Virus record (IMG/VR): IMGVR_UViG_3300009503_000022
Coordinates: 32,001 to 96,000 of that record
Direction: 5' to 3' (one strand)
From: a virus
Length of the DNA: 64,000 nt
In this document: positions 1-64,000 of the stretch, one piece after another
Layout: each line of letters begins with the position of its first letter
How positions within the stretch are numbered: the first letter of the stretch is position 1
Made by a program: the position numbers and the translations under genes
Notes under the pieces: generated by a model
Told to the model about the DNA's origin: nothing
Database searches by the model: none
What the model saw: the letters and a program-made list of their open reading frames with translations, nothing else

Positions 1-1267
1 TTTTATTATCTCTTATCATTAACAATATATCGTGAATTTTACTATCTTCTTTTTCGATATAATGACAATCATTAGTAATAACAGTTTTTATTCCAAGTTC
101 TTTTGCTAATTTACACAATAATTTATTAATAATAATCTGTTCTTTTAAATCTATTAATAACAACTCTATATACAAATCATCTCCGAATATTTGTTTATAA
201 TTTAATGCTATTTCTTTTGCCTTATCATAATTATTTTTTGATAACTCAGTAGATATCTCTCCACCTAAACAACTAGTTAAACAAATTAATCCTTCGGAAT
301 GTTTCTTTATAAATTCTATATCAGTTCTTGGCTTAAAATAAAATCCATTAATCCAAGCATCTGAAGAAATCTTAATTAAATTATTAAAACCTATTTTATT
401 TTTAACTAAAAGTATAATATGATTATTTTTTTTAAATAATTTATAATCTTCACTTTTAACATTATCCTTATATTCTAACTTATTACGATAATTATTTATA
501 TATAATTCGCATCCAAAAATAGGTTTTATTCCATATTTTTTTGCTTCAAAATATTGTCTTATCCATCCACCAATTTGACCATGATCTGTTATACTACATA
601 CATCTAACTTATTATTATAAGCAAATCTAACATATTCTTCAGGAGAACATAAACCATCTCTAATAGAATAAATACTATGACAATGTAATTGTACAAATTT
701 ATTCCTATTATTTTTTATTTCGTCAATTTTATCTTTTATATTTAAAAGTTGTTTAGAATATTCTTCTATTTTCATTTTTCCATAATTACAAAAACTTGGA
801 TGATAAATAGAATAATATAAAATACCTTTTTCTACTTTTAACTCATTATTTTCTTTTAATCCAAAATAATTAGAAGCAAATTTACCTACAGTTATTATTA
901 TTTTAGGCCTAACTATTTCTATTTCTCTTAATAAAAAATCTTTACAATTTTCTAATATATCATCTGAAGGCATAACATTATTCTTAGTAGAACATTTTAC
1001 AAGATTAGTTACATAAATATCTTCAAAATCTAAACCTACATTTTTTAACATAGATTCAAATATTGGTCTTATTTTATCATCTAAAAAAATTTTATTATTT
1101 ATTCCTCTATTATCTCGATAACAAGAAGGATTCTGTGCTATAAACATTATATCTGCTTTTTCATTTCCAGAATATTCTACTATTTCTTCATTTACTTTTA
1201 TAGATATTTTAATTTTACATTTTTTACAATTTCTACATTCTTCGTATATATTTTTAATATCATTCAT
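1..1267 (-). CDS. dnaE: Family-4-like uracil-DNA glycosylase fused to DNA polymerase III alpha (PHP domain); runs off the window edge
   Basis: Not in the ORF track; translated by hand from ATG 1267 (ATGA overlap with the upstream stop). UDG part: MNDIKNIYEECRNCKKC..ADIMFIAQNP..IYVTNLVKC..NCKDFLLREIEIVRPKIIITVG..IYHPSF. It continues in frame into FVQLHCHSIYSIRDG..SITDHG..GIKPIFGCELY (DnaE PHP). Confidence 0.9.
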   Translation of the reverse strand, partial: MNDIKNIYEECRNCKKCKIKISIKVNEEIVEYSGNEKADIMFIAQNPSCYRDNRGINNKIFLDDKIRPIFESMLKNVGLDFEDIYVTNLVKCSTKNNVMPSDDILENCKDFLLREIEIVRPKIIITVGKFASNYFGLKENNELKVEKGILYYSIYHPSFCNYGKMKIEEYSKQLLNIKDKIDEIKNNRNKFVQLHCHSIYSIRDGLCSPEEYVRFAYNNKLDVCSITDHGQIGGWIRQYFEAKKYGIKPIFGCELYINNYRNKLEYKDNVKSEDYKLFKKNNHIILLVKNKIGFNNLIKISSDAWINGFYFKPRTDIEFIKKHSEGLICLTSCLGGEISTELSKNNYDKAKEIALNYKQIFGDDLYIELLLIDLKEQIIINKLLCKLAKELGIKTVITNDCHYIEKEDSKIHDILLMIRDNK

Positions 1268-2010
1268 TTTTTTAAAAATATTTTAGGTCTATCATTCCAA
1301 AAACAAACTGGTAATTTATTACAATACATATTTATTTCTTTCAAAAATAACTTAGACATCTGTCTAGGACTATATACATTATTCGAATAATAATACTCTT
1401 TAAAATGACCATAAGCACAAAATTTAAACGTATTATTAATCACTAAATATTTATTACAAACATTTAATAATTGATGTAATAAATCTATAGGATATTCAAT
1501 ATGTTCAAACAATTCTAACAAAAAAATTACATCATATTTTCTTTCAAATACATCTTTTTCATTATTTAATATCTCTATATCATTATTTTTAATTTTATTA
1601 AAATATATTTTTTGTATAGAATTATCTAAATTATAATAATATACTTTTGAATTTTTAAAAAGATCACTTATTAAATTTGTAGTTAATCCAATTCCTACGC
1701 CATAATCTAATATAGATTTTATATCTTCATTTTTTAAAACACTATAAGTTTTTAATACAGTATCTTTAGAAAATCTAACAAAACATCTTAAAGCAGCATA
1801 TAAATAAATATCTTTAAAATATATACTAAAATCTTTATAACCATTACCTTTACACCAATAATCATCAATAGAATTTTCTAACTCTTCTACGTCTTTAATA
1901 CTCAAATTCTTATTTAAAAATATATTAATATTATTCAATAAGTCTTTATATTTATATTTATTTAAAATTTCGTTCATATTTATATCATTCATATTTATGT
2001 AATGATCCAA
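1264..2010 (-). CDS. Class I SAM-dependent methyltransferase
   Basis: ILDYGVGIG motif I and YDVIFLLELFEHIEYP; true start may be ATG 1992. Confidence 0.75.
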   Translation of the reverse strand: MDHYINMNDINMNEILNKYKYKDLLNNINIFLNKNLSIKDVEELENSIDDYWCKGNGYKDFSIYFKDIYLYAALRCFVRFSKDTVLKTYSVLKNEDIKSILDYGVGIGLTTNLISDLFKNSKVYYYNLDNSIQKIYFNKIKNNDIEILNNEKDVFERKYDVIFLLELFEHIEYPIDLLHQLLNVCNKYLVINNTFKFCAYGHFKEYYYSNNVYSPRQMSKLFLKEINMYCNKLPVCFWNDRPKIFLKK

Positions 2011-2449
2011 ATATACATATTATATCATTACAATATTTTATTTTTAAAGATTTAGACAAATCTTTTAAAATCCAACTAACTATAGACACATCTTGTTTTA
2101 ATTTCTTAATATCACAACTTCTCCAATAACTTATAACTCTAAGTTTTTTTGAATCAAATATAAATTGTAAAAATGAAATACACATATATATATTTTTCTC
2201 ATAATCTAAAAATCTCAAAACACATTGTCTAGTATCTATATTATTCTTCAAAAAATTTACTAAATAATTTTTATTTTTTAAATATTGCGATTTAATAGAT
2301 TTAAATTCTCTTTTATCACCAACTACTTTATTAATAAGTTTTAATTTCGTACTATATCCTATAATTTCTTTAGTTAATAAATTATTCCTATATATATTAT
2401 TACCATAAAGTTCTAAATCATTATAAATAGATATATAATCTTTTTTCAT
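1985..2449 (-). CDS. Short thymidylate synthase / dCMP-modifying enzyme homolog
   Basis: DTRQCV, catalytic C-I-S-F-L-Q-F, YWRSCD and GSLHKYE motifs of the TS fold; only 154 aa. Confidence 0.75.
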   Translation of the reverse strand: MKKDYISIYNDLELYGNNIYRNNLLTKEIIGYSTKLKLINKVVGDKREFKSIKSQYLKNKNYLVNFLKNNIDTRQCVLRFLDYEKNIYMCISFLQFIFDSKKLRVISYWRSCDIKKLKQDVSIVSWILKDLSKSLKIKYCNDIICIFGSLHKYE

Positions 2450-2455
2450 AATCTA

Positions 2456-2980
2456 TTATCCTATTATTTTATCTAAAATAGTTCTTAATTGACGCTTAGA
2501 ATAAGATAAATCATACGAATTATCAATAAAATACATCTTATCTTTATTTTTTTGATAATACATATTATAAGCATCATATAATTTATTATATATATTTATA
2601 TCGTTAATATTATGATCTTTTCTATTATAATATCTATTTAATAATACTTGACGATCAACATATATGTACAAATATATTATATTCTTAAATCTATAACTAT
2701 TAATATAAGAAATATCAGATTTTCTCTTAAATATTTTATGGTATATCACAAATGTAGGTATAAATCTATCTAATATTATATTTACATTAGCCCTATCTAT
2801 ATGTTTTAATAAATTAATTTCATTAATTTCTATAATATGTTGTAAATTCATCATATTTTCCCATTCTTTTTTATTAGTATATTTATATCTATTATATATA
2901 GGAATATTATATTTTCTACTTACATAATTAGCTAAAGTTGTTTTACCACAACAATCTATGCCTTCAAATACTATTATCAT
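2456..2980 (-). CDS. dNMP (thymidylate-like) kinase
   Basis: IIVFEGIDCCGKTT P-loop and IILDRF motif. Confidence 0.85.
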   Translation of the reverse strand: MIIVFEGIDCCGKTTLANYVSRKYNIPIYNRYKYTNKKEWENMMNLQHIIEINEINLLKHIDRANVNIILDRFIPTFVIYHKIFKRKSDISYINSYRFKNIIYLYIYVDRQVLLNRYYNRKDHNINDINIYNKLYDAYNMYYQKNKDKMYFIDNSYDLSYSKRQLRTILDKIIG

Positions 2981-3882
2981 TTTTCAAATCCTATAATATC
3001 TTTTAATGAATTTATTCTTATAATGTTCGTATTTATATATCCCTGATTATATTCATTATTCAATAAAAATACTCTATATCCTAAATTAGCTAAACTATTA
3101 GCATAATTCAAATCATCTTCTATTATAAAATTTGCTTGAGGTAAAATTTTAACAATCTTATCTGATTTATCTTCATCGAAAAACAATGCATCGCATTTTA
3201 AATTATTCTTATTAATCCAATACAACGTATCATAAAAAATTCTAACATATTTCTTATATGGTCTAGCACTTAATAAAACTATCTTATAACCTTTACTACT
3301 TAAATAATCTAACAACTCCTTTGCATAAGGCATTAATTCTAATTCTCTTTTAATTCCAGAAATTCTATATTTATGTTTCAAATCTTTATAATTTCGTAAT
3401 TTATGCAATTCGTCAAATTTATAATTTGCATTTAATTCTTTATTTACAAAATCAACAATCGCTTTATGATAATTTGCCAAAACTCCATCTATATCTACTA
3501 TACAAATTTTTTGTTCATCTTTAAGTAAATTTAATTTAATTTCTTGTTTCCATCTTTGGTATACAACTTCAGATTTATCTTTAAATTTTTGCTTAAAATC
3601 TTCAAATGAAAAACCCCATATTTGAAATAATCCTAAAAGAAACTTTTGACAATCAACCAATTCCTCTAATAAATTATCTAATATAACCTCTTTTTCTTCT
3701 TTGCGATGCATCTTCCAATTAATACTATTTAATACTTCAATTGTTTCAGATATAATACTCAAAATAATTTCTTTAGTCCAATATTGTTTTTGCTCTATAC
3801 TAAATTCATCCATACTAGTTCCACGATACTTATAAAATTCTTCATTAAACTTTTTTTGTATTTCCCAAATCTCATTATCCAT
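2977..3882 (-). CDS. Dimeric dUTPase/MazG-like NTP pyrophosphatase fused to a HAD 5'-nucleotidase
   Basis: N-term ETIEVLNSINWKMH..LEELVDCQKF; C-term VDIDGVLA, LLSAR, IIEDD. Confidence 0.8.
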   Translation of the reverse strand: MDNEIWEIQKKFNEEFYKYRGTSMDEFSIEQKQYWTKEIILSIISETIEVLNSINWKMHRKEEKEVILDNLLEELVDCQKFLLGLFQIWGFSFEDFKQKFKDKSEVVYQRWKQEIKLNLLKDEQKICIVDIDGVLANYHKAIVDFVNKELNANYKFDELHKLRNYKDLKHKYRISGIKRELELMPYAKELLDYLSSKGYKIVLLSARPYKKYVRIFYDTLYWINKNNLKCDALFFDEDKSDKIVKILPQANFIIEDDLNYANSLANLGYRVFLLNNEYNQGYINTNIIRINSLKDIIGFEK

Positions 3883-3885
3883 ATT

Positions 3886-4773
3886 TTATATTCCTTTACT
3901 AATATCTATAGACTTTTTTATAACTTGATTTATTCTAATATTATGTTTCCACTCTGCATATCGTCCTAAATATATTATATCAGGGTTTTCTATTAATTTT
4001 AAATTTTCATTTATTATTTTTCCATATTTTTCAATATAAAATGCAATATAAGATTTATGCAAATAATCATTATATTTATCAAAATCATCACCTAAAAATT
4101 CTATAACAGAAATTTTATCATTTATTCTTGTTACTCTATAAAAAGGTATAATATTATCTATAAAATAAACAAAATCATATTTTTTTGGAAAAATTAAATT
4201 TATTACAAAAAATGAAATTGGTTTATAATAAGAAAATTCATTTTCGATAAATGTATTTGTTAATTTAATAAATACTATAGCGGGAATAGTAGAAACAATT
4301 TTATCGTATTTAAACGTTGTAGATTTTGTATATATCAATTTATTATTAATATCTATTGAAATAATATCATCTATAATTATATCTTTTTCGAATTTCTTAT
4401 AAAAAAATTCTATTAATTTTTCATAATCAAATTTCCAATATCTAAAAGTACTTTTACCACTATTCATTATCCCGTCGATATTTACATCTCTACTTGTTTT
4501 CTTAATATAATCTTTTATTACAGAATCATTAAGTTTATCATGAAAATCACCATTATAATAATATCCTATATTACATACAGATCGATGAAATTTAACAAAT
4601 CTACCAATATCTCTAACAAATCTATTAGAATATTTATCTAAATGCAAATATCGGGGACCTAATTGAAAATTCGATCTTAACTGGCCCCCGACATCTTTTG
4701 TTATTATTTTATATTCTGGGTTATAAAACTTAAATATTAACCCAGCAATACCACCACCTAAAATATATTTCAT
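3886..4773 (-). CDS. FAD-dependent oxidoreductase (UDP-galactopyranose mutase / protoporphyrinogen oxidase-like)
   Basis: ILGGGIAGL dinucleotide motif, VGG, GPRYLH, YDKIVSTIP, YLGRYAEWKH. Confidence 0.75.
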   Translation of the reverse strand: MKYILGGGIAGLIFKFYNPEYKIITKDVGGQLRSNFQLGPRYLHLDKYSNRFVRDIGRFVKFHRSVCNIGYYYNGDFHDKLNDSVIKDYIKKTSRDVNIDGIMNSGKSTFRYWKFDYEKLIEFFYKKFEKDIIIDDIISIDINNKLIYTKSTTFKYDKIVSTIPAIVFIKLTNTFIENEFSYYKPISFFVINLIFPKKYDFVYFIDNIIPFYRVTRINDKISVIEFLGDDFDKYNDYLHKSYIAFYIEKYGKIINENLKLIENPDIIYLGRYAEWKHNIRINQVIKKSIDISKGI

Positions 4774-5783
4774 TTTTCAACCTTAATAGAATATTTTTCA
4801 CCATCTTTTATTATCTGAGCATTTTTTGGTTTATATTTATCTACATTTAAAATATAATGAATACGTTTTTTAATATAATTTTTATCATAATCGTACATTT
4901 TAGTATTAATAATTTTTTCAGCTACTTCATCTATTGTATATAAACCTTCACTAAAAATAGAAACTATAGTTTTAGATAAAGGTTTTCTCTTTACCTCGTT
5001 TGTTTTATTTTCGGTCATATTTACCTCCTTTTCATTTGTTTCAGTTAATTCATAATCAGGCGGAATTTTACATTCATCTATATATTTATTATCTAAACGT
5101 TTAAATATAAGCTCACCTCCTATATTAGATTTTAACGTTACTTTAGCTCCTTTCTTGGTCAAATATATTACGCCCATTTTAGCATCTTTTGCTAACACTT
5201 TATTCATATTATCTCCTCCTTTTATTATTATATTATATAATATATCACGAAATTTTCTCTTTTTTAACATACTAATCGACGCTTTGCTTCTTCTTATTCC
5301 AAATTGCGTTTTTAAACAATATTGTATATCTTTTAATTTATAACCCTCTAATCTTAACTTAAAAATATATGCCTCTATATCACTAAGACGTTTCGATATA
5401 AATTCTATAAGTTCATCATATTCTATTTTATCTATAATATCAGAATCAGATACAACTATTTTATCAAAAACTTCTTTACGAACATTTTTCCAATATGCGT
5501 GCGTTTTAACATCCTCGTCAAAATTTTTATCATCATTTTGATCTAAAGATTCAAAACATTTACTTTGATCATAAAGTTGTTTATATCTTCGGCGTAAACA
5601 AAAAGTGAGAAATGTTGAATATTTTGATATTTTAGAATTATACTTCTTATTTTTATATAATTCCCAACATTTTATCCTACCTTCTTGAACTAAATCTTCA
5701 AACGAATATCCTGGTATATTATAATTTTTAGCAATTGATTTTATCAATGGTTCTTCTTGTTTTAATAATTCTTCAAATGTCAT
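4770..5783 (-). CDS. Sigma-70 family factor with a C-terminal extension (possible winged helix)
   Basis: FEDLVQEGRI (region 2), KYSTFL, LSDIEAYIFKLRLEGYKLKDI (region 4); two internal in-frame SD+ATG at 5207 and 5018. Confidence 0.8.
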   Translation of the reverse strand: MTFEELLKQEEPLIKSIAKNYNIPGYSFEDLVQEGRIKCWELYKNKKYNSKISKYSTFLTFCLRRRYKQLYDQSKCFESLDQNDDKNFDEDVKTHAYWKNVRKEVFDKIVVSDSDIIDKIEYDELIEFISKRLSDIEAYIFKLRLEGYKLKDIQYCLKTQFGIRRSKASISMLKKRKFRDILYNIIIKGGDNMNKVLAKDAKMGVIYLTKKGAKVTLKSNIGGELIFKRLDNKYIDECKIPPDYELTETNEKEVNMTENKTNEVKRKPLSKTIVSIFSEGLYTIDEVAEKIINTKMYDYDKNYIKKRIHYILNVDKYKPKNAQIIKDGEKYSIKVEK

Positions 5784-5818
5784 AATACCTCCTCTCAGTA
5801 AGATTTTTTCCTATATAT

Positions 5819-5827
5819 ATTATAACA
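5819..5827 (-). promoter_or_regulatory. Extended -10 promoter (TGTTATAAT) upstream of the sigma gene
   Basis: Perfect TGnTATAAT in the intergenic gap, followed by SD GAGGAGG; such motifs can arise by chance in AT-rich DNA. Confidence 0.5.
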
Positions 5828-5849
5828 AAAAATGCGTAAAAATTAATAC

Positions 5850-6797
5850 CTATTTTATTATCTCCTTATTCTTATAAGATACTTTTAATTCTAAACGACT
5901 ACATTCATCAGGATCTTTACCTTCTGGCAATTTCATTATATATATATTATCAAAATAATATTTTAATTTACTAGCAAATTTTAACGATGCTTTATAACCC
6001 CAATTTTCTTTTTTATTAGAATCATTATCAAAACAAAAAACAATATTTCTTACATTTTTATCTATAAGCAATTTAATTTGCTCATTACTAATAGATATAC
6101 CAAAAATACATAAAGCATTTTTAAATCCTTTTTCCCATAAAGACATTGCATCAAACGGACCTTCAACTAATATTACTTCTTTATTTTTAATAAATCTTTT
6201 AGAAAAATCTAAATTATCATAATTAAATAAAGTTTCTTTAACCTTAAAATTTAACGGAAAAATATAAGGTTTTTCTAGACTATTAGAATAATCTCTAGCA
6301 ACAAATCCTTTTATTTTTTTCTTTAATATGATAGGTATTATTATTCTATTTTTAAAATATCCTTCTTCACATTTACCTAATTTAAAAAATTTAATAGTTT
6401 TCCATTCTAATCTATTCAATAAATATTTTGGACAATCTTTTATACTTTCTATCTTTTTAAATTCTTTCGGTAATTCAATAATAACATCATTTCTTTTCTT
6501 TTCTTTTATATGTTTCTTTTCTATTAAATTTATCCTAAAAAATTTCTGTTCGCCATATATTATTTTTCTAGCTTCATCAAAACTACAATTTCTTAATTTA
6601 GCTACAAAGCTAACTATACTTCTACCACCAATTTCTTCAGTAAAACAATGCCATTTACCATTATATTTATTTATAGAAAATGATACTTTTTCATCATCAT
6701 GAAATGGACAATAACAACCAATTTCTTTATTATTTTCGTATGCTATTTTAACTTTAAATCTTTCTAAAATATTATGTATAAGCTCATCTTGTCTCAT
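5850..6797 (-). CDS. dnaG: DNA primase (CHC2 zinc finger + TOPRIM)
   Basis: CPFHDD..WHCF, RIIIP, ILVEGPFDAM, FCFDND, KDPD. Confidence 0.92.
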   Translation of the reverse strand: MRQDELIHNILERFKVKIAYENNKEIGCYCPFHDDEKVSFSINKYNGKWHCFTEEIGGRSIVSFVAKLRNCSFDEARKIIYGEQKFFRINLIEKKHIKEKKRNDVIIELPKEFKKIESIKDCPKYLLNRLEWKTIKFFKLGKCEEGYFKNRIIIPIILKKKIKGFVARDYSNSLEKPYIFPLNFKVKETLFNYDNLDFSKRFIKNKEVILVEGPFDAMSLWEKGFKNALCIFGISISNEQIKLLIDKNVRNIVFCFDNDSNKKENWGYKASLKFASKLKYYFDNIYIMKLPEGKDPDECSRLELKVSYKNKEIIK

Positions 6798-6798
6798 C

Positions 6799-8196
6799 TT
6801 AAAAATCTTCTACTTTCATTCGTGAAAACATTTGTTTAATCGGTATAATACTCTCTTCAGTATGTCTATGCTTAGTCAATTCTAATCTAATTCTTCCTAA
6901 AATTTTATCTTCTTCATTTACTTTAAAACCAATTAAATAATCAGCTTCTTCAGCTAACATTCTAGCATATTTAATATGCTCTGTTGTAATCTTTTCTCCA
7001 GGTTTTACAACACCTAATTGTGCCGCTGTTAATATTGTTATATTATAATTTCTAGCCAAACCTTTGAGTTGTCTAGCAATCATACCTAAATCTCGCCAAT
7101 AATCCTTTGTACGAAAATCAGGCTCCATTCTATTTAAATGATCAATTATAATTAAAGGACAATCGTGCTTCTTCAAAATATTCTTAATCTCCAATTCAAT
7201 TAACTTTACAGTACATCCTCTTGGAATATCATATATATAAAATTTTTCTTTTCTCATTTTAAATTTATTTTGTATTTCTTTATCTAATTCACAAATATCT
7301 ATTTTATTTATATCTATATCCTTAAACCATTTTTTAAATTTCTCTTTATCTTCTTTATCTATTAATCTTAAACATATTTTTTTATAATATTCTCTCTTTT
7401 CTTCATAAGTCAATAATTGATTTCTAATTTTATGATAATTAATACCCGTAACTAATGAATGATATCGTTCAATCTCTTGCTCATAAGACATCTCTAATAC
7501 AAACAATGCTACATTTATTTTAGAAATTTTATTCGCATTTTCTCCAAAATTTAATAAAAGAGCAGATTTTCCTTCACCAGTAACTGCACTTATAATTATC
7601 AATTCCCCTGGACGCCAACCACCTGTTAATTCATCTAATTTTTTTATACCTGTCAATATACCTTTAACAGAATTCGTTTTTTGATCATAATACTTTAATC
7701 TTTCTGCTAACATACTATTAATTTCGAATTTTCTAAAATTCTGAATCTCAATCATTTTTTTAGTTGAAAAAATAATATCTTCAATATTATCATACGCTTT
7801 ATGTATATCAGAAATATTTTTAACATTAGTATTTAATGTTATTATTAATCGACGACTTAAATATAAATATAATAATTTATCTAATATAAAATTAAATTCT
7901 TCAGGATTTATTTGCTTATTTTTCAATTGTTTAATAAATAACATTATATCTTGAAATTTAGATTGATCGTCAGAATAAATATCAGAAAAGATATTTTCGA
8001 GAATATTTAAAGTAGGAAATGTTAAATATCTACAATAATATTTTTTAATATGAGAAAATACCTCTTTACATTTTTCGTCAGAAAATACATTATCATCTAT
8101 TATTCTATCAATCGCTATTTTTATATATTTCTCATCATTAAGTATAAAAGATAACAAATCCTTTTCTAATGATAAATCACTTAATATTAGATCCAT
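6799..8196 (-). CDS. dnaB: Replicative DnaB-like helicase
   Basis: TGIKKLDELTGG..GELIIISAVTGEGKS, LEMS, IIIDH, LKGLAR..AAQL. Confidence 0.92.
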   Translation of the reverse strand: MDLILSDLSLEKDLLSFILNDEKYIKIAIDRIIDDNVFSDEKCKEVFSHIKKYYCRYLTFPTLNILENIFSDIYSDDQSKFQDIMLFIKQLKNKQINPEEFNFILDKLLYLYLSRRLIITLNTNVKNISDIHKAYDNIEDIIFSTKKMIEIQNFRKFEINSMLAERLKYYDQKTNSVKGILTGIKKLDELTGGWRPGELIIISAVTGEGKSALLLNFGENANKISKINVALFVLEMSYEQEIERYHSLVTGINYHKIRNQLLTYEEKREYYKKICLRLIDKEDKEKFKKWFKDIDINKIDICELDKEIQNKFKMRKEKFYIYDIPRGCTVKLIELEIKNILKKHDCPLIIIDHLNRMEPDFRTKDYWRDLGMIARQLKGLARNYNITILTAAQLGVVKPGEKITTEHIKYARMLAEEADYLIGFKVNEEDKILGRIRLELTKHRHTEESIIPIKQMFSRMKVEDF

Positions 8197-8410
8197 CGAT
8201 AATCCCCAAATATTTATGATTTAAATACTTTGAATATATAATTTTTCTACATTCTCTACAACGAATAATATTTTTATCATCGCCTCTATTATAAGTATTA
8301 CTATATCTAATCTTCATACCTGGATAAGGTTTTTCCTTATAATAAAATGCTATCTTATTACAATATGGACATATTTGATAATATATTACTTTTTTATTTT
8401 TTTTAACCAA
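8177..8410 (-). CDS. Small zinc-ribbon protein
   Basis: CPYC and CREC pairs. Confidence 0.55.
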   Translation of the reverse strand: MVKKNKKVIYYQICPYCNKIAFYYKEKPYPGMKIRYSNTYNRGDDKNIIRCRECRKIIYSKYLNHKYLGIIDGSNIK

Positions 8411-8428
8411 AATATTTCACCTCTTTTA

Positions 8429-9349
8429 TTAATTATAAATTTCTTCCCAACCTTCTACTCTTTCGAGCATATTCAAAAATGTTTGATCCCAATGACCTTT
8501 ACCTGATATATCCATTTTATCTTGAATCCTCTTATCGTCAATTAAATATCTCATATAAATATTAATTTCAGGATCTAATGCCCAACGATTCATTTTTGGA
8601 TTCCACAACCCCAATTTATACAATTTATCAAAACACCATTTCAAATTACAATCATTTACTTGTTGCCATCCCCAATCTTTAGTTGTTTTAATTAATCTAT
8701 GTTCATTTCCTTTTATACTCTTAACTCTCGTTCCATTATTACCAATATAACCTCTTTCGTCTTTTGCATATTCAATCCCATTAACACCATACCAATTTAC
8801 TATCTTATTTTCGTTATTCTTAATCTCTTTATATCTTGTACCATCATTACATATATATCCATTCCTATCTTTTGCATAATTTTGATGAACTAAATCAGGA
8901 TTAAAATTACTTTCTACAGGTTGTTGAGCTAAACTTCTTAATGCACACTCTCTAATAGTTTTTCCATAAAATCTCAACTCACCCTTTTGCTTCAAAATTT
9001 CAGCACAACTAAAAGATAATCTTATAGCTAATTCAACATTAGCCTCGTCTTTATCGTTCATTTTCATTCCCCAAGCAGCATATCTACCTAAAATTCTATT
9101 TTTTAAATTCATAAAATAAACTCTTTTTTTATCTAATTTATTTTGTTCAATCTTAACTTTTAAATTTTCTAATTCTTTTTGAGCATTATCTAACGTTTCA
9201 TTTAAAACATTAATTTTATCTAATTCATAACTATATCTATTTTTTAAATTCTCTATATCATTTTTTATCTTAATAGAATATCTAATAATTATCATAGAAA
9301 TCAATATCGATATTGATATTATAATAATTACACGAGATTTTAATTTCAA
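8429..9349 (-). CDS. Membrane-anchored lytic transglycosylase (SLT)-like protein
   Basis: Likely TTG start at 9349 after AAGGAGG; N-terminal TM helix, coiled coil, VESNFNP, DWGWQQVN, LDPEINI motifs. Confidence 0.6.
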   Translation of the reverse strand: MKLKSRVIIIISISILISMIIIRYSIKIKNDIENLKNRYSYELDKINVLNETLDNAQKELENLKVKIEQNKLDKKRVYFMNLKNRILGRYAAWGMKMNDKDEANVELAIRLSFSCAEILKQKGELRFYGKTIRECALRSLAQQPVESNFNPDLVHQNYAKDRNGYICNDGTRYKEIKNNENKIVNWYGVNGIEYAKDERGYIGNNGTRVKSIKGNEHRLIKTTKDWGWQQVNDCNLKWCFDKLYKLGLWNPKMNRWALDPEINIYMRYLIDDKRIQDKMDISGKGHWDQTFLNMLERVEGWEEIYN

Positions 9350-9359
9350 AGAACCTCCT

Positions 9360-10082
9360 TTATTCTTTACTTTTAAGTAATTTATTCCAATTTTTACCTT
9401 GTTTTTCCCTAAAATCTTTACCACTTATTGTAATAAATTTAAAATTACTTTTCATAAGCGATGATAAAGAACTACCATATTTATTTTCTAAATCTTTCTT
9501 AGTTAAATTTGTAGTTATTATAGAAGGTAAACAATTTCTTCTTCTATAGCGAAATAATAGACTCATTTCAGAAACACAAAATGCTCCAAAATCTTTTGGA
9601 GTATATTCTTCTGATAAATCATCTAAAGCTAAAAAATCAATATTTTTAATTTCATCATATAATTTTATAGCATCAGAATCTTCTTCAGAAAAAGGCTTTT
9701 TAATCAATTTTAATAATTCAGCTAACGTTATAAAATATATCGTATATTTTTTAGCTAAAGCAGCTTTAAGTATTAATATAGACGCTAATGTTTTACCAAC
9801 ACCATGCGAACCACTCAATCCTAAACTTAAACCATATTTAAAAGCATTATCTATATTTTTAATATAATCTTCAATTACTCCTTTAGCAATCTTATCGCCT
9901 TTAAAATCATCTAAAGTAGAATCCCAATATTCTTCTTCAATACCTCTAAAAAATAAAGTAATATAATATTCAAATTTTTTCATACATCTACATTTTTTAT
10001 TATTTACAATACCCTTACCTTTACAAATTTTACATCTATTTAACATATCTTTTTTTAATCTTTCAAATCTTTCAATTATCAT
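9360..10082 (-). CDS. DnaC/IstB-like helicase loader ATPase
   Basis: CxxC..CxC N-term, GSHGVGKT Walker A, FLALDDL Walker B, IITTN. Confidence 0.85.
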   Translation of the reverse strand: MIIERFERLKKDMLNRCKICKGKGIVNNKKCRCMKKFEYYITLFFRGIEEEYWDSTLDDFKGDKIAKGVIEDYIKNIDNAFKYGLSLGLSGSHGVGKTLASILILKAALAKKYTIYFITLAELLKLIKKPFSEEDSDAIKLYDEIKNIDFLALDDLSEEYTPKDFGAFCVSEMSLLFRYRRRNCLPSIITTNLTKKDLENKYGSSLSSLMKSNFKFITISGKDFREKQGKNWNKLLKSKE

Positions 10083-10966
10083 ATATTTTCATACCTCTTA
10101 TCAAATTTTTCTTCAAAATTTTTATAATCAGAATTAGTTAAACTATCTTTAGTTATATTTCTTTTTTCTAATTCTATTTCATAATTTTTCGCCCATTCTT
10201 CATTTTTGCTCCATTTTCCTTTAAGTTTACCAATTAAATAATACTTCAATTGTTCATCACTTAATTCTTCTGAATAATCTTCTTCTTTATATATTTTTTT
10301 ATCACGTCTTATATCTTTAAACATTTTATTTTGTATTATTATTTTATTTATTTTGCTTGGCAAAAATCTCAATAAATAACCAGATTCTTTTAAAAACTCA
10401 TCTTTCAATCTAAGAAAACCTTTAACAAAAAATTCTAAATCGTCCATATCATATTCTTTTACAGTACTTACATTTGCAAATATATCTTCTTTTTGTATTT
10501 TAGGTTTTCTTTTAAAAATCATTTCAAATTCATTAGCATATAATTCTATAAACTTTGTCATTTTAGCTTTTTCTCTTTTTGGTTTTTTATCTTCAATTTT
10601 TTTATCTTTTTCTTTTTTTTGATTTAATACAATAACATAAGAATCATCATTAACTTTCTTAATAAATTTATGTTTTTCTGCATCATCTAAAATTTCCTGA
10701 GCATAATCAGAAGGTATATTTAATAATTCAGCAATAGAATCTATAGAAATTTTTTCGTCTTTTTTCTTAAATTTACTAAGTTTATCAATCGCTAAAATAA
10801 GAGCTTTTAATCTTCTATTTTCTCTATTATTAACATCAATAATATTTGGAGATACATTAAATCTTTTAGTATATCGTTCTGCTTTTTTTATAAACGATTT
10901 TGGTATAACAATATATCCTCTATCGTATGGATATTCAAAAGTAAACTTAAATTCTTTAACTTTCAT
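10079..10966 (-). CDS. Putative replication initiator (wHTH)
   Basis: HTH-like SIDSIAELLNIP..ILDDAEKHKFIK; lies directly upstream of the DnaC-like gene. Confidence 0.45.
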   Translation of the reverse strand: MKVKEFKFTFEYPYDRGYIVIPKSFIKKAERYTKRFNVSPNIIDVNNRENRRLKALILAIDKLSKFKKKDEKISIDSIAELLNIPSDYAQEILDDAEKHKFIKKVNDDSYVIVLNQKKEKDKKIEDKKPKREKAKMTKFIELYANEFEMIFKRKPKIQKEDIFANVSTVKEYDMDDLEFFVKGFLRLKDEFLKESGYLLRFLPSKINKIIIQNKMFKDIRRDKKIYKEEDYSEELSDEQLKYYLIGKLKGKWSKNEEWAKNYEIELEKRNITKDSLTNSDYKNFEEKFDKRYENI

Positions 10967-10967
10967 A

Positions 10968-11285
10968 TTATTCTATTCCTTCATTTTTTATTATATTGTC
11001 TGATTCTTCAGAATATAATTCTTTATTGTTTTTTATCGCATCAATATATGCTTTAGATTCTAAATCATAATGATAATGTCTAGTAGACTTATCCAAAATT
11101 ATAGTTAACATCTCTAAAGGTATTTGCTTAGTTTTATCTTCAACATAATAATATTTTTTTAATAATCTTCTAGCAATTGATATATTCTTTTTTTCTGTTT
11201 GTTTTCTTACCTCCTCTACCTCTTCATCATTAAATTCTACTTTTACTATTCTATCTCCTACTTTAAATTCTATTATTTCAGACAT
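10968..11285 (-). CDS. Hypothetical protein
   Basis: ORF with strong SD AAGGAGG. Confidence 0.6.
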   Translation of the reverse strand: MSEIIEFKVGDRIVKVEFNDEEVEEVRKQTEKKNISIARRLLKKYYYVEDKTKQIPLEMLTIILDKSTRHYHYDLESKAYIDAIKNNKELYSEESDNIIKNEGIE

Positions 11286-11317
11286 ATAAACCTCCTTAAA
11301 TTCTAACTCATTTTATA

Positions 11318-11326
11318 ATTATATCA
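11318..11326 (-). promoter_or_regulatory. Extended -10 promoter (TGATATAAT)
   Basis: TGnTATAAT in the intergenic gap before the 11285 gene. Confidence 0.45.
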
Positions 11327-11332
11327 ATTTTA

Positions 11333-12721
11333 TTAAAAACATTTAACATCTATTATATTATCAAATCCAAGTTTTTTATAATATTTTCTTCTATTTTTTT
11401 TCATATTTAATAACATTTCATTTCCTTCATCTACATAATCTTTAACTATAGGTTCTTTCTTCCCCTCGACAATTCTCCTAATTCTACCTATTCTTTGTTT
11501 AGTTAATTCAAAATTATTAGATGGAGTAACTAAATGAAGTGAAGAAAGAATAGGTATATTAGCTCCTTCACTTATTAAATTAGATGTTGCAATTAAAACT
11601 TTAATAATCTTAGAATTTATCTTATCAACAATTTTCTTTCTATCATCATATTTAACATCACTCGTCATAACCACACTATTTATTCCTTTTTGTTTTAACA
11701 TTTCATCTAATATATAACAATGCGCTTTACGATCACTTAAAACTAATACAGAATGATCGTTATTCACATCTTTTATTACTTCAGAAACAATTAATTCGTT
11801 TCTTTTTTTATTTTTTATCAATTTATCTAATATAAAATGCCAATCATTATTTTTAATTTTAAAATAATTACAATTCAAAAAATAAATTATAACAAATAAC
11901 GAACGTTTTATTTCTTTCATATCTTCTTCAGTTATTTCAACTTTTCTATGACTAATACAATCGTACATCAAAAATTGTTTTCCATCCTTTCTAGTCTTAG
12001 AAGCAGTTTCTCCATATCTATATTTTGCTTTAAATCTATTTATAACATTAAAAAACATAGAAGAAGGTACATGTTGACATTCTGAAACTATAACACAACC
12101 AAAATTATTATTTATTTTTTCCCATTCCAATTTTTTAAACCTCATTAACGTCTGAATCATTGCTACTGTTATCGGTTGTATATTTCTCTTCCCAAATCCA
12201 ATAATACCTATCTTCTGTTTATTCAAACTATTAGACAATTCGGAATACCAAGCTTTAAAAATCTCAGAAGTATGAACTATAATTATAGTTTTTTGTTTCA
12301 ATAATGACATCAAATAAATCATTGTTCTTGTTTTACCAGCGGCAGGAGGAGCTATAAACAATTGCTGAGAATATAAAGCTAATTCTAAAGCGGACTTTTT
12401 TTGTAAATCATAAAGACTTGAAGTAAAAATTATATTATCATAAGGACATACAACTCTATTATCAACTATACGATATTTAATATTATAAGAATCTAATATT
12501 TCTTTTAATATAGTTATACATCCTCTTGAAAGTATTAAATAATCAGAAATAATATTATACGTTTTAATATATCGCTTTTCGTTAGTATTAAATCCCATTC
12601 TTATAACTTTCCAATATTGAGGATTTGCATAAGTAAATTTATTCTCAATTATAGCTAAAAGTTTGGGTTTAATATCTTGTAACTTAATTCTTATAACATT
12701 ATCGACATATATTTTTATCAT
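11333..12721 (-). CDS. Superfamily 2 helicase (UvsW/XPB-like)
   Basis: APPAAGKT, variant motif II SECQH, SEGANIP, QRIGRIRR. Confidence 0.85.
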   Translation of the reverse strand: MIKIYVDNVIRIKLQDIKPKLLAIIENKFTYANPQYWKVIRMGFNTNEKRYIKTYNIISDYLILSRGCITILKEILDSYNIKYRIVDNRVVCPYDNIIFTSSLYDLQKKSALELALYSQQLFIAPPAAGKTRTMIYLMSLLKQKTIIIVHTSEIFKAWYSELSNSLNKQKIGIIGFGKRNIQPITVAMIQTLMRFKKLEWEKINNNFGCVIVSECQHVPSSMFFNVINRFKAKYRYGETASKTRKDGKQFLMYDCISHRKVEITEEDMKEIKRSLFVIIYFLNCNYFKIKNNDWHFILDKLIKNKKRNELIVSEVIKDVNNDHSVLVLSDRKAHCYILDEMLKQKGINSVVMTSDVKYDDRKKIVDKINSKIIKVLIATSNLISEGANIPILSSLHLVTPSNNFELTKQRIGRIRRIVEGKKEPIVKDYVDEGNEMLLNMKKNRRKYYKKLGFDNIIDVKCF

Positions 12722-13568
12722 ATTTATCTAAACTATCAAAAACGTTCATTATATAATTTATATTCTCTAAAAATGATTTAAATTTCAATTTTTCGAAAAA
12801 CTTTACTAAATTATTTAAATCAAAATTATATTTTAATTCTTTATAATCATCTATTTCTATAATATGACTAATTAATCTTTTATTTTGTAATAATTTATCT
12901 TTATACTGCCTACATAAACTATCTTTTTCTATAACATTTTCTAAACTTCCATATTTTTGTATCAATTTACAAGCAGTTTTTATTCCAATTCTATCTATAC
13001 CTATTACATTATCTCCTTTATCGCCACAAATAGAATATACATCAACTAACTTAATAGGTTCAACTCCAAATTTATTTAAAATATCCTTTATAGTTAATAT
13101 TATATTATTTTTCATATCCTTAAGTAAACAAATTTTTTCATTAATCAATTGATAATAGTCATGATCAGAAGCATAAATCATTATATCTTCATCGTTATGT
13201 AATTTAATATATTTTGCTATAAGATCATCGGCTTCTATTTTATTTCCATACAATATAGTAACAGGTAAATATTTTAACATTTCTTTAACAATATCAAACG
13301 ATTCATATACCTCCTTAGACTTCTTTTCCCTATTAGTTTTATATATTTTAGAAATTTCTCTTTTTTTCTTACATCCAGTATCAAAAGCTATCACTATCTT
13401 ATTTATAGGATATTTTCTTAACAAAAATAATAAATCCCTAAAAAATCCAAATGCAGTTCCAACAACTTTTCCATTAACGACAAATTTTGTAAATGTATAA
13501 TATGATTTATAACATTCATACTGACCATCCATCAATAATGTTTTTTTAGATGAAATAGCAATTTTCAT
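12699..13568 (-). CDS. 5'-3' exonuclease / flap endonuclease
   Basis: LLMDG, AFD, YKTNR, EADDLI, SDHD.YQL, GDKGDNVIGI..IGIKTA. Confidence 0.9.
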   Translation of the reverse strand: MKIAISSKKTLLMDGQYECYKSYYTFTKFVVNGKVVGTAFGFFRDLLFLLRKYPINKIVIAFDTGCKKKREISKIYKTNREKKSKEVYESFDIVKEMLKYLPVTILYGNKIEADDLIAKYIKLHNDEDIMIYASDHDYYQLINEKICLLKDMKNNIILTIKDILNKFGVEPIKLVDVYSICGDKGDNVIGIDRIGIKTACKLIQKYGSLENVIEKDSLCRQYKDKLLQNKRLISHIIEIDDYKELKYNFDLNNLVKFFEKLKFKSFLENINYIMNVFDSLDKYDKNICR

Positions 13569-14092
13569 AATTTACTCCAATTCTCACTTTCTTCTTGACG
13601 AATAGCTAACATATCAGCAGCGTGAAGCAATATTGCATATCTATTCGGTTTAATCCAATCTCTTTTTAACGACCAACCACCATGATGATAAACAATCGCA
13701 TTTAATTCATCATCAGATAAAGTTATTCCTATAGATGATAATAATTGCAAAGTAAAAAACACATGATCAATATCGCTAGCATATTCTATTTTATCGCATC
13801 TTGTTCTTATATCTTTAGATATTCTATACACTTTTATTTTACCTAAATCGTGAATAAATGCTAAATACAACATCTCATCTAATTCATCATCTTTACATAA
13901 TTCATAACAATATTTCATCACATTATAAGTATGAACTGCTAATCCACCAATATAATTACAATGATTATTTCTAGCAGCAGGAGACATAGAAAAACCAATC
14001 TTAAATTTATCAAAAATCTTTTTAGTTTTTTCTAATATCTCTTTATCCTTTATTTTATTAATAGCATTTTCTAACTTATTTATCTCGTTCAT
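13565..14092 (-). CDS. HD-domain hydrolase (YhaM-like)
   Basis: SPAA..H..GGLAVH, HDLGK, YHHG, HAADM. Confidence 0.85.
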   Translation of the reverse strand: MNEINKLENAINKIKDKEILEKTKKIFDKFKIGFSMSPAARNNHCNYIGGLAVHTYNVMKYCYELCKDDELDEMLYLAFIHDLGKIKVYRISKDIRTRCDKIEYASDIDHVFFTLQLLSSIGITLSDDELNAIVYHHGGWSLKRDWIKPNRYAILLHAADMLAIRQEESENWSKL

Positions 14093-14312
14093 ATTTCTTC
14101 TGTAAAATAAATTTTACGAATAAACGTTTAGTAATAATATTTTAATATAATTTATCAATTTCTTTTAGTCTTCGCATCTGCTCGAATCTGAAATCGACTA
14201 CTATATCAACTGCATAATAACTTAATATCGTATCCCTATATTTTATATTATATTCAAAATTTTTAAATTATTTAACTTAAATTCTCTAAAATTTAGTGAA
14301 CTACCTCTGTCT

Positions 14313-14550
14313 TTAGGCAGAGGCCTTCTTAGCATAAGAAGGATAAAAAATTATATTCTCCGATTTTACAATTTTTCCACCACATCTAATTACATTACCA
14401 TCTTTATCAACAACTAATTTTTTAATTCTAAAATTTATTCTATTTTTCGTAACATATAATTTCAAATCTTGAATAAAATTAACAAGCTCTTCATCACAAT
14501 AAACTTGTATTTTCAGGATTACCATCTATTTCTATTTTCCAAATACTCAT
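14313..14550 (-). pseudogene. Small hypothetical gene, apparently frameshifted near its 5' end
   Basis: SD AAGGAG + ATG 14550 gives an 18-aa peptide that stops at 14494; the listed 70-aa ORF in another frame lacks an SD. Confidence 0.4.
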
Positions 14551-14599
14551 ATTTACTCCTTTTAATAACAAAAAAAAGTAGAAAATTAATGGTCGCATC

Positions 14600-14780
14600 A
14601 ATTTTCGGCTCTTTTTTCTCTTTCTGCTCTTTTAAATAGTTATCTTCTCTCTACTCTTTTTAATAATAATTATTTTTTCTCTATTCTTTTAATAATTATC
14701 TTCTCTCTCTACTAAATTATCTATTAGATCATGTACTTATCTTATTAGTATAATATAAATATATATATAATATATATAAC
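14600..14780. repeat. Pyrimidine-skewed ~28-30-bp repeats followed by an A/T-only tract
   Basis: ttatcttctctct.. at ~14640 and ~14696; tataatataaatatatatataatatatataa at 14749-14779. Confidence 0.7.
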
Positions 14781-14781
14781 G

Positions 14782-15200
14782 GAAGAGACGAAATCTGCGT
14801 TTTTAGCGCAACGTATTTTTTTTAAATATTCAATAACTGCATAAAAGAACTTGAATAATACGAAAAGTGAGATCTTCATTTCTCAAATTTAAGATCTGCG
14901 TTTCTAATATAACGTATTTTTTTTAAATATTCAATAACTGCATAAAAGAACTTGAATAATACGAAAAGTGAGATCTTCATTTCTCAAATTTAAGATCTGC
15001 GTTTTTTGTTACTCGCGTTGCTTCTAAAAGTTAACTGCTGTATAAAGAATTTTTATAATTTAAAAGATGTGATTTTCATTTTTCGAAGACGAGACTTGTA
15101 TTTTTATTGATCAACACTACGTTTAAATGTTAATAACTGTATAAATAATTCACATAATTAAAAAAATGTAATTTTTACTTTTTAAAAGATAAAATTCACT
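14782..15200. repeat. 101-bp-period tandem repeats; candidate replication origin
   Basis: 14810-14903 is identical to 14911-15004 (94 bp); degenerate copies start near 15012 and 15113; period not divisible by 3. Confidence 0.85.
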
Positions 15201-15201
15201 T

Positions 15202-15879
15202 TTATTCATTTGTACTACCTTTAATATCGACTATTGTATAAAGAAATTTAGATTCATATATAACTTTAGGCGTAACCCTATCACTATCTACATTAATTGC
15301 GAATTTTCTACCAACAACAGATACACATTGATCTACAAGAGAAGAACAATTCAAAGCATTTTCTTTACCTCTATAAACTTTAAATCTATCTGCTATTTGC
15401 AATCCTTTATTTCTACCAAAAATTAAACATAACAAATACATTATTGCTAATCCAATAAATTGCTTATAATCATATTTTTGTCCAACTAATTTATAAGCTG
15501 CTTTTTGAATTTTCATTTTTTCAGAAGAACTTAATGGAACTTTAAATCTACGAATTACAATTCTATTCTCTTCATCAAAATATTTTCTTATATCTTGTTT
15601 TTTAATACCATCAGCTAAAGCTTCTACTATTTCTCCTTCTTTACTAGTAACTATAAAACAATGAGCAACTTTACTTTTATCTCCTACCATACTTTCAAAA
15701 AATTCTATTCCATCTGAAAACAAACCTGTACCATCAATTAAACCAACGTCACCAATATCTAAATCTTTAAAAATAATATTCCAATTAGTTCTTTTTTTAA
15801 ATAACCATTTTAATAAAAATATATATTTAATTTTACTCCATAATTTATCTAACAAATCAAAAAATTTTTCTATTATCAT
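15202..15879 (-). CDS. Permuted papain-like (YaeF/YiiX, NlpC/P60) amidase
   Basis: GDVGL, VAHCFIV, IVEA, GQKYDY, NCSSLV (His before Cys); SD GGAGGT before ATG 15879. Confidence 0.8.
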   Translation of the reverse strand: MIIEKFFDLLDKLWSKIKYIFLLKWLFKKRTNWNIIFKDLDIGDVGLIDGTGLFSDGIEFFESMVGDKSKVAHCFIVTSKEGEIVEALADGIKKQDIRKYFDEENRIVIRRFKVPLSSSEKMKIQKAAYKLVGQKYDYKQFIGLAIMYLLCLIFGRNKGLQIADRFKVYRGKENALNCSSLVDQCVSVVGRKFAINVDSDRVTPKVIYESKFLYTIVDIKGSTNE

Positions 15880-15880
15880 T

Positions 15881-16096
15881 TTACCTCCTACGAGTCTTCT
15901 TTTTATAATTATGATTATTTTCTCTCTTATAATTATTTTCATTAAAACCATTATTTTTAACTATAACAAGTAACGAATCTGCTTGTCTTTTAAATTCATA
16001 TAAAACATTATTGTTTTTATGTCTAAAACGATCTTCTAAAAACAATACTAATAAAAGTATTATTGTTAAAATCAAAATTCCTATAATAGATATCAT
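15881..16096 (-). CDS. Small membrane protein
   Basis: Hydrophobic N-terminus and basic tail. Confidence 0.55.
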   Translation of the reverse strand: MISIIGILILTIILLLVLFLEDRFRHKNNNVLYEFKRQADSLLVIVKNNGFNENNYKRENNHNYKKKTRRR

Positions 16097-16269
16097 TTTT
16101 TACCCCTACCATTTCTTTCTAATATAATTTTAATAGTTGTTAAAGTAGTATTAACTTCACTTAAAACATTTGTCATTTCTTTTAAACGTCTTTCATATCT
16201 CCATAATAAAAAAATAGCTACTGCTATTGGAAAACCTACTTGCTGTATTAAAGTAGTTAAATCTGACAT
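16093..16269 (-). CDS. YvrJ-like small membrane protein (holin candidate)
   Basis: Manual translation MSDLTTLIQQVGFPIAVAIFLLWRYERRLKEM..; 58 aa, below the ORF track cutoff. Confidence 0.7.
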   Translation of the reverse strand: MSDLTTLIQQVGFPIAVAIFLLWRYERRLKEMTNVLSEVNTTLTTIKIILERNGRGKK

Positions 16270-16299
16270 ATTATTTACGCCTCTCTTTCAAATAAATTT

Positions 16300-16896
16300 T
16301 TACAATATAAACTCAGCTATTACAATAAATTTTCTAGCGCTTCCTGCTGCTTTATAATACGTACATTTAACTTTACAACCAACGGGTATTTTCCCTGCTC
16401 CTGTTCCTTCAAACCATTGTATTGGAAGCGATCCATAAAGAGAAATTGTTTCGCCATATTTTGTTAACATCGCACTATCATCTGCAAGCCAAATTTCGAA
16501 TTCAACATAATCGCCCCATTGCGCATCAATACATATAGGTAAAACTTTATTTATATAAACATCAACATCAAAAACCCATTCACAACTTTTTTGTGTTTCT
16601 TCAGAAGTCATTTCAATTGTTCTACCAATAAATTTTGATTGACCTACTGTATTAGTATAAATAAGTGGTTGATTAGCAATTGGTTTGTAATTTGTTTCAA
16701 AATCATCTTTATTAGCTTGTTCTACTTCAGGATCTGATGCTAAATTAACATCTTTATAAATAGAAGTATTATACTTTACTGTATTATCAATTGCAAAAAT
16801 ATTATATTGTTTTGCATTTTCTGTATATTGCCATAACAATTTTTTACTATTAACTACATCTTTAAAATATGTATAATTCAAATCTATTTCAAACAT
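16300..16896 (-). CDS. Hypothetical virion-associated protein
   Basis: Context; beta-rich C-terminus. Confidence 0.5.
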   Translation of the reverse strand: MFEIDLNYTYFKDVVNSKKLLWQYTENAKQYNIFAIDNTVKYNTSIYKDVNLASDPEVEQANKDDFETNYKPIANQPLIYTNTVGQSKFIGRTIEMTSEETQKSCEWVFDVDVYINKVLPICIDAQWGDYVEFEIWLADDSAMLTKYGETISLYGSLPIQWFEGTGAGKIPVGCKVKCTYYKAAGSARKFIVIAEFIL

Positions 16897-16897
16897 T

Positions 16898-17920
16898 TTA
16901 AATAGTTACCTCCCTACCATTTAAACCAACTTCATAATTTTTATCTCCTGTATCTAAATTAGTTACATAAAAATTAATGAGACTATTAGCATTAACAGGT
17001 ACGCTCGTAGGAAATAAATGTTGATGAGGAAAATAAGCATCACTATAAAAAAAATCTATTATCGAACTCGTACCTGCAACAATACCTTGCAAATTATCAA
17101 TTTTAATATCAACATTTTTCTTTAAATCAACATTTTCTAATATTTTAATTTCTATCTTAGAAATTGCTGTTCTATCAAAAGTTGTTATTTCATTCAAATT
17201 AAAAATTAATGTTGTCCAAGATGACGGATTAATATTAACATCTGTAAATTGATAAGAATTTGCGCCTTGAGTAAGTTTAATAGCAATAGATACATTAGGA
17301 TTTAACGGATCACCTTTTGCGTCTATTTTAAGTAAATCATAGCTAGACCAATCTACTGTTGGAGAATAAATTTTTGTTATTACAGCATCTGTCTGAATAC
17401 CTTTATCTTGAAACTTACAAGTTAATTTAAACGAATAAGAACCTTGAGTATGATCTGTATCTAAATTCCAAGACGTAATTCTAGCAGATTTAGACCATCC
17501 TGTTAAACTTTCAAAATCTTCTAATAATGTCTGAACTTCTTCAGAATCATTATAAGTTTCTAATTCATAAAATCCTTTACCTGTACCTGAACCATCCCAA
17601 GCTGTCAAATACCATTTTTTACCAGCAGGAACTCTAATTTGATAAACTAACGCTCTTGTTCCTGCTGTTACTATTGTATTCTTTTTTGGTTTACTTTCAG
17701 TTACATCAGAAATATCACTAAATTGCACTGGATTAGCAATTGTAATCTGTCCACCTAACGTAGTTAAAATATCTTCTAAAATTAGTTTATTTTTAATATC
17801 GTGAGTTAATAATTCTTTATCACTAGATACATCTGCACTATAATATTCTCCAGTTTGTGGATCTATAGTTTTTCCTTTAAGTCTTACATCTATGTCACCT
17901 TTTTCTTCTATATCTGCCAT
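16898..17920 (-). CDS. Virion protein with an inserted carbohydrate-binding-like module
   Basis: LLEDFES..DWSSYD..WTTLIFNL..IKIDNL insert inside a domain shared with the 18188 and 19355 proteins. Confidence 0.55.
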   Translation of the reverse strand: MADIEEKGDIDVRLKGKTIDPQTGEYYSADVSSDKELLTHDIKNKLILEDILTTLGGQITIANPVQFSDISDVTESKPKKNTIVTAGTRALVYQIRVPAGKKWYLTAWDGSGTGKGFYELETYNDSEEVQTLLEDFESLTGWSKSARITSWNLDTDHTQGSYSFKLTCKFQDKGIQTDAVITKIYSPTVDWSSYDLLKIDAKGDPLNPNVSIAIKLTQGANSYQFTDVNINPSSWTTLIFNLNEITTFDRTAISKIEIKILENVDLKKNVDIKIDNLQGIVAGTSSIIDFFYSDAYFPHQHLFPTSVPVNANSLINFYVTNLDTGDKNYEVGLNGREVTI

Positions 17921-17921
17921 T

Positions 17922-18143
17922 TCACTTCCTCGCTTTTAATAATTCTTTAATTGCTTTTAATTCATTTAATATCTGCAACGATATGTTACGATGATTTTCC
18001 ATAAGTTTAATCATTACTAACTCTATATTACCTCTTATTACTTCTACTCTATTTTCATCTTTATTTTCTGTTTGCTTAACAGATTGCGTTTGTTCATTTT
18101 CAGAAACAATTTTTCCTTTCTTATTTTTTATCAAATCAGTCAT
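17922..18143 (-). CDS. Small coiled-coil protein
   Basis: ORF track; SD GGAGG. Confidence 0.55.
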   Translation of the reverse strand: MTDLIKNKKGKIVSENEQTQSVKQTENKDENRVEVIRGNIELVMIKLMENHRNISLQILNELKAIKELLKARK

Positions 18144-18187
18144 ATTTATCCTCCATTTTTAAATTCTCTTAAATTTAATAATTTTTA

Positions 18188-19123
18188 TTATACTTCACTA
18201 CCCATAATAGTAGAATAAACATCTTGCGATTGACCTTCTCTATTTTTTCTTATAATTCTAATTTGTTCTGACCCACCTGCTTCAGTAATTTCTATAGGAG
18301 GATCGAATTCAAATATACAATTTGGATTTGCCATAGTTGTAAATTGAACTGCTTTAGTTACAAGACTTGACTCAGGTCCAACTTGAACTTCCCATTTACC
18401 AGCACCAGAAGCTGAACATATAATTCTAGTTAACAAAAATGTTTTACCTGATGTTACAAGACGAATATGATTACTTGTAGATCCCCCTGGAACATTAACA
18501 GCAGTATTATAATCACTTACTTCTGTTCCAGATACGTGTTTAACTACATATACATAAATAGGATTTGTTTCACTATTAGGATTAGAATCTTTAGAAATTT
18601 TAATTGCCGATAAACTTTGCTCTGCAATATCTACTTTTGCAGATCCACTACTAGTTATTTCTAATCTATTAGCATCATTTGAACCCGTCATTCTAACAAG
18701 TATTTTTCTATCAAGCGTCATTCTAGGAATACCAATATCGCCTTCATTAACACTATCAGGAGTAGTTTCATCGGCTAAAAATCCTATCGCATTTAATGTA
18801 TCTGTTTCAATAGTAAATGCACTATCGTCTTTATAAGATTTTAAAGAAATTTGTAATCTACCATTTTCGTCTGTCAATAATGGAGTTGCATCTCCATCCG
18901 AATATGTTGTTGGATTTGCTTCATATTTACCTGCAATAGCCAATGCAGTTGGAGTTGCTCCATAAGCACTATTTATTACTACAAAATCTAATGCATTAGT
19001 TTCATCTGTTATTTCAACATATATCGGATTATTTAAAGCATTTGCATTTAAATCTTTTGAAATCTTTACAGAATTCCCTTCGGATATACTATGTATTGGT
19101 AACGAAGCATTTTGATCTGCCAT
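18188..19123 (-). CDS. Putative virion fibre/decoration protein
   Basis: Internal repeat KISKD.N.N...NPIYV; beta-sandwich C-terminus. Confidence 0.5.
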   Translation of the reverse strand: MADQNASLPIHSISEGNSVKISKDLNANALNNPIYVEITDETNALDFVVINSAYGATPTALAIAGKYEANPTTYSDGDATPLLTDENGRLQISLKSYKDDSAFTIETDTLNAIGFLADETTPDSVNEGDIGIPRMTLDRKILVRMTGSNDANRLEITSSGSAKVDIAEQSLSAIKISKDSNPNSETNPIYVYVVKHVSGTEVSDYNTAVNVPGGSTSNHIRLVTSGKTFLLTRIICSASGAGKWEVQVGPESSLVTKAVQFTTMANPNCIFEFDPPIEITEAGGSEQIRIIRKNREGQSQDVYSTIMGSEV

Positions 19124-19140
19124 ATTTTAACCCTCCCTTT

Positions 19141-19338
19141 TTAAGCCTTAAGTGAATTTATCTCTTCTAAAGATTTCTTCAAACTTTCAATTTCATTATT
19201 GATTTTTATTTTTTCATCTTCTATTTCTAATATTCTTAACTCTAATTGTTGTATTCTTAACAATATTCTACTTTTTTCAACTTCTTTTCTTTTCTCTAAT
19301 ATTTTCATACTCGTCTCCTTATCTCCTATATCTGCCAT
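19141..19338 (-). CDS. Small coiled-coil protein
   Basis: Heptad pattern; strong SD. Confidence 0.55.
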   Translation of the reverse strand: MADIGDKETSMKILEKRKEVEKSRILLRIQQLELRILEIEDEKIKINNEIESLKKSLEEINSLKA

Positions 19339-19354
19339 TTTTTAATTACCTCCT

Positions 19355-20254
19355 TTATCTGCTACCAAGAATAGTAGCATAAAAACTTCTATTTCCCGGA
19401 GCATAATGTTTAACTTTAACTTCTACTGTATCACCTGTATTTATTATCAATGGTTTATAAAAATTATGTTCTATATTCATATTTGCGGCCGTAGATCTTT
19501 TACCAATAACTATATTATTATTAATATAAAGAAAATATTCACAAGCAAAAGTTCCTGTTCCTACTATTGAATCTAAATAAAATAATGACCCTGTATTAAT
19601 ATAACTTACAACAGTCGTCAATGTATTAGGTGCTACAGATAATGCTTCATCATATACTATTACATTCTGACTTGGTCTATCTTTTACACTTATTGTTTTA
19701 GTATTTAGTAAATCATATATACTATCTAAAATACTTTGTGAAACAGTATCTGGATAATCTCCAGGAAAATTACTTACTGCTATACTACTAATCCAATTCT
19801 GTATTGATACTTTTATACTATCATTTAATTTATTTAAAATCGCGTCTAAAGTTTCTTCAGTTGCTGGATTTATCTGAATTCCATTTCTGTTCTTTAATGC
19901 ACATAAACAAAGTAAATGATATTTACTATTTATTTGTTGTAAATTTAATAATCTATTTTTACCAGTTTCATCTACTCCTAAAATATAAATACCTGCAGGA
20001 TAAGGTTCTACTAAATCAGAATCTAATACAATATCTAATTTAATATTCGAATCGTCGTTATCTTCTAACTTTACAGCACCAATATTTATTTGACCTGCTT
20101 CTACAGTTGCTGATATATCTAAAGACCAAGATCCATCTGAATTTTTCTTACATTTTAACGGAATTATTTCTTTCGTACCATCTTCTTTAAGTACGTATGT
20201 CGTCAAAACAACTGGATACTGATCTGGAAAATTTTGTATTTGAGCATCTGGCAT
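19355..20254 (-). CDS. Putative virion fibre/decoration protein
   Basis: INPATEETL motif; C-terminal domain paralogous to the 18188 protein. Confidence 0.5.
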   Translation of the reverse strand: MPDAQIQNFPDQYPVVLTTYVLKEDGTKEIIPLKCKKNSDGSWSLDISATVEAGQINIGAVKLEDNDDSNIKLDIVLDSDLVEPYPAGIYILGVDETGKNRLLNLQQINSKYHLLCLCALKNRNGIQINPATEETLDAILNKLNDSIKVSIQNWISSIAVSNFPGDYPDTVSQSILDSIYDLLNTKTISVKDRPSQNVIVYDEALSVAPNTLTTVVSYINTGSLFYLDSIVGTGTFACEYFLYINNNIVIGKRSTAANMNIEHNFYKPLIINTGDTVEVKVKHYAPGNRSFYATILGSR

Positions 20255-20266
20255 TTAAATTCTCCT

Positions 20267-20938
20267 TTAAAATAATTCATAAATCGAAATTCCTAAACTT
20301 AAACCTAATCTATTTATAAAAGTTTTATCGGATAATAAATTATACGAAACTCCTGTATCTATTGAAATATTTTCTATTAAATTTAATTTCAATCCTAATT
20401 CTATATCTTGTGCTACAAAACCTTCAAATGGTAATAAAGTTGTATAAATATATCCTCCAAATAATTTATGCCCTTTAATTGTTTTAATATCTTTTTCTTT
20501 AGTAATTGTTGTATCATCTTCTTTTTTTGTTTCATCTCTTTTATCAGTAATAATAGTAGTAGAAACTGATGTCGTATTGGTTTTTGTAGCAATATCAGTT
20601 TTTATAACTGTCTTATCGTCAGCAGTTTTCTTTATTTCTTCTTTTATTAGTTTACCTGTTATTGCGTCGTATGTTTTAATAATATCTTCTTTTGTTGATA
20701 TATTTTTAAGAACATCTTGTTGTTTAGCTATTTCTTTCTTTAACTCTATTTTTGTATTTGTCAGTTCCGTTTTAATTTGACTTATTTTATCATAAAAAGA
20801 TTTAACAATTTTAGTATCTAATGTTTTTATTTCTTTTACTTCAGGTTGTTTAAATAAAGCAAAAATCATAACAATAGTAACTATTAATGCATAAATTATT
20901 CCATATTTTATCCAAAATTCTTTTAATTTTTCAATCAT
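20267..20938 (-). CDS. Membrane-anchored coiled-coil protein (spanin-like candidate)
   Basis: N-terminal TM, coiled coil, amphipathic beta C-terminus; next to a lysozyme-like gene. Confidence 0.4.
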   Translation of the reverse strand: MIEKLKEFWIKYGIIYALIVTIVMIFALFKQPEVKEIKTLDTKIVKSFYDKISQIKTELTNTKIELKKEIAKQQDVLKNISTKEDIIKTYDAITGKLIKEEIKKTADDKTVIKTDIATKTNTTSVSTTIITDKRDETKKEDDTTITKEKDIKTIKGHKLFGGYIYTTLLPFEGFVAQDIELGLKLNLIENISIDTGVSYNLLSDKTFINRLGLSLGISIYELF

Positions 20939-20942
20939 AAAT

Positions 20943-21074
20943 TCATCCTCCTTTTTTTTGAATTCTTAAAATTTTACCATTAATCATTTTTAAACCTTCA
21001 AAAGGTCTAATTGTTAAATGAACTTCCTTTTGTTTTTTATTATTATCTTTTACTTCTTGTTTTTCTTTTATCAT
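20943..21074 (-). CDS. Small hypothetical protein (43 aa)
   Basis: Manual: ATGA overlap with the upstream stop; fills the gap. Confidence 0.35.
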   Translation of the reverse strand: MIKEKQEVKDNNKKQKEVHLTIRPFEGLKMINGKILRIQKKGG

Positions 21075-21925
21075 ATCATTAATTCCTCTGGAAAAAATTG
21101 TTTAAAACAATTATAAAGAGCTTCTTGAGCTTTAATATGAGGCGTATAACGATACGCTGCCCAAGTAATAGCATTCTCTGGAATTATTACTTCTCCTTCT
21201 AAAGTAGTAATTGAAGTACCTGATTTCCATTCATTAAATCTATTATTTAAAGTCTGACAACAACCTACTATTTGATTCCTAAGACCATTAAATTTCGGAA
21301 TAATAGTACCATCGTCATAATAACCAACACCACAAGCGCCATCTAAAGGATATTTAACTCTAATAGATTTATAAAATTTAACTTCATCAACACTTTTTTT
21401 AGTTAATAAACTCTGTTCCTTTTGAAGTTTAACTAAAATTATTTTTTGATTAATATTTAAAGATTTACAAGTTTCGTTTATAATATCAGATACAGTAAAA
21501 AAGAACGTTTCGAGACTTTTATAATAATCTTCTACATTCTGACCAACTGTTTTACCATAAAGACTTGGCTTATCCCATAATTCTTTTAAAACATCATTTA
21601 AAGATTTACCAACAAAAGAATCACTCCAATATTGTTCTATAAATTCAGTAATACGATAAGAATTAAATTTATAATCGTAAAGAAAACAACCTATCTGTTT
21701 TAAATAAGTTTTAACATCAAAATTATCTAAATAACCTCTTAAACAAGAATCTGGCAATATTTTGGTTTTAGAAAATTGAAACATTTTTAACTTTTCTCCT
21801 TCTATATCTTTATCATTTTTAATCTGATTATTTTCAGATAAAATTTGTATATTATCTAATTGCTTTTCCGATGTTTTAAATAATATTTTAATTATTGTAT
21901 TAATAAATTCAATTATAAATTTCAT
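21071..21925 (-). CDS. Lysozyme-like peptidoglycan hydrolase (endolysin candidate)
   Basis: INQKIILVKLQKEQSL..GLRNQI..NAITWAAYRYTPH pattern of a lysozyme-fold family. Confidence 0.55.
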   Translation of the reverse strand: MKFIIEFINTIIKILFKTSEKQLDNIQILSENNQIKNDKDIEGEKLKMFQFSKTKILPDSCLRGYLDNFDVKTYLKQIGCFLYDYKFNSYRITEFIEQYWSDSFVGKSLNDVLKELWDKPSLYGKTVGQNVEDYYKSLETFFFTVSDIINETCKSLNINQKIILVKLQKEQSLLTKKSVDEVKFYKSIRVKYPLDGACGVGYYDDGTIIPKFNGLRNQIVGCCQTLNNRFNEWKSGTSITTLEGEVIIPENAITWAAYRYTPHIKAQEALYNCFKQFFPEELMI

Positions 21926-21939
21926 TAAATTATTCCTTT

Positions 21940-23010
21940 TTATAATTCTGCATCTACTGCATAATTCCAAGAACCATTATATGCTCCTGTATTAGTACCA
22001 TCACAAGTTATCTCACCTGTTATCCCATATTCTGTTGAACTAACTATAGCCGTTATAGATGTTCCCCAAGTTATTGGTCCTACACCAATCTTATTACCAC
22101 CTGTATAAGATAAAAGAGATACAGTAGGATTTGAAAGTCTCTTCGGAATTTTATAACTAAGCGTAAAAGGGGCAGTAGTTGCTGCTATTATTTTAGAAGA
22201 AGTTACTCCACAATATCCTCTTTCATAATATCTATAACACAAAGTCAATTCTTCTCCAAAACTTCTTGGAATAAATGTTGCTGCCGTATCTCCTGCATTT
22301 AATACAACTTGAGCTATCATAATATTATTACCAGTAGAACCTGGTCTATATGTTTCTACTACTGTATCTCCTACATAAGTTGCCCAAGTTGTATCCCACA
22401 TATAATAAAATTTTAAACCTAAAAAATCATTATTATCTGTTCCAAAAGTTTTACCAACAAGAGTATTTGTAGTAAAAGTATGAGAATATCTTACCCAATT
22501 TGAAGTTAAAACAAAATACCTTCCATTAATTATTTCTGAAGGACTTGGAGAACCTCCAGTTCCATAATATTGTTCAAGACATATACCAAGTTTTTTGTTA
22601 GGTATATCTGATTTAGCATAAAAACTTACGGTTACTTTTTTATTTGTCCCGCATAGCATTCTTGTCCCAAATTCTATTCTTTGATCTAAACTACCTCTAC
22701 CATCAGATCCAACTGTTCCAGGACCACTTGTATATAAATTAGTGTAATAAAAACTATTTGGTATTTCTCCTGGAGACAATGATTGTCTACTACGCACTAA
22801 AATTGGTAAAGAACCTCCTGTTCCTGCATTATGATAATCAAACCATCTATCTGCACAATATTGAAAAGTTGCATTTACTATATTTACAGATGTGCCTCTT
22901 TGCCAAATATCAAAATTACTATTTATTAAAAAATTTTGTTGCGGTAAATTAGATCCACCAACTGGATTTCCAACATTATCTTGAAATAAAAGATTTCCTG
23001 GAATTCTCAT
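21940..23010 (-). CDS. Tail fibre / receptor-binding protein
   Basis: NFLINSNFDIWQRGT..ADRW..ELTLCYRYYE. Confidence 0.75.
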   Translation of the reverse strand: MRIPGNLLFQDNVGNPVGGSNLPQQNFLINSNFDIWQRGTSVNIVNATFQYCADRWFDYHNAGTGGSLPILVRSRQSLSPGEIPNSFYYTNLYTSGPGTVGSDGRGSLDQRIEFGTRMLCGTNKKVTVSFYAKSDIPNKKLGICLEQYYGTGGSPSPSEIINGRYFVLTSNWVRYSHTFTTNTLVGKTFGTDNNDFLGLKFYYMWDTTWATYVGDTVVETYRPGSTGNNIMIAQVVLNAGDTAATFIPRSFGEELTLCYRYYERGYCGVTSSKIIAATTAPFTLSYKIPKRLSNPTVSLLSYTGGNKIGVGPITWGTSITAIVSSTEYGITGEITCDGTNTGAYNGSWNYAVDAEL

Positions 23011-23021
23011 TATTCTACCTC

Positions 23022-23423
23022 CTACAAATTATTGTATTCTTCTATTTTAGCATTTCTTAAAGCAATCAATTCATCTCTTTTAGCAATTATATCGGCTGTA
23101 TTTATAGTTGTATAAGTTAATAAATCTGCACAGGCATTAATTTGTTTTTGTAATTCTATAATAAAATCTCTTAATTTTATTTTATTTATAGCATTTATTT
23201 CTGGTTGTAATTCTTCTTGAGTTCTTTCTGTTATTTGACCATTTGACCATTTATATTTAAATACTCCAGGATACCCTGTAACATAAATTGGAATTGAATA
23301 ATTATCTTCATCAGCTTCACCAACTTGTATATCGCCTTCAATCGGCTGTTCTGTAGCATCACTAAAAGAATAAACTATCCTATTTTGTGCATCTATTCTT
23401 ATATATCTTTTATGTAAAGCCAT
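23022..23423 (-). CDS. Tail fibre assembly chaperone-like protein
   Basis: Paralog of 24897-25295 (YIRID..FSDA.EQPIEGD). Confidence 0.6.
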   Translation of the reverse strand: MALHKRYIRIDAQNRIVYSFSDATEQPIEGDIQVGEADEDNYSIPIYVTGYPGVFKYKWSNGQITERTQEELQPEINAINKIKLRDFIIELQKQINACADLLTYTTINTADIIAKRDELIALRNAKIEEYNNL

Positions 23424-23436
23424 TTTTATTCCTCCC

Positions 23437-24876
23437 TTATAAATAAGCACAAATCGCTCTTATAACTAAAGTTACTTCTTGATTATAAATACTCATATAA
23501 CCTATACCGCTATCTATTGCTTTTTCTATTAAATAATAAGTTGTTTTACTTGATAAATTTAAAAATTTCTTAACATATATTGCTTCTCTAATTAATGGAT
23601 CATCTCCCGCTATTTCTGTTGTAAATTCTTTATCACTTTCAGAATTATTAGAAGTTGATAAACTTATTGCAGCCGATTTTGGATTTGTATAACTATTTAT
23701 TTGCAATGCACATTTATAAGATACATCCCAAACTCCAATAGGTATAGTTATTGCAAGACTTGCTAAATTATACCAAGTTCCAGCAACAGGATTAGATTGT
23801 TCTCTAAAAATCGTATCTGTTATTTTCACTTCCCACTTTGACGGATCTAATGGAAATCCGTATGGTGCTTTTTGAGTACTAAAATATGGATTAACTATAC
23901 TTGAATTTAATAAATCATAATCTGTTCCCATATACAAAGTTAAAAGCGTATTTGGAGAAGAATAATTTACATCTGTTATAATCCCATATTGAATATAATT
24001 ACTTAATAAAGTATATTGTAAATTTTCATCTGTAGTCTCTTTTGCTACTTGTAATGCAGTATTTCCATCTAAAACTACTCCATTATACAAAGCAAAATCA
24101 TCAATATAACCATCTAAAAAATTAGTATCTGTTCCTGTTAAATTTGCACAACCTAATCTAACATAATTAGTAGATGCATAACCAGGTGCATAAGGCCAGT
24201 AAGCACTATTTTCTAAAATACCATCTACATATATACTAAGTAAATTCCCATCCCAACAACATCTTATTGTATGCCATACACCATCGCAAATATTTTTTAT
24301 TCCACTTATTGATTTATAATCTACATTTTCAATTGTTCCAGTATTCCTTCCTGATAAAAACCATACTACACCTGTAGAAGTAGCAGCAGTAACTCTAATT
24401 CCAGATACATTAGGATTTTGAGAACCTGACCAAAATATCATACTATCTGCTGTAGGAATATTACTTCTTTTAAATCTAAATTCTATTGTAAATTTACCTG
24501 TTGGTTTCCAATCAGAATGATCAGTAAATGTTATTCTATCACTAGAACTTGAAACAAAAAATAAACCTCTATCTATATAACCAACATTATTTAAAATTGC
24601 TGATCTGCTTGCTGTACCATCATGATTATTACCACTATTATCAACTAAAGTAGTTCCAGAAGTTTCGTTACATTTAAACCAAGCTTTTAAATAAGAACTT
24701 AAATCTTGATTAAACTTAACCTTCATTCCTTTAGAATATTTACTACGTAAATCAGCATTTGCAATTGAAATAACGTATGTAGGATCATCAGCACTAGAAT
24801 AAACCCAAGTTTCTTTTGCGGGTATCCATGCAATATCTGCATTTATATTATTTCTACCAACTAATGTTTCTGTCAT
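23437..24876 (-). CDS. LamG/concanavalin-domain tail protein
   Basis: AWFKCNETSGTTLVDNSGNNHDG, FTIEF, DGVWH, IYVDG, GYIDDFALYN. Confidence 0.8.
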   Translation of the reverse strand: MTETLVGRNNINADIAWIPAKETWVYSSADDPTYVISIANADLRSKYSKGMKVKFNQDLSSYLKAWFKCNETSGTTLVDNSGNNHDGTASRSAILNNVGYIDRGLFFVSSSSDRITFTDHSDWKPTGKFTIEFRFKRSNIPTADSMIFWSGSQNPNVSGIRVTAATSTGVVWFLSGRNTGTIENVDYKSISGIKNICDGVWHTIRCCWDGNLLSIYVDGILENSAYWPYAPGYASTNYVRLGCANLTGTDTNFLDGYIDDFALYNGVVLDGNTALQVAKETTDENLQYTLLSNYIQYGIITDVNYSSPNTLLTLYMGTDYDLLNSSIVNPYFSTQKAPYGFPLDPSKWEVKITDTIFREQSNPVAGTWYNLASLAITIPIGVWDVSYKCALQINSYTNPKSAAISLSTSNNSESDKEFTTEIAGDDPLIREAIYVKKFLNLSSKTTYYLIEKAIDSGIGYMSIYNQEVTLVIRAICAYL

Positions 24877-24896
24877 AACTTATCTCCTATTAAATT

Positions 24897-25295
24897 TTAT
24901 AAATTATTAAATTCCGCTATCTTACTATCTCTTTCGGCTATTAAAGCGTCTCTTTCTGCTATTATACTTGTTGTATTAACTGTTGTGTAAACTAAAAGAT
25001 TTGCACAGGCATCTATTCTTCTTTGTAAATCTATTATTTCTTGCTTTAAACCTTCTTTTCTTTTAGCATTTATTTCAGGTTGTTTTTCCTCTTGAGTTCT
25101 TTCAACAATTCCTGTTCCTTCAACCCATTTATATTTTAAAACCATATTTTCATCATAAAGTTGTAAATTATAATGCCTATTGTCACTTTCTTCTACTAAT
25201 TTATCTCCTTCTATTGGTTGCTCAAAAGCATCTGAAAAAGATTTTATCACTTTATTGTTTTCATCTATTCTTACATAGTGTTTGTAATTTGCCAT
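24897..25295 (-). CDS. Tail fibre assembly chaperone-like protein
   Basis: Paralog of 23022-23423. Confidence 0.6.
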   Translation of the reverse strand: MANYKHYVRIDENNKVIKSFSDAFEQPIEGDKLVEESDNRHYNLQLYDENMVLKYKWVEGTGIVERTQEEKQPEINAKRKEGLKQEIIDLQRRIDACANLLVYTTVNTTSIIAERDALIAERDSKIAEFNNL

Positions 25296-25349
25296 TTTAA
25301 GTACCCCCTTATCTACATCTCTCTATCTACAATAAAAAACTTTTATTTA

Positions 25350-25736
25350 TTAAAAATCATTTATCAAATAAAGACATTGATTTTTATTACATTCATCTTG
25401 TATTATTTCTTTAGCTAATTGATCTTTAGTTTTACCCTCAATACTAATATTTCTTGCTATAGCATCTGTTTGAACTTCTTCTAATGTGTGAGCTAATAAA
25501 TGTAAATAATGTAATTTTTGAGCATTTTCATCTCCTGACATAGGATAAAAGCTTATCAATTGTCCATTTGTAACTTTAACTTTTAGTGTATTTTTAATAT
25601 CATTATTTTGTAAATCTTTAGCATGTTCTAAATTTAAAACAGAAACATTGCTTTCCGATAATGGATTTGATATATCTATTTCGGCTAAATCTACAGTTAA
25701 ATTTTGTTTATCAAAATTCGTAATAGAAACTAACAT
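25350..25736 (-). CDS. Hypothetical protein
   Basis: ORF track; SD GGAGG. Confidence 0.5.
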   Translation of the reverse strand: MLVSITNFDKQNLTVDLAEIDISNPLSESNVSVLNLEHAKDLQNNDIKNTLKVKVTNGQLISFYPMSGDENAQKLHYLHLLAHTLEEVQTDAIARNISIEGKTKDQLAKEIIQDECNKNQCLYLINDF

Positions 25737-25744
25737 ATTACCTC

Positions 25745-26674
25745 CTATAATTTATATTCTGCAGACCATTCATACATTCCAATTAACCCTAAAGTTCCTG
25801 ATCCATTTATAAGAAATCTTCCATTAAAATATTCTTTATTAACATTACCAAAAGAATCAAAATAACTACCAGTTCCCGCACTATTAAAATTATATACTGT
25901 CATCGTCGGCGTTCCTGCTTTCGTAACTTTAAAATTATATCTTTGTTCTATATAAGCATAAGATCCAATACTTGGACCATAAACATAACCTAAACCTCCA
26001 CCTCCATATTCATAATACCTTTGGCAATCTGTTAAATCTTGACTCTGTAATTTAGGAATATAATTTGCAGGTTGAGAACCTATTACTAACATTGCTTCGT
26101 CTACATAAAAAGTCATTGTTACATTTGTATTGTATTCTATACCTGCCATAACTGTTGTAATACCACTATTAGGAATAGTTCTTATCACAATAAGATTTTG
26201 AAATGTGTTATCTCCAGTATGATAATTAGAATAAGATACTCCGCTTCCATCATATATATAAGCTCTAACTTTATTAGAAACACTACATTTTACTTTAATA
26301 GAAAAAGATAAAGTTTTACCTTTATATTCTTCGAATTTTTCTAATGGTTGATAAAAATTACCAACTGCCGTTCCTGTAGTTGGAATTACAATCTTAGCAC
26401 TATATTTACCTGAAACAAAATTACCAGAACTACTTTCTTGTGAAATATTAGGTGCTGTTGCTCCTGGTTCATTATGAGTTTTCCACATATCAACTGTATA
26501 ATTTCCATCTGCTACATTATTAAAAATAGTTCCTCTCTGCCATATCTCAAATCCACCATTAATTAGTATATTAGAAGGTTGAGCAAGAGGTATTTGAGAA
26601 GATGCAATATAATCACTACTTCCTATTTCTCTTATTATTCCATCACTACTATAAACTGTTTTTCTTTCTACCAT
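25745..26674 (-). CDS. Tail fibre / receptor-binding protein
   Basis: NILINGGFEIWQRGT..DLTDCQRYYE; paralog of the 21940 protein. Confidence 0.75.
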   Translation of the reverse strand: MVERKTVYSSDGIIREIGSSDYIASSQIPLAQPSNILINGGFEIWQRGTIFNNVADGNYTVDMWKTHNEPGATAPNISQESSSGNFVSGKYSAKIVIPTTGTAVGNFYQPLEKFEEYKGKTLSFSIKVKCSVSNKVRAYIYDGSGVSYSNYHTGDNTFQNLIVIRTIPNSGITTVMAGIEYNTNVTMTFYVDEAMLVIGSQPANYIPKLQSQDLTDCQRYYEYGGGGLGYVYGPSIGSYAYIEQRYNFKVTKAGTPTMTVYNFNSAGTGSYFDSFGNVNKEYFNGRFLINGSGTLGLIGMYEWSAEYKL

Positions 26675-26689
26675 ATTAAACTCCTTTTA

Positions 26690-29600
26690 TTATGCTAAAA
26701 CTGTATATATATTATTAAAGTTAAAAACTACAGTAGTTGTATTTTTAGCATATCCTACAATTTGAACTACTTTACCAGAACCGCTTGGGGGAGTCTGCGT
26801 TAAACTTCCTGATGCTGACACATAAATTTTTCCACCTACTGTCCAATTCCAACTTGGATTACTTACTTCTCCAATAATTAAAGCATCACCAGTATTACCT
26901 ACTGCTAAATTTGTTAACATTATTCCACAAGCAGGCATTGTAGATTCTGAATTTGAATCGGCTTTACCATATTCGTCAGAATTAGTAGTTTTATAAATTA
27001 CATCATAAGTACTTAATCCACCTGTAGCAGCTTTAACCTTAATCGTAACATCACTTCTACCAGAACTACCTGTAATACAAATTACAGTTCCTGATTCTGG
27101 ACTTGCAAATGTTATAGTTAACTGATTAGTTGAATTATGTACTATTGAATTAGGTATTATAACAGCATTATTATTATCTATAACTTGAACTTGTGGATAA
27201 GCATTTAAATTATGATTAACTACTACAGTCGTTTGATTTGTAAATGATGTTTCTACTCTATTAGTCGAAGTTCCTACCATTACTCTAAATGTAACTTTTT
27301 CTCCAGCAATTCTACCAGTATTAAATGTTACTCTTGTTGAACTAGTTTCTACATAATCATCATTTACTCTTTTCAAAATACCATCACAAAATACTTGTAA
27401 ACTATTATCACCTTGTTGATAACTAAATGGTAAATCGAATACAGTTTGTCCTTCTGTTGCTATAAATGCTGCATATCTTGGTAAAACTCCTACTGTCCCT
27501 CCTGCTCCTCCACCACCAAGATTTAAAAACATACGAACATCTTTAATGTCATTTTCGTCTATTACTACTGTTCCCGTCTCTGTAATTGTAATTTCTGCTA
27601 ATACTTGTTTATTTGTAGGATAATTTTCTGGTAATGGTGAAGAATTTTCTGTTCCTGCTATCCTACTTAATACTCCTGCATCGTCAATACATAATAAATC
27701 AATTCTTGGATTTGTTGTAACAGGAGGAAATATAGGCGAATCTCCACCTGTAAATGTAACAGAACCAGTACCATCTGATTTAACAAATGTTCCCGGTCTA
27801 ACTGTAACTTTATTATCAGGAGTAGTTCTTGGAACTACTTTTAATTCATCAGTATTTCGTATATTAAGTCTTTTTAAATTAGACGAATCTGCACTACTTA
27901 TTAAACCATTAATATTTAAATTTCCTCCAACTATCAAATTATCGTCTGTTTTTAATGTATTTGCACTATCTCTATATAAATTAGTATCATTTTGCCAAAT
28001 AATTTTATTATTTCCTACAAACAAAAGATCTAAATCTACAAAATCTACTTCTCCAACTCCATTCTTTTTTCTAAAATAAGAATAACCATAAATATTTGCA
28101 TTACCATCATTTACTACTAATCCATTTTGAGCTATAATTTGACCATTTGCGATTATGTCATATTGAACTTCAAAATTATCATCTGTTTTTAATGTATCTG
28201 CAGCAGAACGATATAATTTAACATCAGCAGAAGAACCATAATAAATAGCTCCTTCTTCAAGATAAATATTAGCTCCATGCGTTGCAATTCCACTATCAGC
28301 ATTAATTATTCCTCCCATATAAAGAGAATTTAAATACATTCTTCCTGTCGATAAACCAGGAACACCATCTATTATATCTCTATATAAATTAACATCACTA
28401 CCAAATCTTAAAGGATATGTTACACTACTATCTTGTAACGTAACTAATCCTCTTATTGTAGTTGTATTTGTATTACCACTTCCTAATATACTATTACCAT
28501 TAACAGTTAATGTTAATCCAACTATTAAATTATCATCTGTCTTTAATGTATCGCTTCCATTACGATAAAGAATAATATCATCTGTTGAGCCAAAATATAT
28601 CGCAGCATTATCATTTTTTAAACGAATTATCCCAGTAGGGTTAACTATAACTTCTCCTGAAGAATATAAATTTCCATTAACATTTAAAGTATCATCTATT
28701 TTTAATACATTTGCACTTTCACGATATAAATCTACATCTGCTCCAAGTTTTAAAGTATGTGTTCCATCACTATCTATTAAAACAAGTGATCCTTTTATAG
28801 TTGTAGTATTTGAAATTGCATTCCCTAAAATTATAGTACCTGTAGCACTAAATATTGTATCATTTATAACTACATTTCCCCCTATAGATAATATATTTAA
28901 ACCATCTAACCAAATTTTAACACCAGGATTTCCTGAATAAAATAATTGAATTTCTCCATTATTTGTTAAATATAACTTAGTTGAACCCGCTACATCAAAA
29001 TACATATAATTATTAGTATGATTTATCCCTATTCTACCAATTGTAGCATTATCCGTATCTCCAAAATATAAATTAGAAAATCCTGAATTTCCTGCAATTA
29101 TACTAATAGAAGCTGATTTTCCAGAAGTTTCTGAATTATTTACTATAAAATCATCATCGGTTTTTAATATATTTTCTGCAAAACGATATAAATTAACATC
29201 GCTGTCAGTACCAAAATAAATAATACTATTATTTGATGCTAAATATAAATTATTTCCTATAACAAAAGAATCGTCTGTTTTTAAAACATTAACATTATTT
29301 CTATACAGATTAACATCATATAAATTCGAACCATCATACCACTCTATCTTACCATCATTTGTTATTCTCAATTTTATAGAATTTTCTGTTCCATTCCAAG
29401 TTCTAAAATAAGTATATCCTGTCGAACCAAATGTTATATAATTATCGTGATTACTACCATAATCAAATAAAATATCTCCATACGATCCAATATGCAAACT
29501 AGCAATCGGATTTACTTTTATACCAAGTTTACCATCTTTATCAAATACTAAAAATAAATTACTATTTTCGTCAATTATATTGATAATATTTCCAGTTTGA

Positions 29601-29830
29601 TTAGTAATTCTCTTTAAATTAAGCGTATTATCACCAATAATTTCAGATAAAATAGTGCTTTTAATAGATAATGTATTTGAAACATTACTTCCTAAAACTA
29701 AATTTCTCGCTAATTTAGAACTTACAACTGCATTATCTTGTATTTCAGAAGTCCCTACAGAATTAGATGCAAGATCAACATCTAATATTACATCTAACCC
29801 AATATCAGAACTTTGTATTTGAGTTAACAT
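26690..29830 (-). CDS. Long tail fibre protein with D-x-x-LYR..LKTDD repeats
   Basis: Seven repeat copies, NPRIDL motif, HNLN..P.VQV domains. Confidence 0.75.
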   Translation of the reverse strand: MLTQIQSSDIGLDVILDVDLASNSVGTSEIQDNAVVSSKLARNLVLGSNVSNTLSIKSTILSEIIGDNTLNLKRITNQTGNIINIIDENSNLFLVFDKDGKLGIKVNPIASLHIGSYGDILFDYGSNHDNYITFGSTGYTYFRTWNGTENSIKLRITNDGKIEWYDGSNLYDVNLYRNNVNVLKTDDSFVIGNNLYLASNNSIIYFGTDSDVNLYRFAENILKTDDDFIVNNSETSGKSASISIIAGNSGFSNLYFGDTDNATIGRIGINHTNNYMYFDVAGSTKLYLTNNGEIQLFYSGNPGVKIWLDGLNILSIGGNVVINDTIFSATGTIILGNAISNTTTIKGSLVLIDSDGTHTLKLGADVDLYRESANVLKIDDTLNVNGNLYSSGEVIVNPTGIIRLKNDNAAIYFGSTDDIILYRNGSDTLKTDDNLIVGLTLTVNGNSILGSGNTNTTTIRGLVTLQDSSVTYPLRFGSDVNLYRDIIDGVPGLSTGRMYLNSLYMGGIINADSGIATHGANIYLEEGAIYYGSSADVKLYRSAADTLKTDDNFEVQYDIIANGQIIAQNGLVVNDGNANIYGYSYFRKKNGVGEVDFVDLDLLFVGNNKIIWQNDTNLYRDSANTLKTDDNLIVGGNLNINGLISSADSSNLKRLNIRNTDELKVVPRTTPDNKVTVRPGTFVKSDGTGSVTFTGGDSPIFPPVTTNPRIDLLCIDDAGVLSRIAGTENSSPLPENYPTNKQVLAEITITETGTVVIDENDIKDVRMFLNLGGGGAGGTVGVLPRYAAFIATEGQTVFDLPFSYQQGDNSLQVFCDGILKRVNDDYVETSSTRVTFNTGRIAGEKVTFRVMVGTSTNRVETSFTNQTTVVVNHNLNAYPQVQVIDNNNAVIIPNSIVHNSTNQLTITFASPESGTVICITGSSGRSDVTIKVKAATGGLSTYDVIYKTTNSDEYGKADSNSESTMPACGIMLTNLAVGNTGDALIIGEVSNPSWNWTVGGKIYVSASGSLTQTPPSGSGKVVQIVGYAKNTTTVVFNFNNIYTVLA

Positions 29831-29855
29831 AAATTATTCCTCCAATTAATTTTTT

Positions 29856-30242
29856 TTATGCTCCATTATGTCTATATATTACAAAAAAAGACGTCGTATT
29901 CGTATTCGGTATATAATTCATCGTTAATACTTTTCCTGAAAGAGTATAATCATTATCGCTTCCTATTCTTCTAACTATACCATTATGAATTACCCATATA
30001 GGTCCAATAGGAGTATAACTTAAATTAAAAATATTAGTCGTTCCATTTACTAAAGAAGTTAAATCATCATAACCCCAAAATAATCCAATATTAGACATTA
30101 TAGCATCTAAAATTGTCTGAGTACTATCGTGCTTTAACCTTAAATTTTCACCAGTAATAGAATCAGTAACATGCGTTGAATCAATTGTATGAAATTTTAA
30201 AGAATTCTCTTTTATATCCTCTGACTGTATTTTTCTTGCCAT
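29856..30242 (-). CDS. Tail/baseplate accessory protein
   Basis: DLTSLVNGTTNIF..HNGI..DY domain shared with the 32655 and 26690 proteins. Confidence 0.55.
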   Translation of the reverse strand: MARKIQSEDIKENSLKFHTIDSTHVTDSITGENLRLKHDSTQTILDAIMSNIGLFWGYDDLTSLVNGTTNIFNLSYTPIGPIWVIHNGIVRRIGSDNDYTLSGKVLTMNYIPNTNTTSFFVIYRHNGA

Positions 30243-30254
30243 ATATATTACTCC

Positions 30255-30467
30255 TTATTCTTTATTTTGTGCTATAATACTTAACAATCTTGCAATATCA
30301 CCTAAAAAAATATTGTGTGCTTTTTGAACACACATTCCTTCTGATATAGTTTCACCTTTTTCATTTTTAGAATACAATACTACCCATAATGCACATTTTT
30401 CTTGAATACATTTTTTTCTAAATCCTAAAAAAGTTTTATCACATTTCAAATTCAATTTCTTTTCCAT
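30255..30467 (-). CDS. Small Cys-containing hypothetical protein
   Basis: CIQEKCALW..GMC. Confidence 0.5.
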   Translation of the reverse strand: MEKKLNLKCDKTFLGFRKKCIQEKCALWVVLYSKNEKGETISEGMCVQKAHNIFLGDIARLLSIIAQNKE

Positions 30468-30478
30468 ATTTCCTCCCC

Positions 30479-30670
30479 TTACTGATTTAATAACTGTCCA
30501 GATATAATAATACTTCCATTAAATTTCTTACCAATAGGAACATTTTTATCATATAATATTGTTCCCGAAGGAATAGTATCTGGATTTACTATTATCAAAA
30601 TTTTTGATCCAGATGATATATTTTCTAATATTAAACTTTCACTTGTAATTGTTGCTTCTATATCTGCCAT
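30479..30670 (-). CDS. Hypothetical protein
   Basis: ORF track; strong SD. Confidence 0.5.
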   Translation of the reverse strand: MADIEATITSESLILENISSGSKILIIVNPDTIPSGTILYDKNVPIGKKFNGSIIISGQLLNQ

Positions 30671-30685
30671 AATTTATCCTCCTTT

Positions 30686-32641
30686 TTAATATTTAATACA
30701 AACATATAACGTTAAAAATGGCGGAATATTAGATTCTGTACTTACTGTATGATTATGTGTTAAATTCTCACTATTAATTCCATGCTGGTGATTTACTGTA
30801 CCTGATATCGCTCCACTCGTTGTTCCAGAAAATGAATGAGTATGATGTTCTATCGCAAGATGAATATCTGTTCCTGTAGAATACCATCCTGAACGATTAT
30901 TAACATCACTAGTTTCTCCACTATAATAATGTGTATGATTTACATCGAAGAAATTAGTAGCACCACCATGCGAATGAGATCCTAATGCATTACCTGTTGT
31001 ATGCGAATGCGTTGCGCTTCCTCCTGTTAATCCTGGAGTATACGTAACTCCATCTTGCCCTATTATAAATCTTCCTTTTGCATTAGGTAAATATGCATTT
31101 GTATTTCCTGGTCCAATAAAAGGAGTTCCTAAACTTCTTAAATAAACTATTAAATCGTAATATTCTGGATTTGTAGTATAATCAATTAAACTCCCATCAC
31201 ATTCTAACCATCCTGATTTAATAGATAAAAATAATCCTATTTGTCCTACTACTCCACCAAAACTATCTCCTTCATAATATCTACCAAGTTGTAAATTATT
31301 TATCCCAATACTACCAAACTTTCTAAAATCTAATACTCCTTGAACTATAGGATCTGAATTAGGTATCTTAAATAAATATGACGGTGAACCTACCCATTCA
31401 GATGATCCTATTAAAAGAAAATTATTAGCTATAATAGTACTTAGAGATGTTGTATAATTTAAAACTCCACTAGAATCTAAATAAAAATAATAAATACCCG
31501 GAGTACTTCCAGATGTAAATATAAATTCTTGATAATCATCATTTGGCATTACATTTGCCGATATTATATTACTTCTTGTTATTCTATTACCTTTAACGTA
31601 TGCATATTCATCAGTAGCTAAATTATATATTCTTACTGTTTGAGCTCCAGAAAGCGTAATATATAATAAACTTAAAGTTGAATTTTTTCCAGCTGTTCCT
31701 GCTATAATATGATTTGAATGTTGTTCATTCCTATGACCAATCAAATCTTGTCCAGTATATCCTAAATCATAAATTGAAAGTCCATGTGGATTTTTATTCG
31801 TTATTAAATCAGGATTCCCGACTGCTTTTATATGATCTTCTAAACTATAACTTTTATTTTTAGAATACTCAACTGTAACATCAGTTAAATCAGTAGGATT
31901 TTTTACTTTTACTGCTAATGGAGAATGTTGATAATATTTTCTTATATGATTTACATCCTCATAAATAATATCATTTGATAATATAGGATTACCAATTCCA
32001 TTAGCTGTAACTTTTCCTAAATATATTGCTTTAGTATATAAATTATGTCTTGGAGTTCCATCTATAACTGTTATATCTGCAAGTAATGCAACTATTATTT
32101 TATAACCATTTTTTTTATAAGGATATTTTATTCTATTTGTTTCTTGATCTATTACATATTTAGAATTTGGAGCATTCCAATTACCATAAGGATAATAAGG
32201 ATCGCTCGGATCAATTTCTACAGTTTCTACATAGTCTATAAATATAAAATTCGGAACATCTAATCCATAATCTTTTAAAGGAATCGCAATATTGCCACTA
32301 GAATATGGCATAGACTCAGGAGGAATTTGAGTATCTTGCTTATTAACTGAATTAGACCAATTTAAACTAGTATCATAATTTACCGATTCGTTACTAAATA
32401 TTTCTAATCTATCTCCATCTAAATTATATGCGATACCATATCCTATATCGATTTTAGTTGCATCGCTAGAATTAACCGTTATTTTAAACTCACCAGTTTT
32501 ATCAATAGATTTTAAATATAATATCCCTGGCTGATAAATATCTATAGTTCTATTTTTAATTTCTTTCTCTTTCTTTGATTGCATCAAATTTAAATCATTA
32601 GATAATATTTCTTGATTTCCAAAAATATTTATTTTTTCCAT
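30686..32641 (-). CDS. Baseplate/short tail fibre protein with tail-collar domain
   Basis: GWLECDGS..PNAKGRFIIG collar motif; HxH-rich tip; NIPPFLTLYVCIKY. Confidence 0.8.
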   Translation of the reverse strand: MEKINIFGNQEILSNDLNLMQSKKEKEIKNRTIDIYQPGILYLKSIDKTGEFKITVNSSDATKIDIGYGIAYNLDGDRLEIFSNESVNYDTSLNWSNSVNKQDTQIPPESMPYSSGNIAIPLKDYGLDVPNFIFIDYVETVEIDPSDPYYPYGNWNAPNSKYVIDQETNRIKYPYKKNGYKIIVALLADITVIDGTPRHNLYTKAIYLGKVTANGIGNPILSNDIIYEDVNHIRKYYQHSPLAVKVKNPTDLTDVTVEYSKNKSYSLEDHIKAVGNPDLITNKNPHGLSIYDLGYTGQDLIGHRNEQHSNHIIAGTAGKNSTLSLLYITLSGAQTVRIYNLATDEYAYVKGNRITRSNIISANVMPNDDYQEFIFTSGSTPGIYYFYLDSSGVLNYTTSLSTIIANNFLLIGSSEWVGSPSYLFKIPNSDPIVQGVLDFRKFGSIGINNLQLGRYYEGDSFGGVVGQIGLFLSIKSGWLECDGSLIDYTTNPEYYDLIVYLRSLGTPFIGPGNTNAYLPNAKGRFIIGQDGVTYTPGLTGGSATHSHTTGNALGSHSHGGATNFFDVNHTHYYSGETSDVNNRSGWYSTGTDIHLAIEHHTHSFSGTTSGAISGTVNHQHGINSENLTHNHTVSTESNIPPFLTLYVCIKY

Positions 32642-32654
32642 ATCTTAACTCCTT

Positions 32655-32963
32655 TTAAATATCTTTTCTAATATAATCACAAACTAAATCTTGTCCTATT
32701 ATTGGTATAACAGTTAATTGAAATTGATTATCTGATAATTCCGAATAATCAATAGTTCTTCTTAATCTTATACCATCTAAATATACCTTTAAAGTATTAG
32801 GCATATATAAATTAGAAACTGTAAATATACTTCTTACACCATCTATTTGAGATGTCAAATCTTCACCTATTTTAAATAAACCAGATTGTATAATAGTAAA
32901 ATTTTCGTTCTGTTCTACAGATTTTATAAGTTTTTTTGATTGAAAATTTTTCTTATATACCAT
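32655..32963 (-). CDS. Tail/baseplate accessory protein
   Basis: DLTSQIDG..LKVYLDGIR..DY. Confidence 0.55.
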   Translation of the reverse strand: MVYKKNFQSKKLIKSVEQNENFTIIQSGLFKIGEDLTSQIDGVRSIFTVSNLYMPNTLKVYLDGIRLRRTIDYSELSDNQFQLTVIPIIGQDLVCDYIRKDI

Positions 32964-32978
32964 ATTTTATTCTCCTTT

Positions 32979-33392
32979 TTACGAATATATACACCCATCC
33001 CAAACAGATATATCCCATCTACCAGCTATAGTTTCTGCTTTTTCAGGTTTATTATCTTGTAAATCTCCAAAATATATACCAGCCTCTTCTTGCGTTGCTT
33101 CGCTTTCTTCATCAAATATATTTACACAACTAACTTTATAAAAATAAATTTCATTTTCTTCTATATCAATATCAATAAATATCGTATCGACTTTATTCTC
33201 GAAATCAGTAGTAGTAACTTCACCTAAAACAATAAAATCATTACTATTAGTTTTTTGAGTTCTATATACAATATATTTTTTTACAGTTACATCTTCATCA
33301 TTAATATCTTTAGTAACTCTATCCCATTTTAAAATAGCATAATTATTTCTTTTAATTACATAAAAATTCTCTGGTTTTTTAGGTTTAGCCAT
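32979..33392 (-). CDS. Fibronectin type III-domain protein
   Basis: P..P.N..LKWD..YIVYR..FID..YFYKVSCV..ES. Confidence 0.7.
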   Translation of the reverse strand: MAKPKKPENFYVIKRNNYAILKWDRVTKDINDEDVTVKKYIVYRTQKTNSNDFIVLGEVTTTDFENKVDTIFIDIDIEENEIYFYKVSCVNIFDEESEATQEEAGIYFGDLQDNKPEKAETIAGRWDISVWDGCIYS

Positions 33393-33403
33393 ATTTATTT
33401 CTC

Positions 33404-34516
33404 CTAAACATATAAATATATAATTTTAGTATATGCTGGTTTTAAATTTTCACAAACTTGTTCTACTATTTTCTTAACTATATATTGATAACTTACTAAA
33501 TATGTAGAGTTTTTATTTGGTTGAGGTTGTCCAACGATCCAATTTATTTTTCCATTAATTCTATCTACAGTAAACTCAACTCCTTCTGTATATATATTTG
33601 CACCTTGATTTATTGCCACTAATGTTGAAGTTAAATATTGATTATTCAAACTATCTGATCCTCCATTTTCTTCTGTCTTAACAACTTCTTCATTAACAAC
33701 ATTTCTAGTAGAATCATAAACTTTTAATTTAATCCAATTAATATGCTGTTCTTTAGAATATATCTTAATACCTGGTTTTGCTCTTGTATTTAATAAATTT
33801 CCTTCTACATAATAATGATTTCTATTAGAATCAGTATCTTCCCAATTAGTTCCATTCCACACCCATTTTGGATTATTATATACTTTCCAACCTTCTATAG
33901 CTTCGTATGGAATAATATCTGGTTCTGTACCTGTAATACTTTTAACTGCAAGTTTAATTCCTTTATAAGTTGAACCATTTAAAAATGCTGTCCTTAAATC
34001 TAAAATTATATTTCTATATTCTTCAAATGTAAAATCTGAAGGCTTTCTTAAATCAAATAAATATCCAAAATTACTATATAATTGAGCATCTCTTACTTCA
34101 TCTAAAAATATATCATTTTTAATCCTTAAAAGTTCAATTAACCTATCTAATCTTATATCTCCCAATAATTCATAATATAAATAAGTATTTAATGCTATAA
34201 ATTCATAATCTGCTAATCTATTATCTGCAATATCAGTTAATCTAATTTTAGTAATACCATAATCAACTTTTTTTGTAAAATAAATAGTTCCAATTTCATC
34301 TACAATCTTACAAGTAGTAAAATAATCTCCATTAATATAAACTTTTATAAATGTATCTGTCCCTTCTACATACAATTCTGGCCAAAAATCTACAAACAAA
34401 AATTCCTTTTCTGGCATATAAGGAATAACATTCCAATCTTTATTATAAATATATCTATTAAGTTTATCTATTAATTGCCAATATAAAGTATTTTTCCCTC
34501 TTGTATATAATTGCAT
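33404..34516 (-). CDS. Baseplate wedge protein
   Basis: LYSNFG..YRN..F.NGST..GIKLAV..KPAYTK; follows the baseplate J gene. Confidence 0.65.
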   Translation of the reverse strand: MQLYTRGKNTLYWQLIDKLNRYIYNKDWNVIPYMPEKEFLFVDFWPELYVEGTDTFIKVYINGDYFTTCKIVDEIGTIYFTKKVDYGITKIRLTDIADNRLADYEFIALNTYLYYELLGDIRLDRLIELLRIKNDIFLDEVRDAQLYSNFGYLFDLRKPSDFTFEEYRNIILDLRTAFLNGSTYKGIKLAVKSITGTEPDIIPYEAIEGWKVYNNPKWVWNGTNWEDTDSNRNHYYVEGNLLNTRAKPGIKIYSKEQHINWIKLKVYDSTRNVVNEEVVKTEENGGSDSLNNQYLTSTLVAINQGANIYTEGVEFTVDRINGKINWIVGQPQPNKNSTYLVSYQYIVKKIVEQVCENLKPAYTKIIYLYV

Positions 34517-34541
34517 AAAACCTCTTTTTTATCGTTTGCAG

Positions 34542-34568
34542 AACGAAGCAGTTTATTACTGCTACGTT
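34542..34568 (-). other. Intergenic stem-loop
   Basis: AACG-t-AGCAGT-aataa-ACTGCT-t-CGTT between baseplate genes; no clear U tract. Confidence 0.4.
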
Positions 34569-34592
34569 TTTCATTAAATCGTCAATATATTT

Positions 34593-36053
34593 TTATGTAA
34601 TCACTAAATTATTTAATCTAATATATTCTCTACCTTCTACCTCTATTGTATCTACAACATTACTAAGATTACTTCTATTAAATTTATTCATAGGTAAAAT
34701 AATACTATCTACGCCTTCTATAGTATAAACTAAATCTATAATATCACTTTGTTGTAAAGATTCCCCTAATTTTAATTTACTTATCTCAGCAGTTAATAAA
34801 TTAGTTATATCTTGAATTATTGAAGATTTAGAATAACCAGATAAAATACGCAATGAAAATGAAATATCAATAGGTACTTTTATAGATTGTTTTACCAATA
34901 CCATCGGATCTGAACCTGCTAATATTTTATATTCATCTTTATCTAACAAATTTTGAATAATCTCTACATTAGAATTATAATTATATTTTATAGTATAAGG
35001 AACTGTCGGCGGATTTGATGCAAAATCAGTCCAATGTATTCTAGCATTAGCCTTAATACTTCCTTCGTAAAATTCTATTGAATTAGCTTCAAATAAATAT
35101 GGAGCTCCACCATGCCCTGTTATAGAAATCAAAGAATCTACAGGTTGCTTTTTCAATACATAATATTCAGTAGCTGTATCTACTATCTCAGTTTGTTGAA
35201 CTATATTCGTTTCAAGAATATATAAATCAATTTTTCCACCATATCCCTCATCTCGTTTCATAAATTTATCGCCTGCATACGATACATATACATCACTTAT
35301 ATTTGAATTTGCTAAAACTATTTTTTTATAACCATCTTTTGTTCCTATATTATTCCCTAAATAAACTAATTTAATCCTTTCAATCAAAGTTTCGTCTGTT
35401 TCTTCATCGGTAGCATTACTTATTTCATCTTTATTAATTACATAATCGAAACCTTCTACTGCAGTTTCCATTTTAGTAATTGTCCTTGCAGGTGCATTTG
35501 CTTGAATCCCTACATTTACAGATTTAATAGGAACAGGAATACTATATGCATTCAAATCAGGATCAAAATAATTCGGTCCTTGAGCTGCAAACATTGTAAC
35601 ATCTGATTGAACCTCATATCTTTGCCCATTCGTTGATGATACTATTGACCCTCTTAAAATAGTCTTATCACCATCAGAAATTGTCAACACATTATTTCTA
35701 ACATAATAAATTATTCCTGTAGCTGAAGTAGCCCCTTTTCTTGTTAAATTAAAATTTGAAGCATGTTTTTCTAATATAACTTTAATATCATTTCTTACAT
35801 CATCTACAGAAATTCCATAAGCAAAAGCTACTAAAGATAAATATTCGCTATCTAATAACATCTCTGATATTAAATCTAATGATTGACATCGTAATATATA
35901 ATCAGCAATTACTATTTCTCTTACTAATTCGACACTTTGAGGAGTTATAAAAATATCATTTACAGTACTATTAGGATGTAAACTAATATTTTTATTTCTT
36001 TCTAATATCTTATTTTTAATATCATTATATATTTGAGAAAAACTCTTTAACAT
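34593..36053 (-). CDS. Baseplate J-like wedge protein
   Basis: LTRKGATSATG, DEETDETLIERI, GTKDGY, LGESLQQSDI..IEGVD. Confidence 0.9.
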   Translation of the reverse strand: MLKSFSQIYNDIKNKILERNKNISLHPNSTVNDIFITPQSVELVREIVIADYILRCQSLDLISEMLLDSEYLSLVAFAYGISVDDVRNDIKVILEKHASNFNLTRKGATSATGIIYYVRNNVLTISDGDKTILRGSIVSSTNGQRYEVQSDVTMFAAQGPNYFDPDLNAYSIPVPIKSVNVGIQANAPARTITKMETAVEGFDYVINKDEISNATDEETDETLIERIKLVYLGNNIGTKDGYKKIVLANSNISDVYVSYAGDKFMKRDEGYGGKIDLYILETNIVQQTEIVDTATEYYVLKKQPVDSLISITGHGGAPYLFEANSIEFYEGSIKANARIHWTDFASNPPTVPYTIKYNYNSNVEIIQNLLDKDEYKILAGSDPMVLVKQSIKVPIDISFSLRILSGYSKSSIIQDITNLLTAEISKLKLGESLQQSDIIDLVYTIEGVDSIILPMNKFNRSNLSNVVDTIEVEGREYIRLNNLVIT

Positions 36054-36056
36054 ATT

Positions 36057-36482
36057 TTATCCTCCAAGTGTTATAATCAATGTTTCACCAACTTTATTTA
36101 TAACTTCTATTCTTATAAATACTTTTCTCGGATCTACAGGATCTATATTTACATCTATACTTTTAATTTGATCTATTTTTTCATCTAAATCTGTAGTATC
36201 ATCAATTTCATTTAAATAAGTAAATGCATATATTATACCATTAACAATATTTTTTCTTACACTAGTATTATCTATCTTTTGATTAATCAAACTTTGTAAA
36301 TTACTACCATAACCAGGAAATACCTTATTTTCACCTTCCCTAGTAAGTAATATTTTAGCCATATTTTGCTTTAATTTGCTCGCTCCACTAAGCATTACAA
36401 AATCACCATTTTCATAAGTTATATCATTAAAAGTACCATAATATTTATTTTCTGCTGTACCTAATATCTTCAAATCTTTCAT
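36057..36482 (-). CDS. Baseplate wedge / sheath initiator (gp25/gpW-like)
   Basis: KLKQ..KILLT..G...FPGYGS. Confidence 0.85.
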   Translation of the reverse strand: MKDLKILGTAENKYYGTFNDITYENGDFVMLSGASKLKQNMAKILLTREGENKVFPGYGSNLQSLINQKIDNTSVRKNIVNGIIYAFTYLNEIDDTTDLDEKIDQIKSIDVNIDPVDPRKVFIRIEVINKVGETLIITLGG

Positions 36483-37012
36483 ACTATACTCTCTAATATA
36501 AATAAAATATTATCTATTCTTCTAAATAAATCGGTTAAAAACGAAGACTTTAATTCTAACTTCTTTTGCATATTAACTACTTGCTCATATCTATAATTTA
36601 ACTCTGTCATTTCTGAAACAGTTTGCAAAGCTTCATTTGTCAAATAAGGTATCGTATAATTTAATTCACTATCTTGAACTAAAATATCAGAAGTTAATAT
36701 AGAATTAATTGTTTGAACATCAGACATTGTCGTATAACTTTGCAATTGTTCTGATAATATCTTTTTAGTATCATCATTCGCAATCATCAATTCGTTAATT
36801 TCTTGCATTCGAGTTCTAATTTCATCTTTTAAATTTAATATTGCTTTTTTTAAATTATCCCTATTTTCTTTACTGATTTTTTCTTTTAAAATATTATATG
36901 TATCACTTTTTTTTAATTCTGTTTTAATTTCTTCAGAAAAATCTAATTCATTATCTACATAATACGCACTATTCATCAAATTCCAAATTTCTTCTCTTCT
37001 TAATAATGCCAT
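36479..37012 (-). CDS. Hypothetical helical baseplate-region protein
   Basis: ORF track; context. Confidence 0.5.
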   Translation of the reverse strand: MALLRREEIWNLMNSAYYVDNELDFSEEIKTELKKSDTYNILKEKISKENRDNLKKAILNLKDEIRTRMQEINELMIANDDTKKILSEQLQSYTTMSDVQTINSILTSDILVQDSELNYTIPYLTNEALQTVSEMTELNYRYEQVVNMQKKLELKSSFLTDLFRRIDNILFILESIV

Positions 37013-37013
37013 T

Positions 37014-37694
37014 TTATGATGCTCCTTTTATAGTACTACTACCAGTTATAGGCTTACCTGTAACTGGACAAATAGGAAAAGTACCATAAGGTCCTGAAGT
37101 CACTATATCTCCAAATAATTTTCGCTTATTTTCATCATTAGCATTTTTCCCTAAATATATTGTTTGACTATCAATATACGTATTGCCATCTTTATCAATT
37201 ACAATTTTTGCTTTTATTTCTTTTGTTCTTGGATCTTTTTTGGTAATTTCATATTCCCCTGATTTTGTATGTCTTATCTCTAATCCATTAAAAGTCTGAA
37301 ATAATATCTCAGTTGCTTGAATAAGAATTTGAAACTTTTTCCTTATTATCTTAAAAATATTTCTCATACCACCATCAACAATAGAAACGTCCCCATTATT
37401 ATTTAAATAAATATAACCGCCACCTTCTGATTGAATTTGTATTTCTCCAGGAAGTAATCTTCCAGAATTCTTTCTTAATAAATCTGGATTATTTTCCCAT
37501 ATTTTAATTATCTTAGTAACATTCATCCCATATCTAACAAATAACACTAAAGATCCTATCTTAGGCATTACTTGCAACGATAATGGATTATCTAATTCAA
37601 CGGGTATATTACTCCCACTTTCAAATGAATTTACATAAACAACATTATTTTTATCATCTACATTAATTATTCTACCTAATTGAAAATCTAACAT
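37014..37694 (-). CDS. Baseplate spike (gpV/gp5-like)
   Basis: OB-fold MPKIGSLVL, LLPGEI, beta-repeat body, CPVTG tip. Confidence 0.7.
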   Translation of the reverse strand: MLDFQLGRIINVDDKNNVVYVNSFESGSNIPVELDNPLSLQVMPKIGSLVLFVRYGMNVTKIIKIWENNPDLLRKNSGRLLPGEIQIQSEGGGYIYLNNNGDVSIVDGGMRNIFKIIRKKFQILIQATEILFQTFNGLEIRHTKSGEYEITKKDPRTKEIKAKIVIDKDGNTYIDSQTIYLGKNANDENKRKLFGDIVTSGPYGTFPICPVTGKPITGSSTIKGAS

Positions 37695-37695
37695 T

Positions 37696-40600
37696 TTATT
37701 TTTTCTCCACTCCTTCTATATGATAATAATAATCGTATCTTGCCCAAGCAATATCGTCTCTAGTAAAAACATTATTTTTAGGAAATCTATCAAATATATA
37801 TTTACCTAATAATCTCTCACCATTTAACATTGATAATAATTTAGTAAAATCTGTAAAAAATTTAGGCTTTAAATTAATATGTCCATTATCAATCATTCTA
37901 AAATTTAAAAATTGAATATCTACAGCATTACCTTTAAAATGAGCATCGGCAGAATCTTTTGATGTCTCTTTTTTATTTGTATATATTATTTGACGATTTT
38001 CTTCTGGTGTTCTAAATCCCCAAACTATACTACCAATATCAAACAATTTTTCTAAATCAAATATTAAACTATCTGTATAAAATCTTATCGTATCTTTAAT
38101 TCTATTAAATGCTACTTCTACTCCATTTTTATCTTGCAAATATTTTGGTTTACCTTGTTCATCTTTAGTTAAAAAATATATTGAATTTTCTTTAATTTCA
38201 GCAAAATATTCCCCACCTTCTAATTCAAATATCTTCTTTTCTGCATACGGACCTCTAAGATAAATCCACCCTTTAGGAGCCCAAAATCTTCTAACTCTTC
38301 TTTCTTCTATTAACCATTCTTGTGAATCAATCTCGAACCACGAATTACTAAATATCAAATTAGTATTATCAAAATTAAAATAAGTATAACTTTTATCAAG
38401 ACGCCCTGTAACCTCTTCACCAAAACTTTCCATCCATTTTCTAATACGCCAATTATAAAATTTAAAACTTAAATCTATTAAAGTTAACCCATTAATTAAA
38501 CTTTGAGTAACAAAAGACGCATTTCCTGCTGCAGGTGAATCAAAAATACCAACCCTAAATTTAGTTTTAAGATAACTACTATCAGAAAATTCTTTAAAAT
38601 CAGAAAATCCTAATTCTTTAATCTGATTATCGTCTATAACTATTGGTCTATAATCAAACATAATATCAAATATTTTTATTTTATGATTTGTATATCCTGA
38701 CTTCTCAGTTGTTGGTCTAGGAAGACTAAAAGCATAATAATCATCTAATTCTTTTGCAATCTCTAATCTATCTTTATTAATAGCTATTTGTGACAATGTT
38801 TCACTGCTTAAAACAGGTTTAGACTCTTCTATTTCAGTTTGCTTTTTTCTAGAATCAGATTCAACTTCATATATAACATCTAAAATAGTTGGTATTATAG
38901 AAAAATATATTACATCTTTATCAATATTTCTTTCTAAAAATTTTTTAGCTTCTGAAATTCTATCTTTTTTATTTTTTTCTTTATTTAATAATTCTAAACG
39001 ATTTACATTACTTTGACTTAATATCTTCTCTTTATAAATTGAATATATCATATCATAATCGTTATCTTTTGCTGTCTGAAGAAATTCTTTAACCGCTTTT
39101 CGCTCAACTCTTCTTACATATATAAATTTTAAAATATTTGTAGAAACTTTTCCATAACCAAACGTTGTTTCTATCGAATTTAAATAACCAACAAATTTAT
39201 CTTTCTCAGAATCGTCATTTAATTCAATATAATATAATCTTCCAATTTCGTATGTTCTAGTATTAGGAACTGATATATTTATTTGCCTTGTAAAAGCATT
39301 TTGCCTATATAATATCATTGCTGAATATATAGACGCTAACCATCTATTAATAACATTTGGATTAGAAGTCGGTTCTCTCACTCTTAATCCATATTTAAAT
39401 AATATATTAGCATCTGTATACCAACCTCCAATCATTCCAACTTCACCAAAAAATGGATACATAAATTTTGCATCACATCTAGTCGCTAAATCAATATCAT
39501 TCCTATGATAAGCCTCATCAAGTATATCTTCTTTCTTTATAACAAAATCTCCTTCTGGAATATTACCATTTTCTGGTAAATCTATTTCTAATTCATTATA
39601 TTTCTGAGGTCTACATATTATTTGACCTTTCCTGTTTTCAAAAATATCATAAAAAGCTACTTCTCTTACAGTTCTCAATATATCAATCGGTTTTGCCATT
39701 TGAGTATAAAAAGTCTCAAATCCTCTTGCTACCATTTCGTTGTAAGTTTTATGTTCTCCATGCTCAAGAATAGCTAAAGTTTTCTTTATTTCTTCATTAG
39801 CCTTAGAATCATCACTAAATTTAACATCATCTAATTGTCTTACTAGATAAAATGCATAAAGTAATAAAAATGAGCTTCTAAAATCTTTAATACTTTTTAG
39901 CCTATCAACATTAAACTCAAAACGTATTTTTTCTAATTTAGTTCTTATTTCCTCTAACCTTTTATTATACTCAGTAGTCAAACCTTCTATTTTCTTTTCT
40001 TTACTCCCAGATATAGTTTCTTCTAATTCTCTTATTTTTGTTTTATATTCTTCAATAACCCTTTCTTTTTTAGATAATTGTTCTTCTTCATCGAGAGTTA
40101 ACGAAATTTTTGATTTTAAAGGTGCTATTTCTTTATTAATATCATCTAATTTTGTTCTTATCTTTCTCAACTCGTCATTATTTTCATCTAATTTCTTTTT
40201 TATTTCTTCTAATTTACTATCTACATTTACTGCCTTTAAACATAACACATCTTCCATTATCGTACTAAATATCTGACCTGTATTCAAATTATTCCAATTA
40301 TCTTGATATACAGGAACACCTGGTGTTGTTATTTCAATACCTTCATCAAACATTTTATTATATATTGCTTGCTTTTGCACAACATTTGACAACCCAAAAA
40401 ACTTATTAATCCCATATACAGTAATATCTATATCAGGAACAGTTCCATAACTTTTAGAATAACTTATAGTTCCTATAAAACCTATATATTCAGTAATCCA
40501 ATTTTCTGTAAACCCTCTATCAACTCTAACTTCTATTATTTGATTTTCACATAAAAAATCTTTTATTTTCTTTGTTGTAATAAGACCATTACTATATTCT

Positions 40601-40965
40601 CTATCAAACTCACTTGATTGACTAATTCTAAATCCAATAGAATTACTAAATTCTTCTAAACTATTTTCAAATCCTGTAATAATTTTAACATTCTTAGTAA
40701 TATCTATTCCTTCTAATAACTTAATTCTTCCTTCTGATATCGCTTTAATTAAACTTTCTTTAAATTCCCTTATAGTTTTCGTCCAATTATCTTTATATTT
40801 TTCTACACTTTCTTGTAAAAATTTCCAATGAAGTTTACTATTAACATTAAAATAATCAACAGGATCAGTATATCTAATATCAGTTCCTTCTACTAATTCC
40901 TTCGCATTAGTAAAATCTAAAGAATATAAAATTATTTTATAATTTACTTTAATATCTACTGGCAT
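37696..40965 (-). CDS. Baseplate hub protein with a coiled-coil insert and C-terminal peptidase M15-like domain
   Basis: YIGFI..V.G, ENRKGQIICRP.YN, KYGLR hub motifs; GFRTPEEN..AHFKGNAVDI..HIE. Confidence 0.7.
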   Translation of the reverse strand: MPVDIKVNYKIILYSLDFTNAKELVEGTDIRYTDPVDYFNVNSKLHWKFLQESVEKYKDNWTKTIREFKESLIKAISEGRIKLLEGIDITKNVKIITGFENSLEEFSNSIGFRISQSSEFDREYSNGLITTKKIKDFLCENQIIEVRVDRGFTENWITEYIGFIGTISYSKSYGTVPDIDITVYGINKFFGLSNVVQKQAIYNKMFDEGIEITTPGVPVYQDNWNNLNTGQIFSTIMEDVLCLKAVNVDSKLEEIKKKLDENNDELRKIRTKLDDINKEIAPLKSKISLTLDEEEQLSKKERVIEEYKTKIRELEETISGSKEKKIEGLTTEYNKRLEEIRTKLEKIRFEFNVDRLKSIKDFRSSFLLLYAFYLVRQLDDVKFSDDSKANEEIKKTLAILEHGEHKTYNEMVARGFETFYTQMAKPIDILRTVREVAFYDIFENRKGQIICRPQKYNELEIDLPENGNIPEGDFVIKKEDILDEAYHRNDIDLATRCDAKFMYPFFGEVGMIGGWYTDANILFKYGLRVREPTSNPNVINRWLASIYSAMILYRQNAFTRQINISVPNTRTYEIGRLYYIELNDDSEKDKFVGYLNSIETTFGYGKVSTNILKFIYVRRVERKAVKEFLQTAKDNDYDMIYSIYKEKILSQSNVNRLELLNKEKNKKDRISEAKKFLERNIDKDVIYFSIIPTILDVIYEVESDSRKKQTEIEESKPVLSSETLSQIAINKDRLEIAKELDDYYAFSLPRPTTEKSGYTNHKIKIFDIMFDYRPIVIDDNQIKELGFSDFKEFSDSSYLKTKFRVGIFDSPAAGNASFVTQSLINGLTLIDLSFKFYNWRIRKWMESFGEEVTGRLDKSYTYFNFDNTNLIFSNSWFEIDSQEWLIEERRVRRFWAPKGWIYLRGPYAEKKIFELEGGEYFAEIKENSIYFLTKDEQGKPKYLQDKNGVEVAFNRIKDTIRFYTDSLIFDLEKLFDIGSIVWGFRTPEENRQIIYTNKKETSKDSADAHFKGNAVDIQFLNFRMIDNGHINLKPKFFTDFTKLLSMLNGERLLGKYIFDRFPKNNVFTRDDIAWARYDYYYHIEGVEKK

Positions 40966-40966
40966 T

Positions 40967-41602
40967 TTATTTTACTCGTTTCTTATCTTGACTAGCACCT
41001 TCTTTACCTTCTTCATTAGAATGTTTCATATCAGATGCACCTATAAAAGTTAAATCATAATCTAATATATACGGTTTTGATACATCTTCACCAAAATCTA
41101 ATTTAGAAAAATAACCAAAAAACCTATCAGTATCATTAGGATTATTAACTATTTCTAATAATAATAATCTTCGATTACCTGTTATTTCCATTAAATTATT
41201 TTTAAATATTTTATATAATTCATCTATATCTGCATCAGCATTAGCGATATAAGGATACGCTCCAATATAAGAACTACCAGTTATTGATATTTCGACTGGT
41301 TTAATATACCAAGGTTGAATAAAAGCAACTGAAATACCAAACTCAACTGTTATATCAGCCGAATATGATAATTTAATACTTTTTACTTCTTTAAGTTCTA
41401 AAACTATTAAATCTTTTGTAAGCTCTCCAGGCAATGTTCTTAACGTAGAACTCGGAACTACAGGAAAAAATTTTTCAAACATTTCTCTTTTTTTAGTTTC
41501 TAATTGATAATTTTCTACAGATTTTTTAAAAGCTTCATCTTCTTTAGAAGCTTTATTTACAATTATCCGCACTGTCCTATCTTTTAAACTTAATAATGAC
41601 AT
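40967..41602 (-). CDS. Tail tube initiator / baseplate organiser-like protein
   Basis: ISITGSS..FFGYFSKLDFGEDVSKPY..YDLTF; follows the tape measure gene. Confidence 0.55.
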   Translation of the reverse strand: MSLLSLKDRTVRIIVNKASKEDEAFKKSVENYQLETKKREMFEKFFPVVPSSTLRTLPGELTKDLIVLELKEVKSIKLSYSADITVEFGISVAFIQPWYIKPVEISITGSSYIGAYPYIANADADIDELYKIFKNNLMEITGNRRLLLLEIVNNPNDTDRFFGYFSKLDFGEDVSKPYILDYDLTFIGASDMKHSNEEGKEGASQDKKRVK

Positions 41603-41612
41603 TTTTATCTCC

Positions 41613-43499
41613 CTATTTTACCCAAAGTCTTCTTAACTGCACACTAGCCATTGCTGAAGGATCCGATCCTGAAAGCATTCGTTGAAATGATTTCTGTTGC
41701 TCTCTTATTTCCGCACTTCCTCCTCTAAAAATACCCGTAATATCTAAAATTTTAGCAGCAAAAGTAAACCAAGATTTTAAAAATATTTGAACTAAATTTG
41801 TCAAAAATTGAATAGGATTTTCAAATCGTTGTAAATTCCCTCCAATTGTTTCTAATTCTCTTCTTTGCGCTTCAGGTATTTTTGTAAGAAATGCTGTCCA
41901 TTGCTGATCTGAAGGTAAATTTGCTATTTGCTCTCTATCTACTTCACTAATACGCATCATAGCTTCTGCTAACCTATAACCTGCGGCTCCCATTTCTCTT
42001 AATTCTGGTATTAATAATGCTAATCTTCCTGCCATTGCTTCTGGTGAAGTAGCTCCTGAAACTTCTCTAAATAATCTATCTCTTGCGGCAATCATTTTTT
42101 GTATAGGTGTTGCACTCACTGCTTCAGCCCAAGCTTCTCCAATATCTTTTATTGGTTTATCTACATAAGCTAAATAAGCTTCAGGAGTAATTTTTGCAAA
42201 TGTTTGCAAACCAACAGTCATCATTTGAGTAAAATTGGATTGAAATTTTTTAGTCCAAAATACACTAGATGACAATTCTTTATGTGTAATATATAATGTT
42301 TTAGCCCAAGAAATTGTATCGGCTGTTATTCCTTTAAATCTTACATCTGTATATCTTAAATCTTCACCTAATCCTTCTAATAATTTAGTTAAATCTTCAG
42401 CATGTATTCCCATCCTTTCTGCTGATCTTGCCATAATTTGAAATTGATCCCCTAATTGTTCTATAGGAATAGCATACATTACACCTAATCTTGTCGCTGA
42501 TTTAATTGCTGCCTCAGCACTCATTCCTAATCCTGATGCGACATACGTCAATTTTTCTACAGTACTTATTATAGTACGGGCTCTATCAGTTTCTGCTTCG
42601 ATCCCTCCTCTAGATACATCTTCATAAGTTTTTCCTATTTGATATAAACCTGCAATATATTCATCAACCGCTGTATTTACATATCTTTGCATTTCATCAA
42701 AAGAAACTCCAGCTTTTGCTGCTGCTATACTTAAATCACTTATTACTGCAAGATTAGATATATAATTATTAGTTAATAACCCTCCTGTTCTTATTAATAA
42801 TCTTGCCCCTCTTGCACTTTCAGCAAAACTTCTAATAAGACCTTCCATTAACATAGCAACAAGTGCTACCCATCCACCATATTTTAACATAGTAGCACTT
42901 TGCACTCCAAAAGTTTTAGTAAAAAATGCATCAGCATCTGCTCTCATTTGTTCCCATCTAATCCTTGCTAATTTTACTATTCCACCTTGACCTTCGACAA
43001 TTGCTGCTTTTTCTTTTAATTGTGCTTTTAATAAATCATATTCTTTTCTTCTTTGATATGCTTTAACAAGAAGATCTTCCTTTCTTAAATCAACTTCTTT
43101 TCCTTTTAATAACTCTTTACTTCTATATATTTCCTTTTCTATTCCCTTTAATTCACTAGATGTCTTTAATCCCAATTTTTCTCTAATTAAATCTAATTGA
43201 ACACTAGTACTTACACCCATCTCTATAAGTCTATCATACGCTGCAGTTAACATACTAACATATCTCGCATCATCACGATGTTTTTCTTCTAATCTCTTAT
43301 AAACATCAATTAATGTTCTATAATTCTTAATACTAGGCTCAACCTGATAAGTTAATTCACGAAATCTATCTGCTAAACCAATTATATCTGTTCCTGTTTT
43401 CTCTACATTTTTAGAAAATATTTTTATTTTTGGTTCTAACTCATCGAATTCTTTACCTGCTAATGCAAACAATGCAGCGATTTGCTCTGGGGTTGGCAT
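41613..43499 (-). CDS. Tape measure protein
   Basis: Ala-rich helical protein directly after the frameshifted chaperone. Confidence 0.8.
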   Translation of the reverse strand: MPTPEQIAALFALAGKEFDELEPKIKIFSKNVEKTGTDIIGLADRFRELTYQVEPSIKNYRTLIDVYKRLEEKHRDDARYVSMLTAAYDRLIEMGVSTSVQLDLIREKLGLKTSSELKGIEKEIYRSKELLKGKEVDLRKEDLLVKAYQRRKEYDLLKAQLKEKAAIVEGQGGIVKLARIRWEQMRADADAFFTKTFGVQSATMLKYGGWVALVAMLMEGLIRSFAESARGARLLIRTGGLLTNNYISNLAVISDLSIAAAKAGVSFDEMQRYVNTAVDEYIAGLYQIGKTYEDVSRGGIEAETDRARTIISTVEKLTYVASGLGMSAEAAIKSATRLGVMYAIPIEQLGDQFQIMARSAERMGIHAEDLTKLLEGLGEDLRYTDVRFKGITADTISWAKTLYITHKELSSSVFWTKKFQSNFTQMMTVGLQTFAKITPEAYLAYVDKPIKDIGEAWAEAVSATPIQKMIAARDRLFREVSGATSPEAMAGRLALLIPELREMGAAGYRLAEAMMRISEVDREQIANLPSDQQWTAFLTKIPEAQRRELETIGGNLQRFENPIQFLTNLVQIFLKSWFTFAAKILDITGIFRGGSAEIREQQKSFQRMLSGSDPSAMASVQLRRLWVK

Positions 43500-43741
43500 T
43501 ATTTCTTCCTCCTAAAATCTTCCTTTACTGCTTTTATAAAATCTTCATCATCACCTGGTGCTTCAAAAATTGTTTTACTTTCTTTACCTGCGTTATCTAA
43601 ATTCTTAAAATCTTCATACAAATTATAGTAATACCAAAATGCTTGAATAGGTTCTAATTCTTGAAAATCTTTATTAGATGGAAGTATATTAGCATGTTTA
43701 ATTATAGTCCAATAAAATTTACTTATTGGATTATCTATTAT
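43499..43741 (-). CDS. Tail assembly chaperone -1 frameshift extension (gpGT-like)
   Basis: Open -1 frame IIDNPISKFYWTIIKH..IQAFWYYYNL.. (~80 aa) ends in a TAATG overlap with the tape measure start; no start of its own. Confidence 0.8.
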   Translation of the reverse strand: MIDNPISKFYWTIIKHANILPSNKDFQELEPIQAFWYYYNLYEDFKNLDNAGKESKTIFEAPGDDEDFIKAVKEDFRRKK

Positions 43742-44208
43742 TTTTTTTTTAATTCTTCATTTTCTAGTAATTCATATTGTTCTGATATTAATTTATTATA
43801 TTCTAACCATAATCTATCGACAATAGTTTCTTGAGCTTTATCTAAATATTCTGCTAATCTCTTTTTATCTTCATCACTATTAAAAACAACATCATTAATC
43901 TTAACTATAGATGCACTTAAAATAGGTATTTTTATTGCTTCAATATATTCCGTCATAGAAATACTAGGATCAAACTTAACAGAACTAGTTGCTTTATTTC
44001 TTTCTTTATTTGTTAAAGTTTTCATAGTTATTGTAAAATCTTTTCCAATTTTAATTTCTTTTTGTATAGAAGCAAATTTTATAAACTTTTCAATATTAAC
44101 TATCACATCTCCACTATCACTTTTAACTCTAAATTCGGATATATTATCATCATCTTTCTTTATTTTAAATTCTGCTATATTTTCGTTTTTCTTTCCTTCT
44201 TCATTCAT
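43738..44208 (-). CDS. Tail assembly chaperone (gpG-like)
   Basis: Ends TTA AAA AAA AAA TAA (slippery A run); sits between the tube and tape measure genes. Confidence 0.8.
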   Translation of the reverse strand: MNEEGKKNENIAEFKIKKDDDNISEFRVKSDSGDVIVNIEKFIKFASIQKEIKIGKDFTITMKTLTNKERNKATSSVKFDPSISMTEYIEAIKIPILSASIVKINDVVFNSDEDKKRLAEYLDKAQETIVDRLWLEYNKLISEQYELLENEELKKK

Positions 44209-44226
44209 ATTTTCCTCCTTTTAAAT

Positions 44227-44865
44227 TCAATAAATTTTTAAATCTTTAAGTAAATTTACACCTTTCGTACCATATATTTCACCTGCAATAGATAAAGTTT
44301 CACTTGCAAGAGCAGCAGCACCATGAATAGTAGAATCAAATACTGTTATACTCCCGCAAGATATTTCTCTATCTTGTATAATCCATTGATCTTCTGCATC
44401 TATATCATATTCTATAGGATTTGAAGTAAACCAACAATCATTATAAAATATCACTGCAGTTTCAAGAATATCCCCTGTTGGTGAATTTTTGTTCTCAACT
44501 ATAACAAAAGGCATCTGCTGCATTAACAATGATTCACCCCAAAATCCAAATACTGTTTTAAGCATATCATTTTTATATAAAATTGCTCTAACTATAGTTA
44601 AATTAGTAGTAACCTTTAAAGGAACTACCTGAAAAGGTTCGTGTGAATACTTACCTATAGAATATCTTCTATATACTTCTCTTGTTTGATCTCTACTAAA
44701 ACTCTTTATTTCACCAAGCGGATCATATTTTAAAGAAATTGCATATAATCCATATAAAGATGTCTTACCTGCTCCTAAATTATCTAATACTCGAGGATCA
44801 GGTATTGCTCTTATTGTTATGCTACTTCTTAAACGTACTTGTGTTTTCGGTAAATTTAAGCCCAT
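44227..44865 (-). CDS. Tail tube-like protein 2
   Basis: Paralog of the 44856 protein (RAILY..FGF..L..Q..P..CWFTSNPIEYDID). Confidence 0.7.
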   Translation of the reverse strand: MGLNLPKTQVRLRSSITIRAIPDPRVLDNLGAGKTSLYGLYAISLKYDPLGEIKSFSRDQTREVYRRYSIGKYSHEPFQVVPLKVTTNLTIVRAILYKNDMLKTVFGFWGESLLMQQMPFVIVENKNSPTGDILETAVIFYNDCWFTSNPIEYDIDAEDQWIIQDREISCGSITVFDSTIHGAAALASETLSIAGEIYGTKGVNLLKDLKIY

Positions 44866-45392
44866 ACTGTTGCTTGCCTCACTCCTCTAGCTTTTGCTGT
44901 TATACTCTGTACAATTTTTAAATCATCTGCATCTATATCAAACTCTAATGGATTATTTACAAACCAAACACCATCAAAAAATAATGTTTTTGAACCTTCT
45001 TTCCCTTCAGAATTCGTTGGCATATACAAAGAAAAAGCAATCGATAAAGGTTGATGTTGATATAAAATATCGTGACCTTCAAAACCAAAAGCTTCTAACA
45101 TATTACTCTCATATAAAACAACTCTATCAAAAGTCAATTCATAAGTAGGTAATGCAGGATACGTTTCCTTAATAGCTTCTGGACTATCACCTCTATAATT
45201 ATCGGTATTCAATTCTCTCCAAAAATGTATATCAGCTCTAGAATTATTTATACTTATTTTTTTAACAGCAGCTATAAGCTTCATTCCCGAAATATCAAGA
45301 CTTGGCAACCCTTGAGTCTGATCGTAAATCGTACCATATATCTTTATATATGGTTGTAATCTAGCTTTTGTTCTTGGTATTATTAATGACAT
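44856..45392 (-). CDS. Tail tube-like protein 1
   Basis: Follows the sheath; RVVLY..AFGF..Q..PL..VWFVNNPLEFDID. Confidence 0.75.
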   Translation of the reverse strand: MSLIIPRTKARLQPYIKIYGTIYDQTQGLPSLDISGMKLIAAVKKISINNSRADIHFWRELNTDNYRGDSPEAIKETYPALPTYELTFDRVVLYESNMLEAFGFEGHDILYQHQPLSIAFSLYMPTNSEGKEGSKTLFFDGVWFVNNPLEFDIDADDLKIVQSITAKARGVRQATVWA

Positions 45393-45408
45393 AATTCAAA
45401 TCACCTCC

Positions 45409-46962
45409 TTAAAATGTTACACCAAATGTTATAAATATCCAATTAATATCTAATGTTGGTTTAATATAAAATTTAACATCTATTTGTCTCGGTTCTAAAG
45501 GATTTTGTGTAACCTCTAAATCTCTAAATTCTACAATATCGTTTCTTCTAACTACTGCTCCCAATAAGAATTTTATAAACGCTGTTATATTAGCAATAGT
45601 TTCACTACCTAAATTTCTAGTATTTATAAACGCATTTGTTAAATTTCTTATTAAATATTCAGCTAAACCATCTTTTATCCTTGTAACTTTCAATTCTTGA
45701 GTCGCTACACTTGTTGGATCAGTTGACAAAGCATGCCTAACACGAAAATCACCTGCTTCTTTCTTTTCTATTATGCATACTCCATTTGATGCCATATTAT
45801 TCTTTTCTGCTCTTGTAAAAATATCTCTTATATCTTTAAACGATATAATAGATTTACCTGAAATTGGCTCTGCCCAAGTATAATTAGGATTACAAATTAT
45901 ACCTGCTAAAGCAGCCGCCAAATATGAACCATCTACAGTATAGTCTGTATTATTAATTGTATAAATCTGATCAGAAGGAGATAAATAAGCTACTCTATAA
46001 TGTTTAATAGATGTAGCTGCAGTTATATAATCATTAACATCAGTTGAATTTATAGGAGCCCCTATAATTGAAATTCTAAATTTCCTTTCAAGTAAAGAAG
46101 ACATTTGATCAACATGATTCTTTAAATACGAAATCAAACTATTTCCTGCTTCTAATCCCTTCATCAAAACTATAACATAACATCTCTCATTTTTTAAAGA
46201 ATCTATTGCTTCTTGCAAAGCAGTTACTGTATCATCTTTTGCTTGAACACATAAAACATAAGAAGCACCTTGTTGTTGACATATCTTCGCTCCTATTGAT
46301 AAAGTATTTGTTGATATATCATTTATCTCATACACTGATGTATTATCTGGAACTGTCGTCCAATTTGGTGCAACAGTTAACACTCCAGTAGTAGTATTAC
46401 TAACGATCAACCTTTCTTGACCAACACCTACTCCTGAAGTAATTTTTACATATTTTCCTTTATATTCATTAAGCGTCATTGTTAATCCTGTTGTCAATGT
46501 ATTACTAGTTCCTCCTGTTGCAGTACCTGTTAAAATCAAATTCGGAAATTCAGGTGAACCAAATAAAGAAAATATAGTATCTTGCCTAGTAGTTAAATAA
46601 GGTGCATAATCTGCATCCCCTTTAATATAAGTATAAGTTACATAATATACACTTCCTGTTATCGGTTCATCTCCTGCAGGACTCCAATCGACTTTATCAT
46701 TTGTTAATACATAATCTGTATCTTTTACATAAGTCTTTCCAGCTTTATCTGTAATAGATATTATTTCAAATACTGGAGTCTTTTTTAAATCATCTTGACT
46801 ATTTGCTGCACCTTTTTTAACTTGCTCGACTATTGTTAAAGTCTTTTTACCTAATCCAATAATCGCTGGTATAAAAGCCCCAGGCGGCGCAGCAGGCACT
46901 GTTACATCTGCAAATTGTACATATACACCTGGTTCAGTATATTGTGGTGTAAAAGTTGGCAT
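45409..46962 (-). CDS. Contractile tail sheath protein
   Basis: YTEPGVY N-term, AAALAG, GVCII, RHALST, PRQIDVKFYIKP..INWIFITF. Confidence 0.92.
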   Translation of the reverse strand: MPTFTPQYTEPGVYVQFADVTVPAAPPGAFIPAIIGLGKKTLTIVEQVKKGAANSQDDLKKTPVFEIISITDKAGKTYVKDTDYVLTNDKVDWSPAGDEPITGSVYYVTYTYIKGDADYAPYLTTRQDTIFSLFGSPEFPNLILTGTATGGTSNTLTTGLTMTLNEYKGKYVKITSGVGVGQERLIVSNTTTGVLTVAPNWTTVPDNTSVYEINDISTNTLSIGAKICQQQGASYVLCVQAKDDTVTALQEAIDSLKNERCYVIVLMKGLEAGNSLISYLKNHVDQMSSLLERKFRISIIGAPINSTDVNDYITAATSIKHYRVAYLSPSDQIYTINNTDYTVDGSYLAAALAGIICNPNYTWAEPISGKSIISFKDIRDIFTRAEKNNMASNGVCIIEKKEAGDFRVRHALSTDPTSVATQELKVTRIKDGLAEYLIRNLTNAFINTRNLGSETIANITAFIKFLLGAVVRRNDIVEFRDLEVTQNPLEPRQIDVKFYIKPTLDINWIFITFGVTF

Positions 46963-47002
46963 AATTTTACCCTCCTTTAATATAATTTTTTAAATTTTAT
47001 TC

Positions 47003-47236
47003 TTATAAATCTATATTATTTCTATCCTTTTTTAATTTTTTTGGATCTTTATTAATAACTTCTTTTTCGATATCTTTTTCTACTATTTCAACTGTTAAAA
47101 TTTTATAACTTTTAAGTTTATTTATCTCTTCAGGCAAAATCTCAGTAGTTATATTAACAACTTCTCCTGGACTTAAAATTTTATTTAAACTTTTTAATTT
47201 TAAATTCCCATTAGTTACATTTTTTATCTTATACAT
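47003..47236 (-). CDS. Hypothetical protein
   Basis: ORF track; SD. Confidence 0.55.
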   Translation of the reverse strand: MYKIKNVTNGNLKLKSLNKILSPGEVVNITTEILPEEINKLKSYKILTVEIVEKDIEKEVINKDPKKLKKDRNNIDL

Positions 47237-47252
47237 TTTACATTCCTCCCTT

Positions 47253-47843
47253 TTATGGATTAGTTTCTAAATCTTGTATAAGTAATTCTAAATTTATATT
47301 CTGAATTGTAGTAAATAAACTCGAATCAATCTCTGCCTGAAATTCAGTATAATGATTTACTGTAATAGTCCTAGTAAATACAGGTTCTCCTTCAACTTCT
47401 TCTTGTTCATCTGCACCTAATGTTATTTTTGTATGAGCAAATCCATATTCAGCAAATTTATTTCTAAACAAATACCTTATATAAATTAATGTTAAATCCG
47501 AAATTCTATCTCTATCCGTTACAGTCCTCGCTTTTATCGTTAAATCTACAGGAATAGTTAATCCACCAAAATACTGTACTTTTAATAAATTACCTTGATC
47601 ATCCCTTATTTCCTTCAGTTCTTCTTCACCTAATTGAGATATTGAAGCATCTGAAGCACTTGCTTCTATTATTATACAAGGATATAATTCAATTCTTCTT
47701 GGAAATCCTCTATAAATTGCTATCTTATTTTGTTTAACATCTGGATTATATCTATAAATCTCTGGTGTAGCATTATCTCCATAAGCTGTTCTTATTAATG
47801 CAACATAAGCATTTTTAATCCAATCTATATATTTTATAATCAT
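47253..47843 (-). CDS. Tail terminator / completion protein
   Basis: YPCIII, RDRISD motifs; upstream of the sheath. Confidence 0.6.
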   Translation of the reverse strand: MIIKYIDWIKNAYVALIRTAYGDNATPEIYRYNPDVKQNKIAIYRGFPRRIELYPCIIIEASASDASISQLGEEELKEIRDDQGNLLKVQYFGGLTIPVDLTIKARTVTDRDRISDLTLIYIRYLFRNKFAEYGFAHTKITLGADEQEEVEGEPVFTRTITVNHYTEFQAEIDSSLFTTIQNINLELLIQDLETNP

Positions 47844-47992
47844 CCTTCTTCCTCTTTTTCTTCGCCTAAAGCTATTTTATCTCTTTTTATCTGCTCTTTC
47901 AAATTTATTTTTTCTAATTCATTTATCCAACTAATAAATTCTAACATTTCTGATATAGTTTCGAATTCTATTTTTAATTCAAATTTTGACAT
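47840..47992 (-). CDS. Small hypothetical protein (50 aa)
   Basis: Manual: MSKFELKIEFETISEMLEFISW..; ATGA overlap with the next gene. Confidence 0.45.
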   Translation of the reverse strand: MSKFELKIEFETISEMLEFISWINELEKINLKEQIKRDKIALGEEKEEEG

Positions 47993-47995
47993 ATT

Positions 47996-48961
47996 TTACA
48001 TCCATACTTTAAAATAAGGATTAGGATCAGATTCTCCATTAGTTATTGCTTCCCATATTTTATCATCATTTATTTGATAAATCGGATCAGTCTTTGGTTT
48101 ACATATCGTTCTAAATTGTTGCCTAAATGGAGTTCCCCTCATTTCAGATTGTCCAATTTCATCTACTAAAAATCTATCACCATCTAATATCCTATGAAGT
48201 ACATCATATTTATGTAATTTAGGATGCCACAAAGTCCAACTGTCAAAATCATGAGTAAATTGAATTCCTTGATTAGTAAAATTTACCCCTCTTGTTGGAA
48301 TATTTCCATATCTAATCCTTATTTTTATCTTTGGATAATATCCTCCATAAATACCTACACCAAAACAATCAGGACATCTAAATGAACCCTGATAATCAGG
48401 ATCTTGAGCCATAGAATTATCTATAGCTGTTTTTCTATTAACCAAACCTGCATCTGTATCGTCTACAATTGCATTACCCATCTTAGTACATTTACAAGGT
48501 TTTCCTGACCATTTTCGTATATATAAATAAAAATCTTCACCATCATTTTCCAATATAGATTGATGCCTTCTTCTTATCTCTTCAAAATAATATTTCATTC
48601 CAGTATTCGTTATTAAATTATAACTATTAGATTCTTGAGAAAATGGATCTTCTGCAAATCTATCAACATTAAAATAATATGAAGCTGGAAAATCATTTAT
48701 AAATTTTTCTATATTTCCATAACCTATATAAGAAACCCAAAAATAATATACTACATCTTCAGGAGTCCATATTGGTTCATTAAATATATAATAATTCTGA
48801 TTATTAACAGTATCTAAATAATTTTTAGTCATCGGAGTAGGTGAACCATAAACTTTATAACTTGTTACGCCAGGAATAAAATCCCAACTTATTTTATATT
48901 GCCCAGCATTTTCATCTACTTGTATTACTTTAACTTCCGATACAACTATATTAGAACTCAT
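47996..48961 (-). CDS. Neck / head-closure protein with Zn-binding Cys motifs
   Basis: GE...LYIRKWSG..CKC..CPDCFGVG..GGY; FN3-like N-term. Confidence 0.6.
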   Translation of the reverse strand: MSSNIVVSEVKVIQVDENAGQYKISWDFIPGVTSYKVYGSPTPMTKNYLDTVNNQNYYIFNEPIWTPEDVVYYFWVSYIGYGNIEKFINDFPASYYFNVDRFAEDPFSQESNSYNLITNTGMKYYFEEIRRRHQSILENDGEDFYLYIRKWSGKPCKCTKMGNAIVDDTDAGLVNRKTAIDNSMAQDPDYQGSFRCPDCFGVGIYGGYYPKIKIRIRYGNIPTRGVNFTNQGIQFTHDFDSWTLWHPKLHKYDVLHRILDGDRFLVDEIGQSEMRGTPFRQQFRTICKPKTDPIYQINDDKIWEAITNGESDPNPYFKVWM

Positions 48962-49260
48962 TGCTTATTCACCTCATTATTAATCGTAGATTCTGTTTTA
49001 TTCTTACTATCTAATTCAAATTCCATAGGTCCTAACTTAAATCTAAAATTTTGTTTACCTAAAACATATATTAAAATCATTATAGTAAATAAAAATGTTA
49101 TATGCCATAAAATATCCTTTAATTCATTTTTAGGAATATTTACTATAACATACGTCCATATAATTGCAATAAATATAACTAATTTAACTCTCAAAGATTT
49201 CAAATCTCTAATCTCGTTTTTAAATCCATCTGATTGAATAATTTTCTTTATCATTGTCAC
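48958..49260 (-). CDS. Two-TM membrane protein
   Basis: Two hydrophobic segments. Confidence 0.55.
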   Translation of the reverse strand: MTMIKKIIQSDGFKNEIRDLKSLRVKLVIFIAIIWTYVIVNIPKNELKDILWHITFLFTIMILIYVLGKQNFRFKLGPMEFELDSKNKTESTINNEVNKQ

Positions 49261-49270
49261 TCCTTCTATT

Positions 49271-50038
49271 TTATATAGCAGATAATTCTTGTCTCCAGTT
49301 TGTTGTTATCGTATTATCATCCCATTTAACTCTATAAAAATTATTATTATGATCTATTCTTATTATAGTACCTATTCTATTTGTTCCTATTCTCCTCACT
49401 TTTTCCCCTAATTCAAAATTACTAACTTTATTATCTTGATATGTATATTGTCCAATCCATTCATTCGGTTGAAACTCATCTTCAAATCTAATTTTAGCTT
49501 GCACTTCTTTAAGAATATCTTCAATTTTATTTCTCTCATCTATAGCATTTACTGCTGCCTTAATTAATTCCCTTTCATCTCTAAAACTATTATCATCTTC
49601 CTCTTCTTGTATAAATAAATTATTAGCAGTATCTCTAACTTTTACCAAAGTACTTATATGAGTAATATAATTTTCAGATTGTCCTATATCTACCCAAACT
49701 TTATTTCCAACTATTTTACGAACTATTCCTGGTTCCATATCAGGCATTGAAGAAAATACAACTTTATCTCCAACCTTTAATCTAGCACTTTTAAGCATAG
49801 GAACCCATTGTTTTGATTTCGGATCATATACCCATTCGCTTCCTTCAGGAGGAGGAGTCGTCGGTTTTGCAGGCACTTGCGATTCTATCTCTATACCTTT
49901 ATCTCGTATAACTTTATTAACCAATTCAATAGCATCTTCTTCACCATATCCATATTCATCTACAAGTTTTCTTTTTATAGCATTAACCCCTATCCCTCGA
50001 TTATACCATTTTATTATATTAGATTCTAATCCTGGCAT
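49271..50038 (-). CDS. Modular protein with two SH3/KOW-like domains (putative head cargo)
   Basis: LKVGDKV..GIV..VWVD and FELGEKV..GTI..YRVKWDD. Confidence 0.55.
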   Translation of the reverse strand: MPGLESNIIKWYNRGIGVNAIKRKLVDEYGYGEEDAIELVNKVIRDKGIEIESQVPAKPTTPPPEGSEWVYDPKSKQWVPMLKSARLKVGDKVVFSSMPDMEPGIVRKIVGNKVWVDIGQSENYITHISTLVKVRDTANNLFIQEEEDDNSFRDERELIKAAVNAIDERNKIEDILKEVQAKIRFEDEFQPNEWIGQYTYQDNKVSNFELGEKVRRIGTNRIGTIIRIDHNNNFYRVKWDDNTITTNWRQELSAI

Positions 50039-50052
50039 AATTAAATCCTCCT

Positions 50053-53000
50053 TTAATAATTTAATATTTTTCTTAAATAAGAAGCAGCTTCAAATATCTC
50101 TTTTAAATCTAATTCTTCTATAGTTTTATCCTTTTCCTCTAAATATGCATTTAATTCCATTTCTATTATCTTCTTTGAATTATCATTTATTTTACTTGCT
50201 TTAACTTCATTAAAATATTCTTTTAATAAATTAAAAGCCGCCTTTAATTTAGGATTTTTAATAAATAACCAAGAAAATGGAGCAATAAAATCTATAATCA
50301 TCTTTAATGTCTCTTTAATTCCTGCTTCTTTCTCAATTCCATAATCTAATCTAGTCTTCAATTGAAATTTATCTTCTTCTTTACTTCTAATCATTAACCA
50401 TTTTCTATCTTCCATCGGTATTAAAGTAAATTCTCCCTTTACTTTATCAGTATTTAATCTAAATTTTCTTTTCTTATCTGACCATTCTAATATCTCTGCA
50501 TCTCCAATTGCATAAGTTTCAACTATTCCTGCTCCATATTCACCTTTAGGTATTTCACCTTCAAAATAAATATAATCTACTGGATGATCCTCTGTTTCTA
50601 TAAATAAAACCTTTTGTCCAGGTTCTGGTATTTTCCTCGTAACCCCTGATTTTAAAACACCATCTTTAAATATTCTCCAATCAAAATGTTTACCTGCCTT
50701 TTTTGCATAATGCAATTGAATCCCTGACTTGCCTTCTTCTCTAATTTTAGGTTTTGGTTCAGGAGTAATATCAAAATCTCTTTTTTTCTTATATTCTTCC
50801 AATCTATCATCTTCTTGAGCTTTTTTTAAAAAATATTCGTCTTCAACTTCTTGTAAATATGTAAACTTATTAAATATCTTAACACTTGATTCCAATTTCC
50901 AAGAAGCAGTTTTCAAAAATTTAGTAGTCTTATTTTGAATATCTTTTATTATTGCAGTAACACGAGGAGGTGAAATACCTAAAATCTCTGCAATCTCAAC
51001 TTGACTATATCCTGATACTAACAAATTAAATACCTTCTTACCTACATCTGTAAGAAGATTTAATATTTTATCAAATAAATCATTTACTATTACTTTTTCC
51101 TCAGGTGAATCATACTTAGATTCAATAATATTCTTTATTTTAATAGGAACATCTTTATCTTCATATATAACATCTTCTAAACTATATGCTATTGTATTTA
51201 CTATTTCTTTTTGAAGATATAAATCTCTTATTTCATCTTTTACTCTACCATCTAATTGGTTATATAACCACGTTGAAAATTTTCCTTTTTCTCTATCATA
51301 AGTATCTATTGAATGTAAAATAATTTCATCAATAATAGAAGAAGCATCATAAAACCCTGCTTTTCCTAATTTATTTTCAAATGGATACGCTAACCTTTTT
51401 AATTCAGGATAAATTTCGTTAAATATTTTTTCATCTTTCGTTTCTTTATATCTAATCACTTTTTCATCTAAATCTTCTATTGATGATTTTTTATACAACT
51501 TTTTAAGTACTTTATCTATTTTAGCATCTTCCTTCTCAAAATCAAATAATTTATCTTCATCTATTGGTAAACATACTAATCCTGTTTTTCCTGATAAACT
51601 ATACGGAACTCTTAATCCACCTGCTCTATGTAACGTACTAGTATCTAGCCTACAAGTATTTTCCTTTTTCGTAACTCCAGTAGTCAATCTTTTATCATTT
51701 TTATTTTCTATATATTCTTCTAAAGCTAATTTAATTGCTGTTCTAGCTTCATCTACATCTATTTCTTTTTTTAATATACCATAAACGTGAAATCCTTTTG
51801 AACCAGAAAATACTATCTTAGTATCAACTACATTATCCATTGTTTCTATTAAATCTTTAACCTCAAAAACTATATCCTTTAAATCATCCCAAGAAAATCC
51901 TTCTTTTGGATCTAAATCAACATATAAAAATGGAGTAGTATCCTTAAGAGAAAAATGCCATTCAACATTTCTACCATTATTTAATTTATCAAAATCTTTA
52001 ATATTTATCGGTTTTCCCTCTATCTTTCTTTGAACTATAGTATCATCAACTTTCTTAAATAAAGTCACATCAAGATCATACTTTAAATAAGTTTCTATAA
52101 TATCATCTTTAACAGTATCATAATACAAAAAAATCTCACCTTCATTAAGTCCTTCTTTATAAAATTCATTTGGTTCTACTATTATAGTTTCTGGATGCTT
52201 TGGTTTATAAGCATAAATTAAACTACTTTCTATTTTCATTGATTTACCTTCGTGATAACAAGCATTTTGTTCAAATTCATTAGTATAAATTGTCCATCTA
52301 TTTCTACCTTTATTTTTGGATTCATAAAGTGCTTTATCTGCTTTAGTAAATGAATCATCTATATTAGATTCTAACGGAGCAGCTCCTAAACTTATAGTCA
52401 CTGGTATTTCAGTTTGTTTAGTTTCTTCTTCAACTGTATTTCTTATCAATTCCAATAATTCTTTTAAATCCTCTTCATCATCTAATTCAATAAATATTAC
52501 AAATTCTTCTCCGCCCCATCTAACTATATTTTCTATATCAAGACTTTTAATTAAATCGGCAACTGTCTTTAATACCTCGTCGCCTTTATCGTGACCATAT
52601 TCATCATTAATTTGCTTAAAATGATCTATATCAGTTAAAATTATATAATTATTTTCTTCTAATAATCTTTCTTCATTATCCTCTAACCAATGCCTTGAAT
52701 ACAACCCAGTTAAAGCATCTGTATATAATCTTTTTTTCAATTCCTCGACTTCTTTTTGTAAATCTTTATTTTCATCTATTTCTGATTCTATCTTTCTTAT
52801 TTCAGTCGGATGAACTTCAGATATTATAGATCCATCTTCTAAAGGTTTATCCCACTTGACTACATAATCAACATCATAAATTGTTCCTCCTCGCTCTTCA
52901 GGAGCTATATCTATTATTGTTCCTGTATTATCAAAATTAATTGCCTCTATTTTAGTTCCCTTTTCATAAACTCCTTTTCGCGATTGAAAAGCTTTCAAAC

Positions 53001-56000
53001 GAATCACTTTTTCATTTTTATATATATTCTCATCAAATTTTTTCTTTCTTAAATTTTCATCTAATGTTTCTACTACATTATAATATTTATCTATAATCTT
53101 ATATATTTTCTCTGGATTTCTTAAAAATACAAATTCATCTCTTATTTTTAATTGATCAAAAGTAGTTATTTCCCCTTCTTCTATTCCATGTCTTTTAAAT
53201 AAACTTGAATAACATTGTTTTCTAACTAAATTTACATATTCGCTTTCTTTCTTTAAAAATTCATCTAATTCAGGATATTGCTCTTTAACATCTTTAATTT
53301 TCTTTTCTAAAACATCTAAATATTCTATCATTTTATTCCAATAAGGTTCATAAGAATCGTCCCATATAACTATCTTATTTTTTCCTGTATTCTTACCTAA
53401 TACAAGAGATTTGTGAGCATCTGTAGGAATTTTTCCAATCCCTACAGTTGCTGTATGTCCTGTATTTTTTAAATAAATATCTATAAATTGCTGTCCTAAT
53501 TTTTTGGCTTCTTCTATCGTAATAGGAATACTTATAAATATATTATCTCCACCTTCAAATATTACCTCTCCATTATACTTAGTAATTATTTCTATTATTT
53601 CTTTATTAGCATTTTTTATTTGATTAGATATATTTTTTGCTACTTCTGTATCTTTATCATAAATGGCTTCTTCTACTCTATCTCCAATATCATCACCATC
53701 AATGGCTATATAAACAAGATTACCTTTTTCTGATCTCTGTTTACCAATTTGAGCTTCTTTATGAAAACACTCTTTTCCTTCTGAATACAATACTATTCTA
53801 TCTGGTGAAATAGGTCCAACAACCACAGCAGTTCCTGCTATTCTTAAAGTATCTTCACCGGTTATATCTTTATAATAAACACCCCATTCCGGATCGTGTC
53901 TACTTTTTAGTCCTCTAGGAATTTGCTCATCATGTTTCCAATATAAAAATTTTCCTTCTACATCATCAACATAAGCACCTAAATCGACTAACATTGCATA
54001 ATCTGGTAATAAATCTAAACCTGAAACATCTACTTTATAAATATATTTACCAGGAAACTTTCCTGGTTCTTTAGAAACAAAAACAGATTCTTCTGGTAAC
54101 CAACCATAATCAAAAAATTGTTCCCCAGCTTCTGTTAATCCTTTTGTTTTTCTACCCACTAAACCCTCTTTCAAAATTATTTCTGGAGGAACATTTGTAC
54201 TATGATATAAATATTTAATAGCTTTCTTTTCTAATTCTTCAATCTTTTTCATTACTCCTTTATGAATAAGTCTAGGTTTCATATCCTTTATTTTTTGTAA
54301 AACTTCTTTTTTTAACTCATATAACATCTTAATTTCATCACCAGATGGAGAATATTTAATTGACCAATTTATTTCTCTTACGAGTTCCCATAAATTCCAA
54401 ATTATTAAATCAATAGTTTCACCTGTTGCTTTCATATTTAAAATATCTTTAAAATCTTCTTCTAATTCACTTATAGGTTTACCAATTTGAGCTTCTTTAT
54501 GAAAATATTCTCCTAACTTCATTTGTTCTCTTAATTCCCATATTTTAAATAATTCTGATTCTTGAGCTAAACTTGGACTCCATTGCATTCTTAATCCATC
54601 AAAATGAATCCAATCAACTATTTTATCTATAACATAAAATTTTTCAAAACCTTCTTTTGAATAAGCTTCTTCACCTTGTTTAATCAATTCTTCTATTTTC
54701 TTTATGTTTCTTTTTATAGGTTCTACTTCAACTCTTGTTGTGCCTCCAGTTTTTAATTTATTTAAATGATAAATTAATTCTTCTAAAATTTTATCTAATT
54801 TATCATCATCATAAATACCCTTAGATGCATCAATATAAACTTTTCTTAAATCAGTAAGAAATATTGCTTCTTTGTTTAAAAAAGCTCTTAATTGTTCTAA
54901 CTTATTATTATTTCCATATTGAAAAATATTTGCAATTCTAGACATTAACCAACCCTTTTCCTCAAATCCAGGTATTTGCTCAAGCCTTAAATCTTCTGGA
55001 ATTACTTTCTTATCCTCTCTATATCTTTCTATTCTTGGTTTTCTAATTATCCCTGTCATTTTATCTTCTATTTGTATCCATTTATTATCTTCAAACTTAT
55101 ATGCAGGTCCTTTTTTTATATTTACTTCTTCACCTTGTACTTCTACAATACAAGGTTCTTTAAAAGGATCAACCCAAATTCTACCATCTTCATCTTCAAA
55201 TACTTTATTTCTTTCTGCCCATTCTATAAATTCTAATCGTTCCTTATCAGTAAACCCTGTCCCAACCTTACCATTAAGCCTAAATATCCCTTCTTTATCT
55301 CTAAATGAAGTTAATATTGCGCCCATCTGTTCAGGATGCTTTTTACTTCTTTCTACTGCAACTACAACTAAATCAATAGATAAAATCGGTTTTACCTTAA
55401 CTATTTTATTATCATAATAAATTATAAGTCCTTCATAACCATATTTTTGAGGTTGTACAACCTTATCCCATAATTCGTCTACATCATTTAAATCAGCATT
55501 TTCAAAATATTCTGCTGGCTTTACATACTTTCCTTTGCTAAACAAATTTCTTAATCCACTAATTCTATATGATAAATCTTTATCTTGCCAATCAATTCCA
55601 TCTATACTTATAATATCAAATACTATTATCCTTATTCTTTCTTCATCTTCTTTAGTTTTCGGAGCCTTTAATAAACTCTGAGATTTTAAATAACTTAATG
55701 GAATACCATCTTCACTAACTCCATAAATTTCTCCAACTCCTATAAATTCTTTTAACGGTTTATTTTTTAATAATTCTGTAATTTCATCCGTAACAGGTAA
55801 ATCATAACGAATTGTACCTGCTCTAGTAACTGTTATTGTTCTACCATCTTTATATTCTATTCCAACTATTTCTCCATCTAATTTTACCGATATTGTAAAT
55901 TTCTTACCTTTTAATTTTTCTCTCAATTCATCTATAGTATAAAACTTCATCGACATTCTTTCTTTATAATCACTTACTATAGATGAAATTGGATTTTCTT

Positions 56001-56031
56001 TATCTATTTCTTTTTTAAATGCTAATATCAT
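50053..56031 (-). CDS. Polyprotein: ATP-dependent ligase + ART-like + mCpol + 2x SH3-like + GGDEF + LigD-type primase-polymerase + sigma-70 + LigD-type phosphoesterase
   Basis: KLDG/GEIY/VFDI/EGLII/VGTGF (ligase); YLYHST..EGL..ISPDRI (ART-like); IDGDDIG..GGDN..TVGIG (mCpol); DALTGL..DIDHFK.IND.YGH..GGEEF; VDLDP..SGSKGFHV..RVPYSL (AEP); GKFSTW..GYSQVEIAEILGIS (sigma); EYKKKRDF..QLH..HFDWR..EDHP..FEGEIP.GEYGAG (PE). Confidence 0.9.
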   Translation of the reverse strand: MILAFKKEIDKENPISSIVSDYKERMSMKFYTIDELREKLKGKKFTISVKLDGEIVGIEYKDGRTITVTRAGTIRYDLPVTDEITELLKNKPLKEFIGVGEIYGVSEDGIPLSYLKSQSLLKAPKTKEDEERIRIIVFDIISIDGIDWQDKDLSYRISGLRNLFSKGKYVKPAEYFENADLNDVDELWDKVVQPQKYGYEGLIIYYDNKIVKVKPILSIDLVVVAVERSKKHPEQMGAILTSFRDKEGIFRLNGKVGTGFTDKERLEFIEWAERNKVFEDEDGRIWVDPFKEPCIVEVQGEEVNIKKGPAYKFEDNKWIQIEDKMTGIIRKPRIERYREDKKVIPEDLRLEQIPGFEEKGWLMSRIANIFQYGNNNKLEQLRAFLNKEAIFLTDLRKVYIDASKGIYDDDKLDKILEELIYHLNKLKTGGTTRVEVEPIKRNIKKIEELIKQGEEAYSKEGFEKFYVIDKIVDWIHFDGLRMQWSPSLAQESELFKIWELREQMKLGEYFHKEAQIGKPISELEEDFKDILNMKATGETIDLIIWNLWELVREINWSIKYSPSGDEIKMLYELKKEVLQKIKDMKPRLIHKGVMKKIEELEKKAIKYLYHSTNVPPEIILKEGLVGRKTKGLTEAGEQFFDYGWLPEESVFVSKEPGKFPGKYIYKVDVSGLDLLPDYAMLVDLGAYVDDVEGKFLYWKHDEQIPRGLKSRHDPEWGVYYKDITGEDTLRIAGTAVVVGPISPDRIVLYSEGKECFHKEAQIGKQRSEKGNLVYIAIDGDDIGDRVEEAIYDKDTEVAKNISNQIKNANKEIIEIITKYNGEVIFEGGDNIFISIPITIEEAKKLGQQFIDIYLKNTGHTATVGIGKIPTDAHKSLVLGKNTGKNKIVIWDDSYEPYWNKMIEYLDVLEKKIKDVKEQYPELDEFLKKESEYVNLVRKQCYSSLFKRHGIEEGEITTFDQLKIRDEFVFLRNPEKIYKIIDKYYNVVETLDENLRKKKFDENIYKNEKVIRLKAFQSRKGVYEKGTKIEAINFDNTGTIIDIAPEERGGTIYDVDYVVKWDKPLEDGSIISEVHPTEIRKIESEIDENKDLQKEVEELKKRLYTDALTGLYSRHWLEDNEERLLEENNYIILTDIDHFKQINDEYGHDKGDEVLKTVADLIKSLDIENIVRWGGEEFVIFIELDDEEDLKELLELIRNTVEEETKQTEIPVTISLGAAPLESNIDDSFTKADKALYESKNKGRNRWTIYTNEFEQNACYHEGKSMKIESSLIYAYKPKHPETIIVEPNEFYKEGLNEGEIFLYYDTVKDDIIETYLKYDLDVTLFKKVDDTIVQRKIEGKPINIKDFDKLNNGRNVEWHFSLKDTTPFLYVDLDPKEGFSWDDLKDIVFEVKDLIETMDNVVDTKIVFSGSKGFHVYGILKKEIDVDEARTAIKLALEEYIENKNDKRLTTGVTKKENTCRLDTSTLHRAGGLRVPYSLSGKTGLVCLPIDEDKLFDFEKEDAKIDKVLKKLYKKSSIEDLDEKVIRYKETKDEKIFNEIYPELKRLAYPFENKLGKAGFYDASSIIDEIILHSIDTYDREKGKFSTWLYNQLDGRVKDEIRDLYLQKEIVNTIAYSLEDVIYEDKDVPIKIKNIIESKYDSPEEKVIVNDLFDKILNLLTDVGKKVFNLLVSGYSQVEIAEILGISPPRVTAIIKDIQNKTTKFLKTASWKLESSVKIFNKFTYLQEVEDEYFLKKAQEDDRLEEYKKKRDFDITPEPKPKIREEGKSGIQLHYAKKAGKHFDWRIFKDGVLKSGVTRKIPEPGQKVLFIETEDHPVDYIYFEGEIPKGEYGAGIVETYAIGDAEILEWSDKKRKFRLNTDKVKGEFTLIPMEDRKWLMIRSKEEDKFQLKTRLDYGIEKEAGIKETLKMIIDFIAPFSWLFIKNPKLKAAFNLLKEYFNEVKASKINDNSKKIIEMELNAYLEEKDKTIEELDLKEIFEAASYLRKILNY
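53739..54505. repeat. 29-bp exact direct repeat (53739-53767 and 54477-54505) encoding FHKEAQIGK
   Basis: gtttaccaatttgagcttctttatgaaaa occurs twice, 738 bp apart and in frame. Confidence 0.95.
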
Positions 56032-56189
56032 TTTGTCAATATTATTAACATTGGAGTAGTATCACTTGGTACAACTGCAGTTATTACCCAACCTGCATCC
56101 ACAAGCGTTTTTAAATCACTAACTGATCCATCAACTGTATCTTTAGTATTACCTTGCCTATCTGATTCTACTATTTTTACATCAGCCAT
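56028..56189 (-). CDS. Small hypothetical protein (53 aa)
   Basis: Manual: MADVKIVESDRQG..; SD AGGAGGAG; ATGA overlap with the polyprotein start. Confidence 0.65.
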   Translation of the reverse strand: MADVKIVESDRQGNTKDTVDGSVSDLKTLVDAGWVITAVVPSDTTPMLIILTK

Positions 56190-56234
56190 TTCGCTCCTCC
56201 TACATCATAATTTAAATTAGTCAATATATTTATA

Positions 56235-56411
56235 TTATTCGAAATTTAAATTTTCTTTTCGTCTAAATTCCAATTTCCTCTTATATCTTCTTGCTTGAGA
56301 AATAGTAGGAAAACACTTCTTCATACCCTCGTCTGTAATTACACACCAACGTCTTCCTTCTTCGCCTTCTTCTTTCTTTATCCTTAATTTTTCTTGTCGT
56401 AACCAATACAT
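56235..56411 (-). CDS. Small basic protein (58 aa)
   Basis: Manual: MYWLRQEKLRIKKEEGEEGRRWCVITDEGMKKCFPTISQARRY..; SD AGGAG. Confidence 0.55.
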   Translation of the reverse strand: MYWLRQEKLRIKKEEGEEGRRWCVITDEGMKKCFPTISQARRYKRKLEFRRKENLNFE

Positions 56412-58472
56412 TTATATCTCCTCTTTAATCAATTCTTTAGCTGCATTAACAAATAAATTAAAATCATCAACTTTAACTTTTTTACTTATTCTAGAAAATA
56501 TCTCATCCATATATCCTTCAATAATACTATCATAATTTATATCTATTTTTTTATTATCTTCAGTCGCTATTTTCTTTAATAAATTAGCATCTTCAATAAC
56601 AGCATTAACAATATCGTCTAATTGAATATTTGCTTTAATAAATTCTTTAATAGACGATTCTTTTTCAATAGTATCTTTAATCTCTTTTTTTATTTTCTTT
56701 TGAGTTTTATCATCAAATTCTTTTTTATACTTATCCTTTGCTTTTAAAAATTTTTCTATTTCTTTATCTAACTCTTTTTTCTTTTCTTCAGTTACTTCTT
56801 CATCTACCTTAATTATTTCAGTTGGATGAACTTCAGTAATTGTTTCTCCTGCTACTGGAGTATCCCATTTTATAATATAATCTATATCTCCAGGTTTTTC
56901 ATCATTTTTATAAATTACATATCCCATAAGCCCATTCGTCTGTAATTGAACTCTATCATATACTTCAAATTCGTCTTCTTCTATAGCTGATGTTAATAAT
57001 AATCTATATTTCATTACATTTTCATCTTTATACTCGTTCATTTTAAATTTAAACTCAGTATTATCATCTAAAGATGCAGTCACTATTCCTAATCTTGGAT
57101 CAAATCGTCTATAAGTATAAATATCAGGACTATTTTCAAATTGAAATTTATCACCTAATTTTAATTCACTAAACTTAACATATCCTTGTTTTTGATATAT
57201 TTTATCGTAATCTTGAATAGATTCTTTTTTCTTCATCTTTTTATCTTTTTTTATTTCTTTATCATAAGATTTTTGTAATTTTTTTTCAGATTTAGATTTA
57301 TCTATTTTCCTTTCCATATTCATATTAACACCCTCGGATAATTCTGGTAATTCTCTAAATTTAACAGTAGAATTATCAGAAACATTTAAAGTATCTATAT
57401 TAATAGTTGTATCTGATTTTCTATTTAATGAAGATCTTAAACTTGCTATTTTCCTCAATCTATTAGGATATTTCTCTAATAAATCTTTAATATTGCCTCT
57501 TAAACCAGTTACATCCCCTTCTATATTTGTAACATTTCCTTCAATATAAGAAACATCTCCTTTTATGTTAGATACATCTCCTTTTAAATAAGAAACATTT
57601 CCCCTTATATTAGATACATCTCCTACAATATTTGAAGCATCTCCATATATATTTGAAGCATCTCCATATATATTTGAAGCATCTCCATATATTTTAGATT
57701 TATCCCCTGTTACATTTTCATCATTAATCAATCTACTTTTTTGTGATTTTATTCTTAATGAAGACTTTTTCGTTCTTTTAAATTTTTCAAATAAATCTGG
57801 ATTTTCACTAATAAACTTATTTACACCATCCATAAACCATACATGCCACCCAGAACCTTCTGTTTCTAATTTCTTTTTTATACTTTCCCAACCTTCTTCA
57901 AAATAATATTCTGCTTCTTTTTGAGCTTTTTTATCACCTTTATAAGCAGGATCTATAATTAAACTATCCATAAGATCAATTGCATATTCTTGTATTGGAG
58001 TTTCAAGTTTAATAACATCCGATTTTCTTAATTGCATATTTCCTCCTAAATTTGCAAAAGATTTCTCTAATACATCTTGAGGATTTTCTATAACCATTTT
58101 ATCTCGAGGAACTTTTTGCTCTTCAGGAAATACAAAAAGATCATCTTTTAAAATAGTATCATTTTGAGATTTCCTTTCTAATAATCTTTTTACAAAATCT
58201 CTCCATTCTTCCTTATTTTCTTCTACCATTCCATCAAATATTTCTTTTGCTTTATCTTCTGTAACATCATAAATATTCATAAAATACTTTACTATTTCTG
58301 AATCTATATCATCGGCAATTTTTTCTAAAGTAAATTCGCTTCCTGTATCTAATTCAGGATTAGATGATATATCAGGATTAGTTTTAAAATAATCCAACTC
58401 GTGAAATTTTCCTGAATCATGTGGATATTTAATCTCATCAAATCCACCTTGAGCTTTACGTCTCAAATTCAT
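56412..58472 (-). CDS. Second modular polyprotein-like head protein (beta-helix repeat, tandem SH3-like domains)
   Basis: GD(A/V)SNI heptad repeat; EVHPTEI domain shared with the 1992-aa protein; many K-x-A/S linkers. Confidence 0.6.
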   Translation of the reverse strand: MNLRRKAQGGFDEIKYPHDSGKFHELDYFKTNPDISSNPELDTGSEFTLEKIADDIDSEIVKYFMNIYDVTEDKAKEIFDGMVEENKEEWRDFVKRLLERKSQNDTILKDDLFVFPEEQKVPRDKMVIENPQDVLEKSFANLGGNMQLRKSDVIKLETPIQEYAIDLMDSLIIDPAYKGDKKAQKEAEYYFEEGWESIKKKLETEGSGWHVWFMDGVNKFISENPDLFEKFKRTKKSSLRIKSQKSRLINDENVTGDKSKIYGDASNIYGDASNIYGDASNIVGDVSNIRGNVSYLKGDVSNIKGDVSYIEGNVTNIEGDVTGLRGNIKDLLEKYPNRLRKIASLRSSLNRKSDTTINIDTLNVSDNSTVKFRELPELSEGVNMNMERKIDKSKSEKKLQKSYDKEIKKDKKMKKKESIQDYDKIYQKQGYVKFSELKLGDKFQFENSPDIYTYRRFDPRLGIVTASLDDNTEFKFKMNEYKDENVMKYRLLLTSAIEEDEFEVYDRVQLQTNGLMGYVIYKNDEKPGDIDYIIKWDTPVAGETITEVHPTEIIKVDEEVTEEKKKELDKEIEKFLKAKDKYKKEFDDKTQKKIKKEIKDTIEKESSIKEFIKANIQLDDIVNAVIEDANLLKKIATEDNKKIDINYDSIIEGYMDEIFSRISKKVKVDDFNLFVNAAKELIKEEI
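57490..57720 (-). repeat. 21-bp coding tandem repeat (7-aa GDASNIY)
   Basis: Three perfect copies at 57628-57690 within about 11 degenerate units. Confidence 0.9.
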
Positions 58473-58727
58473 TTATACCTCCGTCAAATTACCCGGTATT
58501 GGCTGAGGATATGTCGTCACAGACGCATTATTAACCCTTAAATGAGAATTTATATAATCAGCTAATCCTGAAGAAATAGCATCTATTAAACCATCTAACT
58601 CATCAGGTAATTTAGATTTATCTTCTATTAGATTACCATTACTATCATAACTTTTCTTATAATATCCTTTAGATAATAATGAATTTTTTATACTAAACTT
58701 TATCATTTGTGCAGTAACACCAGGCAT
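58473..58727 (-). CDS. Hypothetical protein
   Basis: ORF track; strong SD. Confidence 0.55.
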   Translation of the reverse strand: MPGVTAQMIKFSIKNSLLSKGYYKKSYDSNGNLIEDKSKLPDELDGLIDAISSGLADYINSHLRVNNASVTTYPQPIPGNLTEV

Positions 58728-58744
58728 TTTTAAAAATCCTCCCT

Positions 58745-59044
58745 TTAAATTATACCACTATAATCCATCCAAACTGAATCGAGATTAAACCCTGTTACTT
58801 CTATCTTACAAGTACAACCAGGATGAGTCAATGTATAAATAGGTGCTTCATATTCAGCATCTGAAATAAAATCTTCTAATGGAATTTCTTCTTTATTATA
58901 TTCCTTACAAATACGACAAGAATCTGGTTCTGCATGAAAAATAACAGTATCATATCCTTCATCTAAAAGTCTTTCTAACTCTAATAAAGTTTCTTCTACT
59001 GGAGCTTTAGCATCTATTTTAATCCAATTATTTAACATTTTCAC
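58745..59044 (-). CDS. Stand-alone MuF (Mu gpF)-like Cys/His domain protein
   Basis: DSCRICKEYN..THPGCTCKI resembles the CxxC..HPxCxC motif. Confidence 0.65.
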   Translation of the reverse strand: MKMLNNWIKIDAKAPVEETLLELERLLDEGYDTVIFHAEPDSCRICKEYNKEEIPLEDFISDAEYEAPIYTLTHPGCTCKIEVTGFNLDSVWMDYSGII

Positions 59045-59124
59045 TTATTAATTAATAACGTTACTTATCGTTATAGCAACGAATCCCTACGTATTCTTAA
59101 AAATATAAATATTTTTTATTTATA

Positions 59125-59571
59125 TTACTCTTCTCGAGGCCACTTTCCTGTAGCCGCCTCTTCTAAAGCAGCACAGAATCCTTCTGGAGATTCTGCCCAA
59201 GATTTTGCTTTTTCTACACATTTATCAAAATCTGCACCATAACTTTTCCAAGTATTCTTAATTCTTTCTTCAGACCATCCTTTAAAATATTCTTTAGCAT
59301 AAACCTCTTTTACTGCTCTATTTACTAAAGCTGATTTATGTATAGTAGGTTTTTCAATCTCTTGTCCTGTAGTTTCTACCTCTCTTAACTCCCTTTCAGT
59401 TTCTCTTGCTAAACTCTCCCATATTTCATTTGGATTAGTCACATATTTCTTTTGAACAGGACCTTCATATCTAAATCTTCTACCAATATCACTTTTACTA
59501 ATTCCTGGCTTTATTTCAGGAACTCCTTTTTCTGTTTGTTTCGTATCTGCTATTCTATATAAATTTTTCAT
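59125..59571 (-). CDS. Hypothetical head-associated protein
   Basis: C-term DFDKCV..PEGFCAAL..ATGKWP; K/R-x-A linkers. Confidence 0.5.
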   Translation of the reverse strand: MKNLYRIADTKQTEKGVPEIKPGISKSDIGRRFRYEGPVQKKYVTNPNEIWESLARETERELREVETTGQEIEKPTIHKSALVNRAVKEVYAKEYFKGWSEERIKNTWKSYGADFDKCVEKAKSWAESPEGFCAALEEAATGKWPREE

Positions 59572-59724
59572 TTTACTTACCCCCTTATTTTTTATTTTCT
59601 TCACTTAATAAATAACTTTTAAAAATAATATTTTTATTACATTTTTTACAATAATGACATTCTTTAACTTTACCATTATTTATTTCTTTTCTTATTTTTA
59701 TATCTTTATTACCACAATCACATT

Positions 59725-60246
59725 TCATTTTTGCATTTTACTGACCATTACAGCCTGAGCTTCTGCAATTCTTTCTTTTTCCTTATCTGATAAAATAAAT
59801 ACATTTGCTAAATCTGAAACTTTATTATCATTTAAAAATTCTTCCTTTTCCTCAGGCGTAAAATAACTTGCAATGGTATCAGCATTACCTCCTTTATGAG
59901 AAATATTACCTAAAGACTTTTTTATAAGTTCATCTGCACTTGTTATTACTTTAGATTTATTTTTATCATTATTACGATCAAATACTACATCTGGTTCTAA
60001 ACCTTTATTTTGCTCTTTTAATTGATTTTGATTAAAAACAAATACATCGTCAACAATGTTTTTCTTATTATTGTTAATATTTCTTTTACCATCTATTTCG
60101 TTTATTAAATCTGTAACTATCTTAGCAATCATATTTACATTTTTCTCTAAATCATCTATTCTTTTTTCTAATCTATTTATATTACTTACTTTTTCCATAT
60201 CTTGCGCATATTGCTTAAAATCTATTTTCTTTTCATAAATTTTCAT
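59725..60246 (-). CDS. Hypothetical coiled-coil protein
   Basis: SD GGAGG before ATG 60246. Confidence 0.5.
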   Translation of the reverse strand: MKIYEKKIDFKQYAQDMEKVSNINRLEKRIDDLEKNVNMIAKIVTDLINEIDGKRNINNNKKNIVDDVFVFNQNQLKEQNKGLEPDVVFDRNNDKNKSKVITSADELIKKSLGNISHKGGNADTIASYFTPEEKEEFLNDNKVSDLANVFILSDKEKERIAEAQAVMVSKMQK

Positions 60247-60292
60247 ATTACAATCCTCCATCAATTTTAAATTCATTATATTATAAAATTAA

Positions 60293-61036
60293 TCAACGAC
60301 CCATTGATTGGAAAATATCAAGAATATTTAAAAGACCTCTATTAAGATTAGCTCCTATTGATATTGGCAATTGTAACGTACCTAAACCTACTCCTTGATG
60401 CATAAAATTCATTTTAGAAACAGATAACAATTCATTATAAACATCCATTATATCTTTCATTGCATTTCTTATTTTTTCCCCTCTATCAATAGTCAAAGAC
60501 AATCCCATGTCACTATAACTAAAATCTGTTATCCCTATCCCTAAATATTTATACATACAAAATGTTATTTGTGCACTCATTATCAATACATTTTCATATC
60601 CTTGAGGAAAATTATCAATTGTATAATCAGTCTCAGGAGGATAAATATTAAAATTATATAAAGCTAACTGCAATGCCATTCGATAAATATCATCTGTCGT
60701 ATCTTTTCTTAATATCTCAGGAAGCCATCCTCTAAGCCAATTAGTTAATCTCATTTCTCTAGGAGTTAATGGAAAAAATGTCAAATAATATTGAGTCTCA
60801 ACGTTATTTACACTATCAAAAAATTTAATTAAATACCATAAATTTGTTGATGCACTTGGATCGGTATCAGTATATGTTGTAACCCATATACCATTCGAAG
60901 TTTTAGAATTTATAGTTGCAATTAATGAATAATCTTTCTGCTCAGTTACACTTCTATAAATCCTTATCTTATCATAATTCGTAGTATTTACTATTTCTGC
61001 AGGAATTGTCCAATAAATATCTACAGACAAGTTCAC
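60293..61036 (-). CDS. Head-tail adaptor / neck protein
   Basis: FN3-like N-term; FNIYPP..DFSYSDMGLSLTIDR. Confidence 0.6.
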   Translation of the reverse strand: MNLSVDIYWTIPAEIVNTTNYDKIRIYRSVTEQKDYSLIATINSKTSNGIWVTTYTDTDPSASTNLWYLIKFFDSVNNVETQYYLTFFPLTPREMRLTNWLRGWLPEILRKDTTDDIYRMALQLALYNFNIYPPETDYTIDNFPQGYENVLIMSAQITFCMYKYLGIGITDFSYSDMGLSLTIDRGEKIRNAMKDIMDVYNELLSVSKMNFMHQGVGLGTLQLPISIGANLNRGLLNILDIFQSMGR

Positions 61037-61043
61037 TCTCTCC

Positions 61044-61532
61044 TTATTTTACAATTTTTACAGGTAAAGCATATAAACCTTCTTCGGTTTTTATCAAAGG
61101 AACTTTTGCCCATCTTTTCTTACTTTTTACATATCCCATCAATTGAACATGTTGCTTTTTATTATCTCTTTCAAAATTAGGCAAAACACCATACGGAGAA
61201 ATCCTTAAAAATTGTTCAATTTTATCTTTTACACCTAATACAAGCTTTATAAGAATACTTTCATCTTTACTTATTTGATTTTCTTCATGATTAATTACCG
61301 CAATAGCAACTCCCTTCTTAGTCTTAAATTCTTTACTATCATCGGATAATTCGAATTTAATCTCCTTTATTTCCTTATTAACTAAATTACCCGTATCGTC
61401 TTCTTTTTCTTTTTCTAAAAGAATTATTTTAACATTATTCTTTTGTTCTTCAGAAATACCATCAGTATTCCATAAAATAATAATATTCTGATCGGTACGT
61501 CTGAATACTCGAAGATTTAAATTCGTTTCCAT
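61044..61532 (-). CDS. Hypothetical protein
   Basis: ORF track. Confidence 0.5.
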   Translation of the reverse strand: METNLNLRVFRRTDQNIIILWNTDGISEEQKNNVKIILLEKEKEDDTGNLVNKEIKEIKFELSDDSKEFKTKKGVAIAVINHEENQISKDESILIKLVLGVKDKIEQFLRISPYGVLPNFERDNKKQHVQLMGYVKSKKRWAKVPLIKTEEGLYALPVKIVK

Positions 61533-61544
61533 CTACGCCCTCCT

Positions 61545-62255
61545 TTACTTTAATTCTTCTAGTCTTTGTTTAATTAATTTTTCTACACTTTTATCGTATG
61601 AAGCAATCTTCTTTAACCACTCTTTATCATTTGATTTCAATATTGCCCATTTTTTTGCTAAAAATCTTTGATTTAAAAATTTCTTAATGTCTTCTGGTGC
61701 TTTTGCAATTTTTTCTGCTTCTATCTTTTTAGCTTTTTTAATTTCTTCATTCTTATTAAGTTCTTTACCAATATTATCTATAGTTTCTTGAGTTTTTTCC
61801 ATTGTTTCTTTTATAATTTTAGTAACTTTTTCTTCCTTAGCACCAAAAAAATCATTACTTTCTACAATTATACTACCCTGATCTTCTTCATCTATACCTG
61901 GAGTATAATCGACACTTTCAATATTTGGCTTAATAGTTTTACTTTGATTTTCTACATAAGGCTCATTAGATATATTTTTTGAAGAAACTCCTACTTCATC
62001 TACAAACCTTTCTATACTTGGATTATTAGAATCAACAGACTCTTTCACCACTTTTTGTGTATTATCTTCTGCTTTTGGAATTTTTCCAGTATATACCTTA
62101 ATCAACCCTTTTTCTAAAAATTTTAAAATCGTAGGTGAACTCTTAGCAACATCATCAGGAATATCTACTGATATTCCATTAGGAGATATACTCCCATACA
62201 TTTTTTCATTATCATATAAAAGAATAATTGTATTTGTTAAATTTATAAATTTCAT
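61545..62255 (-). CDS. Hypothetical protein
   Basis: ORF track. Confidence 0.5.
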   Translation of the reverse strand: MKFINLTNTIILLYDNEKMYGSISPNGISVDIPDDVAKSSPTILKFLEKGLIKVYTGKIPKAEDNTQKVVKESVDSNNPSIERFVDEVGVSSKNISNEPYVENQSKTIKPNIESVDYTPGIDEEDQGSIIVESNDFFGAKEEKVTKIIKETMEKTQETIDNIGKELNKNEEIKKAKKIEAEKIAKAPEDIKKFLNQRFLAKKWAILKSNDKEWLKKIASYDKSVEKLIKQRLEELK

Positions 62256-62280
62256 ACACTCCTCCTTTTAAATTCTTACT

Positions 62281-62559
62281 TTACTTTTTTAACCAATCTA
62301 CTCGATTTTCATCTGATTCTTCAATTTTTTGCTCACTATCAGAAATTAATTTCTTTTTCTCGACTGATTTTACTAAATTTAATTGTTTTTCTGCATTTAA
62401 TATATTCTCAGAACCTCCTAAATCAATATCTTTATACCTTGTAAAAAAATTAAACATATAACTTACATCTTTAATTTTATTACAAAACTTTATATCTAAA
62501 GCATAAGTCAATGTTTCTTCACTAAATAACTTCGATAAAATCCAACCTAAAATTCTCAT
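62281..62559 (-). CDS. Hypothetical protein
   Basis: ORF track; strong SD. Confidence 0.5.
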   Translation of the reverse strand: MRILGWILSKLFSEETLTYALDIKFCNKIKDVSYMFNFFTRYKDIDLGGSENILNAEKQLNLVKSVEKKKLISDSEQKIEESDENRVDWLKK

Positions 62560-62585
62560 TTTAAAATCCTCCTTTTTTTAAATTT

Positions 62586-62613
62586 AGGAGAGGAGAAACT
62601 AATCTCCTCTCCT
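62586..62613 (-). terminator. Intrinsic terminator-like hairpin after the capsid gene
   Basis: Perfect 11-bp stem AGGAGAGGAGA/TCTCCTCTCCT with a 6-nt loop; weak U tract. Confidence 0.65.
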
Positions 62614-62629
62614 TTAATTTTAAAATCAA

Positions 62630-63610
62630 TTACACAATTGTAAACTTGGTAATACCAGCGGTATTGTGAATACCAATACCAATCTGTTCCCAACCTACTA
62701 TATCATACTGATTTTTTGGAATATTATCAAATATCTTAACTTCAACTGCTTTCCTTTCTGGAATTCTTCCTAATTTATCAGGTGTCGTAAATACATATAC
62801 TGTTTTTGCAGGACATCTTGTAGTTACAAGCATCCTTGCTCCATATATAGAACCAAACAACCCAGTTTCAACTATTGTATTCAACGAAACCTGATCTAAA
62901 TCTGTAGAATTCCACTTTAAAATATCTGCATATTGCTCTGGATTCATCATCACTCCACCAACAATTAACTGATTTGCTAAGATCTGCTTATATGCATCTG
63001 CAAGAGCATATCTAGTTACTGAAGAAGCAGTAAATGGAGTATTAGGTCCATTTACGACTGCTGCCTCCATAACTTTAACTATCTCATCATCTTCCGCAAT
63101 TGCCATAGCAATAGCAACCCTCTCTTTACCTCTATCAAATGCAGGATATCTCCTGATTTGAATTTCTTCCCATTTTAATTCATGATCAATTGAAATTGGA
63201 AATGTAGGGAATTGCACCCTCTTTATATTTGCTTGAAATCTAGGAGCCTCTCCTCTTGCTGCAACTACTACTGCTCCAAATTCTGGAATATCCAAATCAT
63301 AAATTGGAAATTCCCCTTGAGGTATTTCATCTACCAGTAATACCCTATTTCTTCCAACTGCTACATAATCTAATCTACTCTTTAGAGGAACCTGCATAGC
63401 AAATGCAACCCTCTTTAAACCATTAGGTCCAGTAAATATAGCATTAAAAGCTTTCTCAGCTTTTTCAATCATCGCAGATGTAGGAACTACTGGCGATGAA
63501 GCTGTCCTTGAAAATCCATCTTCTCCAAGAACTGATTCAGAAATTTTTAATAAATTTTTAATAAACTCGTCTTTCTGTCTAGAAGATAAATTACTTAATT
63601 TCCCTATCAT
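62630..63610 (-). CDS. Major capsid protein (HK97 fold)
   Basis: PLKSRLDY..GR..LLVDEIPQG..P.YD, EDDE, VMMNP..YADI, G.IYGA, EQIGIGIHN; followed by a terminator. Confidence 0.85.
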   Translation of the reverse strand: MIGKLSNLSSRQKDEFIKNLLKISESVLGEDGFSRTASSPVVPTSAMIEKAEKAFNAIFTGPNGLKRVAFAMQVPLKSRLDYVAVGRNRVLLVDEIPQGEFPIYDLDIPEFGAVVVAARGEAPRFQANIKRVQFPTFPISIDHELKWEEIQIRRYPAFDRGKERVAIAMAIAEDDEIVKVMEAAVVNGPNTPFTASSVTRYALADAYKQILANQLIVGGVMMNPEQYADILKWNSTDLDQVSLNTIVETGLFGSIYGARMLVTTRCPAKTVYVFTTPDKLGRIPERKAVEVKIFDNIPKNQYDIVGWEQIGIGIHNTAGITKFTIV

Positions 63611-63641
63611 AATTTTACACCTCCTTTATATTCAAATTTTA

Positions 63642-64000
63642 TTAGCAATCTAATACAAATTGCATTACTTTAGATGTTGATGTCGGTGGCACCAATACAT
63701 ATCCTAATTTAGTATTAGAAAGTGTATTAACGTTTGTAATCAACCCCGAACTATCAACATATAATTCTTGCATCGGTACATAAGTTTTAGAATCATCAAA
63801 TGTTTTTACTGTCACTAATGCTCCTGATGAATCAATAAAATAATTAAATCTGACAGTAACAATACCTTTTACAACTACTGTTAATCTGCCAGATCCATAA
63901 GCTCCAAAAGAACCGTATGTTTCATCAACATACGCATTCTTATTAGACTTAGACAATCCAAAACACTTTACATCAGAAGTGACAGCAACTATTTTATTTG
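63642..64000 (-). CDS. Head decoration / cement-like protein (5' end outside the window)
   Basis: Frame stays open to the window edge; GSGRLTV..LYVDSSGLIT..LGYV..PP; directly upstream of the capsid gene. Confidence 0.6.
   Translation of the reverse strand, partial: NKIVAVTSDVKCFGLSKSNKNAYVDETYGSFGAYGSGRLTVVVKGIVTVRFNYFIDSSGALVTVKTFDDSKTYVPMQELYVDSSGLITNVNTLSNTKLGYVLVPPTSTSKVMQFVLDC

Follow-up and report, generated by a model that had tools for sequence, protein, structure and literature searches.

A conserved phage gene cassette that may remodel the pyrimidine deoxynucleotide pool ahead of a UDG-DnaE replicase

The best explanation for six genes at the start of the window (the whole 64,000-nucleotide stretch of viral DNA that was analysed) is that they are the upstream section of a cassette that remodels the pool of pyrimidine deoxynucleotides just ahead of the phage replicase. 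The set is a conserved, uncharacterised cassette common to many uncultured phages. Thymidine supply and the exclusion of uracil, the ordinary reading for most of the genes, explain much of it, and the set may in addition deliver a modified cytosine or thymine for incorporation into phage DNA. A probability of about 0.45 is assigned to the proposal that, beyond ordinary dTTP supply, the cassette leads to one or more non-canonical pyrimidines in the phage DNA, with a C5-substituted cytosine the likeliest.

The source phage is uncultured and AT-rich (26% G+C) and comes from hot-spring metagenomes. The six genes are all on the minus strand, and the last of them is the phage's own DNA polymerase gene:

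3886..4773, minus strand: flavoprotein resembling UDP-galactopyranose mutase (UGM), 295 aa (24-sequence profile, AF2 model, Foldseek, VIA-align)
2977-3882, minus strand: pyrophosphatase-HAD fusion, 301 aa (Pfam dUTPase_2 and NT5C)
3523..3882, minus strand: N-terminal all-alpha NTP pyrophosphatase domain of the fusion, dimeric-dUTPase type (Pfam, domain profile)
2977..3522, minus strand: C-terminal HAD phosphatase domain of the fusion, NT5C 5'(3')-deoxyribonucleotidase type (Pfam NT5C; 3bwv)
2456..2980, minus strand: Tmk-like dNMP kinase, 174 aa (phrog_761 and sequence motifs)
1985..2449, minus strand: minimal thymidylate synthase (TS)-fold protein, termed mini-TS, 154 aa (phrog_160, family profile, model)
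1264..2010, minus strand: class I SAM-dependent methyltransferase, 248 aa from a TTG start (Methyltransf_23, 8.6e-9)
2..1267, minus strand: UDG-PHP-DnaE replicase, first 422 of 1407 aa (Pfam/PHROG matches)

Neighboring genes overlap by 4 nt or are separated by gaps of 3 to 6 nt, as expected from the overlapping or abutting order described in the original prediction, and no terminator-like sites were found within 1-9500. In fold and family the six proteins agree with the identities given there: a UGM-like flavoprotein, a pyrophosphatase-HAD fusion, a dNMP kinase, a short TS homolog, a methyltransferase and a UDG-DnaE protein. The neighbourhood search proposed at that time located the same arrangement in 25 non-redundant viral loci, a recurrence that is therefore not due to chance; the operon is tight and its arrangement is conserved across viral contigs. 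In 20 of the 25 loci the flavoprotein adjoins the pyrophosphatase domain or is fused to it; a ThyX-like gene is nearby in 22, and a mini-TS gene lies within 7 kb in only 14. A whole-contig search of 12 contigs added one further mini-TS and detected none in a complete 95.9-kb phage. Four gene fusions occur among the relatives, namely flavoprotein-pyrophosphatase, pyrophosphatase-HAD, kinase-mini-TS (in locus L025) and UDG-DnaE. The relatives' cassettes also contain tailoring-type genes, including an SDR epimerase or RmlD-like enzyme in nine loci, a radical SAM enzyme in four, and aldo-keto reductase, aminotransferase and methyltransferase genes, while the L005 cassette includes a dCTP deaminase.

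The N-terminus of the flavoprotein reads GGGIAG, with the GxGxxG glycines at G6, G8 and G11. The 24-sequence profile matched UDP-galactopyranose mutases in the PDB (E 2.4e-8), and the AF2 model (pLDDT 92.8) had UGMs as its best Foldseek matches (E 1e-13); VIA-align superposed 292 of 295 residues on Aspergillus fumigatus UGM with a Z score of 23.4. No Pfam family (GLF included), NCBIfam or PHROG function matched. The protein is a stripped-down UGM core that, like UGM (Glf), comprises an FAD Rossmann core and a beta-sheet domain. The profile match spans the YFPE...F-R motif, including the substrate-binding Arg, and in the HMM alignment the conserved residues Y203, R213 and G270-R271 probably pair with Y317, R327 and R447 of A. 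fumigatus UGM; W275 is also conserved. In contrast to UGMs of 360 to 510 aa, the protein has ~295 residues, such that ~180 UGM residues are without a counterpart; GPR appears to take the position of the UGM His-loop motif in this family, and the genomic partner is the dUTPase-type domain rather than sugar genes.

The pyrophosphatase-HAD fusion matched Pfam dUTPase_2 with E 1.5e-4 (22.5 bits, slightly below the 22.9-bit cut-off) and NT5C with 2.2e-8. A profile of the pyrophosphatase domain matched dimeric dUTPases (2.7e-6), the best PDB entries being those of L. major, T. brucei, T. cruzi and C. jejuni, and the domain carries the metal motifs ExxE (E46, E49) and ExxD (E74, D77) together with QxxFN (Q9, F12). 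No other dUTPase candidate was found in the genome, which is 76% complete. The HAD domain contains motif I (D130-I-D132-G-V-L-A) and resembles 3bwv, a putative 5'(3')-deoxyribonucleotidase. The kinase matched the phrog_761 thymidylate kinases (2.3e-15) and has a GIDCCGKTT P-loop and a DRF motif.

The mini-TS matched phrog_160 (1.9e-6), and its family profile matched TS in the PDB (2.6e-16, with the L. casei N229D mutant as best match) and T4 dCMP hydroxymethylase (1.1e-15). In E. coli ThyA numbering, R74 corresponds to R126', the catalytic Cys90 to C146, R110-S111 to R166-S167, D113 to D169, D120 to N177, and H151 and Y153 to H207 and Y209. Across 19 divergent sequences R74, C90, R110, S111, D120 and H151 are invariant, and the mini-TS is a real, constrained family. 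The invariant Asp at the Asn177 position is a cytosine signature; an Asp there confers dCMP preference in TS homologs (PMC13326640). The model (pLDDT 95.8) is closest to cytosine C5-modifying enzymes, with VIA-align Z scores of 16.2 for MilA, 16.0 for the HY126 AfhB dCMP hydroxylase (153 residues aligned, rmsd 2.7) and 14.3 for T4 dCMP hydroxymethylase, compared with about 14 for ordinary TS. The protein lacks ThyA residues of about 42-108 and 211-264. With this ~40% of the fold go the C-terminal folate clamp and the stretches that bear E58, W80 and Y94; stripped of its folate-binding segments, it may be no folate enzyme, or no enzyme at all. TS homologs can use flavin in place of folate (PMC13326640).

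The methyltransferase is not a member of a DNA methyltransferase family, and translation more likely begins at an in-frame ATG (1992 or 1977) than at the TTG. It is sporadic within the cassette, with homologs in two of the 25 loci (L008, 1.9e-68, and L020) and a same-class enzyme in a third, which weakens the SAM-dependent decoration originally envisaged. The replicase gene extends beyond the start of the window as far as genome position 29044; its UDG-superfamily domain, with four Cys, motif A 'AQNPS' and motif B 'HPS', is fused to PHP-DnaE. Directly after DnaE, beyond the window, come genes for a ThyX-like protein with an intein and for a dCMP deaminase. The ThyX-like protein matched Pfam Thy1 (9.1e-20) and its subfamily profile matched ThyX structures (3.3e-18), yet it scored 43.8 bits against TIGR02170, below the 87.9-bit cut-off, found no match in a single-sequence search of the PDB, reads RAR where ThyX has RHR, and has an extra C-terminal Cys motif besides the intein.

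Taken as a pathway, the dimeric-dUTPase-type domain would hydrolyse dUTP, and possibly dCTP, to the monophosphate, and dTMP would come from the dCMP deaminase and the ThyX-like enzyme. The mini-TS would bind dCMP through the Asp replacing Asn177, and attack of Cys90 on C6 would allow installation of a small C5 substituent. The phage's mini-TS reads RSCD, with Asp kept at the 169 position as in most of its closest family members; this residue and a hydrophobic residue at 143 suggest that the substituent is of the methyl and not the 5-hydroxy type. The products would be rephosphorylated by the Tmk-like kinase, and UDG-DnaE would excise uracil and polymerise. The flavoprotein may act on the pyrophosphatase product or, alternatively, provide or manage flavin used by the mini-TS or the ThyX-like enzyme; the methyltransferase would be optional tailoring. 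Across the 25 loci the flavoprotein follows the dUTPase-type domain and ThyX, not the mini-TS, and the predicted flavin-dependent decoration of the TS product is weakened accordingly.

The T4 hydroxymethylcytosine pathway consists of the gp56 dCTPase/dUTPase, the gp42 dCMP hydroxymethylase, the gp1 dNMP kinase, td and cd. The T4-like logic of the original prediction stands, as the cassette likewise combines an NTP pyrophosphatase, a TS-fold enzyme with Asp at the N177 position and a dNMP kinase, with a separate thymidylate synthase and dCMP deaminase. It is reinforced by the L025 kinase-mini-TS fusion, which parallels the gp42-to-gp1 hand-off. With dTMP synthesis already in the hands of the ThyX-like enzyme, thymidylate supply has no need of a further TS-fold enzyme. 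In contrast to T4, the TS-fold protein has 154 aa rather than 246 and no folate-binding segments, thymidylate is made by a divergent ThyX instead of ThyA, the pyrophosphatase carries a fused nucleotidase, a UGM-like flavoprotein is added, no glucosyltransferases were found in the studied phage, and the replicase is UDG-DnaE. The relatives' SDR/RmlD-like, radical SAM, aldo-keto reductase, aminotransferase and methyltransferase genes count in favor of DNA modification. Weak, non-specific support comes from MetaGPA, in which dUTPase_2 (11 versus 23 contigs), NT5C, Thy1 and dCMP deaminase were enriched in modified-cytosine contigs (PMC8670742 supplementary table 2). Also in its favor is the cultured Pseudomonas phage 14-1, which has both the flavoprotein and a ThyX-like enzyme and whose DNA contains hypermodified thymidine. 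Counting against it are the presence of the mini-TS in just over half of the loci and the loss of so much of its TS fold, the dUTPase-like pyrophosphatase profile and ordinary reading of every gene except the mini-TS, the glycosyltransferase searches of the 76% complete genome, which found none, and strong palindrome avoidance.

The principal alternative, ordinary thymidylate supply and uracil exclusion in a low-G+C phage of a hot environment whose DNA is canonical, is a serious though tentative contender. The dCMP deaminase and the dUTPase-type domain would provide dUMP, ThyX dTMP and Tmk dTDP, while UDG-DnaE would clear the uracil that dUTP use or cytosine deamination leaves behind. In this scheme the flavoprotein would assist the divergent ThyX in a redox or cofactor role, the mini-TS would bind dCMP as a regulator or scaffold, and the methyltransferase would be unrelated. 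The ThyX-like and dCMP deaminase genes directly after DnaE allow this ordinary reading for most of the genes, which weakens the modified-base operon reading. Canonical DNA is further favored by the dimeric-dUTPase matches of what is the only dUTPase candidate, the Tmk motifs, the flavoprotein's partners, the dCTP deaminase of L005, the palindrome avoidance and the hot-spring origin. Cytosine deamination is fast in hot environments. Left unexplained, however, are the kinase-mini-TS fusion and the retention, in a divergent family, of the cytosine-type Asp alongside the catalytic Cys, the Arg and Ser for phosphate binding, and the His and Tyr whose TS counterparts bind the 3'-OH. In addition, dTMP synthesis would be counteracted by a nucleotidase of the dUMP/dTMP type joined to a dUTPase, relatives' cassettes include SDR, radical SAM, aldo-keto reductase and aminotransferase genes, and the ThyX-like enzyme is far from canonical.

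Flavin-dependent 5-hydroxy-dCMP synthases include RB69 gp48, DLP3 gp80 and HY126 AfhB (PDB 9iqu, 9iqc), and Asn at the D169 position is their signature (PMC13326640). They act on dCMP, share the TS fold and the cytosine-type Asp with the mini-TS, and set the precedent of flavin for folate. That the mini-TS is a small enzyme of the AfhB/gp48 kind, with the methyltransferase O-methylating its product to give 5-methoxycytosine or 5-hydroxycytosine DNA, is improbable. The AfhB structural match, the flavoprotein within the same operon, the Asn at the D169 position in four relatives (L005, L008, L020 and L024) and the methyltransferase homologs in two of them speak for it. By the published signature, however, the phage's RSCD protein is not of the hydroxylase type, and the flavoprotein and mini-TS co-occur only in part. 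The mini-TS is also 60 to 80 residues shorter than these synthases, and arabinose or galactose activation genes and glycosyltransferases were not found here.

Least probable is a sugar-decorated pyrimidine bearing a UGM-made furanose, a methylated sugar or both, as in the glycosylated bases of RB69, DLP3 or RL38J1: UGM is the closest structure to the flavoprotein, a true UGM serves galactofuranosylated 5-hydroxycytosine in Rhizobium phage RL38J1 (PMC13326640), relatives encode RmlD- or GalE-like SDR enzymes, and pbunaviruses with the same flavoprotein family have a sugar-alcohol thymidine derivative, but the flavoprotein is short, unmatched by GLF and fused to a dUTPase-type domain rather than sugar-activating enzymes, and neither GT1, GT2 or T4-type glucosyltransferases nor homologs of the relatives' SDR, radical SAM, aldo-keto reductase and aminotransferase genes were found in the 76% complete genome. 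The transferases that were to be sought past dnaE thus did not appear, and the suggested furanose or methylated sugar is without support in this phage. Palindrome counts show 61 CATG against 215 expected and 218 GATC against 363; CATATG is absent against 27 expected, and GTAC is also strongly avoided. Such avoidance would be expected where restriction enzymes have access to the DNA and not where a bulky base shields it, and therefore argues against a bulky protective modification, sugars included.

Distant versions of the cassette occur in cultured phages, namely pbunaviruses and some actinophages. In Pseudomonas phage 14-1 the flavoprotein is gp66 (A1 profile, 2.2e-9) and the ThyX-like protein gp60 (9.8e-45); the DNA of 14-1 and pbunaviruses carries a thymidine hypermodification whose responsible genes have not been identified (PMC12191111). 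The A1 profile also matched in Gordonia phage Xenia2 (gp69-75 cluster, 1.1e-4) and Streptomyces phage Wentworth (gp54-56, 1e-6). These cultured-phage oxidoreductase-phosphatase clusters are very distant in sequence and have no mini-TS, and in the actinophages the pyrophosphatase-like gene is separate; as in the cassette, however, a HAD phosphatase homolog adjoins DnaE in both Xenia2 and Wentworth.

The window covers positions 32001-96000 of a single viral contig of 110,355 bp (~76% complete by CheckV), which is present in two hot-spring metagenome runs. The phage genome has a G+C content of ~26%, and every long ORF lies on the minus strand. Strand composition is extreme, with C 18%, G 8%, T 42% and A 32% on the plus strand of the whole genome, and the GC skew stays between -0.2 and -0.46 along the entire window. 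Each of the six genes named in the original prediction is present as named, overlapping or abutting its neighbor, and adjacent genes either share 4 nt or are separated by a few bases. Together they form the downstream part of a replication operon.

Genes of the operon and related features, window coordinates unless L001 or L002 (stretches of the phage's own genome) is indicated
6799-8196, minus: DnaB, first in transcription order
5850-6797, minus: primase, second, after DnaB
4770-5783, minus: sigma-70-like protein, 337 aa, with sigma-70 region 2; third, directly before the six cassette genes
3886-4773, minus: UGM-like flavoprotein, 295 aa, resembling UDP-galactopyranose mutases (UGM) by profile and AF2 model
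2977-3882, minus: pyrophosphatase-HAD fusion, 301 aa, an all-alpha pyrophosphatase joined to an NT5C-type HAD nucleotidase
2456-2980, minus: Tmk-like kinase, 174 aa, with P-loop and DRF motif
1985-2449, minus: mini-TS, 154 aa, a minimal thymidylate synthase (TS) fold by profile and predicted structure
1264-2010, minus: class I SAM methyltransferase, 248 aa, outside the DNA methyltransferase families
760-1267, minus: UDG-superfamily domain, N-terminal part of DnaE
L002:12570-14015 (genome 27570-29015), minus: ThyX-like gene with intein, just before the window start
L002:11261-12016, minus: SSB-like ORF, 251 aa, after the dCMP deaminase
L001:11613-14399, minus: N6/N4-type DNA methyltransferase, 928 aa, with a long insertion within the domain
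L001:5927-6670, minus: the phage's second N6/N4-type DNA methyltransferase, 247 aa

The sigma-70 region 2 gene and the start of the flavoprotein gene share 4 nt, which indicates that a phage sigma-like factor, primase and DnaB are transcribed together with the nucleotide genes; no terminator-like site was found within window 1-9500. Past the window start follow, in order, the remainder of DnaE, the intein-bearing ThyX-like gene, dCMP deaminase, an SSB-like protein, RecA and SbcCD-like genes. The SSB-like ORF has no Pfam match and ends in an acidic ...DDDFV tail of the type typical of SSB proteins. A blastn search of window 1-6000 against GenBank phages returned no match.

The mini-TS family profile matches TS structures in the PDB at 2.6e-16. 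The predicted structure contains the TS α/β fold with its central sheet, with a query-normalised Foldseek TM of ~0.8 against TS, and VIA-align superimposes 153 of its 154 residues on members of the TS superfamily with Z of 14 to 16. The ranking is led by MilA (Z 16.2) and HY126 AfhB (Z 16.0), followed by T4 dCH (Z 14.3) and TS (~14), and the model is nearest to the cytosine C5 enzymes. A full HMMER search through 1.84 billion representatives yielded a small family of 150-175-aa proteins; a word-based search recovered the query alone, and a profile search aimed at longer, fused forms gave no match.

Six residues are invariant in the 19-sequence family, R74, C90, R110, S111, D120 and H151, corresponding to E. 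coli ThyA R126', C146, R166, S167, N177 and H207; D113 and Y153 are equivalent to D169 and Y209. The catalytic cysteine (C146) and the phosphate-binding R166, S167 and R126' are all retained, and the mini-TS is presumed to be catalytically active. The uracil-selecting Asn177 (N229 in L. casei) is replaced by the invariant D120, and the best PDB match of the family profile is the L. casei N229D mutant, in agreement with this Asp-for-Asn change. Aspartate at TS position 177 leads to dCMP preference, and a hydrophobic residue at position 143 is associated with methyl products (PMC13326640). dCMP hydroxymethylases of the T4 gp42 type pair Asp177 with an acidic residue at the L143 position; in the mini-TS, Asp177 is present and position 143 is hydrophobic (I87, consensus Leu) in a loop where the HMM alignment is uncertain. 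The folate-binding and catalytic segments of canonical ThyA (E58, W80, W83, Y94 and the C-terminal tail) are missing, as the alignments span only ThyA residues ~4-41 and 109-209, the protein ends at the H207/Y209 motif, and residues ~42-108 and 211-264 have no counterpart. A decayed ThyA remnant was considered and rejected because the catalytic residues do not vary even between divergent family members.

We tentatively favor, at a probability of roughly 45%, a cassette that delivers one or more non-canonical pyrimidines, most probably by way of a small C5 substituent that the mini-TS places on cytosine. The predicted complex of flavoprotein, FAD and mini-TS scored 0.00 and was counted neither for nor against an association.

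The flavoprotein has no match in Pfam (E <= 0.01; GLF included), NCBIfam or the functional PHROGs, and a single-sequence PDB search gave nothing usable. A profile built from 24 homologues matches UDP-galactopyranose mutases at 2.4e-8, over a region that takes in the YFPE...F-R motif with the substrate-binding Arg, and the FAD-binding GxGxxG reads GGGIAG at residues 6-11. The AF2 model (pLDDT 92.8) has the overall UGM fold and aligns over 292 of 295 residues with Aspergillus fumigatus UGM (VIA-align Z 23.4), with protoporphyrinogen oxidase and bacterial UGMs trailing at Z ~19. At 295 aa versus 360 to 510, the protein falls short of the full three-domain UGM, which includes a uridine-binding helical domain; the aligned range skips ~180 UGM residues, and the predicted structure is that of a UGM core minus this number. 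The family is abundant and largely viral: the ESM Atlas contains at least 17 of its clusters, each with 50 to 150 members.

The pyrophosphatase domain scores just below the cut-off for Pfam dUTPase_2 (22.5 versus 22.9 bits). Its profile finds dimeric dUTPases as best matches (2.7e-6), and the ExxE...ExxD metal motifs are conserved in a domain about half the length of the solved dimeric enzymes. The HAD domain matches Pfam NT5C at 2.2e-8 (34.6 bits, cut-off 24.8), with motif I intact (D130-I-D132-G-V-L-A). The kinase matches phrog_761 at 2.3e-15 and has the P-loop and DR[YF] motif, with Pfam and TIGR00041 scores under their cut-offs. For the cassette methyltransferase, a single-sequence PDB search returned generic class I matches only, and a clamp-binding tail shared with DnaE was looked for in this phage and not seen. 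The UDG domain of DnaE (Pfam UDG, 1.3e-18) has four cysteines and motif B HPS. Its motif A is AQNPS, or GQNPS in most relatives, versus GE[AG]PG (GEAPG) in family 4; its specificity may therefore differ, and the substrate is perhaps not uracil alone.

The ThyX-like gene is interrupted at ...SKRMKF|C...ALHN|CEADAT by a class-1 intein of ~156 aa with Hint and homing-endonuclease-associated Pfam domains. Judged by its sequence, the enzyme is far from canonical. Its subfamily, in this phage and in the related viral loci (L005-L027), has RxR where ThyX has RHR (RAR here) and conserves a C-terminal cysteine motif, CDx5C...C..CG, that is absent from canonical ThyX and may form a metal or Fe-S site.

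An IMG/VR scan with the flavoprotein profile found 29 loci, 25 of them non-redundant, and iterative searches with the operon's proteins gave the gene counts per locus.

Occurrence of the cassette genes among the non-redundant flavoprotein loci
ThyX-like gene: 22/25
Pyrophosphatase domain adjoining the flavoprotein: 20/25, fused to it in 7
Kinase: 18/25
Mini-TS: 14/25
UDG: 14/25, fused to DnaE in 4
HAD domain: 12/25
Methyltransferase homologue: 2/25; a methyltransferase of the same class also occurs in the relative L018

A search of 12 whole contigs without a nearby mini-TS found one further copy, and the mini-TS is absent from a complete 95.9-kb phage. Thus, the core consists of the flavoprotein, the pyrophosphatase and the ThyX-like gene, with the mini-TS and kinase as a frequent add-on. 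Relatives also carry SDR epimerase or RmlD-like genes (9 loci), radical SAM genes (4 loci), and aldo-keto reductase, aminotransferase and dCTP deaminase genes in their cassettes, none of which has a homologue in this genome.

A serious, if less favored, possibility is purely canonical DNA, with the cassette serving ordinary dTTP supply and uracil exclusion. For an AT-rich phage living at high temperature, these two tasks are coherently covered by ThyX, dCMP deaminase, a dUTPase-type domain, Tmk and UDG-DnaE, and neither a trimeric dUTPase nor RNR was found in its ~76%-complete genome. Looking past dnaE, as the original prediction had proposed, reveals the ThyX-like gene and dCMP deaminase, and GT1, GT2 and T4 glucosyltransferase were not found in the ~76% of the genome covered; the T4-Gluco-transf control matched nowhere. 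Palindromes are also strongly avoided across the whole genome relative to a maximal-order Markov expectation (CATG 61 versus 215, GATC 218 versus 363, CTAG 126 versus 243, GTAC 96 versus 163, CATATG 0 versus 27; also GAATTC and GATATC), which suggests present or recent exposure of the phage DNA to restriction enzymes. However, ordinary supply does not account for the tailoring enzymes of the relatives or for the constraint on the catalytic residues of the mini-TS, and a nucleotidase fused to the pyrophosphatase would counteract dTMP synthesis. The ThyX-like enzyme also fits poorly, given its RAR, its cysteine motif, a score under the TIGR cut-off and a single-sequence PDB search that gave nothing usable.

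Distant versions of the core occur in cultured phages. A tblastn search of GenBank phages with the flavoprotein gave no match, and one with the pyrophosphatase-HAD protein hit 85 phage records through the HAD domain, almost all of them from actinophages. Two actinophages, Streptomyces phage Wentworth and Gordonia phage Xenia2, have, upstream of the HAD gene, an annotated oxidoreductase that matches the flavoprotein profile (1e-6 and 1.1e-4, respectively); in Xenia2 its neighbors, adjoining DnaE, are a methyltransferase and a FabG-like reductase. In Pseudomonas phage 14-1 (NC_011703; L037), gp66 (29284-30285), annotated as hypothetical, matches the flavoprotein profile at 2.2e-9, and gp60 (27152-28069) matches the ThyX-like profile at 9.8e-45. 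In F8 and 14-1, sugar-alcohol or aldopentose derivatives are reported to take the place of about one quarter of the thymidines, and no biosynthetic genes were assigned to them (Yee et al., PMC12191111). The presence of both genes in a phage with altered thymidine raises the prior for a core pair that does more than make dTMP.

In one such scheme, the flavoprotein and the His-less ThyX-like enzyme would perform a new flavin chemistry yielding polyol- or sugar-substituted thymidine nucleotides, to which the mini-TS of this phage would add a second activity, being then the smallest known TS-fold enzyme to modify dCMP and receiving its cofactor in trans. A carbon other than the folate methylene, for example a sugar C1 held as a flavin-N5 iminium (as in UGM), would be passed to C5 of dUMP in the manner of ThyX. 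Mass arithmetic fits such a transfer, as the nucleoside of 362 Da from Pbunavirus F8 would correspond to thymidine plus C4H8O4, i.e. deoxyuridine bearing a 1-deoxypentitol at C5. We nevertheless regard the scheme as unlikely. DNA containing 5-hydroxycytosine or 5-methoxycytosine is also improbable: D169N, the mark of flavin-dependent 5-hydroxy-dCMP synthases (PMC13326640), is found in four relatives (L005, L008, L020 and L024) and is absent here, where the mini-TS reads R110-S111-C112-D113. About as improbable is sugar decoration of the base, the part of the original prediction (a furanose or methylated sugar) that fared badly as the glycosyltransferase families were not found in the ~76% of the genome covered. 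Conservation in 25 viral loci bears out the cassette itself, and overall the original prediction holds for the genes and is supported in part for their proposed function.

Should the cassette produce a non-canonical pyrimidine, the enzymology of phage DNA modification would gain two uncharacterised families, namely minimal TS folds of 150-175 aa with cytosine-type residues and UGM-like flavoproteins of 300 aa linked to a dUTPase-type domain. The cassette could also explain thymidine hypermodification in the Pbunaviruses, which are in therapeutic use. If the function is ordinary, the cassette would represent a module for thymidylate and uracil control that is adapted to thermophily and includes an odd ThyX. 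Cultured carriers (14-1, F8 and several actinophages) make the question testable. The MetaGPA paper (PMC8670742) names the cassette families in a supplementary table only, not in its main text.

Further domain combinations are found in and around the cassette in relatives. A single-protein scan of genome contigs gave a lone weak match, in a Clostridia MAG. The flavoprotein-dUTPase_2 fusion is also found in some database homologues, and kinase and mini-TS are fused in L025. In three loci (L013:4134-4997, L014:9281-10174 and L022:3896-4762) an HhH-GPD DNA-glycosylase domain is fused to the N-terminus of the mini-TS, a hint that part of the family acts on DNA or close to it. The L005 cassette contains, between its SDR gene and ThyX, a Vsr-type mismatch endonuclease domain (L005:12677-13255) that might act in T:G repair or belong to a homing endonuclease.

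Follow-up and report, generated by a model that had tools for sequence, protein, structure and literature searches.

A hydrophobic-x-Lys/Arg-x-Ala motif in the head proteins of an uncultured myovirus most likely marks head-maturation protease sites that depart from the cut-after-Glu rule

Head-maturation proteases determine both the set of proteins that a phage particle retains and the form that these take. To our knowledge, the rules established by experiment for phage enzymes with the gp21/assemblin fold are of the cut-after-Glu type only. The head proteases of T4, phiKZ, 201phi2-1 and SPN3US cleave after Glu (PMC5694885, PMC10052503), as does the presumed protease of P1 at its capsid site (PMC9024508). 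For polyvalent proteins, the parts of Iyer et al. 2017 that we consulted describe the domain content and embedded peptidases, some of them assemblin-like (PMC5512222).

We analysed a window of 64,000 nucleotides from an uncultured, AT-rich, 110-kb myovirus. Its head genes run from the portal (phrog_16240) through four small ORFs, a protease-scaffold fusion and a 165-aa gene to the capsid gene, and a gene for a 1992-aa multi-enzyme protein is located between the genes for capsid and tail sheath, with the portal upstream (Table 1). A first-pass annotation of the window had described (K/R)-x-(A/S) as a recurring linker at N-termini and domain boundaries of the head proteins. All 26 peptide occurrences that it listed were found in the named proteins, and 22 of them contain the literal [KR]-x-[AS] (RKIESE, MKIESS, IKAN and KQYAQ do not). 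We counted this three-residue form in the proteins from window position 49271 to the protease, using per-protein shuffles for the expectation, and observed no enrichment (89 copies vs 82.8 expected, z 0.8). Within the multi-enzyme protein, a manual, unscripted count placed about 14-15 of the 24 copies outside Pfam domains, compared to roughly half expected. Sixteen of the 26 peptides fit the stricter form [LFMI]-x-[KR]-x-A, which is enriched in head proteins, and the rest do not. The observation is thus confirmed in part: it was genuine, but the motif had been defined too loosely.

Table 1 Features of the head region and predicted sites. Coordinates are window positions unless stated otherwise; residues are those of the protein named.
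Feature	Residues	Coordinates	Strand	Remarks
255-aa protein		49271..50038	(-)	M-L-K-S-A (81-85), L-I-K-A-A (158-162)
1992-aa multi-enzyme (polyvalent) protein		50053..56031	(-)	DNA ligase, unknown modules, mCpol, GGDEF, PrimPol, sigma-70-like, LigD phosphoesterase (six Pfam families)
M-S-R-I-A, 1992-aa protein	363-367	54931..54945	(-)	22 aa past end of Pfam ligase domain (residue 341)
L-N-K-E-A, 1992-aa protein	385-389	54865..54879	(-)
F-H-K-E-A, 1992-aa protein	510-514	54490..54504	(-)	Copy one of nine-residue repeat FHKEAQIGK
L-E-K-K-A, 1992-aa protein	600-604	54220..54234	(-)	N-terminal border of 605-760 module
F-H-K-E-A, 1992-aa protein	756-760	53752..53766	(-)	Copy two of FHKEAQIGK; C-terminal border of 605-760 module; 14 aa before mCpol
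L-K-R-L-A, 1992-aa protein	1544-1548	51388..51402	(-)	Inside Sigma70_r2 Pfam hit 1538-1603
F-L-K-T-A, then Ser, 1992-aa protein	1705-1709	50905..50919	(-)	Just past sigma-like region
F-L-K-K-A, 1992-aa protein	1734-1738	50818..50832	(-)	Before LigD phosphoesterase domain
I-E-K-E-A, 1992-aa protein	1899-1903	50323..50337	(-)	Between phosphoesterase and C-terminal domain shared with 686-aa protein
686-aa head protein		56412..58472	(-)	Four motif copies (3-7, 49-53, 339-343, 632-636); GD[AV]SNI heptad array
159-aa protein		59125..59604	(-)	L-Y-R-I-A at 15-19, I-H-K-S-A at 88-92
Major capsid protein, 326 aa, HK97 fold		62630..63610	(-)	phrog_2522 match, 2.7e-31
Predicted capsid maturation site F-S-R-T-A, then Ser	33-37	63500..63514	(-)	Kept in relatives
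165-aa gene, 3' part		63642..64000	(-)	Between protease gene and capsid gene; zero motif copies
Protease-scaffold gene, 753 aa		genome 96169-98430 = window-equivalent 64169-66430		Just outside window

The refined motif [LFMI]-x-[KR]-x-A favours Leu or Phe at its first position, with Ile and Met rarer. It occurs 36 times in the head module against 12.0 expected, a threefold excess (z 7.1), compared to 10 vs 9.1 (1.10x) in the tail module and 25 vs 24.1 (1.04x) in the remaining genes. Removing the capsid and multi-enzyme proteins, which had suggested the motif, left 25 copies vs 8.8 (z 5.5). Control motifs stayed flat, with 1.09x for acidic in place of basic residues, 1.33x for the reversed order and 7 vs 8.3 copies for shifted spacing, and among 7986 class patterns the refined motif ranked just below those stemming from one tandem repeat. 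Support for Ser at the Ala position is weak (1.55x in the head module, z 2.3). Seven of 33 head-module proteins carry a site within their first 40 residues, compared to 3 of 111 others (Fisher p 0.0014). The motif is also enriched in the head loci of six related phages of 30-55% GC (z 2.4-3.8), in that of phage G (z 2.3-3.1) and in that of Myrna (z 3.2). Roughly one third of the 36 head-module matches are expected by chance. The copy at residues 214-218 of a 236-aa protein is unconserved, and clearly neither this copy nor the match at 1544-1548 of the multi-enzyme protein, which is probably background, is a site.

These counts bear on the possibility that no functional motif exists and that Lys-rich, helical proteins yielded the listed peptides by chance. 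The null result for the literal three-residue form fits this explanation, as does the fact that the 22 literal matches (26 peptides) were picked post hoc from the 89 copies. It does not account for an excess that is confined to the head module and persists without the proteins that suggested the motif, nor for the conservation of position across relatives of such different GC content or the sharp clustering among protease homologues described below. Chance is already contradicted for the refined motif, holding only for the loose form, and we give it almost no credence.

We observed conserved sites in the N-terminal regions of the core assembly proteins. The capsid protein is 32% identical to gp27 of Bacillus phage G and has ~42 additional N-terminal residues. 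Relatives whose capsid proteins are 58-77% identical retain its site as F-x-R-x-A-[S/G], and the predicted cut after A37 would yield a capsid protein of 289 aa, phage G gp27 being 282 aa long. In the portal, two sites are conserved, near residues 20 and 62. The longer form G-F-x-[KR]-x-A has three copies proteome-wide vs 0.45 expected, all of them in N-terminal regions (portal, protease and capsid protein). In the core assembly proteins, Gly precedes the motif to give G-F-x-K/R-x-A. The propeptides of capsid and portal in loci L007-L010 have Q-L-G-x-G-x-G-F-x-R-x-A in common and the residues beyond the Ala differ.

The peptides HKEA, KIES and KKES would also fit a code in the manner of T4/phiKZ, cleaved behind Glu (K-x-E, then A/S). 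Precedents are the characterised phage enzymes of the same fold (PMC5694885, PMC10052503) and the P1 capsid site (PMC9024508), and the GGDEF domain of the multi-enzyme protein has a KIES copy on either side. However, the Glu near the capsid site (K-I-S-E-S in the propeptide) is unconserved in the same relatives that keep F-x-R-x-A. Glu-type motifs gave no head-specific signal in this phage: [LI]-x-E is enriched alike in head (z 2.9) and non-head proteins (z 2.6). Across 149 protease homologues, [LI]-x-E, [SAG]-x-E and A-x-E occur at 1.01x, 0.97x and 1.05x of expectation. We consider a Glu code highly improbable. The first-pass annotation had cited T4 and phiKZ as precedents; since those proteases cut after Glu, the specificity here would be a different one.

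The prohead protease that the annotation had suggested looking for beyond position 64000 was found directly upstream of the capsid gene, with the 165-aa gene in between. Its 753-aa product joins a protease to a scaffold-like region in one chain. For residues 1-290, the AlphaFold model reached a pLDDT of 82.9, with values above 90 in the core (54-247). The best Foldseek match of this model is T4 gp21 (5jbl; probability 1.0, target TM-score 0.62), and VIA-align gave Z values of 11.2 for the VZV protease, 10.7 for PRV and 10.1 for gp21, with a range of 8-11 across the VZV, PRV, HSV and HCMV proteases. By this modelling, the protein is a member of the T4 gp21/herpesvirus assemblin fold (MEROPS clan SH: S21, S77, S80). 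In an alignment of 43 homologues, the putative catalytic residues H102 and S153 never vary and H179 hardly does; all three lie in the well-modelled core.

In homologues of this protease, the motif is strongly enriched and sharply placed. In the 149 homologues, one representative per 50%-identity cluster and mostly at most 50% alike, we counted 593 copies vs 243 expected (z 23.5). The 119 homologues that could be anchored have sites clustered just before the fold and 10-40 aa past it, with a density of 0.11 per 100 aa inside the domain compared to 1.53 just after. The motif occurs in close pairs, and many homologues carry it at residues 2-6. The position two before the Ala is Lys or Arg and the one four before is hydrophobic. 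At the last position of the motif, Ala is by far the most selective residue (2.44x, compared to 1.5x for Gly and 1.08x for Ser), and the residue after it is most commonly Ser, yet in 20-31% only. In the models, the motifs fall mostly in predicted helices of low confidence.

The same residues could be cut at another bond, after the Lys/Arg (hydrophobic P3 as in T4, basic P1), or by a host or second phage protease. Hydrophobic-x-K/R does have the spacing of the T4 L/I-x-E (L-x-K, cut, x-A). The selectivity for Ala, in contrast, would suit a small S1 pocket like that of assemblin, and the likeness of the capsid and portal propeptides ends at the Ala. No further protease gene was found among the head-module genes scanned. 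Another bond or another enzyme appears quite unlikely to us.

In the multi-enzyme protein, eight of nine copies of the refined motif lie outside Pfam domains (Table 1). The border at 604/605 coincides with the natural start of a protein: residues 3-144 of a free-standing 160-aa homologue (P0166) align almost end to end to residues 608-749. The N-terminus has no site nearby, the earliest being 363-367. No full-length relative with the same domain set was found among 5.8 billion sequences. L-S-K-R/T-A recurs in other giant multi-enzyme proteins; one of these (P0005) has two copies, between and after its Pfam domains, and another (P0003) has a terminase and a same-family portal as neighbours. The 686-aa protein has a ~190-aa module and the C-terminal domain in common with the 1992-aa protein. 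If the true start of the 159-aa protein is the ATG at 59571, its L-Y-R-I-A comprises residues 4-8.

Some of these placements would also suit an uncut docking or capsid-targeting signal, either a ligand for scaffold, shell interior or protease groove or a pseudo-substrate by which the protease is held inactive before assembly. Residues 2-6 of the protease homologues are an odd place for a useful cut: a motif there would free only a hexapeptide and could instead have a docking or self-inhibitory role. Short N-terminal peptides target P1 DarB and T4 internal proteins into heads (PMC9024508, PMC5694885), and the helical predictions, in low-confidence models, point the same way. Docking alone, however, leaves unexplained the close pairs, the motifs on both sides of the protease domain and the module-border sites deep in the 1992-aa protein, one of them at a natural protein start. 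We regard it as unlikely that docking is the whole function. Since T4 targeting peptides end at the cut site, docking and cutting are not mutually exclusive.

Taken together, we favour the view that the phage's own prohead protease recognises the refined motif and cuts there, a reading that we hold to be reasonably probable from the sequence patterns and models. The first-pass interpretation, a short head-protein signal read by a prohead protease, is partly supported in this respect: the modelled protease fold, the motifs flanking its catalytic domain, the N-terminal sites of capsid and portal and the module borders of the 1992-aa protein are all consistent with it, with the amendment that a hydrophobic residue two before the K/R is needed, and Ala rather than Ser. 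We infer the cutting itself, the bond, which is probably the one after Ala, and the packaging of the large proteins. On the model of T4, phiKZ and herpesvirus, the proteins would assemble together inside the prohead, where the protease would free itself via the sites on either side of its catalytic domain, trim N-terminal propeptides off capsid and portal as well as several small head proteins, and break up the scaffold part. It would also cut the 1992-aa and 686-aa proteins at their inter-module sites, turning the ligase, the 605-760 module, the phosphoesterase and further fragments into individual internal head proteins able to exit together with the DNA.

The protease clade has ~2,665 cluster representatives and includes the cultured Bacillus phage G and cluster C mycobacteriophages; we found no virion proteome reporting motif-type protein ends for any of its members. 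A broader proposal, which we put forward tentatively and at somewhat less than even confidence, is that this clade of gp21/assemblin-fold head proteases switched from cutting after Glu to a herpesvirus-like cut after L/F-x-K/R-x-Ala, and that the linker code makes polyvalent head proteins true polyproteins. Here, this would free a DNA ligase, cyclic-nucleotide synthases, a primase-polymerase, a sigma factor and a 3'-phosphoesterase in the capsid for injection. If true, a different rule would apply to a clade of thousands of phages, making mature capsid, portal and cargo predictable from sequence; large polyvalent proteins could be read as sets of separately released enzymes, and phages would be linked to the Ala-type specificity of herpesvirus assemblin.

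Compared with the polyvalent proteins in the consulted parts of Iyer et al. 2017, the 1992-aa protein likewise joins unrelated enzyme domains, GGDEF included, in one chain encoded among virion genes of a portal-terminase phage, with packaging and delivery with the DNA predicted; a linker code read by a separate prohead protease is not defined in those parts (PMC5512222). As in T4, a protease of the gp21 fold is encoded among portal, scaffold and capsid genes, and a short motif is common to shell, core and internal proteins (gp23, gp24, scaffold gp22, IPI-III and Alt in T4), ends N-terminal propeptides and flanks the protease, although cutting is only predicted here. T4 differs in cutting after Glu at L/I-x-E, where our motif ends in Ala with Lys/Arg two before. 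The fusion of protease and scaffold-like region is a further difference, and the largest putative substrate is a 1992-aa enzyme chain rather than the small internal proteins of T4. The N-terminal targeting peptides of the latter may have a counterpart in the seven head-module proteins with a site within 40 residues, which do not include the 1992-aa protein. With phiKZ gp175, 201phi2-1 and SPN3US gp245 (MEROPS S80), the locus shares one motif across many head proteins including portal and protease, additional copies within propeptides, and transcription machinery in the (here predicted) cargo, but those phages use S/A/G-x-E and A-x-E and cleave behind the Glu (PMC5694885, PMC10052503). Nearly all cuts in SPN3US take off N-terminal propeptides, whereas the predicted sites of the present phage include internal ones at module borders. 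Herpesvirus assemblin (MEROPS S21) resembles the protease in fold, in its N-terminal position in a fusion to scaffold and in the site directly past the catalytic domain, and its release and maturation sites lie between Ala and Ser; our motif ends in Ala, with Ser the commonest next residue (20-31%). The herpes cleavage consensus has a hydrophobic P3 and an obligatory Ser at P1'; the motif described here has Lys/Arg at that hydrophobic position, its own hydrophobic residue two places further back, and a variable residue after the Ala.

We observed that the single contig (110,355 bp, 26% GC; the window is bases 32001-96000) carries nearly all of its genes on the minus strand and that the phage is a myovirus, with genes for a tail sheath and a baseplate wedge. 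In transcription direction, the head module runs from the portal gene through four small ORFs, the gene for a 753-aa protein, a 165-aa gene and the capsid gene, and then through eight small genes to those for a 686-aa protein, two small ORFs, a 1992-aa multi-enzyme polyprotein and a 255-aa protein. The 165-aa gene, upstream of the capsid gene, matches the phage G decoration protein gp26 in position and length; no sequence similarity between the two proteins was detectable.

Features of the phage genome and domains of the 1992-aa polyprotein
Feature	Location	Assignment
Baseplate wedge	window 34593-36053	
Tail sheath	window 45409-46962	
C-terminal ~115-aa common stretch	window 50065-50412 (polyprotein), 56421-56762 (686-aa protein)	
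~190-aa common module	window 52732-53310 (polyprotein), 56742-57317 (686-aa protein)	
FHKEAQIGK coding stretches	approx. window 53767-53796, 54505-54534	
686-aa protein	window 56412-58472	
Capsid protein, 326 aa	window 62630-63610	
165-aa gene	window 63642-64000 and beyond	
753-aa protease-scaffold protein	genome 96169-98430 = window-equivalent 64169-66430	
Portal	genome 100421-102202	phrog_16240
ATP-dependent DNA ligase	polyprotein residues 31-341	Pfam
mCpol	polyprotein residues 774-889	Pfam
GGDEF	polyprotein residues 1103-1245	Pfam
LigD PrimPol	polyprotein residues 1362-1515	Pfam
Sigma-70 regions	polyprotein residues 1538-1701	Pfam
LigD 3'-phosphoesterase	polyprotein residues 1773-1871	Pfam

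The first-pass annotation had proposed (K/R)-x-(A/S) as a prohead-protease cleavage code on the basis of 26 listed peptides, all of which we found in the named proteins. The literal motif [KR]-x-[AS] occurs at chance level: between window position 49271 and the protease, the proteins contain 89 copies, and per-protein shuffles predict 82.8 (z 0.8). Four of the 26 peptides lack it; 16 have Ala, not Ser, as the final motif residue and a hydrophobic residue two places ahead of the K/R. As written, (K/R)-x-(A/S) is too loose a definition; what stood was a stricter, head-specific form of five residues.

This refined motif, [LFMI]-x-[KR]-x-A, came from two leads, an alignment of capsid relatives and a polyprotein repeat. 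In the alignment (viral contigs, 58-81% identity), capsid F-S-R-T-A-S (residues 33-38) stays F-x-R-x-A-[S/G], and the Glu of the adjacent K-I-S-E-S, which could be a T4-type site, is lost. The repeat, FHKEAQIGK, is an exact nine-residue sequence present twice in the polyprotein. At the DNA level, both copies have the same ~30 nt, which could be a recent duplication, a recombination joint at the linker or merely the outcome of strong AT codon bias.

We counted 36 copies of the refined motif in the head module, taken from genome position 81271 on, versus 12.0 expected (z 7.1), and the excess persisted when the capsid protein and polyprotein were left out (25 versus 8.8, z 5.5). Counts were at expectation in the tail module (10 versus 9.1) and in all other genes (25 versus 24.1). 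Control motifs were likewise flat, whether acidic residues replaced the basic ones (1.09x), the order was reversed (1.33x, not significant) or the spacing was shifted (7 versus 8.3 expected). When 7986 residue-class patterns were counted without bias, the refined motif came directly behind patterns that stem from the GD[AV]SNI tandem repeat in the 686-aa protein (p 1.7e-8). Of the 36 copies, 28 begin with Leu or Phe, even though Ile is more frequent in the proteome. The extended form G-F-x-[KR]-x-A has three copies proteome-wide (0.45 expected), all located in N-terminal regions, those of the portal, protease and capsid protein. Seven of 33 head-module proteins have the motif in their first 40 residues, versus 3 of 111 others (Fisher p 0.0014). 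By chance, about one-third of the head-module matches would be expected, and single sites that lack conservation should not be trusted; one at residues 214-218 in the 236-aa protein is not conserved.

We assessed the position of the motif along the polyprotein, which has matches to six Pfam families in total. The Pfam domains take up half of the chain; eight of the nine refined-motif copies fall outside them and one falls inside. The latter (1544-1548, in sigma region 2) is probably background. The others end at residues 367 and 389 (past the ligase), 514 and 604 (in an unannotated stretch), 760 (14 residues before mCpol), 1709 and 1738 (past the sigma region) and 1903 (past the phosphoesterase). 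The sole outside homologue of residues 345-770 is P0166, a free-standing protein of 160 aa, whose residues 3-144 correspond to polyprotein 608-749 at 54% identity. This alignment puts a natural protein start two residues past the predicted 604/605 cut and the protein end near the 760 site. Pfam gave no significant match for the unannotated segments, the databases searched held no polyprotein orthologue, and an AlphaFold model of residues 340-1110, aligned with P0166, was too poor for linker placement (mean pLDDT 41).

The polyprotein also has sequence in common with the 686-aa protein, namely a module of ~190 aa (residues 908-1100 and 386-577, respectively; E 3e-19) and a C-terminal domain of ~115 aa (E 0.003), in which I-E-K-E-S of the 686-aa protein lies opposite I-E-K-E-A of the polyprotein. 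These common parts are candidate head-anchoring or targeting modules. By eye, the end of the 255-aa protein may hold a similar small K-W-D ... E-V-H-P-T-E-I domain, for which BLAST gave no match. Residues ~262-330 of the 686-aa protein form a tandem heptad array of the GD[AV]SNI type, which is one unit shorter in a near-identical genome (protein of 679 aa) and makes up most of P0168, an unrelated 703-aa protein; a search for orthologues of the 686-aa protein returned only the near-identical copy and a protein with the heptad repeat alone in common. Three other giant multi-enzyme proteins that have the polyprotein's phosphoesterase domain repeat L-S-K-R-A or L-S-K-T-A. In P0005, a giant multi-enzyme protein, two L-S-K-[RT]-A-type copies lie between and after Pfam domains, and the gene for P0003, also of this kind, stands directly behind a terminase and portal of the same family.

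A prohead protease had been sought beyond window position 64000, and the 753-aa protein is encoded there. We modelled its residues 1-290 with 43 homologues using AlphaFold (pLDDT 82.9, core >90). Foldseek returned T4 gp21 as the top match and herpesvirus proteases next, and VIA-align gave Z scores of 11.2 for VZV, 10.7 for PRV and 10.1 for gp21. H102, S153, C163, C166 and C177 are invariant, H179 is nearly so and C156 is kept in close relatives. Since the conserved Cys cluster is joined by H179, residues 156-179 likely form a zinc-ribbon-like insert inside the protease fold; we know of no such insert in descriptions of gp21 or assemblin. Past the protease domain, a charged linker leads into helical scaffold-like sequence with additional motif copies.

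From 1.84 billion representatives, HMMER returned 2,665 sequences related to the protease domain; many of these sequences are long fusions. In the best 149 of these (one representative per 50%-identity cluster, mostly ≤50% alike), the refined motif occurs 593 times versus 243 expected (z 23.5). The form first proposed reaches 1.15x because K/R-x-A alone contributes (1.33x); K/R-x-S is depleted (0.90x). Glu motifs in the same set were at expectation (T4-type 1.01x, phiKZ-type 0.97x, SPN3US-type 1.05x). For 119 homologues, anchoring on the conserved end of the fold was possible; in these, sites form two sharp clusters, one right before the fold and the other 10-40 residues past it, and motif density is 0.11 per 100 residues inside the fold versus 1.53 just after it.

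Head loci of six related uncultured phages (GC 30 to 55%) are also enriched for the motif (z 2.4-3.8), with sites at equivalent places: twice in the portal N-terminus (~residues 20 and 62), at the protease start and after the catalytic domain. Their scaffold-like proteins hold several copies. In the nearest cultured relative, Bacillus phage G (capsid protein 32% identical), the gp19 protease domain has L-V-K-T-A and V-V-K-I-A upstream and L-E-K-V-A and L-L-K-I-A downstream, and L-K-K-T-A occupies residues 8-12 of gp20; the multi-omics study of phage G reports no cleavage data. The head locus of mycobacteriophage Myrna is enriched as well (z 3.2), and a search of Myrna for a DGFASR-type linker gave no match. 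Myrna gp97 (L013:8980-12615), annotated as a tape measure, carries an N-terminal head-protease domain, and its gene stands between those for the portal and the capsid protein; this is probably a mis-annotated protease-headed head protein.

In one relative, L005 (IMGVR_UViG_3300009502_000034), the protease gene (L005:4866-8348) has ~400 aa inserted right behind the catalytic S-M-G; as the insertion begins with Cys, ends in H-N and is followed by Cys, it resembles an active-site intein. Its capsid gene (L005:8902-10768) is apparently split: a 72-aa ORF for the N-terminus contains both motif copies, and a 237-aa ORF separates it from the capsid body, which may reflect an intron or homing-endonuclease insertion. 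The 1038-aa portal of another relative (L012:4246-7362) has an insert at ~residues 344-722, probably an intein, that matches intein-bearing PHROG families (thymidylate synthase, PhoH, terminase).

In four related loci (L007-L010), the capsid and portal propeptides have Q-L-G-x-G-x-G-F-x-R-x-A in common and part right after the Ala, as expected if recognition precedes the cut. As the last residue of the motif, Ala far exceeds Gly and Ser, which is consistent with a small P1 pocket and with cutting after Ala; the cut may instead fall after the Lys/Arg. In the protease homologues, Ser most often follows the Ala, ahead of Ala, Asn, Gly or Thr. As variants of the motif, Ser in place of Ala was weak, and Gly reached 1.5x in the homologue set only, with no Gly enrichment in this genome. 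Glu-type motifs (K-x-E then A/S, L/I-x-E, S/A/G-x-E and A-x-E) were rejected as the code.

In conclusion, a conserved five-residue signal is specific to the head module, and the same signal punctuates the polyvalent head protein. The signal most likely marks where a clade of gp21/assemblin-fold proteases cuts, by a rule without Glu; we infer cutting, packaging and injection alike. The first-pass observation holds in part, and its interpretation as a prohead-protease signal in head proteins has partial support. Polyvalent proteins are giant multi-domain phage proteins for which packaging has been predicted, and the sections of that work available to us describe no linker code read by a prohead protease (PMC5512222). 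Cutting after Glu is the rule for the head proteases of T4, phiKZ, 201phi2-1 and SPN3US (PMC5694885, PMC10052503), and the P1 capsid protein is likewise cut after Glu, between E120 and S121 (PMC9024508). The code proposed here would therefore differ from that of T4 and phiKZ, which had been offered as precedents: they, like 201phi2-1 and SPN3US, have Glu at the cut, whereas Ala closes the present motif. In herpesvirus assemblin, the cut falls between Ala and Ser, and the 753-aa protein resembles the assemblin precursor in its order of protease, site and scaffold.

Follow-up and report, generated by a model that had tools for sequence, protein, structure and literature searches.

A giant reading frame among head genes

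The window analysed is a stretch of 64,000 nucleotides (positions 32,001 to 96,000) of IMG/VR record IMGVR_UViG_3300009503_000022, which derives from a hot-spring phage; the record is 110 kb long and 76% complete. Positions 50053 to 56031 of the window (minus strand, stop codon included) hold one open reading frame of 1,992 aa, which starts with ATG and contains no internal stop codon. We designate its product P0001; the coordinates of its domains and of the two small neighbours described below also refer to the minus strand. The gene lies between those for the major capsid protein (62630 to 63610) and the tail sheath (45409 to 46962). The portal and head-maturation protease genes are upstream of the major capsid protein gene, and the replication genes are at least 36 kb from the giant gene. 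Both the single frame and its place among the head genes, far from replication, had been proposed from a sequence-only reading of the window, and both were borne out.

The giant gene is immediately preceded by a 53-aa ORF (56028 to 56189) that has a strong ribosome-binding site, GGAGG; the TGA stop codon of this small ORF and the ATG start of the giant gene overlap as ATGA. The next gene upstream encodes a 686-aa protein (56412 to 58472) that bears a 7-residue GDxSNIx repeat and has a β-rich double module in common with P0001.

The ORF was assembled in two hot-spring metagenome runs. For run X1, a single Logan contig covers positions 49800 to 56500 with no differences from the record. For run X2, the ORF extends across two overlapping contigs that carry one synonymous change and one K843E change and leave the frame open. 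The two runs are separate assemblies, and both may be sources of the IMG/VR record.

Domain composition of the 1,992-aa protein

The sequence-only reading had divided the protein into an ATP-dependent ligase (aa 1 to 357), an ADP-ribosyltransferase (ART)-like domain (606 to 750), an mCpol domain (771 to 893), two SH3-like domains (954 to 1080), a GGDEF domain (1100 to 1250), a LigD-type archaeo-eukaryotic primase-polymerase (AEP; 1280 to 1500), sigma-70 regions 2 and 4 (1520 to 1705), and a LigD-type 3'-phosphoesterase (PE; 1740 to 1880). Profile searches and structural models upheld these assignments, apart from the name SH3.

The ligase (aa 1 to 357; 54961 to 56031; PF01068/PF04679) consists of nucleotidyltransferase (NTase) and OB domains without an N-terminal DNA-binding domain. 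Pfam DNA_ligase_A_M matched aa 31 to 204 (1.5e-11) and A_C matched aa 235 to 341. The domain aligned with the NTase and OB domains of archaeal ligases (Pyrococcus 2cfm; E of 4e-14), and the lysine of motif I (KxDG) is kept in this alignment. The AEP (aa 1280 to 1517; 51481 to 52194) was recognised by PF21686, the LigD Prim-Pol family (aa 1362 to 1515, 4e-13), and by PF01896. Comparison with Mt-PolDom of Mycobacterium tuberculosis LigD (2iru) revealed that the catalytic Asp and His residues are conserved (DxD, SGxKGxH, and the third Asp). The PE domain (aa 1737 to 1890; 50362 to 50823) matched PF13298 at 1.8e-16, TIGR02777 at 7.6e-30, and PDB entry 3p43 at 1.8e-23, and its catalytic His, Asp, Arg, and Tyr are kept in the H..H.D.R and DHPxxY motifs.

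These three activities (ligase, primase-polymerase, and 3'-phosphoesterase) are those of bacterial LigD, the NHEJ ligase, of which M. tuberculosis Rv0938 and Pseudomonas aeruginosa LigD are examples. Like LigD, P0001 contains all three catalytic domains in a single chain with their catalytic residues conserved, and the NCBIfam LigD models matched it in three stretches. Unlike LigD, it is phage encoded, inside a head module, and its trio is split by approximately 900 and 220 residues of unrelated modules. P0001 scored far below the LigD equivalog cutoffs (NF007210, 191 versus 989 bits; TIGR02777, 104 versus 144 bits; TIGR02779, 49 versus 228 bits). No Ku gene (PF02735) was detected in the 110-kb, 76%-complete record, and the only polynucleotide (DNA or RNA) ligase detected there is the P0001 domain.

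Two further domains are signal-nucleotide synthases. The mCpol domain, a minimal Cas10-like nucleotide cyclase (aa 772 to 893; 53353 to 53718), matched PF18182 over aa 774 to 889 (1e-18) and NF033576 with 52 bits versus a cutoff of 40. It is homologous to, and aligned with, Panoptes OptS (9mnr and 9nwn), and the metal-binding DGDD and GGD motifs are present. Bacteria use mCpol in Panoptes for detecting phage sponges, and host OptS makes 2'3'-c-di-AMP, which holds a toxin off (PMC12657230, PMC12657218). Whereas OptS is on the host side, the phage mCpol is embedded in a phage protein and would work for the attacker. Pfam and PHROG searches, which gave no match for the flanking ORFs, detected no Panoptes-type effector (2TM-beta or CARF-TM) next to it. 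The GGDEF domain (aa 1088 to 1250; 52282 to 52770) is preceded by a short coiled-coil. PF00990 matched aa 1103 to 1245 at 1e-30 (profile positions 2 to 161 of 161), TIGR00254 scored above its cutoff, and many diguanylate cyclases in the PDB were matched at approximately 1e-21. The GGEEF active-site motif is present, and no RxxD I-site is seen in the sequence.

The ECF-type sigma-70 module (regions 2 and 4; aa 1535 to 1715; 50887 to 51429) was recognised by TIGR02937 at aa 1535 to 1701 (6.3e-12; 45.4 bits versus a cutoff of 42.9, and 49.9 bits in the genome scan) and by the sigma factor family phrog_1740 (2e-8); the Pfam matches to regions 2 and 4 each fell below the gathering score. Catalytic motifs are intact in the profile-confirmed domains of P0001.

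Residues 604 to 754 (53770 to 54222) had no Pfam match. An AF2 model of this segment (pLDDT 90) retrieved ART folds in nearly all Foldseek rows and in approximately the first 45 VIA rows, with modest scores: the best Foldseek E value was 1.6e-3, and VIA Z scores were 6.6 (the best) for KptA/Tpt1, 5.7 for DarT, and 5.4 for pertussis-like folds. Weak PARP/Tpt1 HMM matches also were obtained. The segment belongs to an unnamed family of approximately 77 homologous clusters, which are mostly stand-alone proteins of 145 to 175 aa. In alignment A1, the (near-)invariant positions are limited to the His of YHxT, one Gly, and one Asp (that of LVDxGAY), and none of the ART catalytic signatures (H-Y-E, R-S-E, or the R-H-R-R tetrad of Tpt1) could be assigned in full. 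The model suggests that this segment adopts an ART fold.

The region read as two SH3-like domains is a conserved two-part β-rich module (aa 941 to 1082; 52786 to 53211; alignments A2 and A3). It is paralogous to aa 422 to 557 of the upstream 686-aa protein, with 30% identity (BLASTP E of 7e-13), and had no match in Pfam or the Atlas. Its AF2 model is all-β and of low confidence (pLDDT 58), so the SH3 fold was not confirmed.

Two regions stand apart from these modules. Residues 358 to 603 (54223 to 54960), described as helical in the sequence-only reading, had no Pfam match and a single weak match among 1.84 billion representatives. The C-terminal tail (aa 1891 to 1992; 50056 to 50361) is without homologues and contains a hydrophobic stretch.

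Relatives and a recurrent linker motif

No protein with the same architecture at comparable length was found in a collection of 5.8 billion sequences, in agreement with the earlier view that no described protein is known to have this combination. The closest, P0093, comprises only ligase, β module (single copy), AEP, and PE and lacks the C-terminal tail; its N-terminus is 42% identical to the P0001 ligase, and the primase-polymerases are approximately 45% identical. P0093, P0002, P0003, P0094, and P0004 are unnamed metagenomic proteins of 1,199 to 2,771 aa with a homologous PE domain (39 to 55% identity). Most of them also share the AEP and/or the ligase with P0001, in the same order, and P0093, P0002, P0003, and P0094 have the Lig/Pol/PE core. 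The relatives are without mCpol, GGDEF, ART-like domain, or detectable sigma; their accessory domains instead are DJ-1/PfpI, 2H/LigT, ASCH, topoisomerase IB, and VanY. Compared with P0093, the helical/ART/mCpol segment, the GGDEF domain, and the sigma module of P0001 behave as modules inserted into a frame of ligase, β module, AEP, and PE. At locus L002, the giant Lig-AEP-PE gene (P0002) is directly downstream of terminase and portal genes. The L002 portal is homologous to that of the hot-spring phage, and the L002 phage is a distant relative.

The peptide FHKEAQIGK occurs twice in P0001, at aa 510 to 518 (54478 to 54504) and at aa 756 to 764 (53740 to 53766), the second copy lying in the 17-residue linker between the ART-like domain and mCpol. 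The copies do not differ at any of their 27 nt (the identity extends to 29 nt if flanking bases are counted) and enclose an in-frame cassette of 738 nt. For two copies of one peptide, agreement in all nine codons has a probability of 0.015. A related motif, FLKKA (aa 1734 to 1738; 50818 to 50832), lies between the sigma and PE domains, linker-like motifs are found at aa 385 and 600, and the C-terminal tail has IEKEA at aa 1899. The ART-like domain is flanked by such motifs at aa 600 and 756, and the PE domain by those at aa 1734 and 1899; the pieces between them match stand-alone homologues in size. No tight motif was found between mCpol, β module, GGDEF, AEP, and sigma.

The tight pattern F[HL]K[EK]A was set from P0001 alone, after inspection of the data (post hoc), and has a single match in the remaining 33,065 aa of the proteome (expected, 0.09). 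This match falls at residue 268 of the 753-aa protease-scaffold protein, at the end of the stretch recognised as the protease domain. A looser form of the motif was weakly enriched (14 observed versus 8.5 ± 2.8 expected), and the linker motif did not stand out in an unbiased k-mer comparison with a reduced alphabet. The N-terminus of the 686-aa neighbour is MNLRRKAQ, with a motif of the linker type at aa 3. In the relatives, N-termini and domain borders bear an analogous motif, [IL]SKRA/LRRKA, which in P0094 and P0003 stands at the extreme N-terminus. At L002, two small ORFs next to the giant gene likewise contain the SKRA/LRRKA type (2 matches; expected, 0.014).

Proposed delivery from the capsid and its alternatives

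Polyvalent proteins of phages and conjugative elements (Iyer, Burroughs, Anand, de Souza, and Aravind, 2017; PMC5512222) carry many unrelated effector domains per polypeptide, are encoded beside late virion genes, and have been proposed to be delivered with the DNA; the components named in that paper include ART, GGDEF, and archaeo-eukaryotic Primpol. P0001 resembles them in having eight recognisable modules, seven of which have profile support, and in its head-morphogenesis neighbourhood. It differs in its core, the LigD trio, in the addition of mCpol and a sigma factor, and in having no detected methylase or helicase module. The paper does not contain the word sigma, and a term search of it showed no passage in which a polyvalent protein carries a DNA ligase domain. 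No Pfam family for the polyvalent anchors (MuF/SPP1 gp7-like, zincin metallopeptidase, and ArdC-type) matched anywhere in P0001 at an E value of 1 or below; a divergent anchor module possibly lies within aa 358 to 603 or 1891 to 1992.

A second precedent is T4 Alt, which is an ART. Alt and the other T4 internal proteins, like the ejection proteins of SPN3US and phiKZ, are head cargo that the prohead protease trims at a short motif and that is ejected together with the DNA (PMC10052503, PMC5694885; protease cutting in SPN3US, PMC10052503), as we propose for P0001. Their motifs are L/I-x-E and A/S/G-x-E (PMC10052503, PMC5694885), whereas a basic x-K-[KE]-A is proposed here, and their cargo is encoded by separate genes, whereas P0001 is a single nine-module chain known from its sequence alone.

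We propose that P0001 is a variant of the phage polyvalent protein that is packaged and processed by protease, a reading that could equally prove right or wrong. The sequence-only reading had the protein made late, packaged, cut, and delivered; gene position, start coupling, the L002 neighbourhood, the shared linker, and the precedents support this circumstantially; packaging, cleavage, delivery, and all of the cellular roles are inferred. The giant ORF would share its transcription with the structural genes, and coupling to the 53-aa ORF would give a low level of translation. After P0001 had been taken into the prohead, the head-maturation protease (the N-terminal domain of the 753-aa protease-scaffold protein) would cleave at the [FL]-x-K-[KE]-A border linkers, and the pieces would exit the capsid with the DNA. 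Ligase, primase-polymerase, and 3'-phosphoesterase then would act on the incoming genome, mending and sealing any ends that are broken or 3' blocked; host nucleases or heat damage in the hot spring may produce such ends. Host RNA polymerase would be redirected by the ECF-type sigma factor, perhaps with the ART-like enzyme. The cyclic nucleotides made by mCpol and GGDEF would disturb nucleotide-based immunity and could, for instance, hold a Panoptes-type guard in its silent state.

An intracellular role is possible because the P0001 ligase is the sole one found in the record. P0001 then would be a late cytoplasmic, nonvirion multienzyme, equipped with accessory regulators, for the repair, priming, and sealing of phage DNA ahead of packaging or in the course of it, and timing alone would account for its location among the structural genes. 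LigD-type Pol and PE are repair enzymes that could act on replication or packaging intermediates, and no capsid-targeting or MuF-like domain was identified. However, the record is 76% complete, and the phage may have a second ligase or may rely on host LigA. It is also not obvious what a sigma factor, an ART-like enzyme, and two synthases of signal nucleotides would contribute while DNA is being packaged. P0001 and the head protease-scaffold protein have the linker motif in common, and the L002 relative also adjoins a portal gene; we consider this role rather unlikely. P0001 also might be packaged and ejected intact, as N4 virion RNA polymerase is packaged unprocessed (PMC5512222), with the repeated linker serving as a recombination joint for cassettes and not as a protease site. 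A recent joint fits the 27-nt identity around the 738-nt cassette (P = 0.015 if the peptide alone is selected) as well as a cleavage site does, and the segments that look like insertions in the P0093 frame point the same way. The motif type also is found, however, in the nonparalogous protease-scaffold protein and at the N-terminus of the 686-aa neighbour, and its extreme N-terminal position in P0094 and P0003 suits propeptide removal and hardly recombination, so that we consider this reading unlikely. An assembly chimera or fortuitous read-through of several genes, which the singleton architecture and metagenomic source might suggest and which the sequence-only reading had named as a danger to its case, is highly improbable given the unchanged X1 contig, the open frame in X2, and the conserved ligase, β module, AEP, and PE order in the single P0093 polypeptide.

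A more specific form of the packaged and processed reading is offered as a tentative possibility. P0001 and its relatives may represent an undescribed capsid-cargo lineage with a dispersed LigD trio, cleaved by the prohead protease at basic-Ala linkers (SKRA/[FL]xK[KE]A) that double as joints for cassette swapping. The chain would deliver an ECF sigma that starts early transcription with host polymerase, together with two constitutive synthases of signal nucleotides, mCpol and a GGDEF without an I-site, that pre-empt Panoptes-like guards by means of an "all is well" nucleotide.

If P0001 is packaged and cut, this would be the first phage whose capsid carries a complete kit for healing and sealing DNA ends, the first virion-delivered sigma factor, and the first phage-side mCpol, with a testable route to counter-counter-defence. 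The shared linker motif, in that case, would be a readable code for cleavage by which capsid cargo could be recognised in uncultured phages. No Pfam model covers the ART-fold family of approximately 77 clusters, and this family could be defined. Even if P0001 is not packaged, the Lig/AEP/PE giants (P0093, P0002, P0003, and P0094) constitute an undescribed family of phage repair proteins.

Genomic setting of the giant ORF

The giant ORF, at 50053 to 56031 (-) in the window, starts with ATG and reads through 1992 codons without interruption, in agreement with the sequence-only reading. Its source is a linear IMG/VR virus record of 110,355 bp with a CheckV completeness of 76%, of which the window takes up bases 32001-96000. 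The stretch was found in two public hot-spring metagenome runs, both dated 2017; no RNA run was present among the listed public runs that hold it. In the first run (X1), positions 49800-56500 were covered by one 9.1-kb contig with zero differences. In the second (X2), the stretch was covered by two contigs with a 30-nt overlap, carrying one synonymous change and K843E, and the frame was open. The independence of the runs is limited because both may be sources of the record; despite this, their contigs argue strongly against the assembly chimera that the earlier reading had named as a refuting outcome, which was rejected with the frame intact in the X1 contig and the two overlapping X2 contigs, and it is very improbable that the ORF is an artefact. 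Short "joints" in the read comparison were 21- to 24-nt matches from unrelated contigs and were disregarded. The X2 variant consists of two bases (window 53505-53506) inside the mCpol domain, and therefore at least two strains of the phage occur in the sampled springs. The whole window has a G+C content of about 26% and a strong negative GC skew, with nearly all genes on the (-) strand.

In the direction of transcription, the gene order is portal (593 aa), three small ORFs, a 753-aa protein with matches to head-maturation protease families over its first ~270 residues, a 165-aa ORF, the major capsid protein (62630-63610), eight ORFs without matches, a 686-aa protein, two small ORFs, the giant ORF, four ORFs (one weakly resembling a tail terminator), and the tail sheath (45409-46962). 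The giant ORF therefore lies between the major capsid protein and tail sheath genes, as the sequence-only reading had placed it, and far from the replication genes: the DNA polymerase, the DnaB helicase, a second helicase, and an exonuclease are all at window positions 1-14 kb. The 753-aa protein (L003 1169-3430, -, equivalent to genome 96169-98430) combines the protease, for which no sequence match was found in the PDB, with a scaffold-like, Lys/Glu-rich C-terminal part of ~480 residues that contains a duplicated EKPKTEKEEEK unit.

Upstream of the giant ORF, what looks like a 380-nt gap (window 56028-56411, -) is occupied by two small ORFs of 58 and 53 aa, both having good ribosome-binding sites. 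The stop codon of the 53-aa ORF overlaps the ATG of the giant ORF (ATGA), and the giant ORF itself lacks a Shine-Dalgarno sequence. This arrangement fits low, coupled translation and cotranscription with the structural genes. A promoter and terminator scan was uninformative, with promoter-like sites below the shuffled-sequence count.

No Ku, RNA polymerase, or further DNA or RNA ligase was found in the 110-kb record, which is 76% complete. The record has two additional sigma-70-family ORFs (window 4770-5783, -, and, outside the window, genome 18235-18573). One of them adjoins the replication genes, and its score of 38.9 bits falls slightly short of the cut-off; the other match is interrupted by stop codons. 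Since no RNA polymerase gene is present in the record, the phage appears to rely on the host polymerase and several sigma factors of its own.

Domain content of the giant protein

Pfam profiles substantiated the ligase, mCpol, GGDEF, LigD polymerase, and LigD phosphoesterase domains named in the sequence-only reading. They matched DNA_ligase_A_M (aa 31-204), DNA ligase A_C (aa 235-341), mCpol (aa 774-889; 1e-18), GGDEF (aa 1103-1245; 1e-30), LigD_Prim-Pol (aa 1362-1515; 4e-13), and the LigD_N 3'-phosphoesterase (PE) (aa 1773-1871; 1.8e-16). The proposed sigma-70 module was recovered by NCBIfam TIGR02937 (sigma70-ECF, aa 1535-1701) with 45.4 bits against a cut-off of 42.9, and by a PHROG sigma-factor family (2e-8); regions 2 and 4 individually scored below the Pfam gathering thresholds. 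Residue alignments identified the KxDG lysine of the ligase (Pyrococcus ligase), DGDD and GGD in mCpol (Panoptes OptS), DxD, SGxKGxH, and the third Asp in the polymerase (Mycobacterium tuberculosis PolDom), and the H..H.D.R and DHPxxY motifs of the phosphoesterase. Inspection of the GGDEF domain revealed GGEEF and no RxxD inhibitory site five residues upstream of it. The catalytic motifs of these five domains are accordingly intact at the sequence level. In INPHARED, no nucleotide match was found, and protein matches were confined to the GGDEF domain. Residues 358-603 and 1891-1992 had zero detectable relatives.

No Pfam match was found for the ART-like segment. A search with aa 358-770 against 1.84 billion representative proteins returned 77 homologues, all except one weak match aligning to aa 604-754. 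The majority are stand-alone proteins of 145 to 175 residues, and the longer members are fusions to NUDIX, BspA-type LRRs, or an ART-PolyVal domain. An AlphaFold model of the segment, built from an alignment of 34 family sequences (A1), had a mean pLDDT of 90. Foldseek matches in the PDB were nearly exclusively ADP-ribosyltransferases (best E, 1.6e-3). The VIA search, which is independent of Foldseek, gave KptA/Tpt1 (Z, 6.6), followed by CARDS toxin, an Rhs ART toxin, DarT1, Scabin, and pertussis-like chains, its top list consisting almost entirely of ART folds. Family members also had weak PARP and Tpt1 HMM matches; just one His (YHxT), one Gly, and one Asp are conserved. On the strength of the model and its structural neighbours, we accept an ART fold for this segment, as the sequence-only reading had suggested. 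Pfam has no model for this family, which comprises ~77 clusters at 50% identity (A1; P0016-P0091) and may represent a new ART clade.

The pair of "SH3-like" domains proposed earlier held as a conserved module, while the SH3 fold itself was unconfirmed. Residues 941-1082 are 30% identical over 147 residues (E, 7e-13) to aa 422-557 of the 686-aa neighbour, encoded just upstream; the related metagenomic protein P0093 holds one copy, and a downstream 255-aa protein bears a weak resemblance. A two-sequence AlphaFold model was all-β at a pLDDT of 58, and an Atlas search gave no usable match. The 686-aa protein also carries about nine tandem 7-residue repeats, GD(A/V)SNI(Y/K/E), at aa 256-326 (window 57495-57707, -), predicted to form a β-helix or fibre-like repeat. 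This repeat is the probable reason why the 686-aa protein and a 205-aa ORF (genome 109573-110190) gave weak "minor head protein / tail needle" PHROG matches.

Relatives and the linker motif

As the sequence-only reading had anticipated, the domain combination appears unique: no protein of 1095 to 3486 residues with this architecture was found in a collection of 5.8 billion sequences. The nearest relative, P0093 (1199 aa), keeps the order of the giant protein, with a ligase (42% identity), one β module, the LigD-type primase-polymerase (AEP), a helical region, and then PE, and therefore the helical/ART/mCpol block, GGDEF, and sigma modules look like insertions into a conserved frame. The more distant relatives all have PE, usually with AEP and/or ligase, plus other accessories: P0002 (2752 aa; Lig, ASCH, AEP, PE), P0003 (2771 aa; AEP, DJ-1/PfpI, PE), P0094 (1478 aa; topoisomerase IB, VanY, AEP, PE), and P0004 (1470 aa; DJ-1, PE, 2H). 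Searches for related loci found no relatives in viral contigs (P0001, the giant protein itself, tail sheath, or P0093) or in metagenome contigs (P0093), and a search with alignment A2 gave just two distant ligase matches.

On inspection, the 9-residue sequence FHKEAQIGK proved to occur twice in the giant protein without change, at aa 510 and at aa 756; the latter copy occupies the 17 residues that separate the ART-like domain from mCpol. A related sequence, EYFLKKAQ, forms a third site between the sigma and PE domains, and looser versions occur at aa 385 (just past the ligase), aa 600 (just before the ART-like domain), and aa 1899 (just past PE). The pattern F[HL]K[EK]A, defined on the giant protein alone to avoid circularity, had one match elsewhere in the proteome (33,065 residues), against 0.09 expected. 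This match falls at residue 268 of the protease-scaffold protein, at the point where similarity to protease domains stops. With a slightly relaxed pattern, MNLRRKAQ at the N-terminus of the 686-aa neighbour and another site in the scaffold part (aa 545) were found as well. The loose form hydrophobic-x-[KR]-x-[AS] was only weakly enriched and was given no weight as evidence. A blind reduced-alphabet k-mer enrichment of the head-region proteins did not recover the linker, its signal coming mostly from the 7-residue repeat in the 686-aa protein, and aa 893-1734 contain no tight linker site between modules.

The two FHKEAQIGK copies are identical at 27 of 27 nucleotides (P = 0.015 if the peptide alone is conserved, given genome codon usage), and the linker may therefore also, or instead, be a recent recombination joint bracketing a 738-nt cassette. 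Against this, the distant relatives carry recurrent [IL]SKRA or LRRKA at domain borders and at extreme N-termini, and the N-terminal copies, a poor fit to recombination scars, would easily be explained by propeptide removal. Among these relatives, P0002 alone could be placed on DNA (locus L002), where its gene follows a large terminase, a homologue of this phage's portal, a 478-aa ORF, and an HNH endonuclease. The pattern [LF]SKRA, defined from P0002, had two matches in small ORFs just downstream in L002 (expected, 0.014). The L002 portal gene (4246-7362, +; IMGVR_UViG_3300031885_000041) has a ~370-residue insertion (aa ~344-730) that matches thymidylate-synthase, PhoH, and terminase PHROGs, a pattern that probably marks an intein or homing endonuclease, and an HNH/endonuclease VII gene directly precedes the giant gene.

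Proposed packaging, processing, and function

With moderate confidence, we propose that the giant protein is packaged and processed. Cuts at the linker sites would release ART-like and PE pieces with sizes matching those of stand-alone homologues, and trimming of ejection proteins by a protease is established for SPN3US and T4 (PMC10052503, PMC5694885). Packaging of the protein intact seems unlikely, and we are similarly doubtful that it is a purely intracellular late enzyme.

The giant protein conforms to the polyvalent-protein concept, in which multi-effector chains are encoded with virion genes and are proposed to enter the host with the DNA (PMC5512222). ART, GGDEF, and Primpol modules are already listed there (PMC5512222) and are shared by the giant protein, whereas the usual anchor modules were not detected in it. 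Its content is new in that the literature searched links neither LigD nor a sigma factor with polyvalent proteins.

Host mCpol enzymes constitutively synthesize 2'3'-c-di-AMP or cA3, a signal that keeps a toxic effector inactive as long as it is not removed by phage sponges or nucleases (PMC12657230, PMC13577387); a phage-delivered mCpol could restore that signal. If processed and delivered as proposed, the Lig/Pol/PE trio would heal the incoming genome before any phage gene expression, a role that would plausibly suit a virus facing hot-spring temperatures or host nucleases.

Follow-up and report, generated by a model that had tools for sequence, protein, structure and literature searches.

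A phage-encoded mCpol domain, predicted to be an active cyclase, is embedded in a 1,992 amino acid multi-domain protein (P0001) whose gene lies between the capsid and tail sheath genes of the window, the 64,000 nucleotide stretch of viral DNA analysed here. In the reading that we prefer, to which we give slightly less than an even chance, P0001 is a polyvalent cargo protein containing a cyclic-adenylate synthase that would be made late, packaged in the head and injected, distorting nucleotide signalling in the host. The packaging, cleavage, injection, product and target in this reading are what we infer from the features described below.

The region originally assigned to mCpol, 53350-53725, corresponds to amino acids 770-894 of the ORF at 50053-56031. 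The initial annotation was correct in describing a phage-encoded mCpol; it is not a separate gene, being a domain within this long ORF. The modules are as follows:

50053..56031, minus strand: polyvalent ORF of 1,992 amino acids (P0001), an uninterrupted reading frame that contains mCpol, with Pfam and NCBIfam domains
55009..55941, minus strand: ATP-dependent DNA ligase, amino acids 31-341 (PF01068, PF04679)
53365..53712, minus strand: mCpol palm domain, amino acids 774-889 (PF18182, NF033576, PDB match and model)
53188..53358, minus strand: helical extension after the palm, amino acids ~892-948 (IVIWD..YEPYW..), kept in P0016-P0019 and P0023
52786..53217, minus strand: module common to the adjacent 686 amino acid protein, amino acids 939-1082 (blastp to ORF 56412-58472)
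52297..52725, minus strand: GGDEF diguanylate cyclase with a GGEEF motif, amino acids 1103-1245 (PF00990, E 9.9e-31)
51487..51948, minus strand: LigD-type primase-polymerase, amino acids 1362-1515 (PF21686, E 4.1e-13)
50929..51429, minus strand: sigma-70 (ECF-type) module, amino acids 1535-1701 (TIGR02937, 45.4 bits, cut-off 42.9)
50377..50802, minus strand: LigD 3'-phosphoesterase, amino acids 1744-1885 (TIGR02777, E 7.6e-30; PF13298)

The order of the modules from Pfam and NCBIfam is ATP-dependent ligase, mCpol, GGDEF, LigD PrimPol, sigma-70 and LigD phosphoesterase, with a coiled coil preceding the complete GGDEF domain. Self-splicing of the intein type at Cys-containing linkers was considered and dropped, the intein end motifs being absent on inspection of the sequence.

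Both mCpol profiles match P0001 above their cut-offs and far above chance, which is the result that had been proposed as a check on the domain: PF18182 scores 68.1 bits (E 1.1e-18, cut-off 26.4, profile positions 1-113 of 114) and the NCBIfam profile NF033576 scores 52.1 bits (cut-off 40). In a six-frame search over the whole record the mCpol score is 75.3 bits. The strings first recognised as the mCpol pattern, YIAIDGDD at amino acid 774, FEGGDNIF at 825 and GKNTGKNK at 879, are all in one frame on the minus strand. A structural match was found as well. Comparison with the PDB using phmmer aligns the domain over its whole length with Panoptes mCpol/OptS structures (9NWN, E 3.3e-9; 9MNR, E 3.8e-9). 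The AlphaFold2 model of the domain (pLDDT 93.5) has a single palm of the RRM-like type and can be superposed on the solved mCpol structures, and the top Foldseek matches in the PDB are Panoptes OptS/mCpol chains at TM 0.80-0.86 (target-normalised) and rmsd 2.0-2.4 Å, with 9NWN_A at TM 0.86 and 2.0 Å and 9PD0/9MNR at TM 0.80-0.83. The homodimer prediction for the domain scored 0.33 (mark 0.42), which speaks neither for a dimer nor against one. Within the helical extension the first helix has a pLDDT of 85-92 and the second is weaker; past the extension, the model of amino acids 762-1090 falls to a pLDDT of <50, too low to show a sensor domain or to argue against one there. The module at amino acids 939-1082, the model of which is not confident, is 30% identical over 149 amino acids to ORF 56412-58472 (E 1.2e-8, blastp), and amino acids 895-1085 had no usable match in the ESM Atlas.

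Residues of the active site can be aligned with those of the Panoptes synthases:

53692..53700, minus strand: D778-G779-D780, first metal-binding motif, in which D778 aligns with KpOptS Asp6 (PMC12657218)
53626..53628, minus strand: S802, predicted adenine-selecting residue, aligned with mCpol S30 (PMC12657230)
53542..53553, minus strand: G827-G828-D829-N830, GGD(N) hairpin, in which D829 aligns with KpOptS Asp57

D780 is conserved in 146 of the 147 multidomain-clade sequences and D829 in 145, the latter being invariant in alignments A1, A3 and A4. Serine is found at the S802 position in 125 of the 147 clade members. The fourth position of the hairpin motif is Asn (N830), not Asp or Glu, and a working OptS has Gly here; the GGDN of the phage domain is fuller than the AADG of KpOptS. 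Across 24 + 117 relatives there is little or no variation at the catalytic Asp residues, which argues for selection on catalysis. The phage mCpol is apparently a catalytically competent cyclase with its catalytic centre intact.

Fusion to a ligase, a PrimPol and a phosphoesterase might instead suggest that the domain works for the LigD-type end-repair modules as a nucleotidyl transferase or polymerase, or that the fold has been retained without catalysis. The palm superfamily does include polymerases, and Dpo4 and Rev1 appear low down among the Foldseek matches. Such a non-signalling role is nevertheless highly improbable, given that the active-site and base-selecting residues match those of cyclases, that cyclases are the best structural matches by a wide margin, and that repair domains are absent from most of the relatives. 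The Cas10 of type III CRISPR also has a homologous palm (PF22335, 45.9 bits; Foldseek matches to Csm1/Cmr2). The phage protein differs from it in being virus-encoded and in having one palm, with neither an HD domain nor Csm/Cmr partners. With one palm-2-like match, at amino acids 775-866, it should not be seen as a Cas10, and CRISPR-associated families were not found in the P0001 ORF or in the scanned neighbours.

The initial annotation had stated that no effector gene is adjacent, and this is borne out: an effector gene of the OptE type (Cap15_CD_rec, PF18153) is absent from the 110-kb record. Of the two partner types, Cap15-like 2TM-beta OptE and CARF-TM, this search covered the first, through PF18153, and the neighbouring genes matched no family. 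As positive controls, the search detects PF18153 ~260 bp from the mCpol gene of a Panoptes locus in an alphaproteobacterium (L020), and in the genome with a second cellular locus (L019). The ~200 residues after the mCpol domain and several neighbouring genes could not be assigned a function, which leaves room for a receptor encoded by the phage, to which mCpol would signal in a second-messenger circuit of the phage's own with no interference in the host. This is very unlikely, as neither a SAVED nor a Cap15-type receptor occurs in the record and none of the fused domains of 141 relatives belongs to a CARF, SAVED or HEPN family.

The Panoptes synthases OptS/mCpol (KpOptS, 9MNR and 9PD0; ECOR31 mCpol, 9NWN; PMC12657218, PMC12657230; type II, PMC13577387) are in the same Pfam family and share with the phage domain the single-palm fold, the N-terminal YIAIDGDD strand, both catalytic aspartates and the adenine-selecting serine. 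They are, however, 14-kDa stand-alone bacterial proteins with an OptE or CARF-TM partner. The phage mCpol is a domain embedded in a protein of 1,992 amino acids, has no PF18153 effector, adds a conserved helical extension, is located in a phage structural module and belongs to a separate clade, and is therefore not a member of a Panoptes system.

The gene order around P0001 is portal, protease, capsid, then the P0001 ORF, then the tail sheath. Features of this neighbourhood, and the segments of P0001 that may relate to packaging, are:

62630..63610, minus strand: major capsid protein (phrog_2522, E 2.7e-31; 31.6% identical to Bacillus phage G gp27)
56412..58472, minus strand: 686 amino acid neighbour with the common module and the linker motif (blastp, motif count)
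54478..54504, minus strand: second linker copy, amino acids 510-518, DNA identical to 53740-53766
53740..53766, minus strand: linker FHKEAQIGK directly upstream of mCpol, amino acids 756-764, DNA identical to 54478-54504
50083..50307, minus strand: conserved C-terminal tail, amino acids 1909-1983, a candidate packaging anchor (tail profile)
45409..46962, minus strand: tail sheath (phrog_2839, E 5.1e-35)

A relationship to Myxococcus phage Mx1 was considered and rejected: searches with the portal and capsid point to Bacillus phage G, with no Myxococcus phage among the matches listed. The phage, an uncultured one from a hot spring, is a phage G-like myovirus. There are no tRNA genes in the phage DNA and hence no clue from them to the host.

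P0001 has five enzymatic domains and a sigma-70 module, all above curated cut-offs and in a phage context, and is therefore a polyvalent protein. The polyvalent proteins of phages and conjugative elements likewise have many unrelated enzymatic domains per chain, a phage origin, a link to virion genes and a predicted co-delivery with DNA, and among them GGDEF and RelA/SpoT are rare nucleotide-signal modules (PMC5512222). That paper contains the concept of injected polyvalent proteins, GGDEF examples included; mCpol, LigD and 'sigma factor' do not appear in its text. P0001 differs from them in having neither a zincin-type peptidase nor a MuF/portal fusion, and the domain search found no peptidase family in it. 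A built-in peptidase is a common theme of these proteins, not an obligatory one, and any processing of P0001 would fall to the head protease, which is a separate gene.

Association with virion and packaging genes extends to the relatives, the viral mCpol gene being in the structural module at every locus with identifiable neighbours. At five other viral loci (L006-L010) it is 4-5 kb upstream of portal and head protease homologues, and in an unrelated lineage (L027) it has a virion structural protein on one side and the tail sheath on the other, within the head-to-sheath block. The C-terminal tail is common to P0016, P0018 and P0023, whose internal domains differ, and the profile made from these three matches P0001 at 31.9 bits (E 2e-9 in a set of ~300 sequences); a word-indexed search had found no match for the tail, which the local profile did match. 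The motif [KR][KRE]AQ is confined in the proteome to P0001 and the adjacent 686 amino acid ORF, with 5 found against 1.1 expected, although two of these five sites come from one recent duplication.

In the reading that we prefer, P0001 would be made late, alongside the particle proteins, and would probably be loaded into the head via the conserved C-terminal tail. The head protease possibly cuts it at the EYFxKxAQ linkers, and it would be delivered to the next host along with the DNA. Once inside, and before any phage gene expression, the mCpol module as a dimer would convert ATP to cyclic di- or oligo-adenylate, the GGDEF module of the same protein would supply c-di-GMP in parallel, and immune or physiological nucleotide signalling of the host would be distorted. 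Late synthesis would be just as compatible with action in the producing cell. The location of the gene in a late operon, the joining of mCpol to a complete GGDEF preceded by a coiled coil, and the annotation of diguanylate cyclases of phages and prophages in deposited records are all consistent with a late cytoplasmic multi-enzyme that is not injected, and that might adjust, for example, c-di-AMP-like and c-di-GMP levels so as to affect host physiology, receptor display, superinfection or lysis timing. This is considered unlikely. A ligase, PrimPol, phosphoesterase and sigma factor in one chain make most sense at genome entry, and the recurrent proximity to portal and protease, the common C-terminal tail and the scaffold-like acidic tails of relatives fit packaging. 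In addition, GGDEF is absent from five other mCpol phage records.

Members of the multidomain clade occur on viral contigs, at no fewer than 30 IMG/VR loci, and form >130 clusters at 50% identity. The clade is separated in the tree from the stand-alone cellular mCpol, including the OptS-like genes, with a support of 0.90, and the phage mCpol is only 23-32% identical to the cellular mCpol. Architectures typical of polyvalent proteins occur among the relatives: a HExxH motif of the zincin type, a ParB-like segment, GNAT, InPase and SAM lyase are all represented, as are strongly acidic and strongly basic tails. For most of the 150 relatives, assignment to phages is based on the IMG/VR loci and on architecture. 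The clade has no member among 50,697 deposited phage records, nor any in cultured phages. A scan of viral contigs with P0017 gave no match, the matches of a metagenome scan with P0017 were swamped by ordinary GGDEF genes, and a profile search of genome contigs with alignment A5 returned only distant cellular mCpol.

An antidote to Panoptes, or a decoy for CBASS or type III sensors, had been put forward as the function of an injected mCpol. The mCpol is genuine, with an intact catalytic centre, no partner effector and a position among virion genes, which makes 'injected' reasonable; the antidote or decoy role did not find support and was in part weakened. As an antidote, the injected mCpol would resupply the inhibitory nucleotide, keeping a Panoptes-type effector off and letting a phage that removes cyclic nucleotides slip past the guard. 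Several points favour this: among solved structures the Panoptes synthases are indeed the nearest relatives, the catalytic residues and adenine-selecting Ser are retained, the phage lacks its own effector, arrival of mCpol as infection begins would suit the role, and no phage countermeasure to Panoptes was found in the literature searched. The idea assumes a phage sponge or nuclease that trips Panoptes, and the absence of the depletion families that were searched therefore counts against it. The 2H/Acb1-type family PF13563 was found in none of 31 mCpol-bearing viral records (this one and 30 others; completeness is at least 93% for 3 of them), Tad2-like PF11195 in none of 9 and AcrIII-1 PF08960 in 0 of 1, a search of these three families with Acb2, Tad1 and others outside it. 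The separate clade indicates that the phage mCpol is not a copy of OptS, its >130 clusters compare with only 109 Panoptes loci counted in one survey (PMC12657230), and the fusion to a GGDEF diguanylate cyclase suggests that nucleotide signals are manipulated more broadly. The antidote role is thus rather improbable.

To our knowledge, mCpol, which was reportedly defined by Burroughs et al. in 2015, has been described in only two capacities, as the bacterial half of Panoptes-type guard systems and as the domain from which Cas10 presumably arose. Phage enzymes delivered by the virion include T4 Alt and the other internal proteins of T4, and the N4 virion RNA polymerase. In Thermus phage P23-45 an RNA polymerase is reportedly fused to the tape measure (bioRxiv 10.1101/2022.12.01.518664). 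As with P0001, these are enzymes among structural genes, borne by the particle and able to act before phage gene expression. Their delivery has been demonstrated by experiment, where for P0001 it is a prediction, and none of them is a second-messenger synthase.

No paper describing an mCpol cargo of phages was found. If the phage mCpol is active, viruses would synthesise immune-type nucleotides in addition to degrading or sequestering them. There is a small chance that several large tailed-phage lineages load an active Cas10-like cyclase, here perhaps a dual mCpol-GGDEF unit, and inject it, setting the cyclic-nucleotide pool of the host from the first seconds. Guards that kill on loss of an inhibitory nucleotide (Panoptes types I and II, and diadenylate-cyclase analogues) would then be disarmed. 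This would add the next round to the arms race of sponge versus guard, with the first second-messenger synthase to be delivered by a virion. In P0001 a sigma factor, a complete end-repair set and a diguanylate cyclase accompany the cyclase in one chain, which makes the protein a compact illustration of the functions that a phage may require during its first moments inside a hot-spring host. The order of mCpol, GGDEF and phosphoesterase seen in P0001 recurs in the relatives P0017 and P0165.

The stretch assigned to mCpol, a single Cas10-like palm domain, in the initial annotation falls within one uninterrupted ORF (50053-56031, minus strand) encoding the 1,992 aa protein P0001. The mCpol motifs quoted there are real, but they are part of a domain within this ORF and not a separate gene. 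The module boundaries in P0001, as assigned by Pfam and NCBIfam, are as follows.

Modules of P0001
aa 31-341, window 55009-55941, minus strand: ATP-dependent DNA ligase (Pfam/NCBIfam)
aa 774-889, minus strand: mCpol (Pfam/NCBIfam)
aa 1103-1245, minus strand: GGDEF (Pfam/NCBIfam)
aa 1362-1515, window 51487-51948, minus strand: LigD-type primase-polymerase, PrimPol (Pfam/NCBIfam)
aa 1535-1701, window 50929-51429, minus strand: sigma-70 ECF-type module (TIGR02937, 45.4 bits, above cut-off)
aa 1744-1885, window 50377-50802, minus strand: LigD 3'-phosphoesterase (Pfam/NCBIfam)

Were the sigma-70 module set free in the host, it could redirect RNA polymerase before any phage gene is expressed. Ligase, PrimPol and 3'-phosphoesterase, the three LigD activities, are all found on the one chain, dispersed among unrelated modules. 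The same LigD phosphoesterase module (43% identity) is present in other giants, P0002-P0004 (1,470-2,771 aa), with different cargo: DJ-1/PfpI, 2H phosphoesterase, ASCH and RNA/DNA ligase. Together with P0001, these point to a wider family of giants with exchangeable modules.

On every available test the domain is mCpol. PF18182 is covered over its whole length at 68.1 bits (cut-off 26.4) and NF033576 matches at 52.1 bits (cut-off 40). The only significant phmmer matches in the PDB are the two solved Panoptes synthases, 9NWN (E-value 3.3e-9) and 9MNR (3.8e-9), both aligned end to end. With an AlphaFold2 model of aa 762-900 (pLDDT 93.5), the top Foldseek matches are chains of mCpol and of OptS, the mCpol-type synthase of bacterial Panoptes defence (TM 0.80-0.86, rmsd 2.0-2.4 Å), with GGDEF domains and Cas10 ranked below them. 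D778 and D829 align with the active-site residues Asp6 and Asp57 of KpOptS (PMC12657218), and S802 aligns with S30, the adenine-selecting serine of mCpol (PMC12657230); the second selectivity position, N34, is a lysine in P0001. Over the multidomain clade, D780 is conserved in 146 of 147 sequences, D829 in 145 and Ser802 in 125. The P0001 hairpin is GGDN, nearer to Cas10 and GGDEF, whereas that of KpOptS is AADG. Since KpOptS is nevertheless active, the asparagine of GGDN is no argument against activity.

PHROGs matches identify a portal, a 753 aa protein with an N-terminal head-maturation protease, a major capsid protein, a tail sheath and a baseplate wedge, with the giant ORF lying between capsid and sheath.

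Structural genes on either side of the giant ORF
62630-63610, minus strand: major capsid protein (PHROGs)
45409-46962, minus strand: tail sheath (PHROGs)

The closest likeness of portal (27% identity) and capsid (32% identity) is to Bacillus phage G. The capsid protein resembles phage G gp27 from aa 63 onwards, and maturation may remove the preceding ~62 residues as a propeptide. In the 753 aa protein (locus L002, 1169-3430, minus strand; 96169-98430 of the whole record, G000), protease homology is confined to aa 79-245 and the long remainder towards the C-terminus matches no family.

That no effector gene is adjacent, as initially noted, was borne out. None is recognisable among the neighbours of the giant ORF and the 110,355 bp record contains no Cap15-type cyclic-dinucleotide receptor. 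The same search found the receptor domain in the genome behind the cellular locus L019 and, in the alphaproteobacterial genome of L020, ~260 bp from an mCpol gene whose motif is the OptS-like AADG. The copy in the phage thus does not constitute a Panoptes system.

Gene position suggests a link to the virion. Five loci, L006-L010, encode homologues of this phage's portal and head protease, with the mCpol gene 4-5 kb upstream of them and on the same strand. The mCpol gene of L027, which belongs to a different lineage, is flanked by a virion structural protein and a tail sheath. A profile of the C-terminal tails of P0016, P0018 and P0023, relatives that differ in their internal domains, matches the 75 C-terminal residues of P0001 (31.9 bits), the pattern expected of one anchor shared by interchangeable cargo. 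The linker FHKEAQIGK is present as two copies of identical DNA (53740-53766 and 54478-54504) with a 246-codon cassette between them, one copy stopping 9 residues ahead of the mCpol domain, and EYFLKKAQ (aa 1731-1738) is a third related junction. The motif [KR][KRE]AQ occurs five times against 1.1 expected in the 33.7-kaa proteome, and only in the giant ORF and a 686 aa neighbour. A processing site is suggested, though on thin evidence, two of the five sites being one duplication. The neighbour (56412-58472, minus strand) has the motif at its N-terminus (MNLRRKAQ), a 149 aa module in common with P0001 aa 939-1082 (30% identity) and a tandem array of about ten seven-residue repeats with the pattern GD[AV]SNI[YVRK].

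Position, tail and linkers all fit the polyvalent protein concept of Iyer et al. (PMC5512222), who noted rare GGDEF and RelA/SpoT modules in such proteins; mCpol, LigD and 'sigma factor', present in P0001, are absent from that text. The most likely reading, in which we place slightly less than even confidence, is a late-made, head-packaged and injected cyclic-adenylate synthase that disturbs host nucleotide signalling. The initial annotation proposed that injected mCpol could be an antidote, resupplying the nucleotide that holds the effector of a Panoptes-type guard off. This is possible, but nothing among the points examined backs it. A 2H/Acb1-type enzyme is found in none of 31 mCpol-carrying viral records (that of P0001 and 30 others, mostly fragments, three being 93-99% complete), a Tad2-like sponge, Tad2 being the one sponge family covered, in none of nine, mostly fragments, and neither AcrIII-1 nor SAVED in the P0001 record. 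The clade is also old enough to be common to phages with homologous portals and far more diverse than Panoptes loci, of which 109 were counted in PMC12657230. Literature term searches, with Burroughs et al. 2015 outside their scope, found neither a description of a phage-encoded mCpol nor a phage countermeasure to Panoptes. GGDEF is absent from all five other mCpol phage records examined and is therefore not a general mCpol partner.

An exhaustive profile-free search gave 695 cluster representatives with an E-value of 1e-3 or lower, 119 of them at E<=1e-10. The 24 closest relatives (37-55% identical) are all multi-domain with little else recognisable, GGDEF being found in one and inorganic pyrophosphatase in one. 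The latter domain (PF18823), within the set of P0030, would pull the cyclase reaction forward; its carrier is at a guess P0030 itself (1,297 aa), as the tally gives the family and not the member. The next 117 have no CARF, SAVED, HEPN or membrane-effector family, and occasional NUDIX, GNAT, 2H, SAM-lyase and DUF5661 domains. Inspection by eye showed strongly acidic or strongly basic tails in relatives, and also a zincin-type HExxH motif and a ParB-like segment. The domain tree, sampled from the query's best 150 hits and so no measure of overall proportions, splits 19 stand-alone or cellular sequences (117-142 aa), including Streptomyces, Methanosarcinales and OptS-like genes, from 147 multidomain ones (support 0.90), and P0001 clusters with P0016-P0019 and P0023 (support 0.92).

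In IMG/VR, pattern scans yielded 6 close-clade loci and 24 from the acidic-tail clade. No copy was found by tblastn in 50,697 deposited phage records, and one-genome-per-species prokaryote genomes contain distant copies only (23-32% identical). The 24 viral loci L021-L044, three of them on near-complete 149-163 kb genomes, are a separate subclade with an N-terminal cyclase, an extremely acidic low-complexity stretch of 150-300 aa and a conserved C-terminal helix (..FKENKE.LEQ....NPELY..); the C-terminal part resembles a scaffolding-type capsid-binding tail. In another subclade, of metagenome proteins (P0041-P0046, P0055 and P0058), mCpol carries a long Lys/Arg-rich tail that is very basic, as would suit a protein packed against DNA. 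P0021 and P0040 have two tandem mCpol domains in ~300 aa, which may be a covalent form of the dimer. The closest architectural relative, P0017/P0165 (774 aa, contigs of 113 and 141 kb), has mCpol, a HAD-like stretch, GGDEF and the start of the LigD phosphoesterase. The order mCpol, GGDEF, phosphoesterase is that of P0001, with other modules interspersed. Despite the long contig P0017/P0165 ends abruptly inside the phosphoesterase domain, possibly through a frameshift, an intervening element or a split gene.

The IMG/VR virus record that contains the window is 76% complete (CheckV), with a G+C of ~26%, no tRNA genes found anywhere in it and every gene on the minus strand. Window ORFs of at least 100 aa are likewise all on the minus strand, bar three short overlapping ones. 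DNA of the record is present in two hot-springs metagenome runs, and across the window of this hot-spring virus the G+C is 20-31% and the GC skew is strong, uniform and negative (-0.20 to -0.46).
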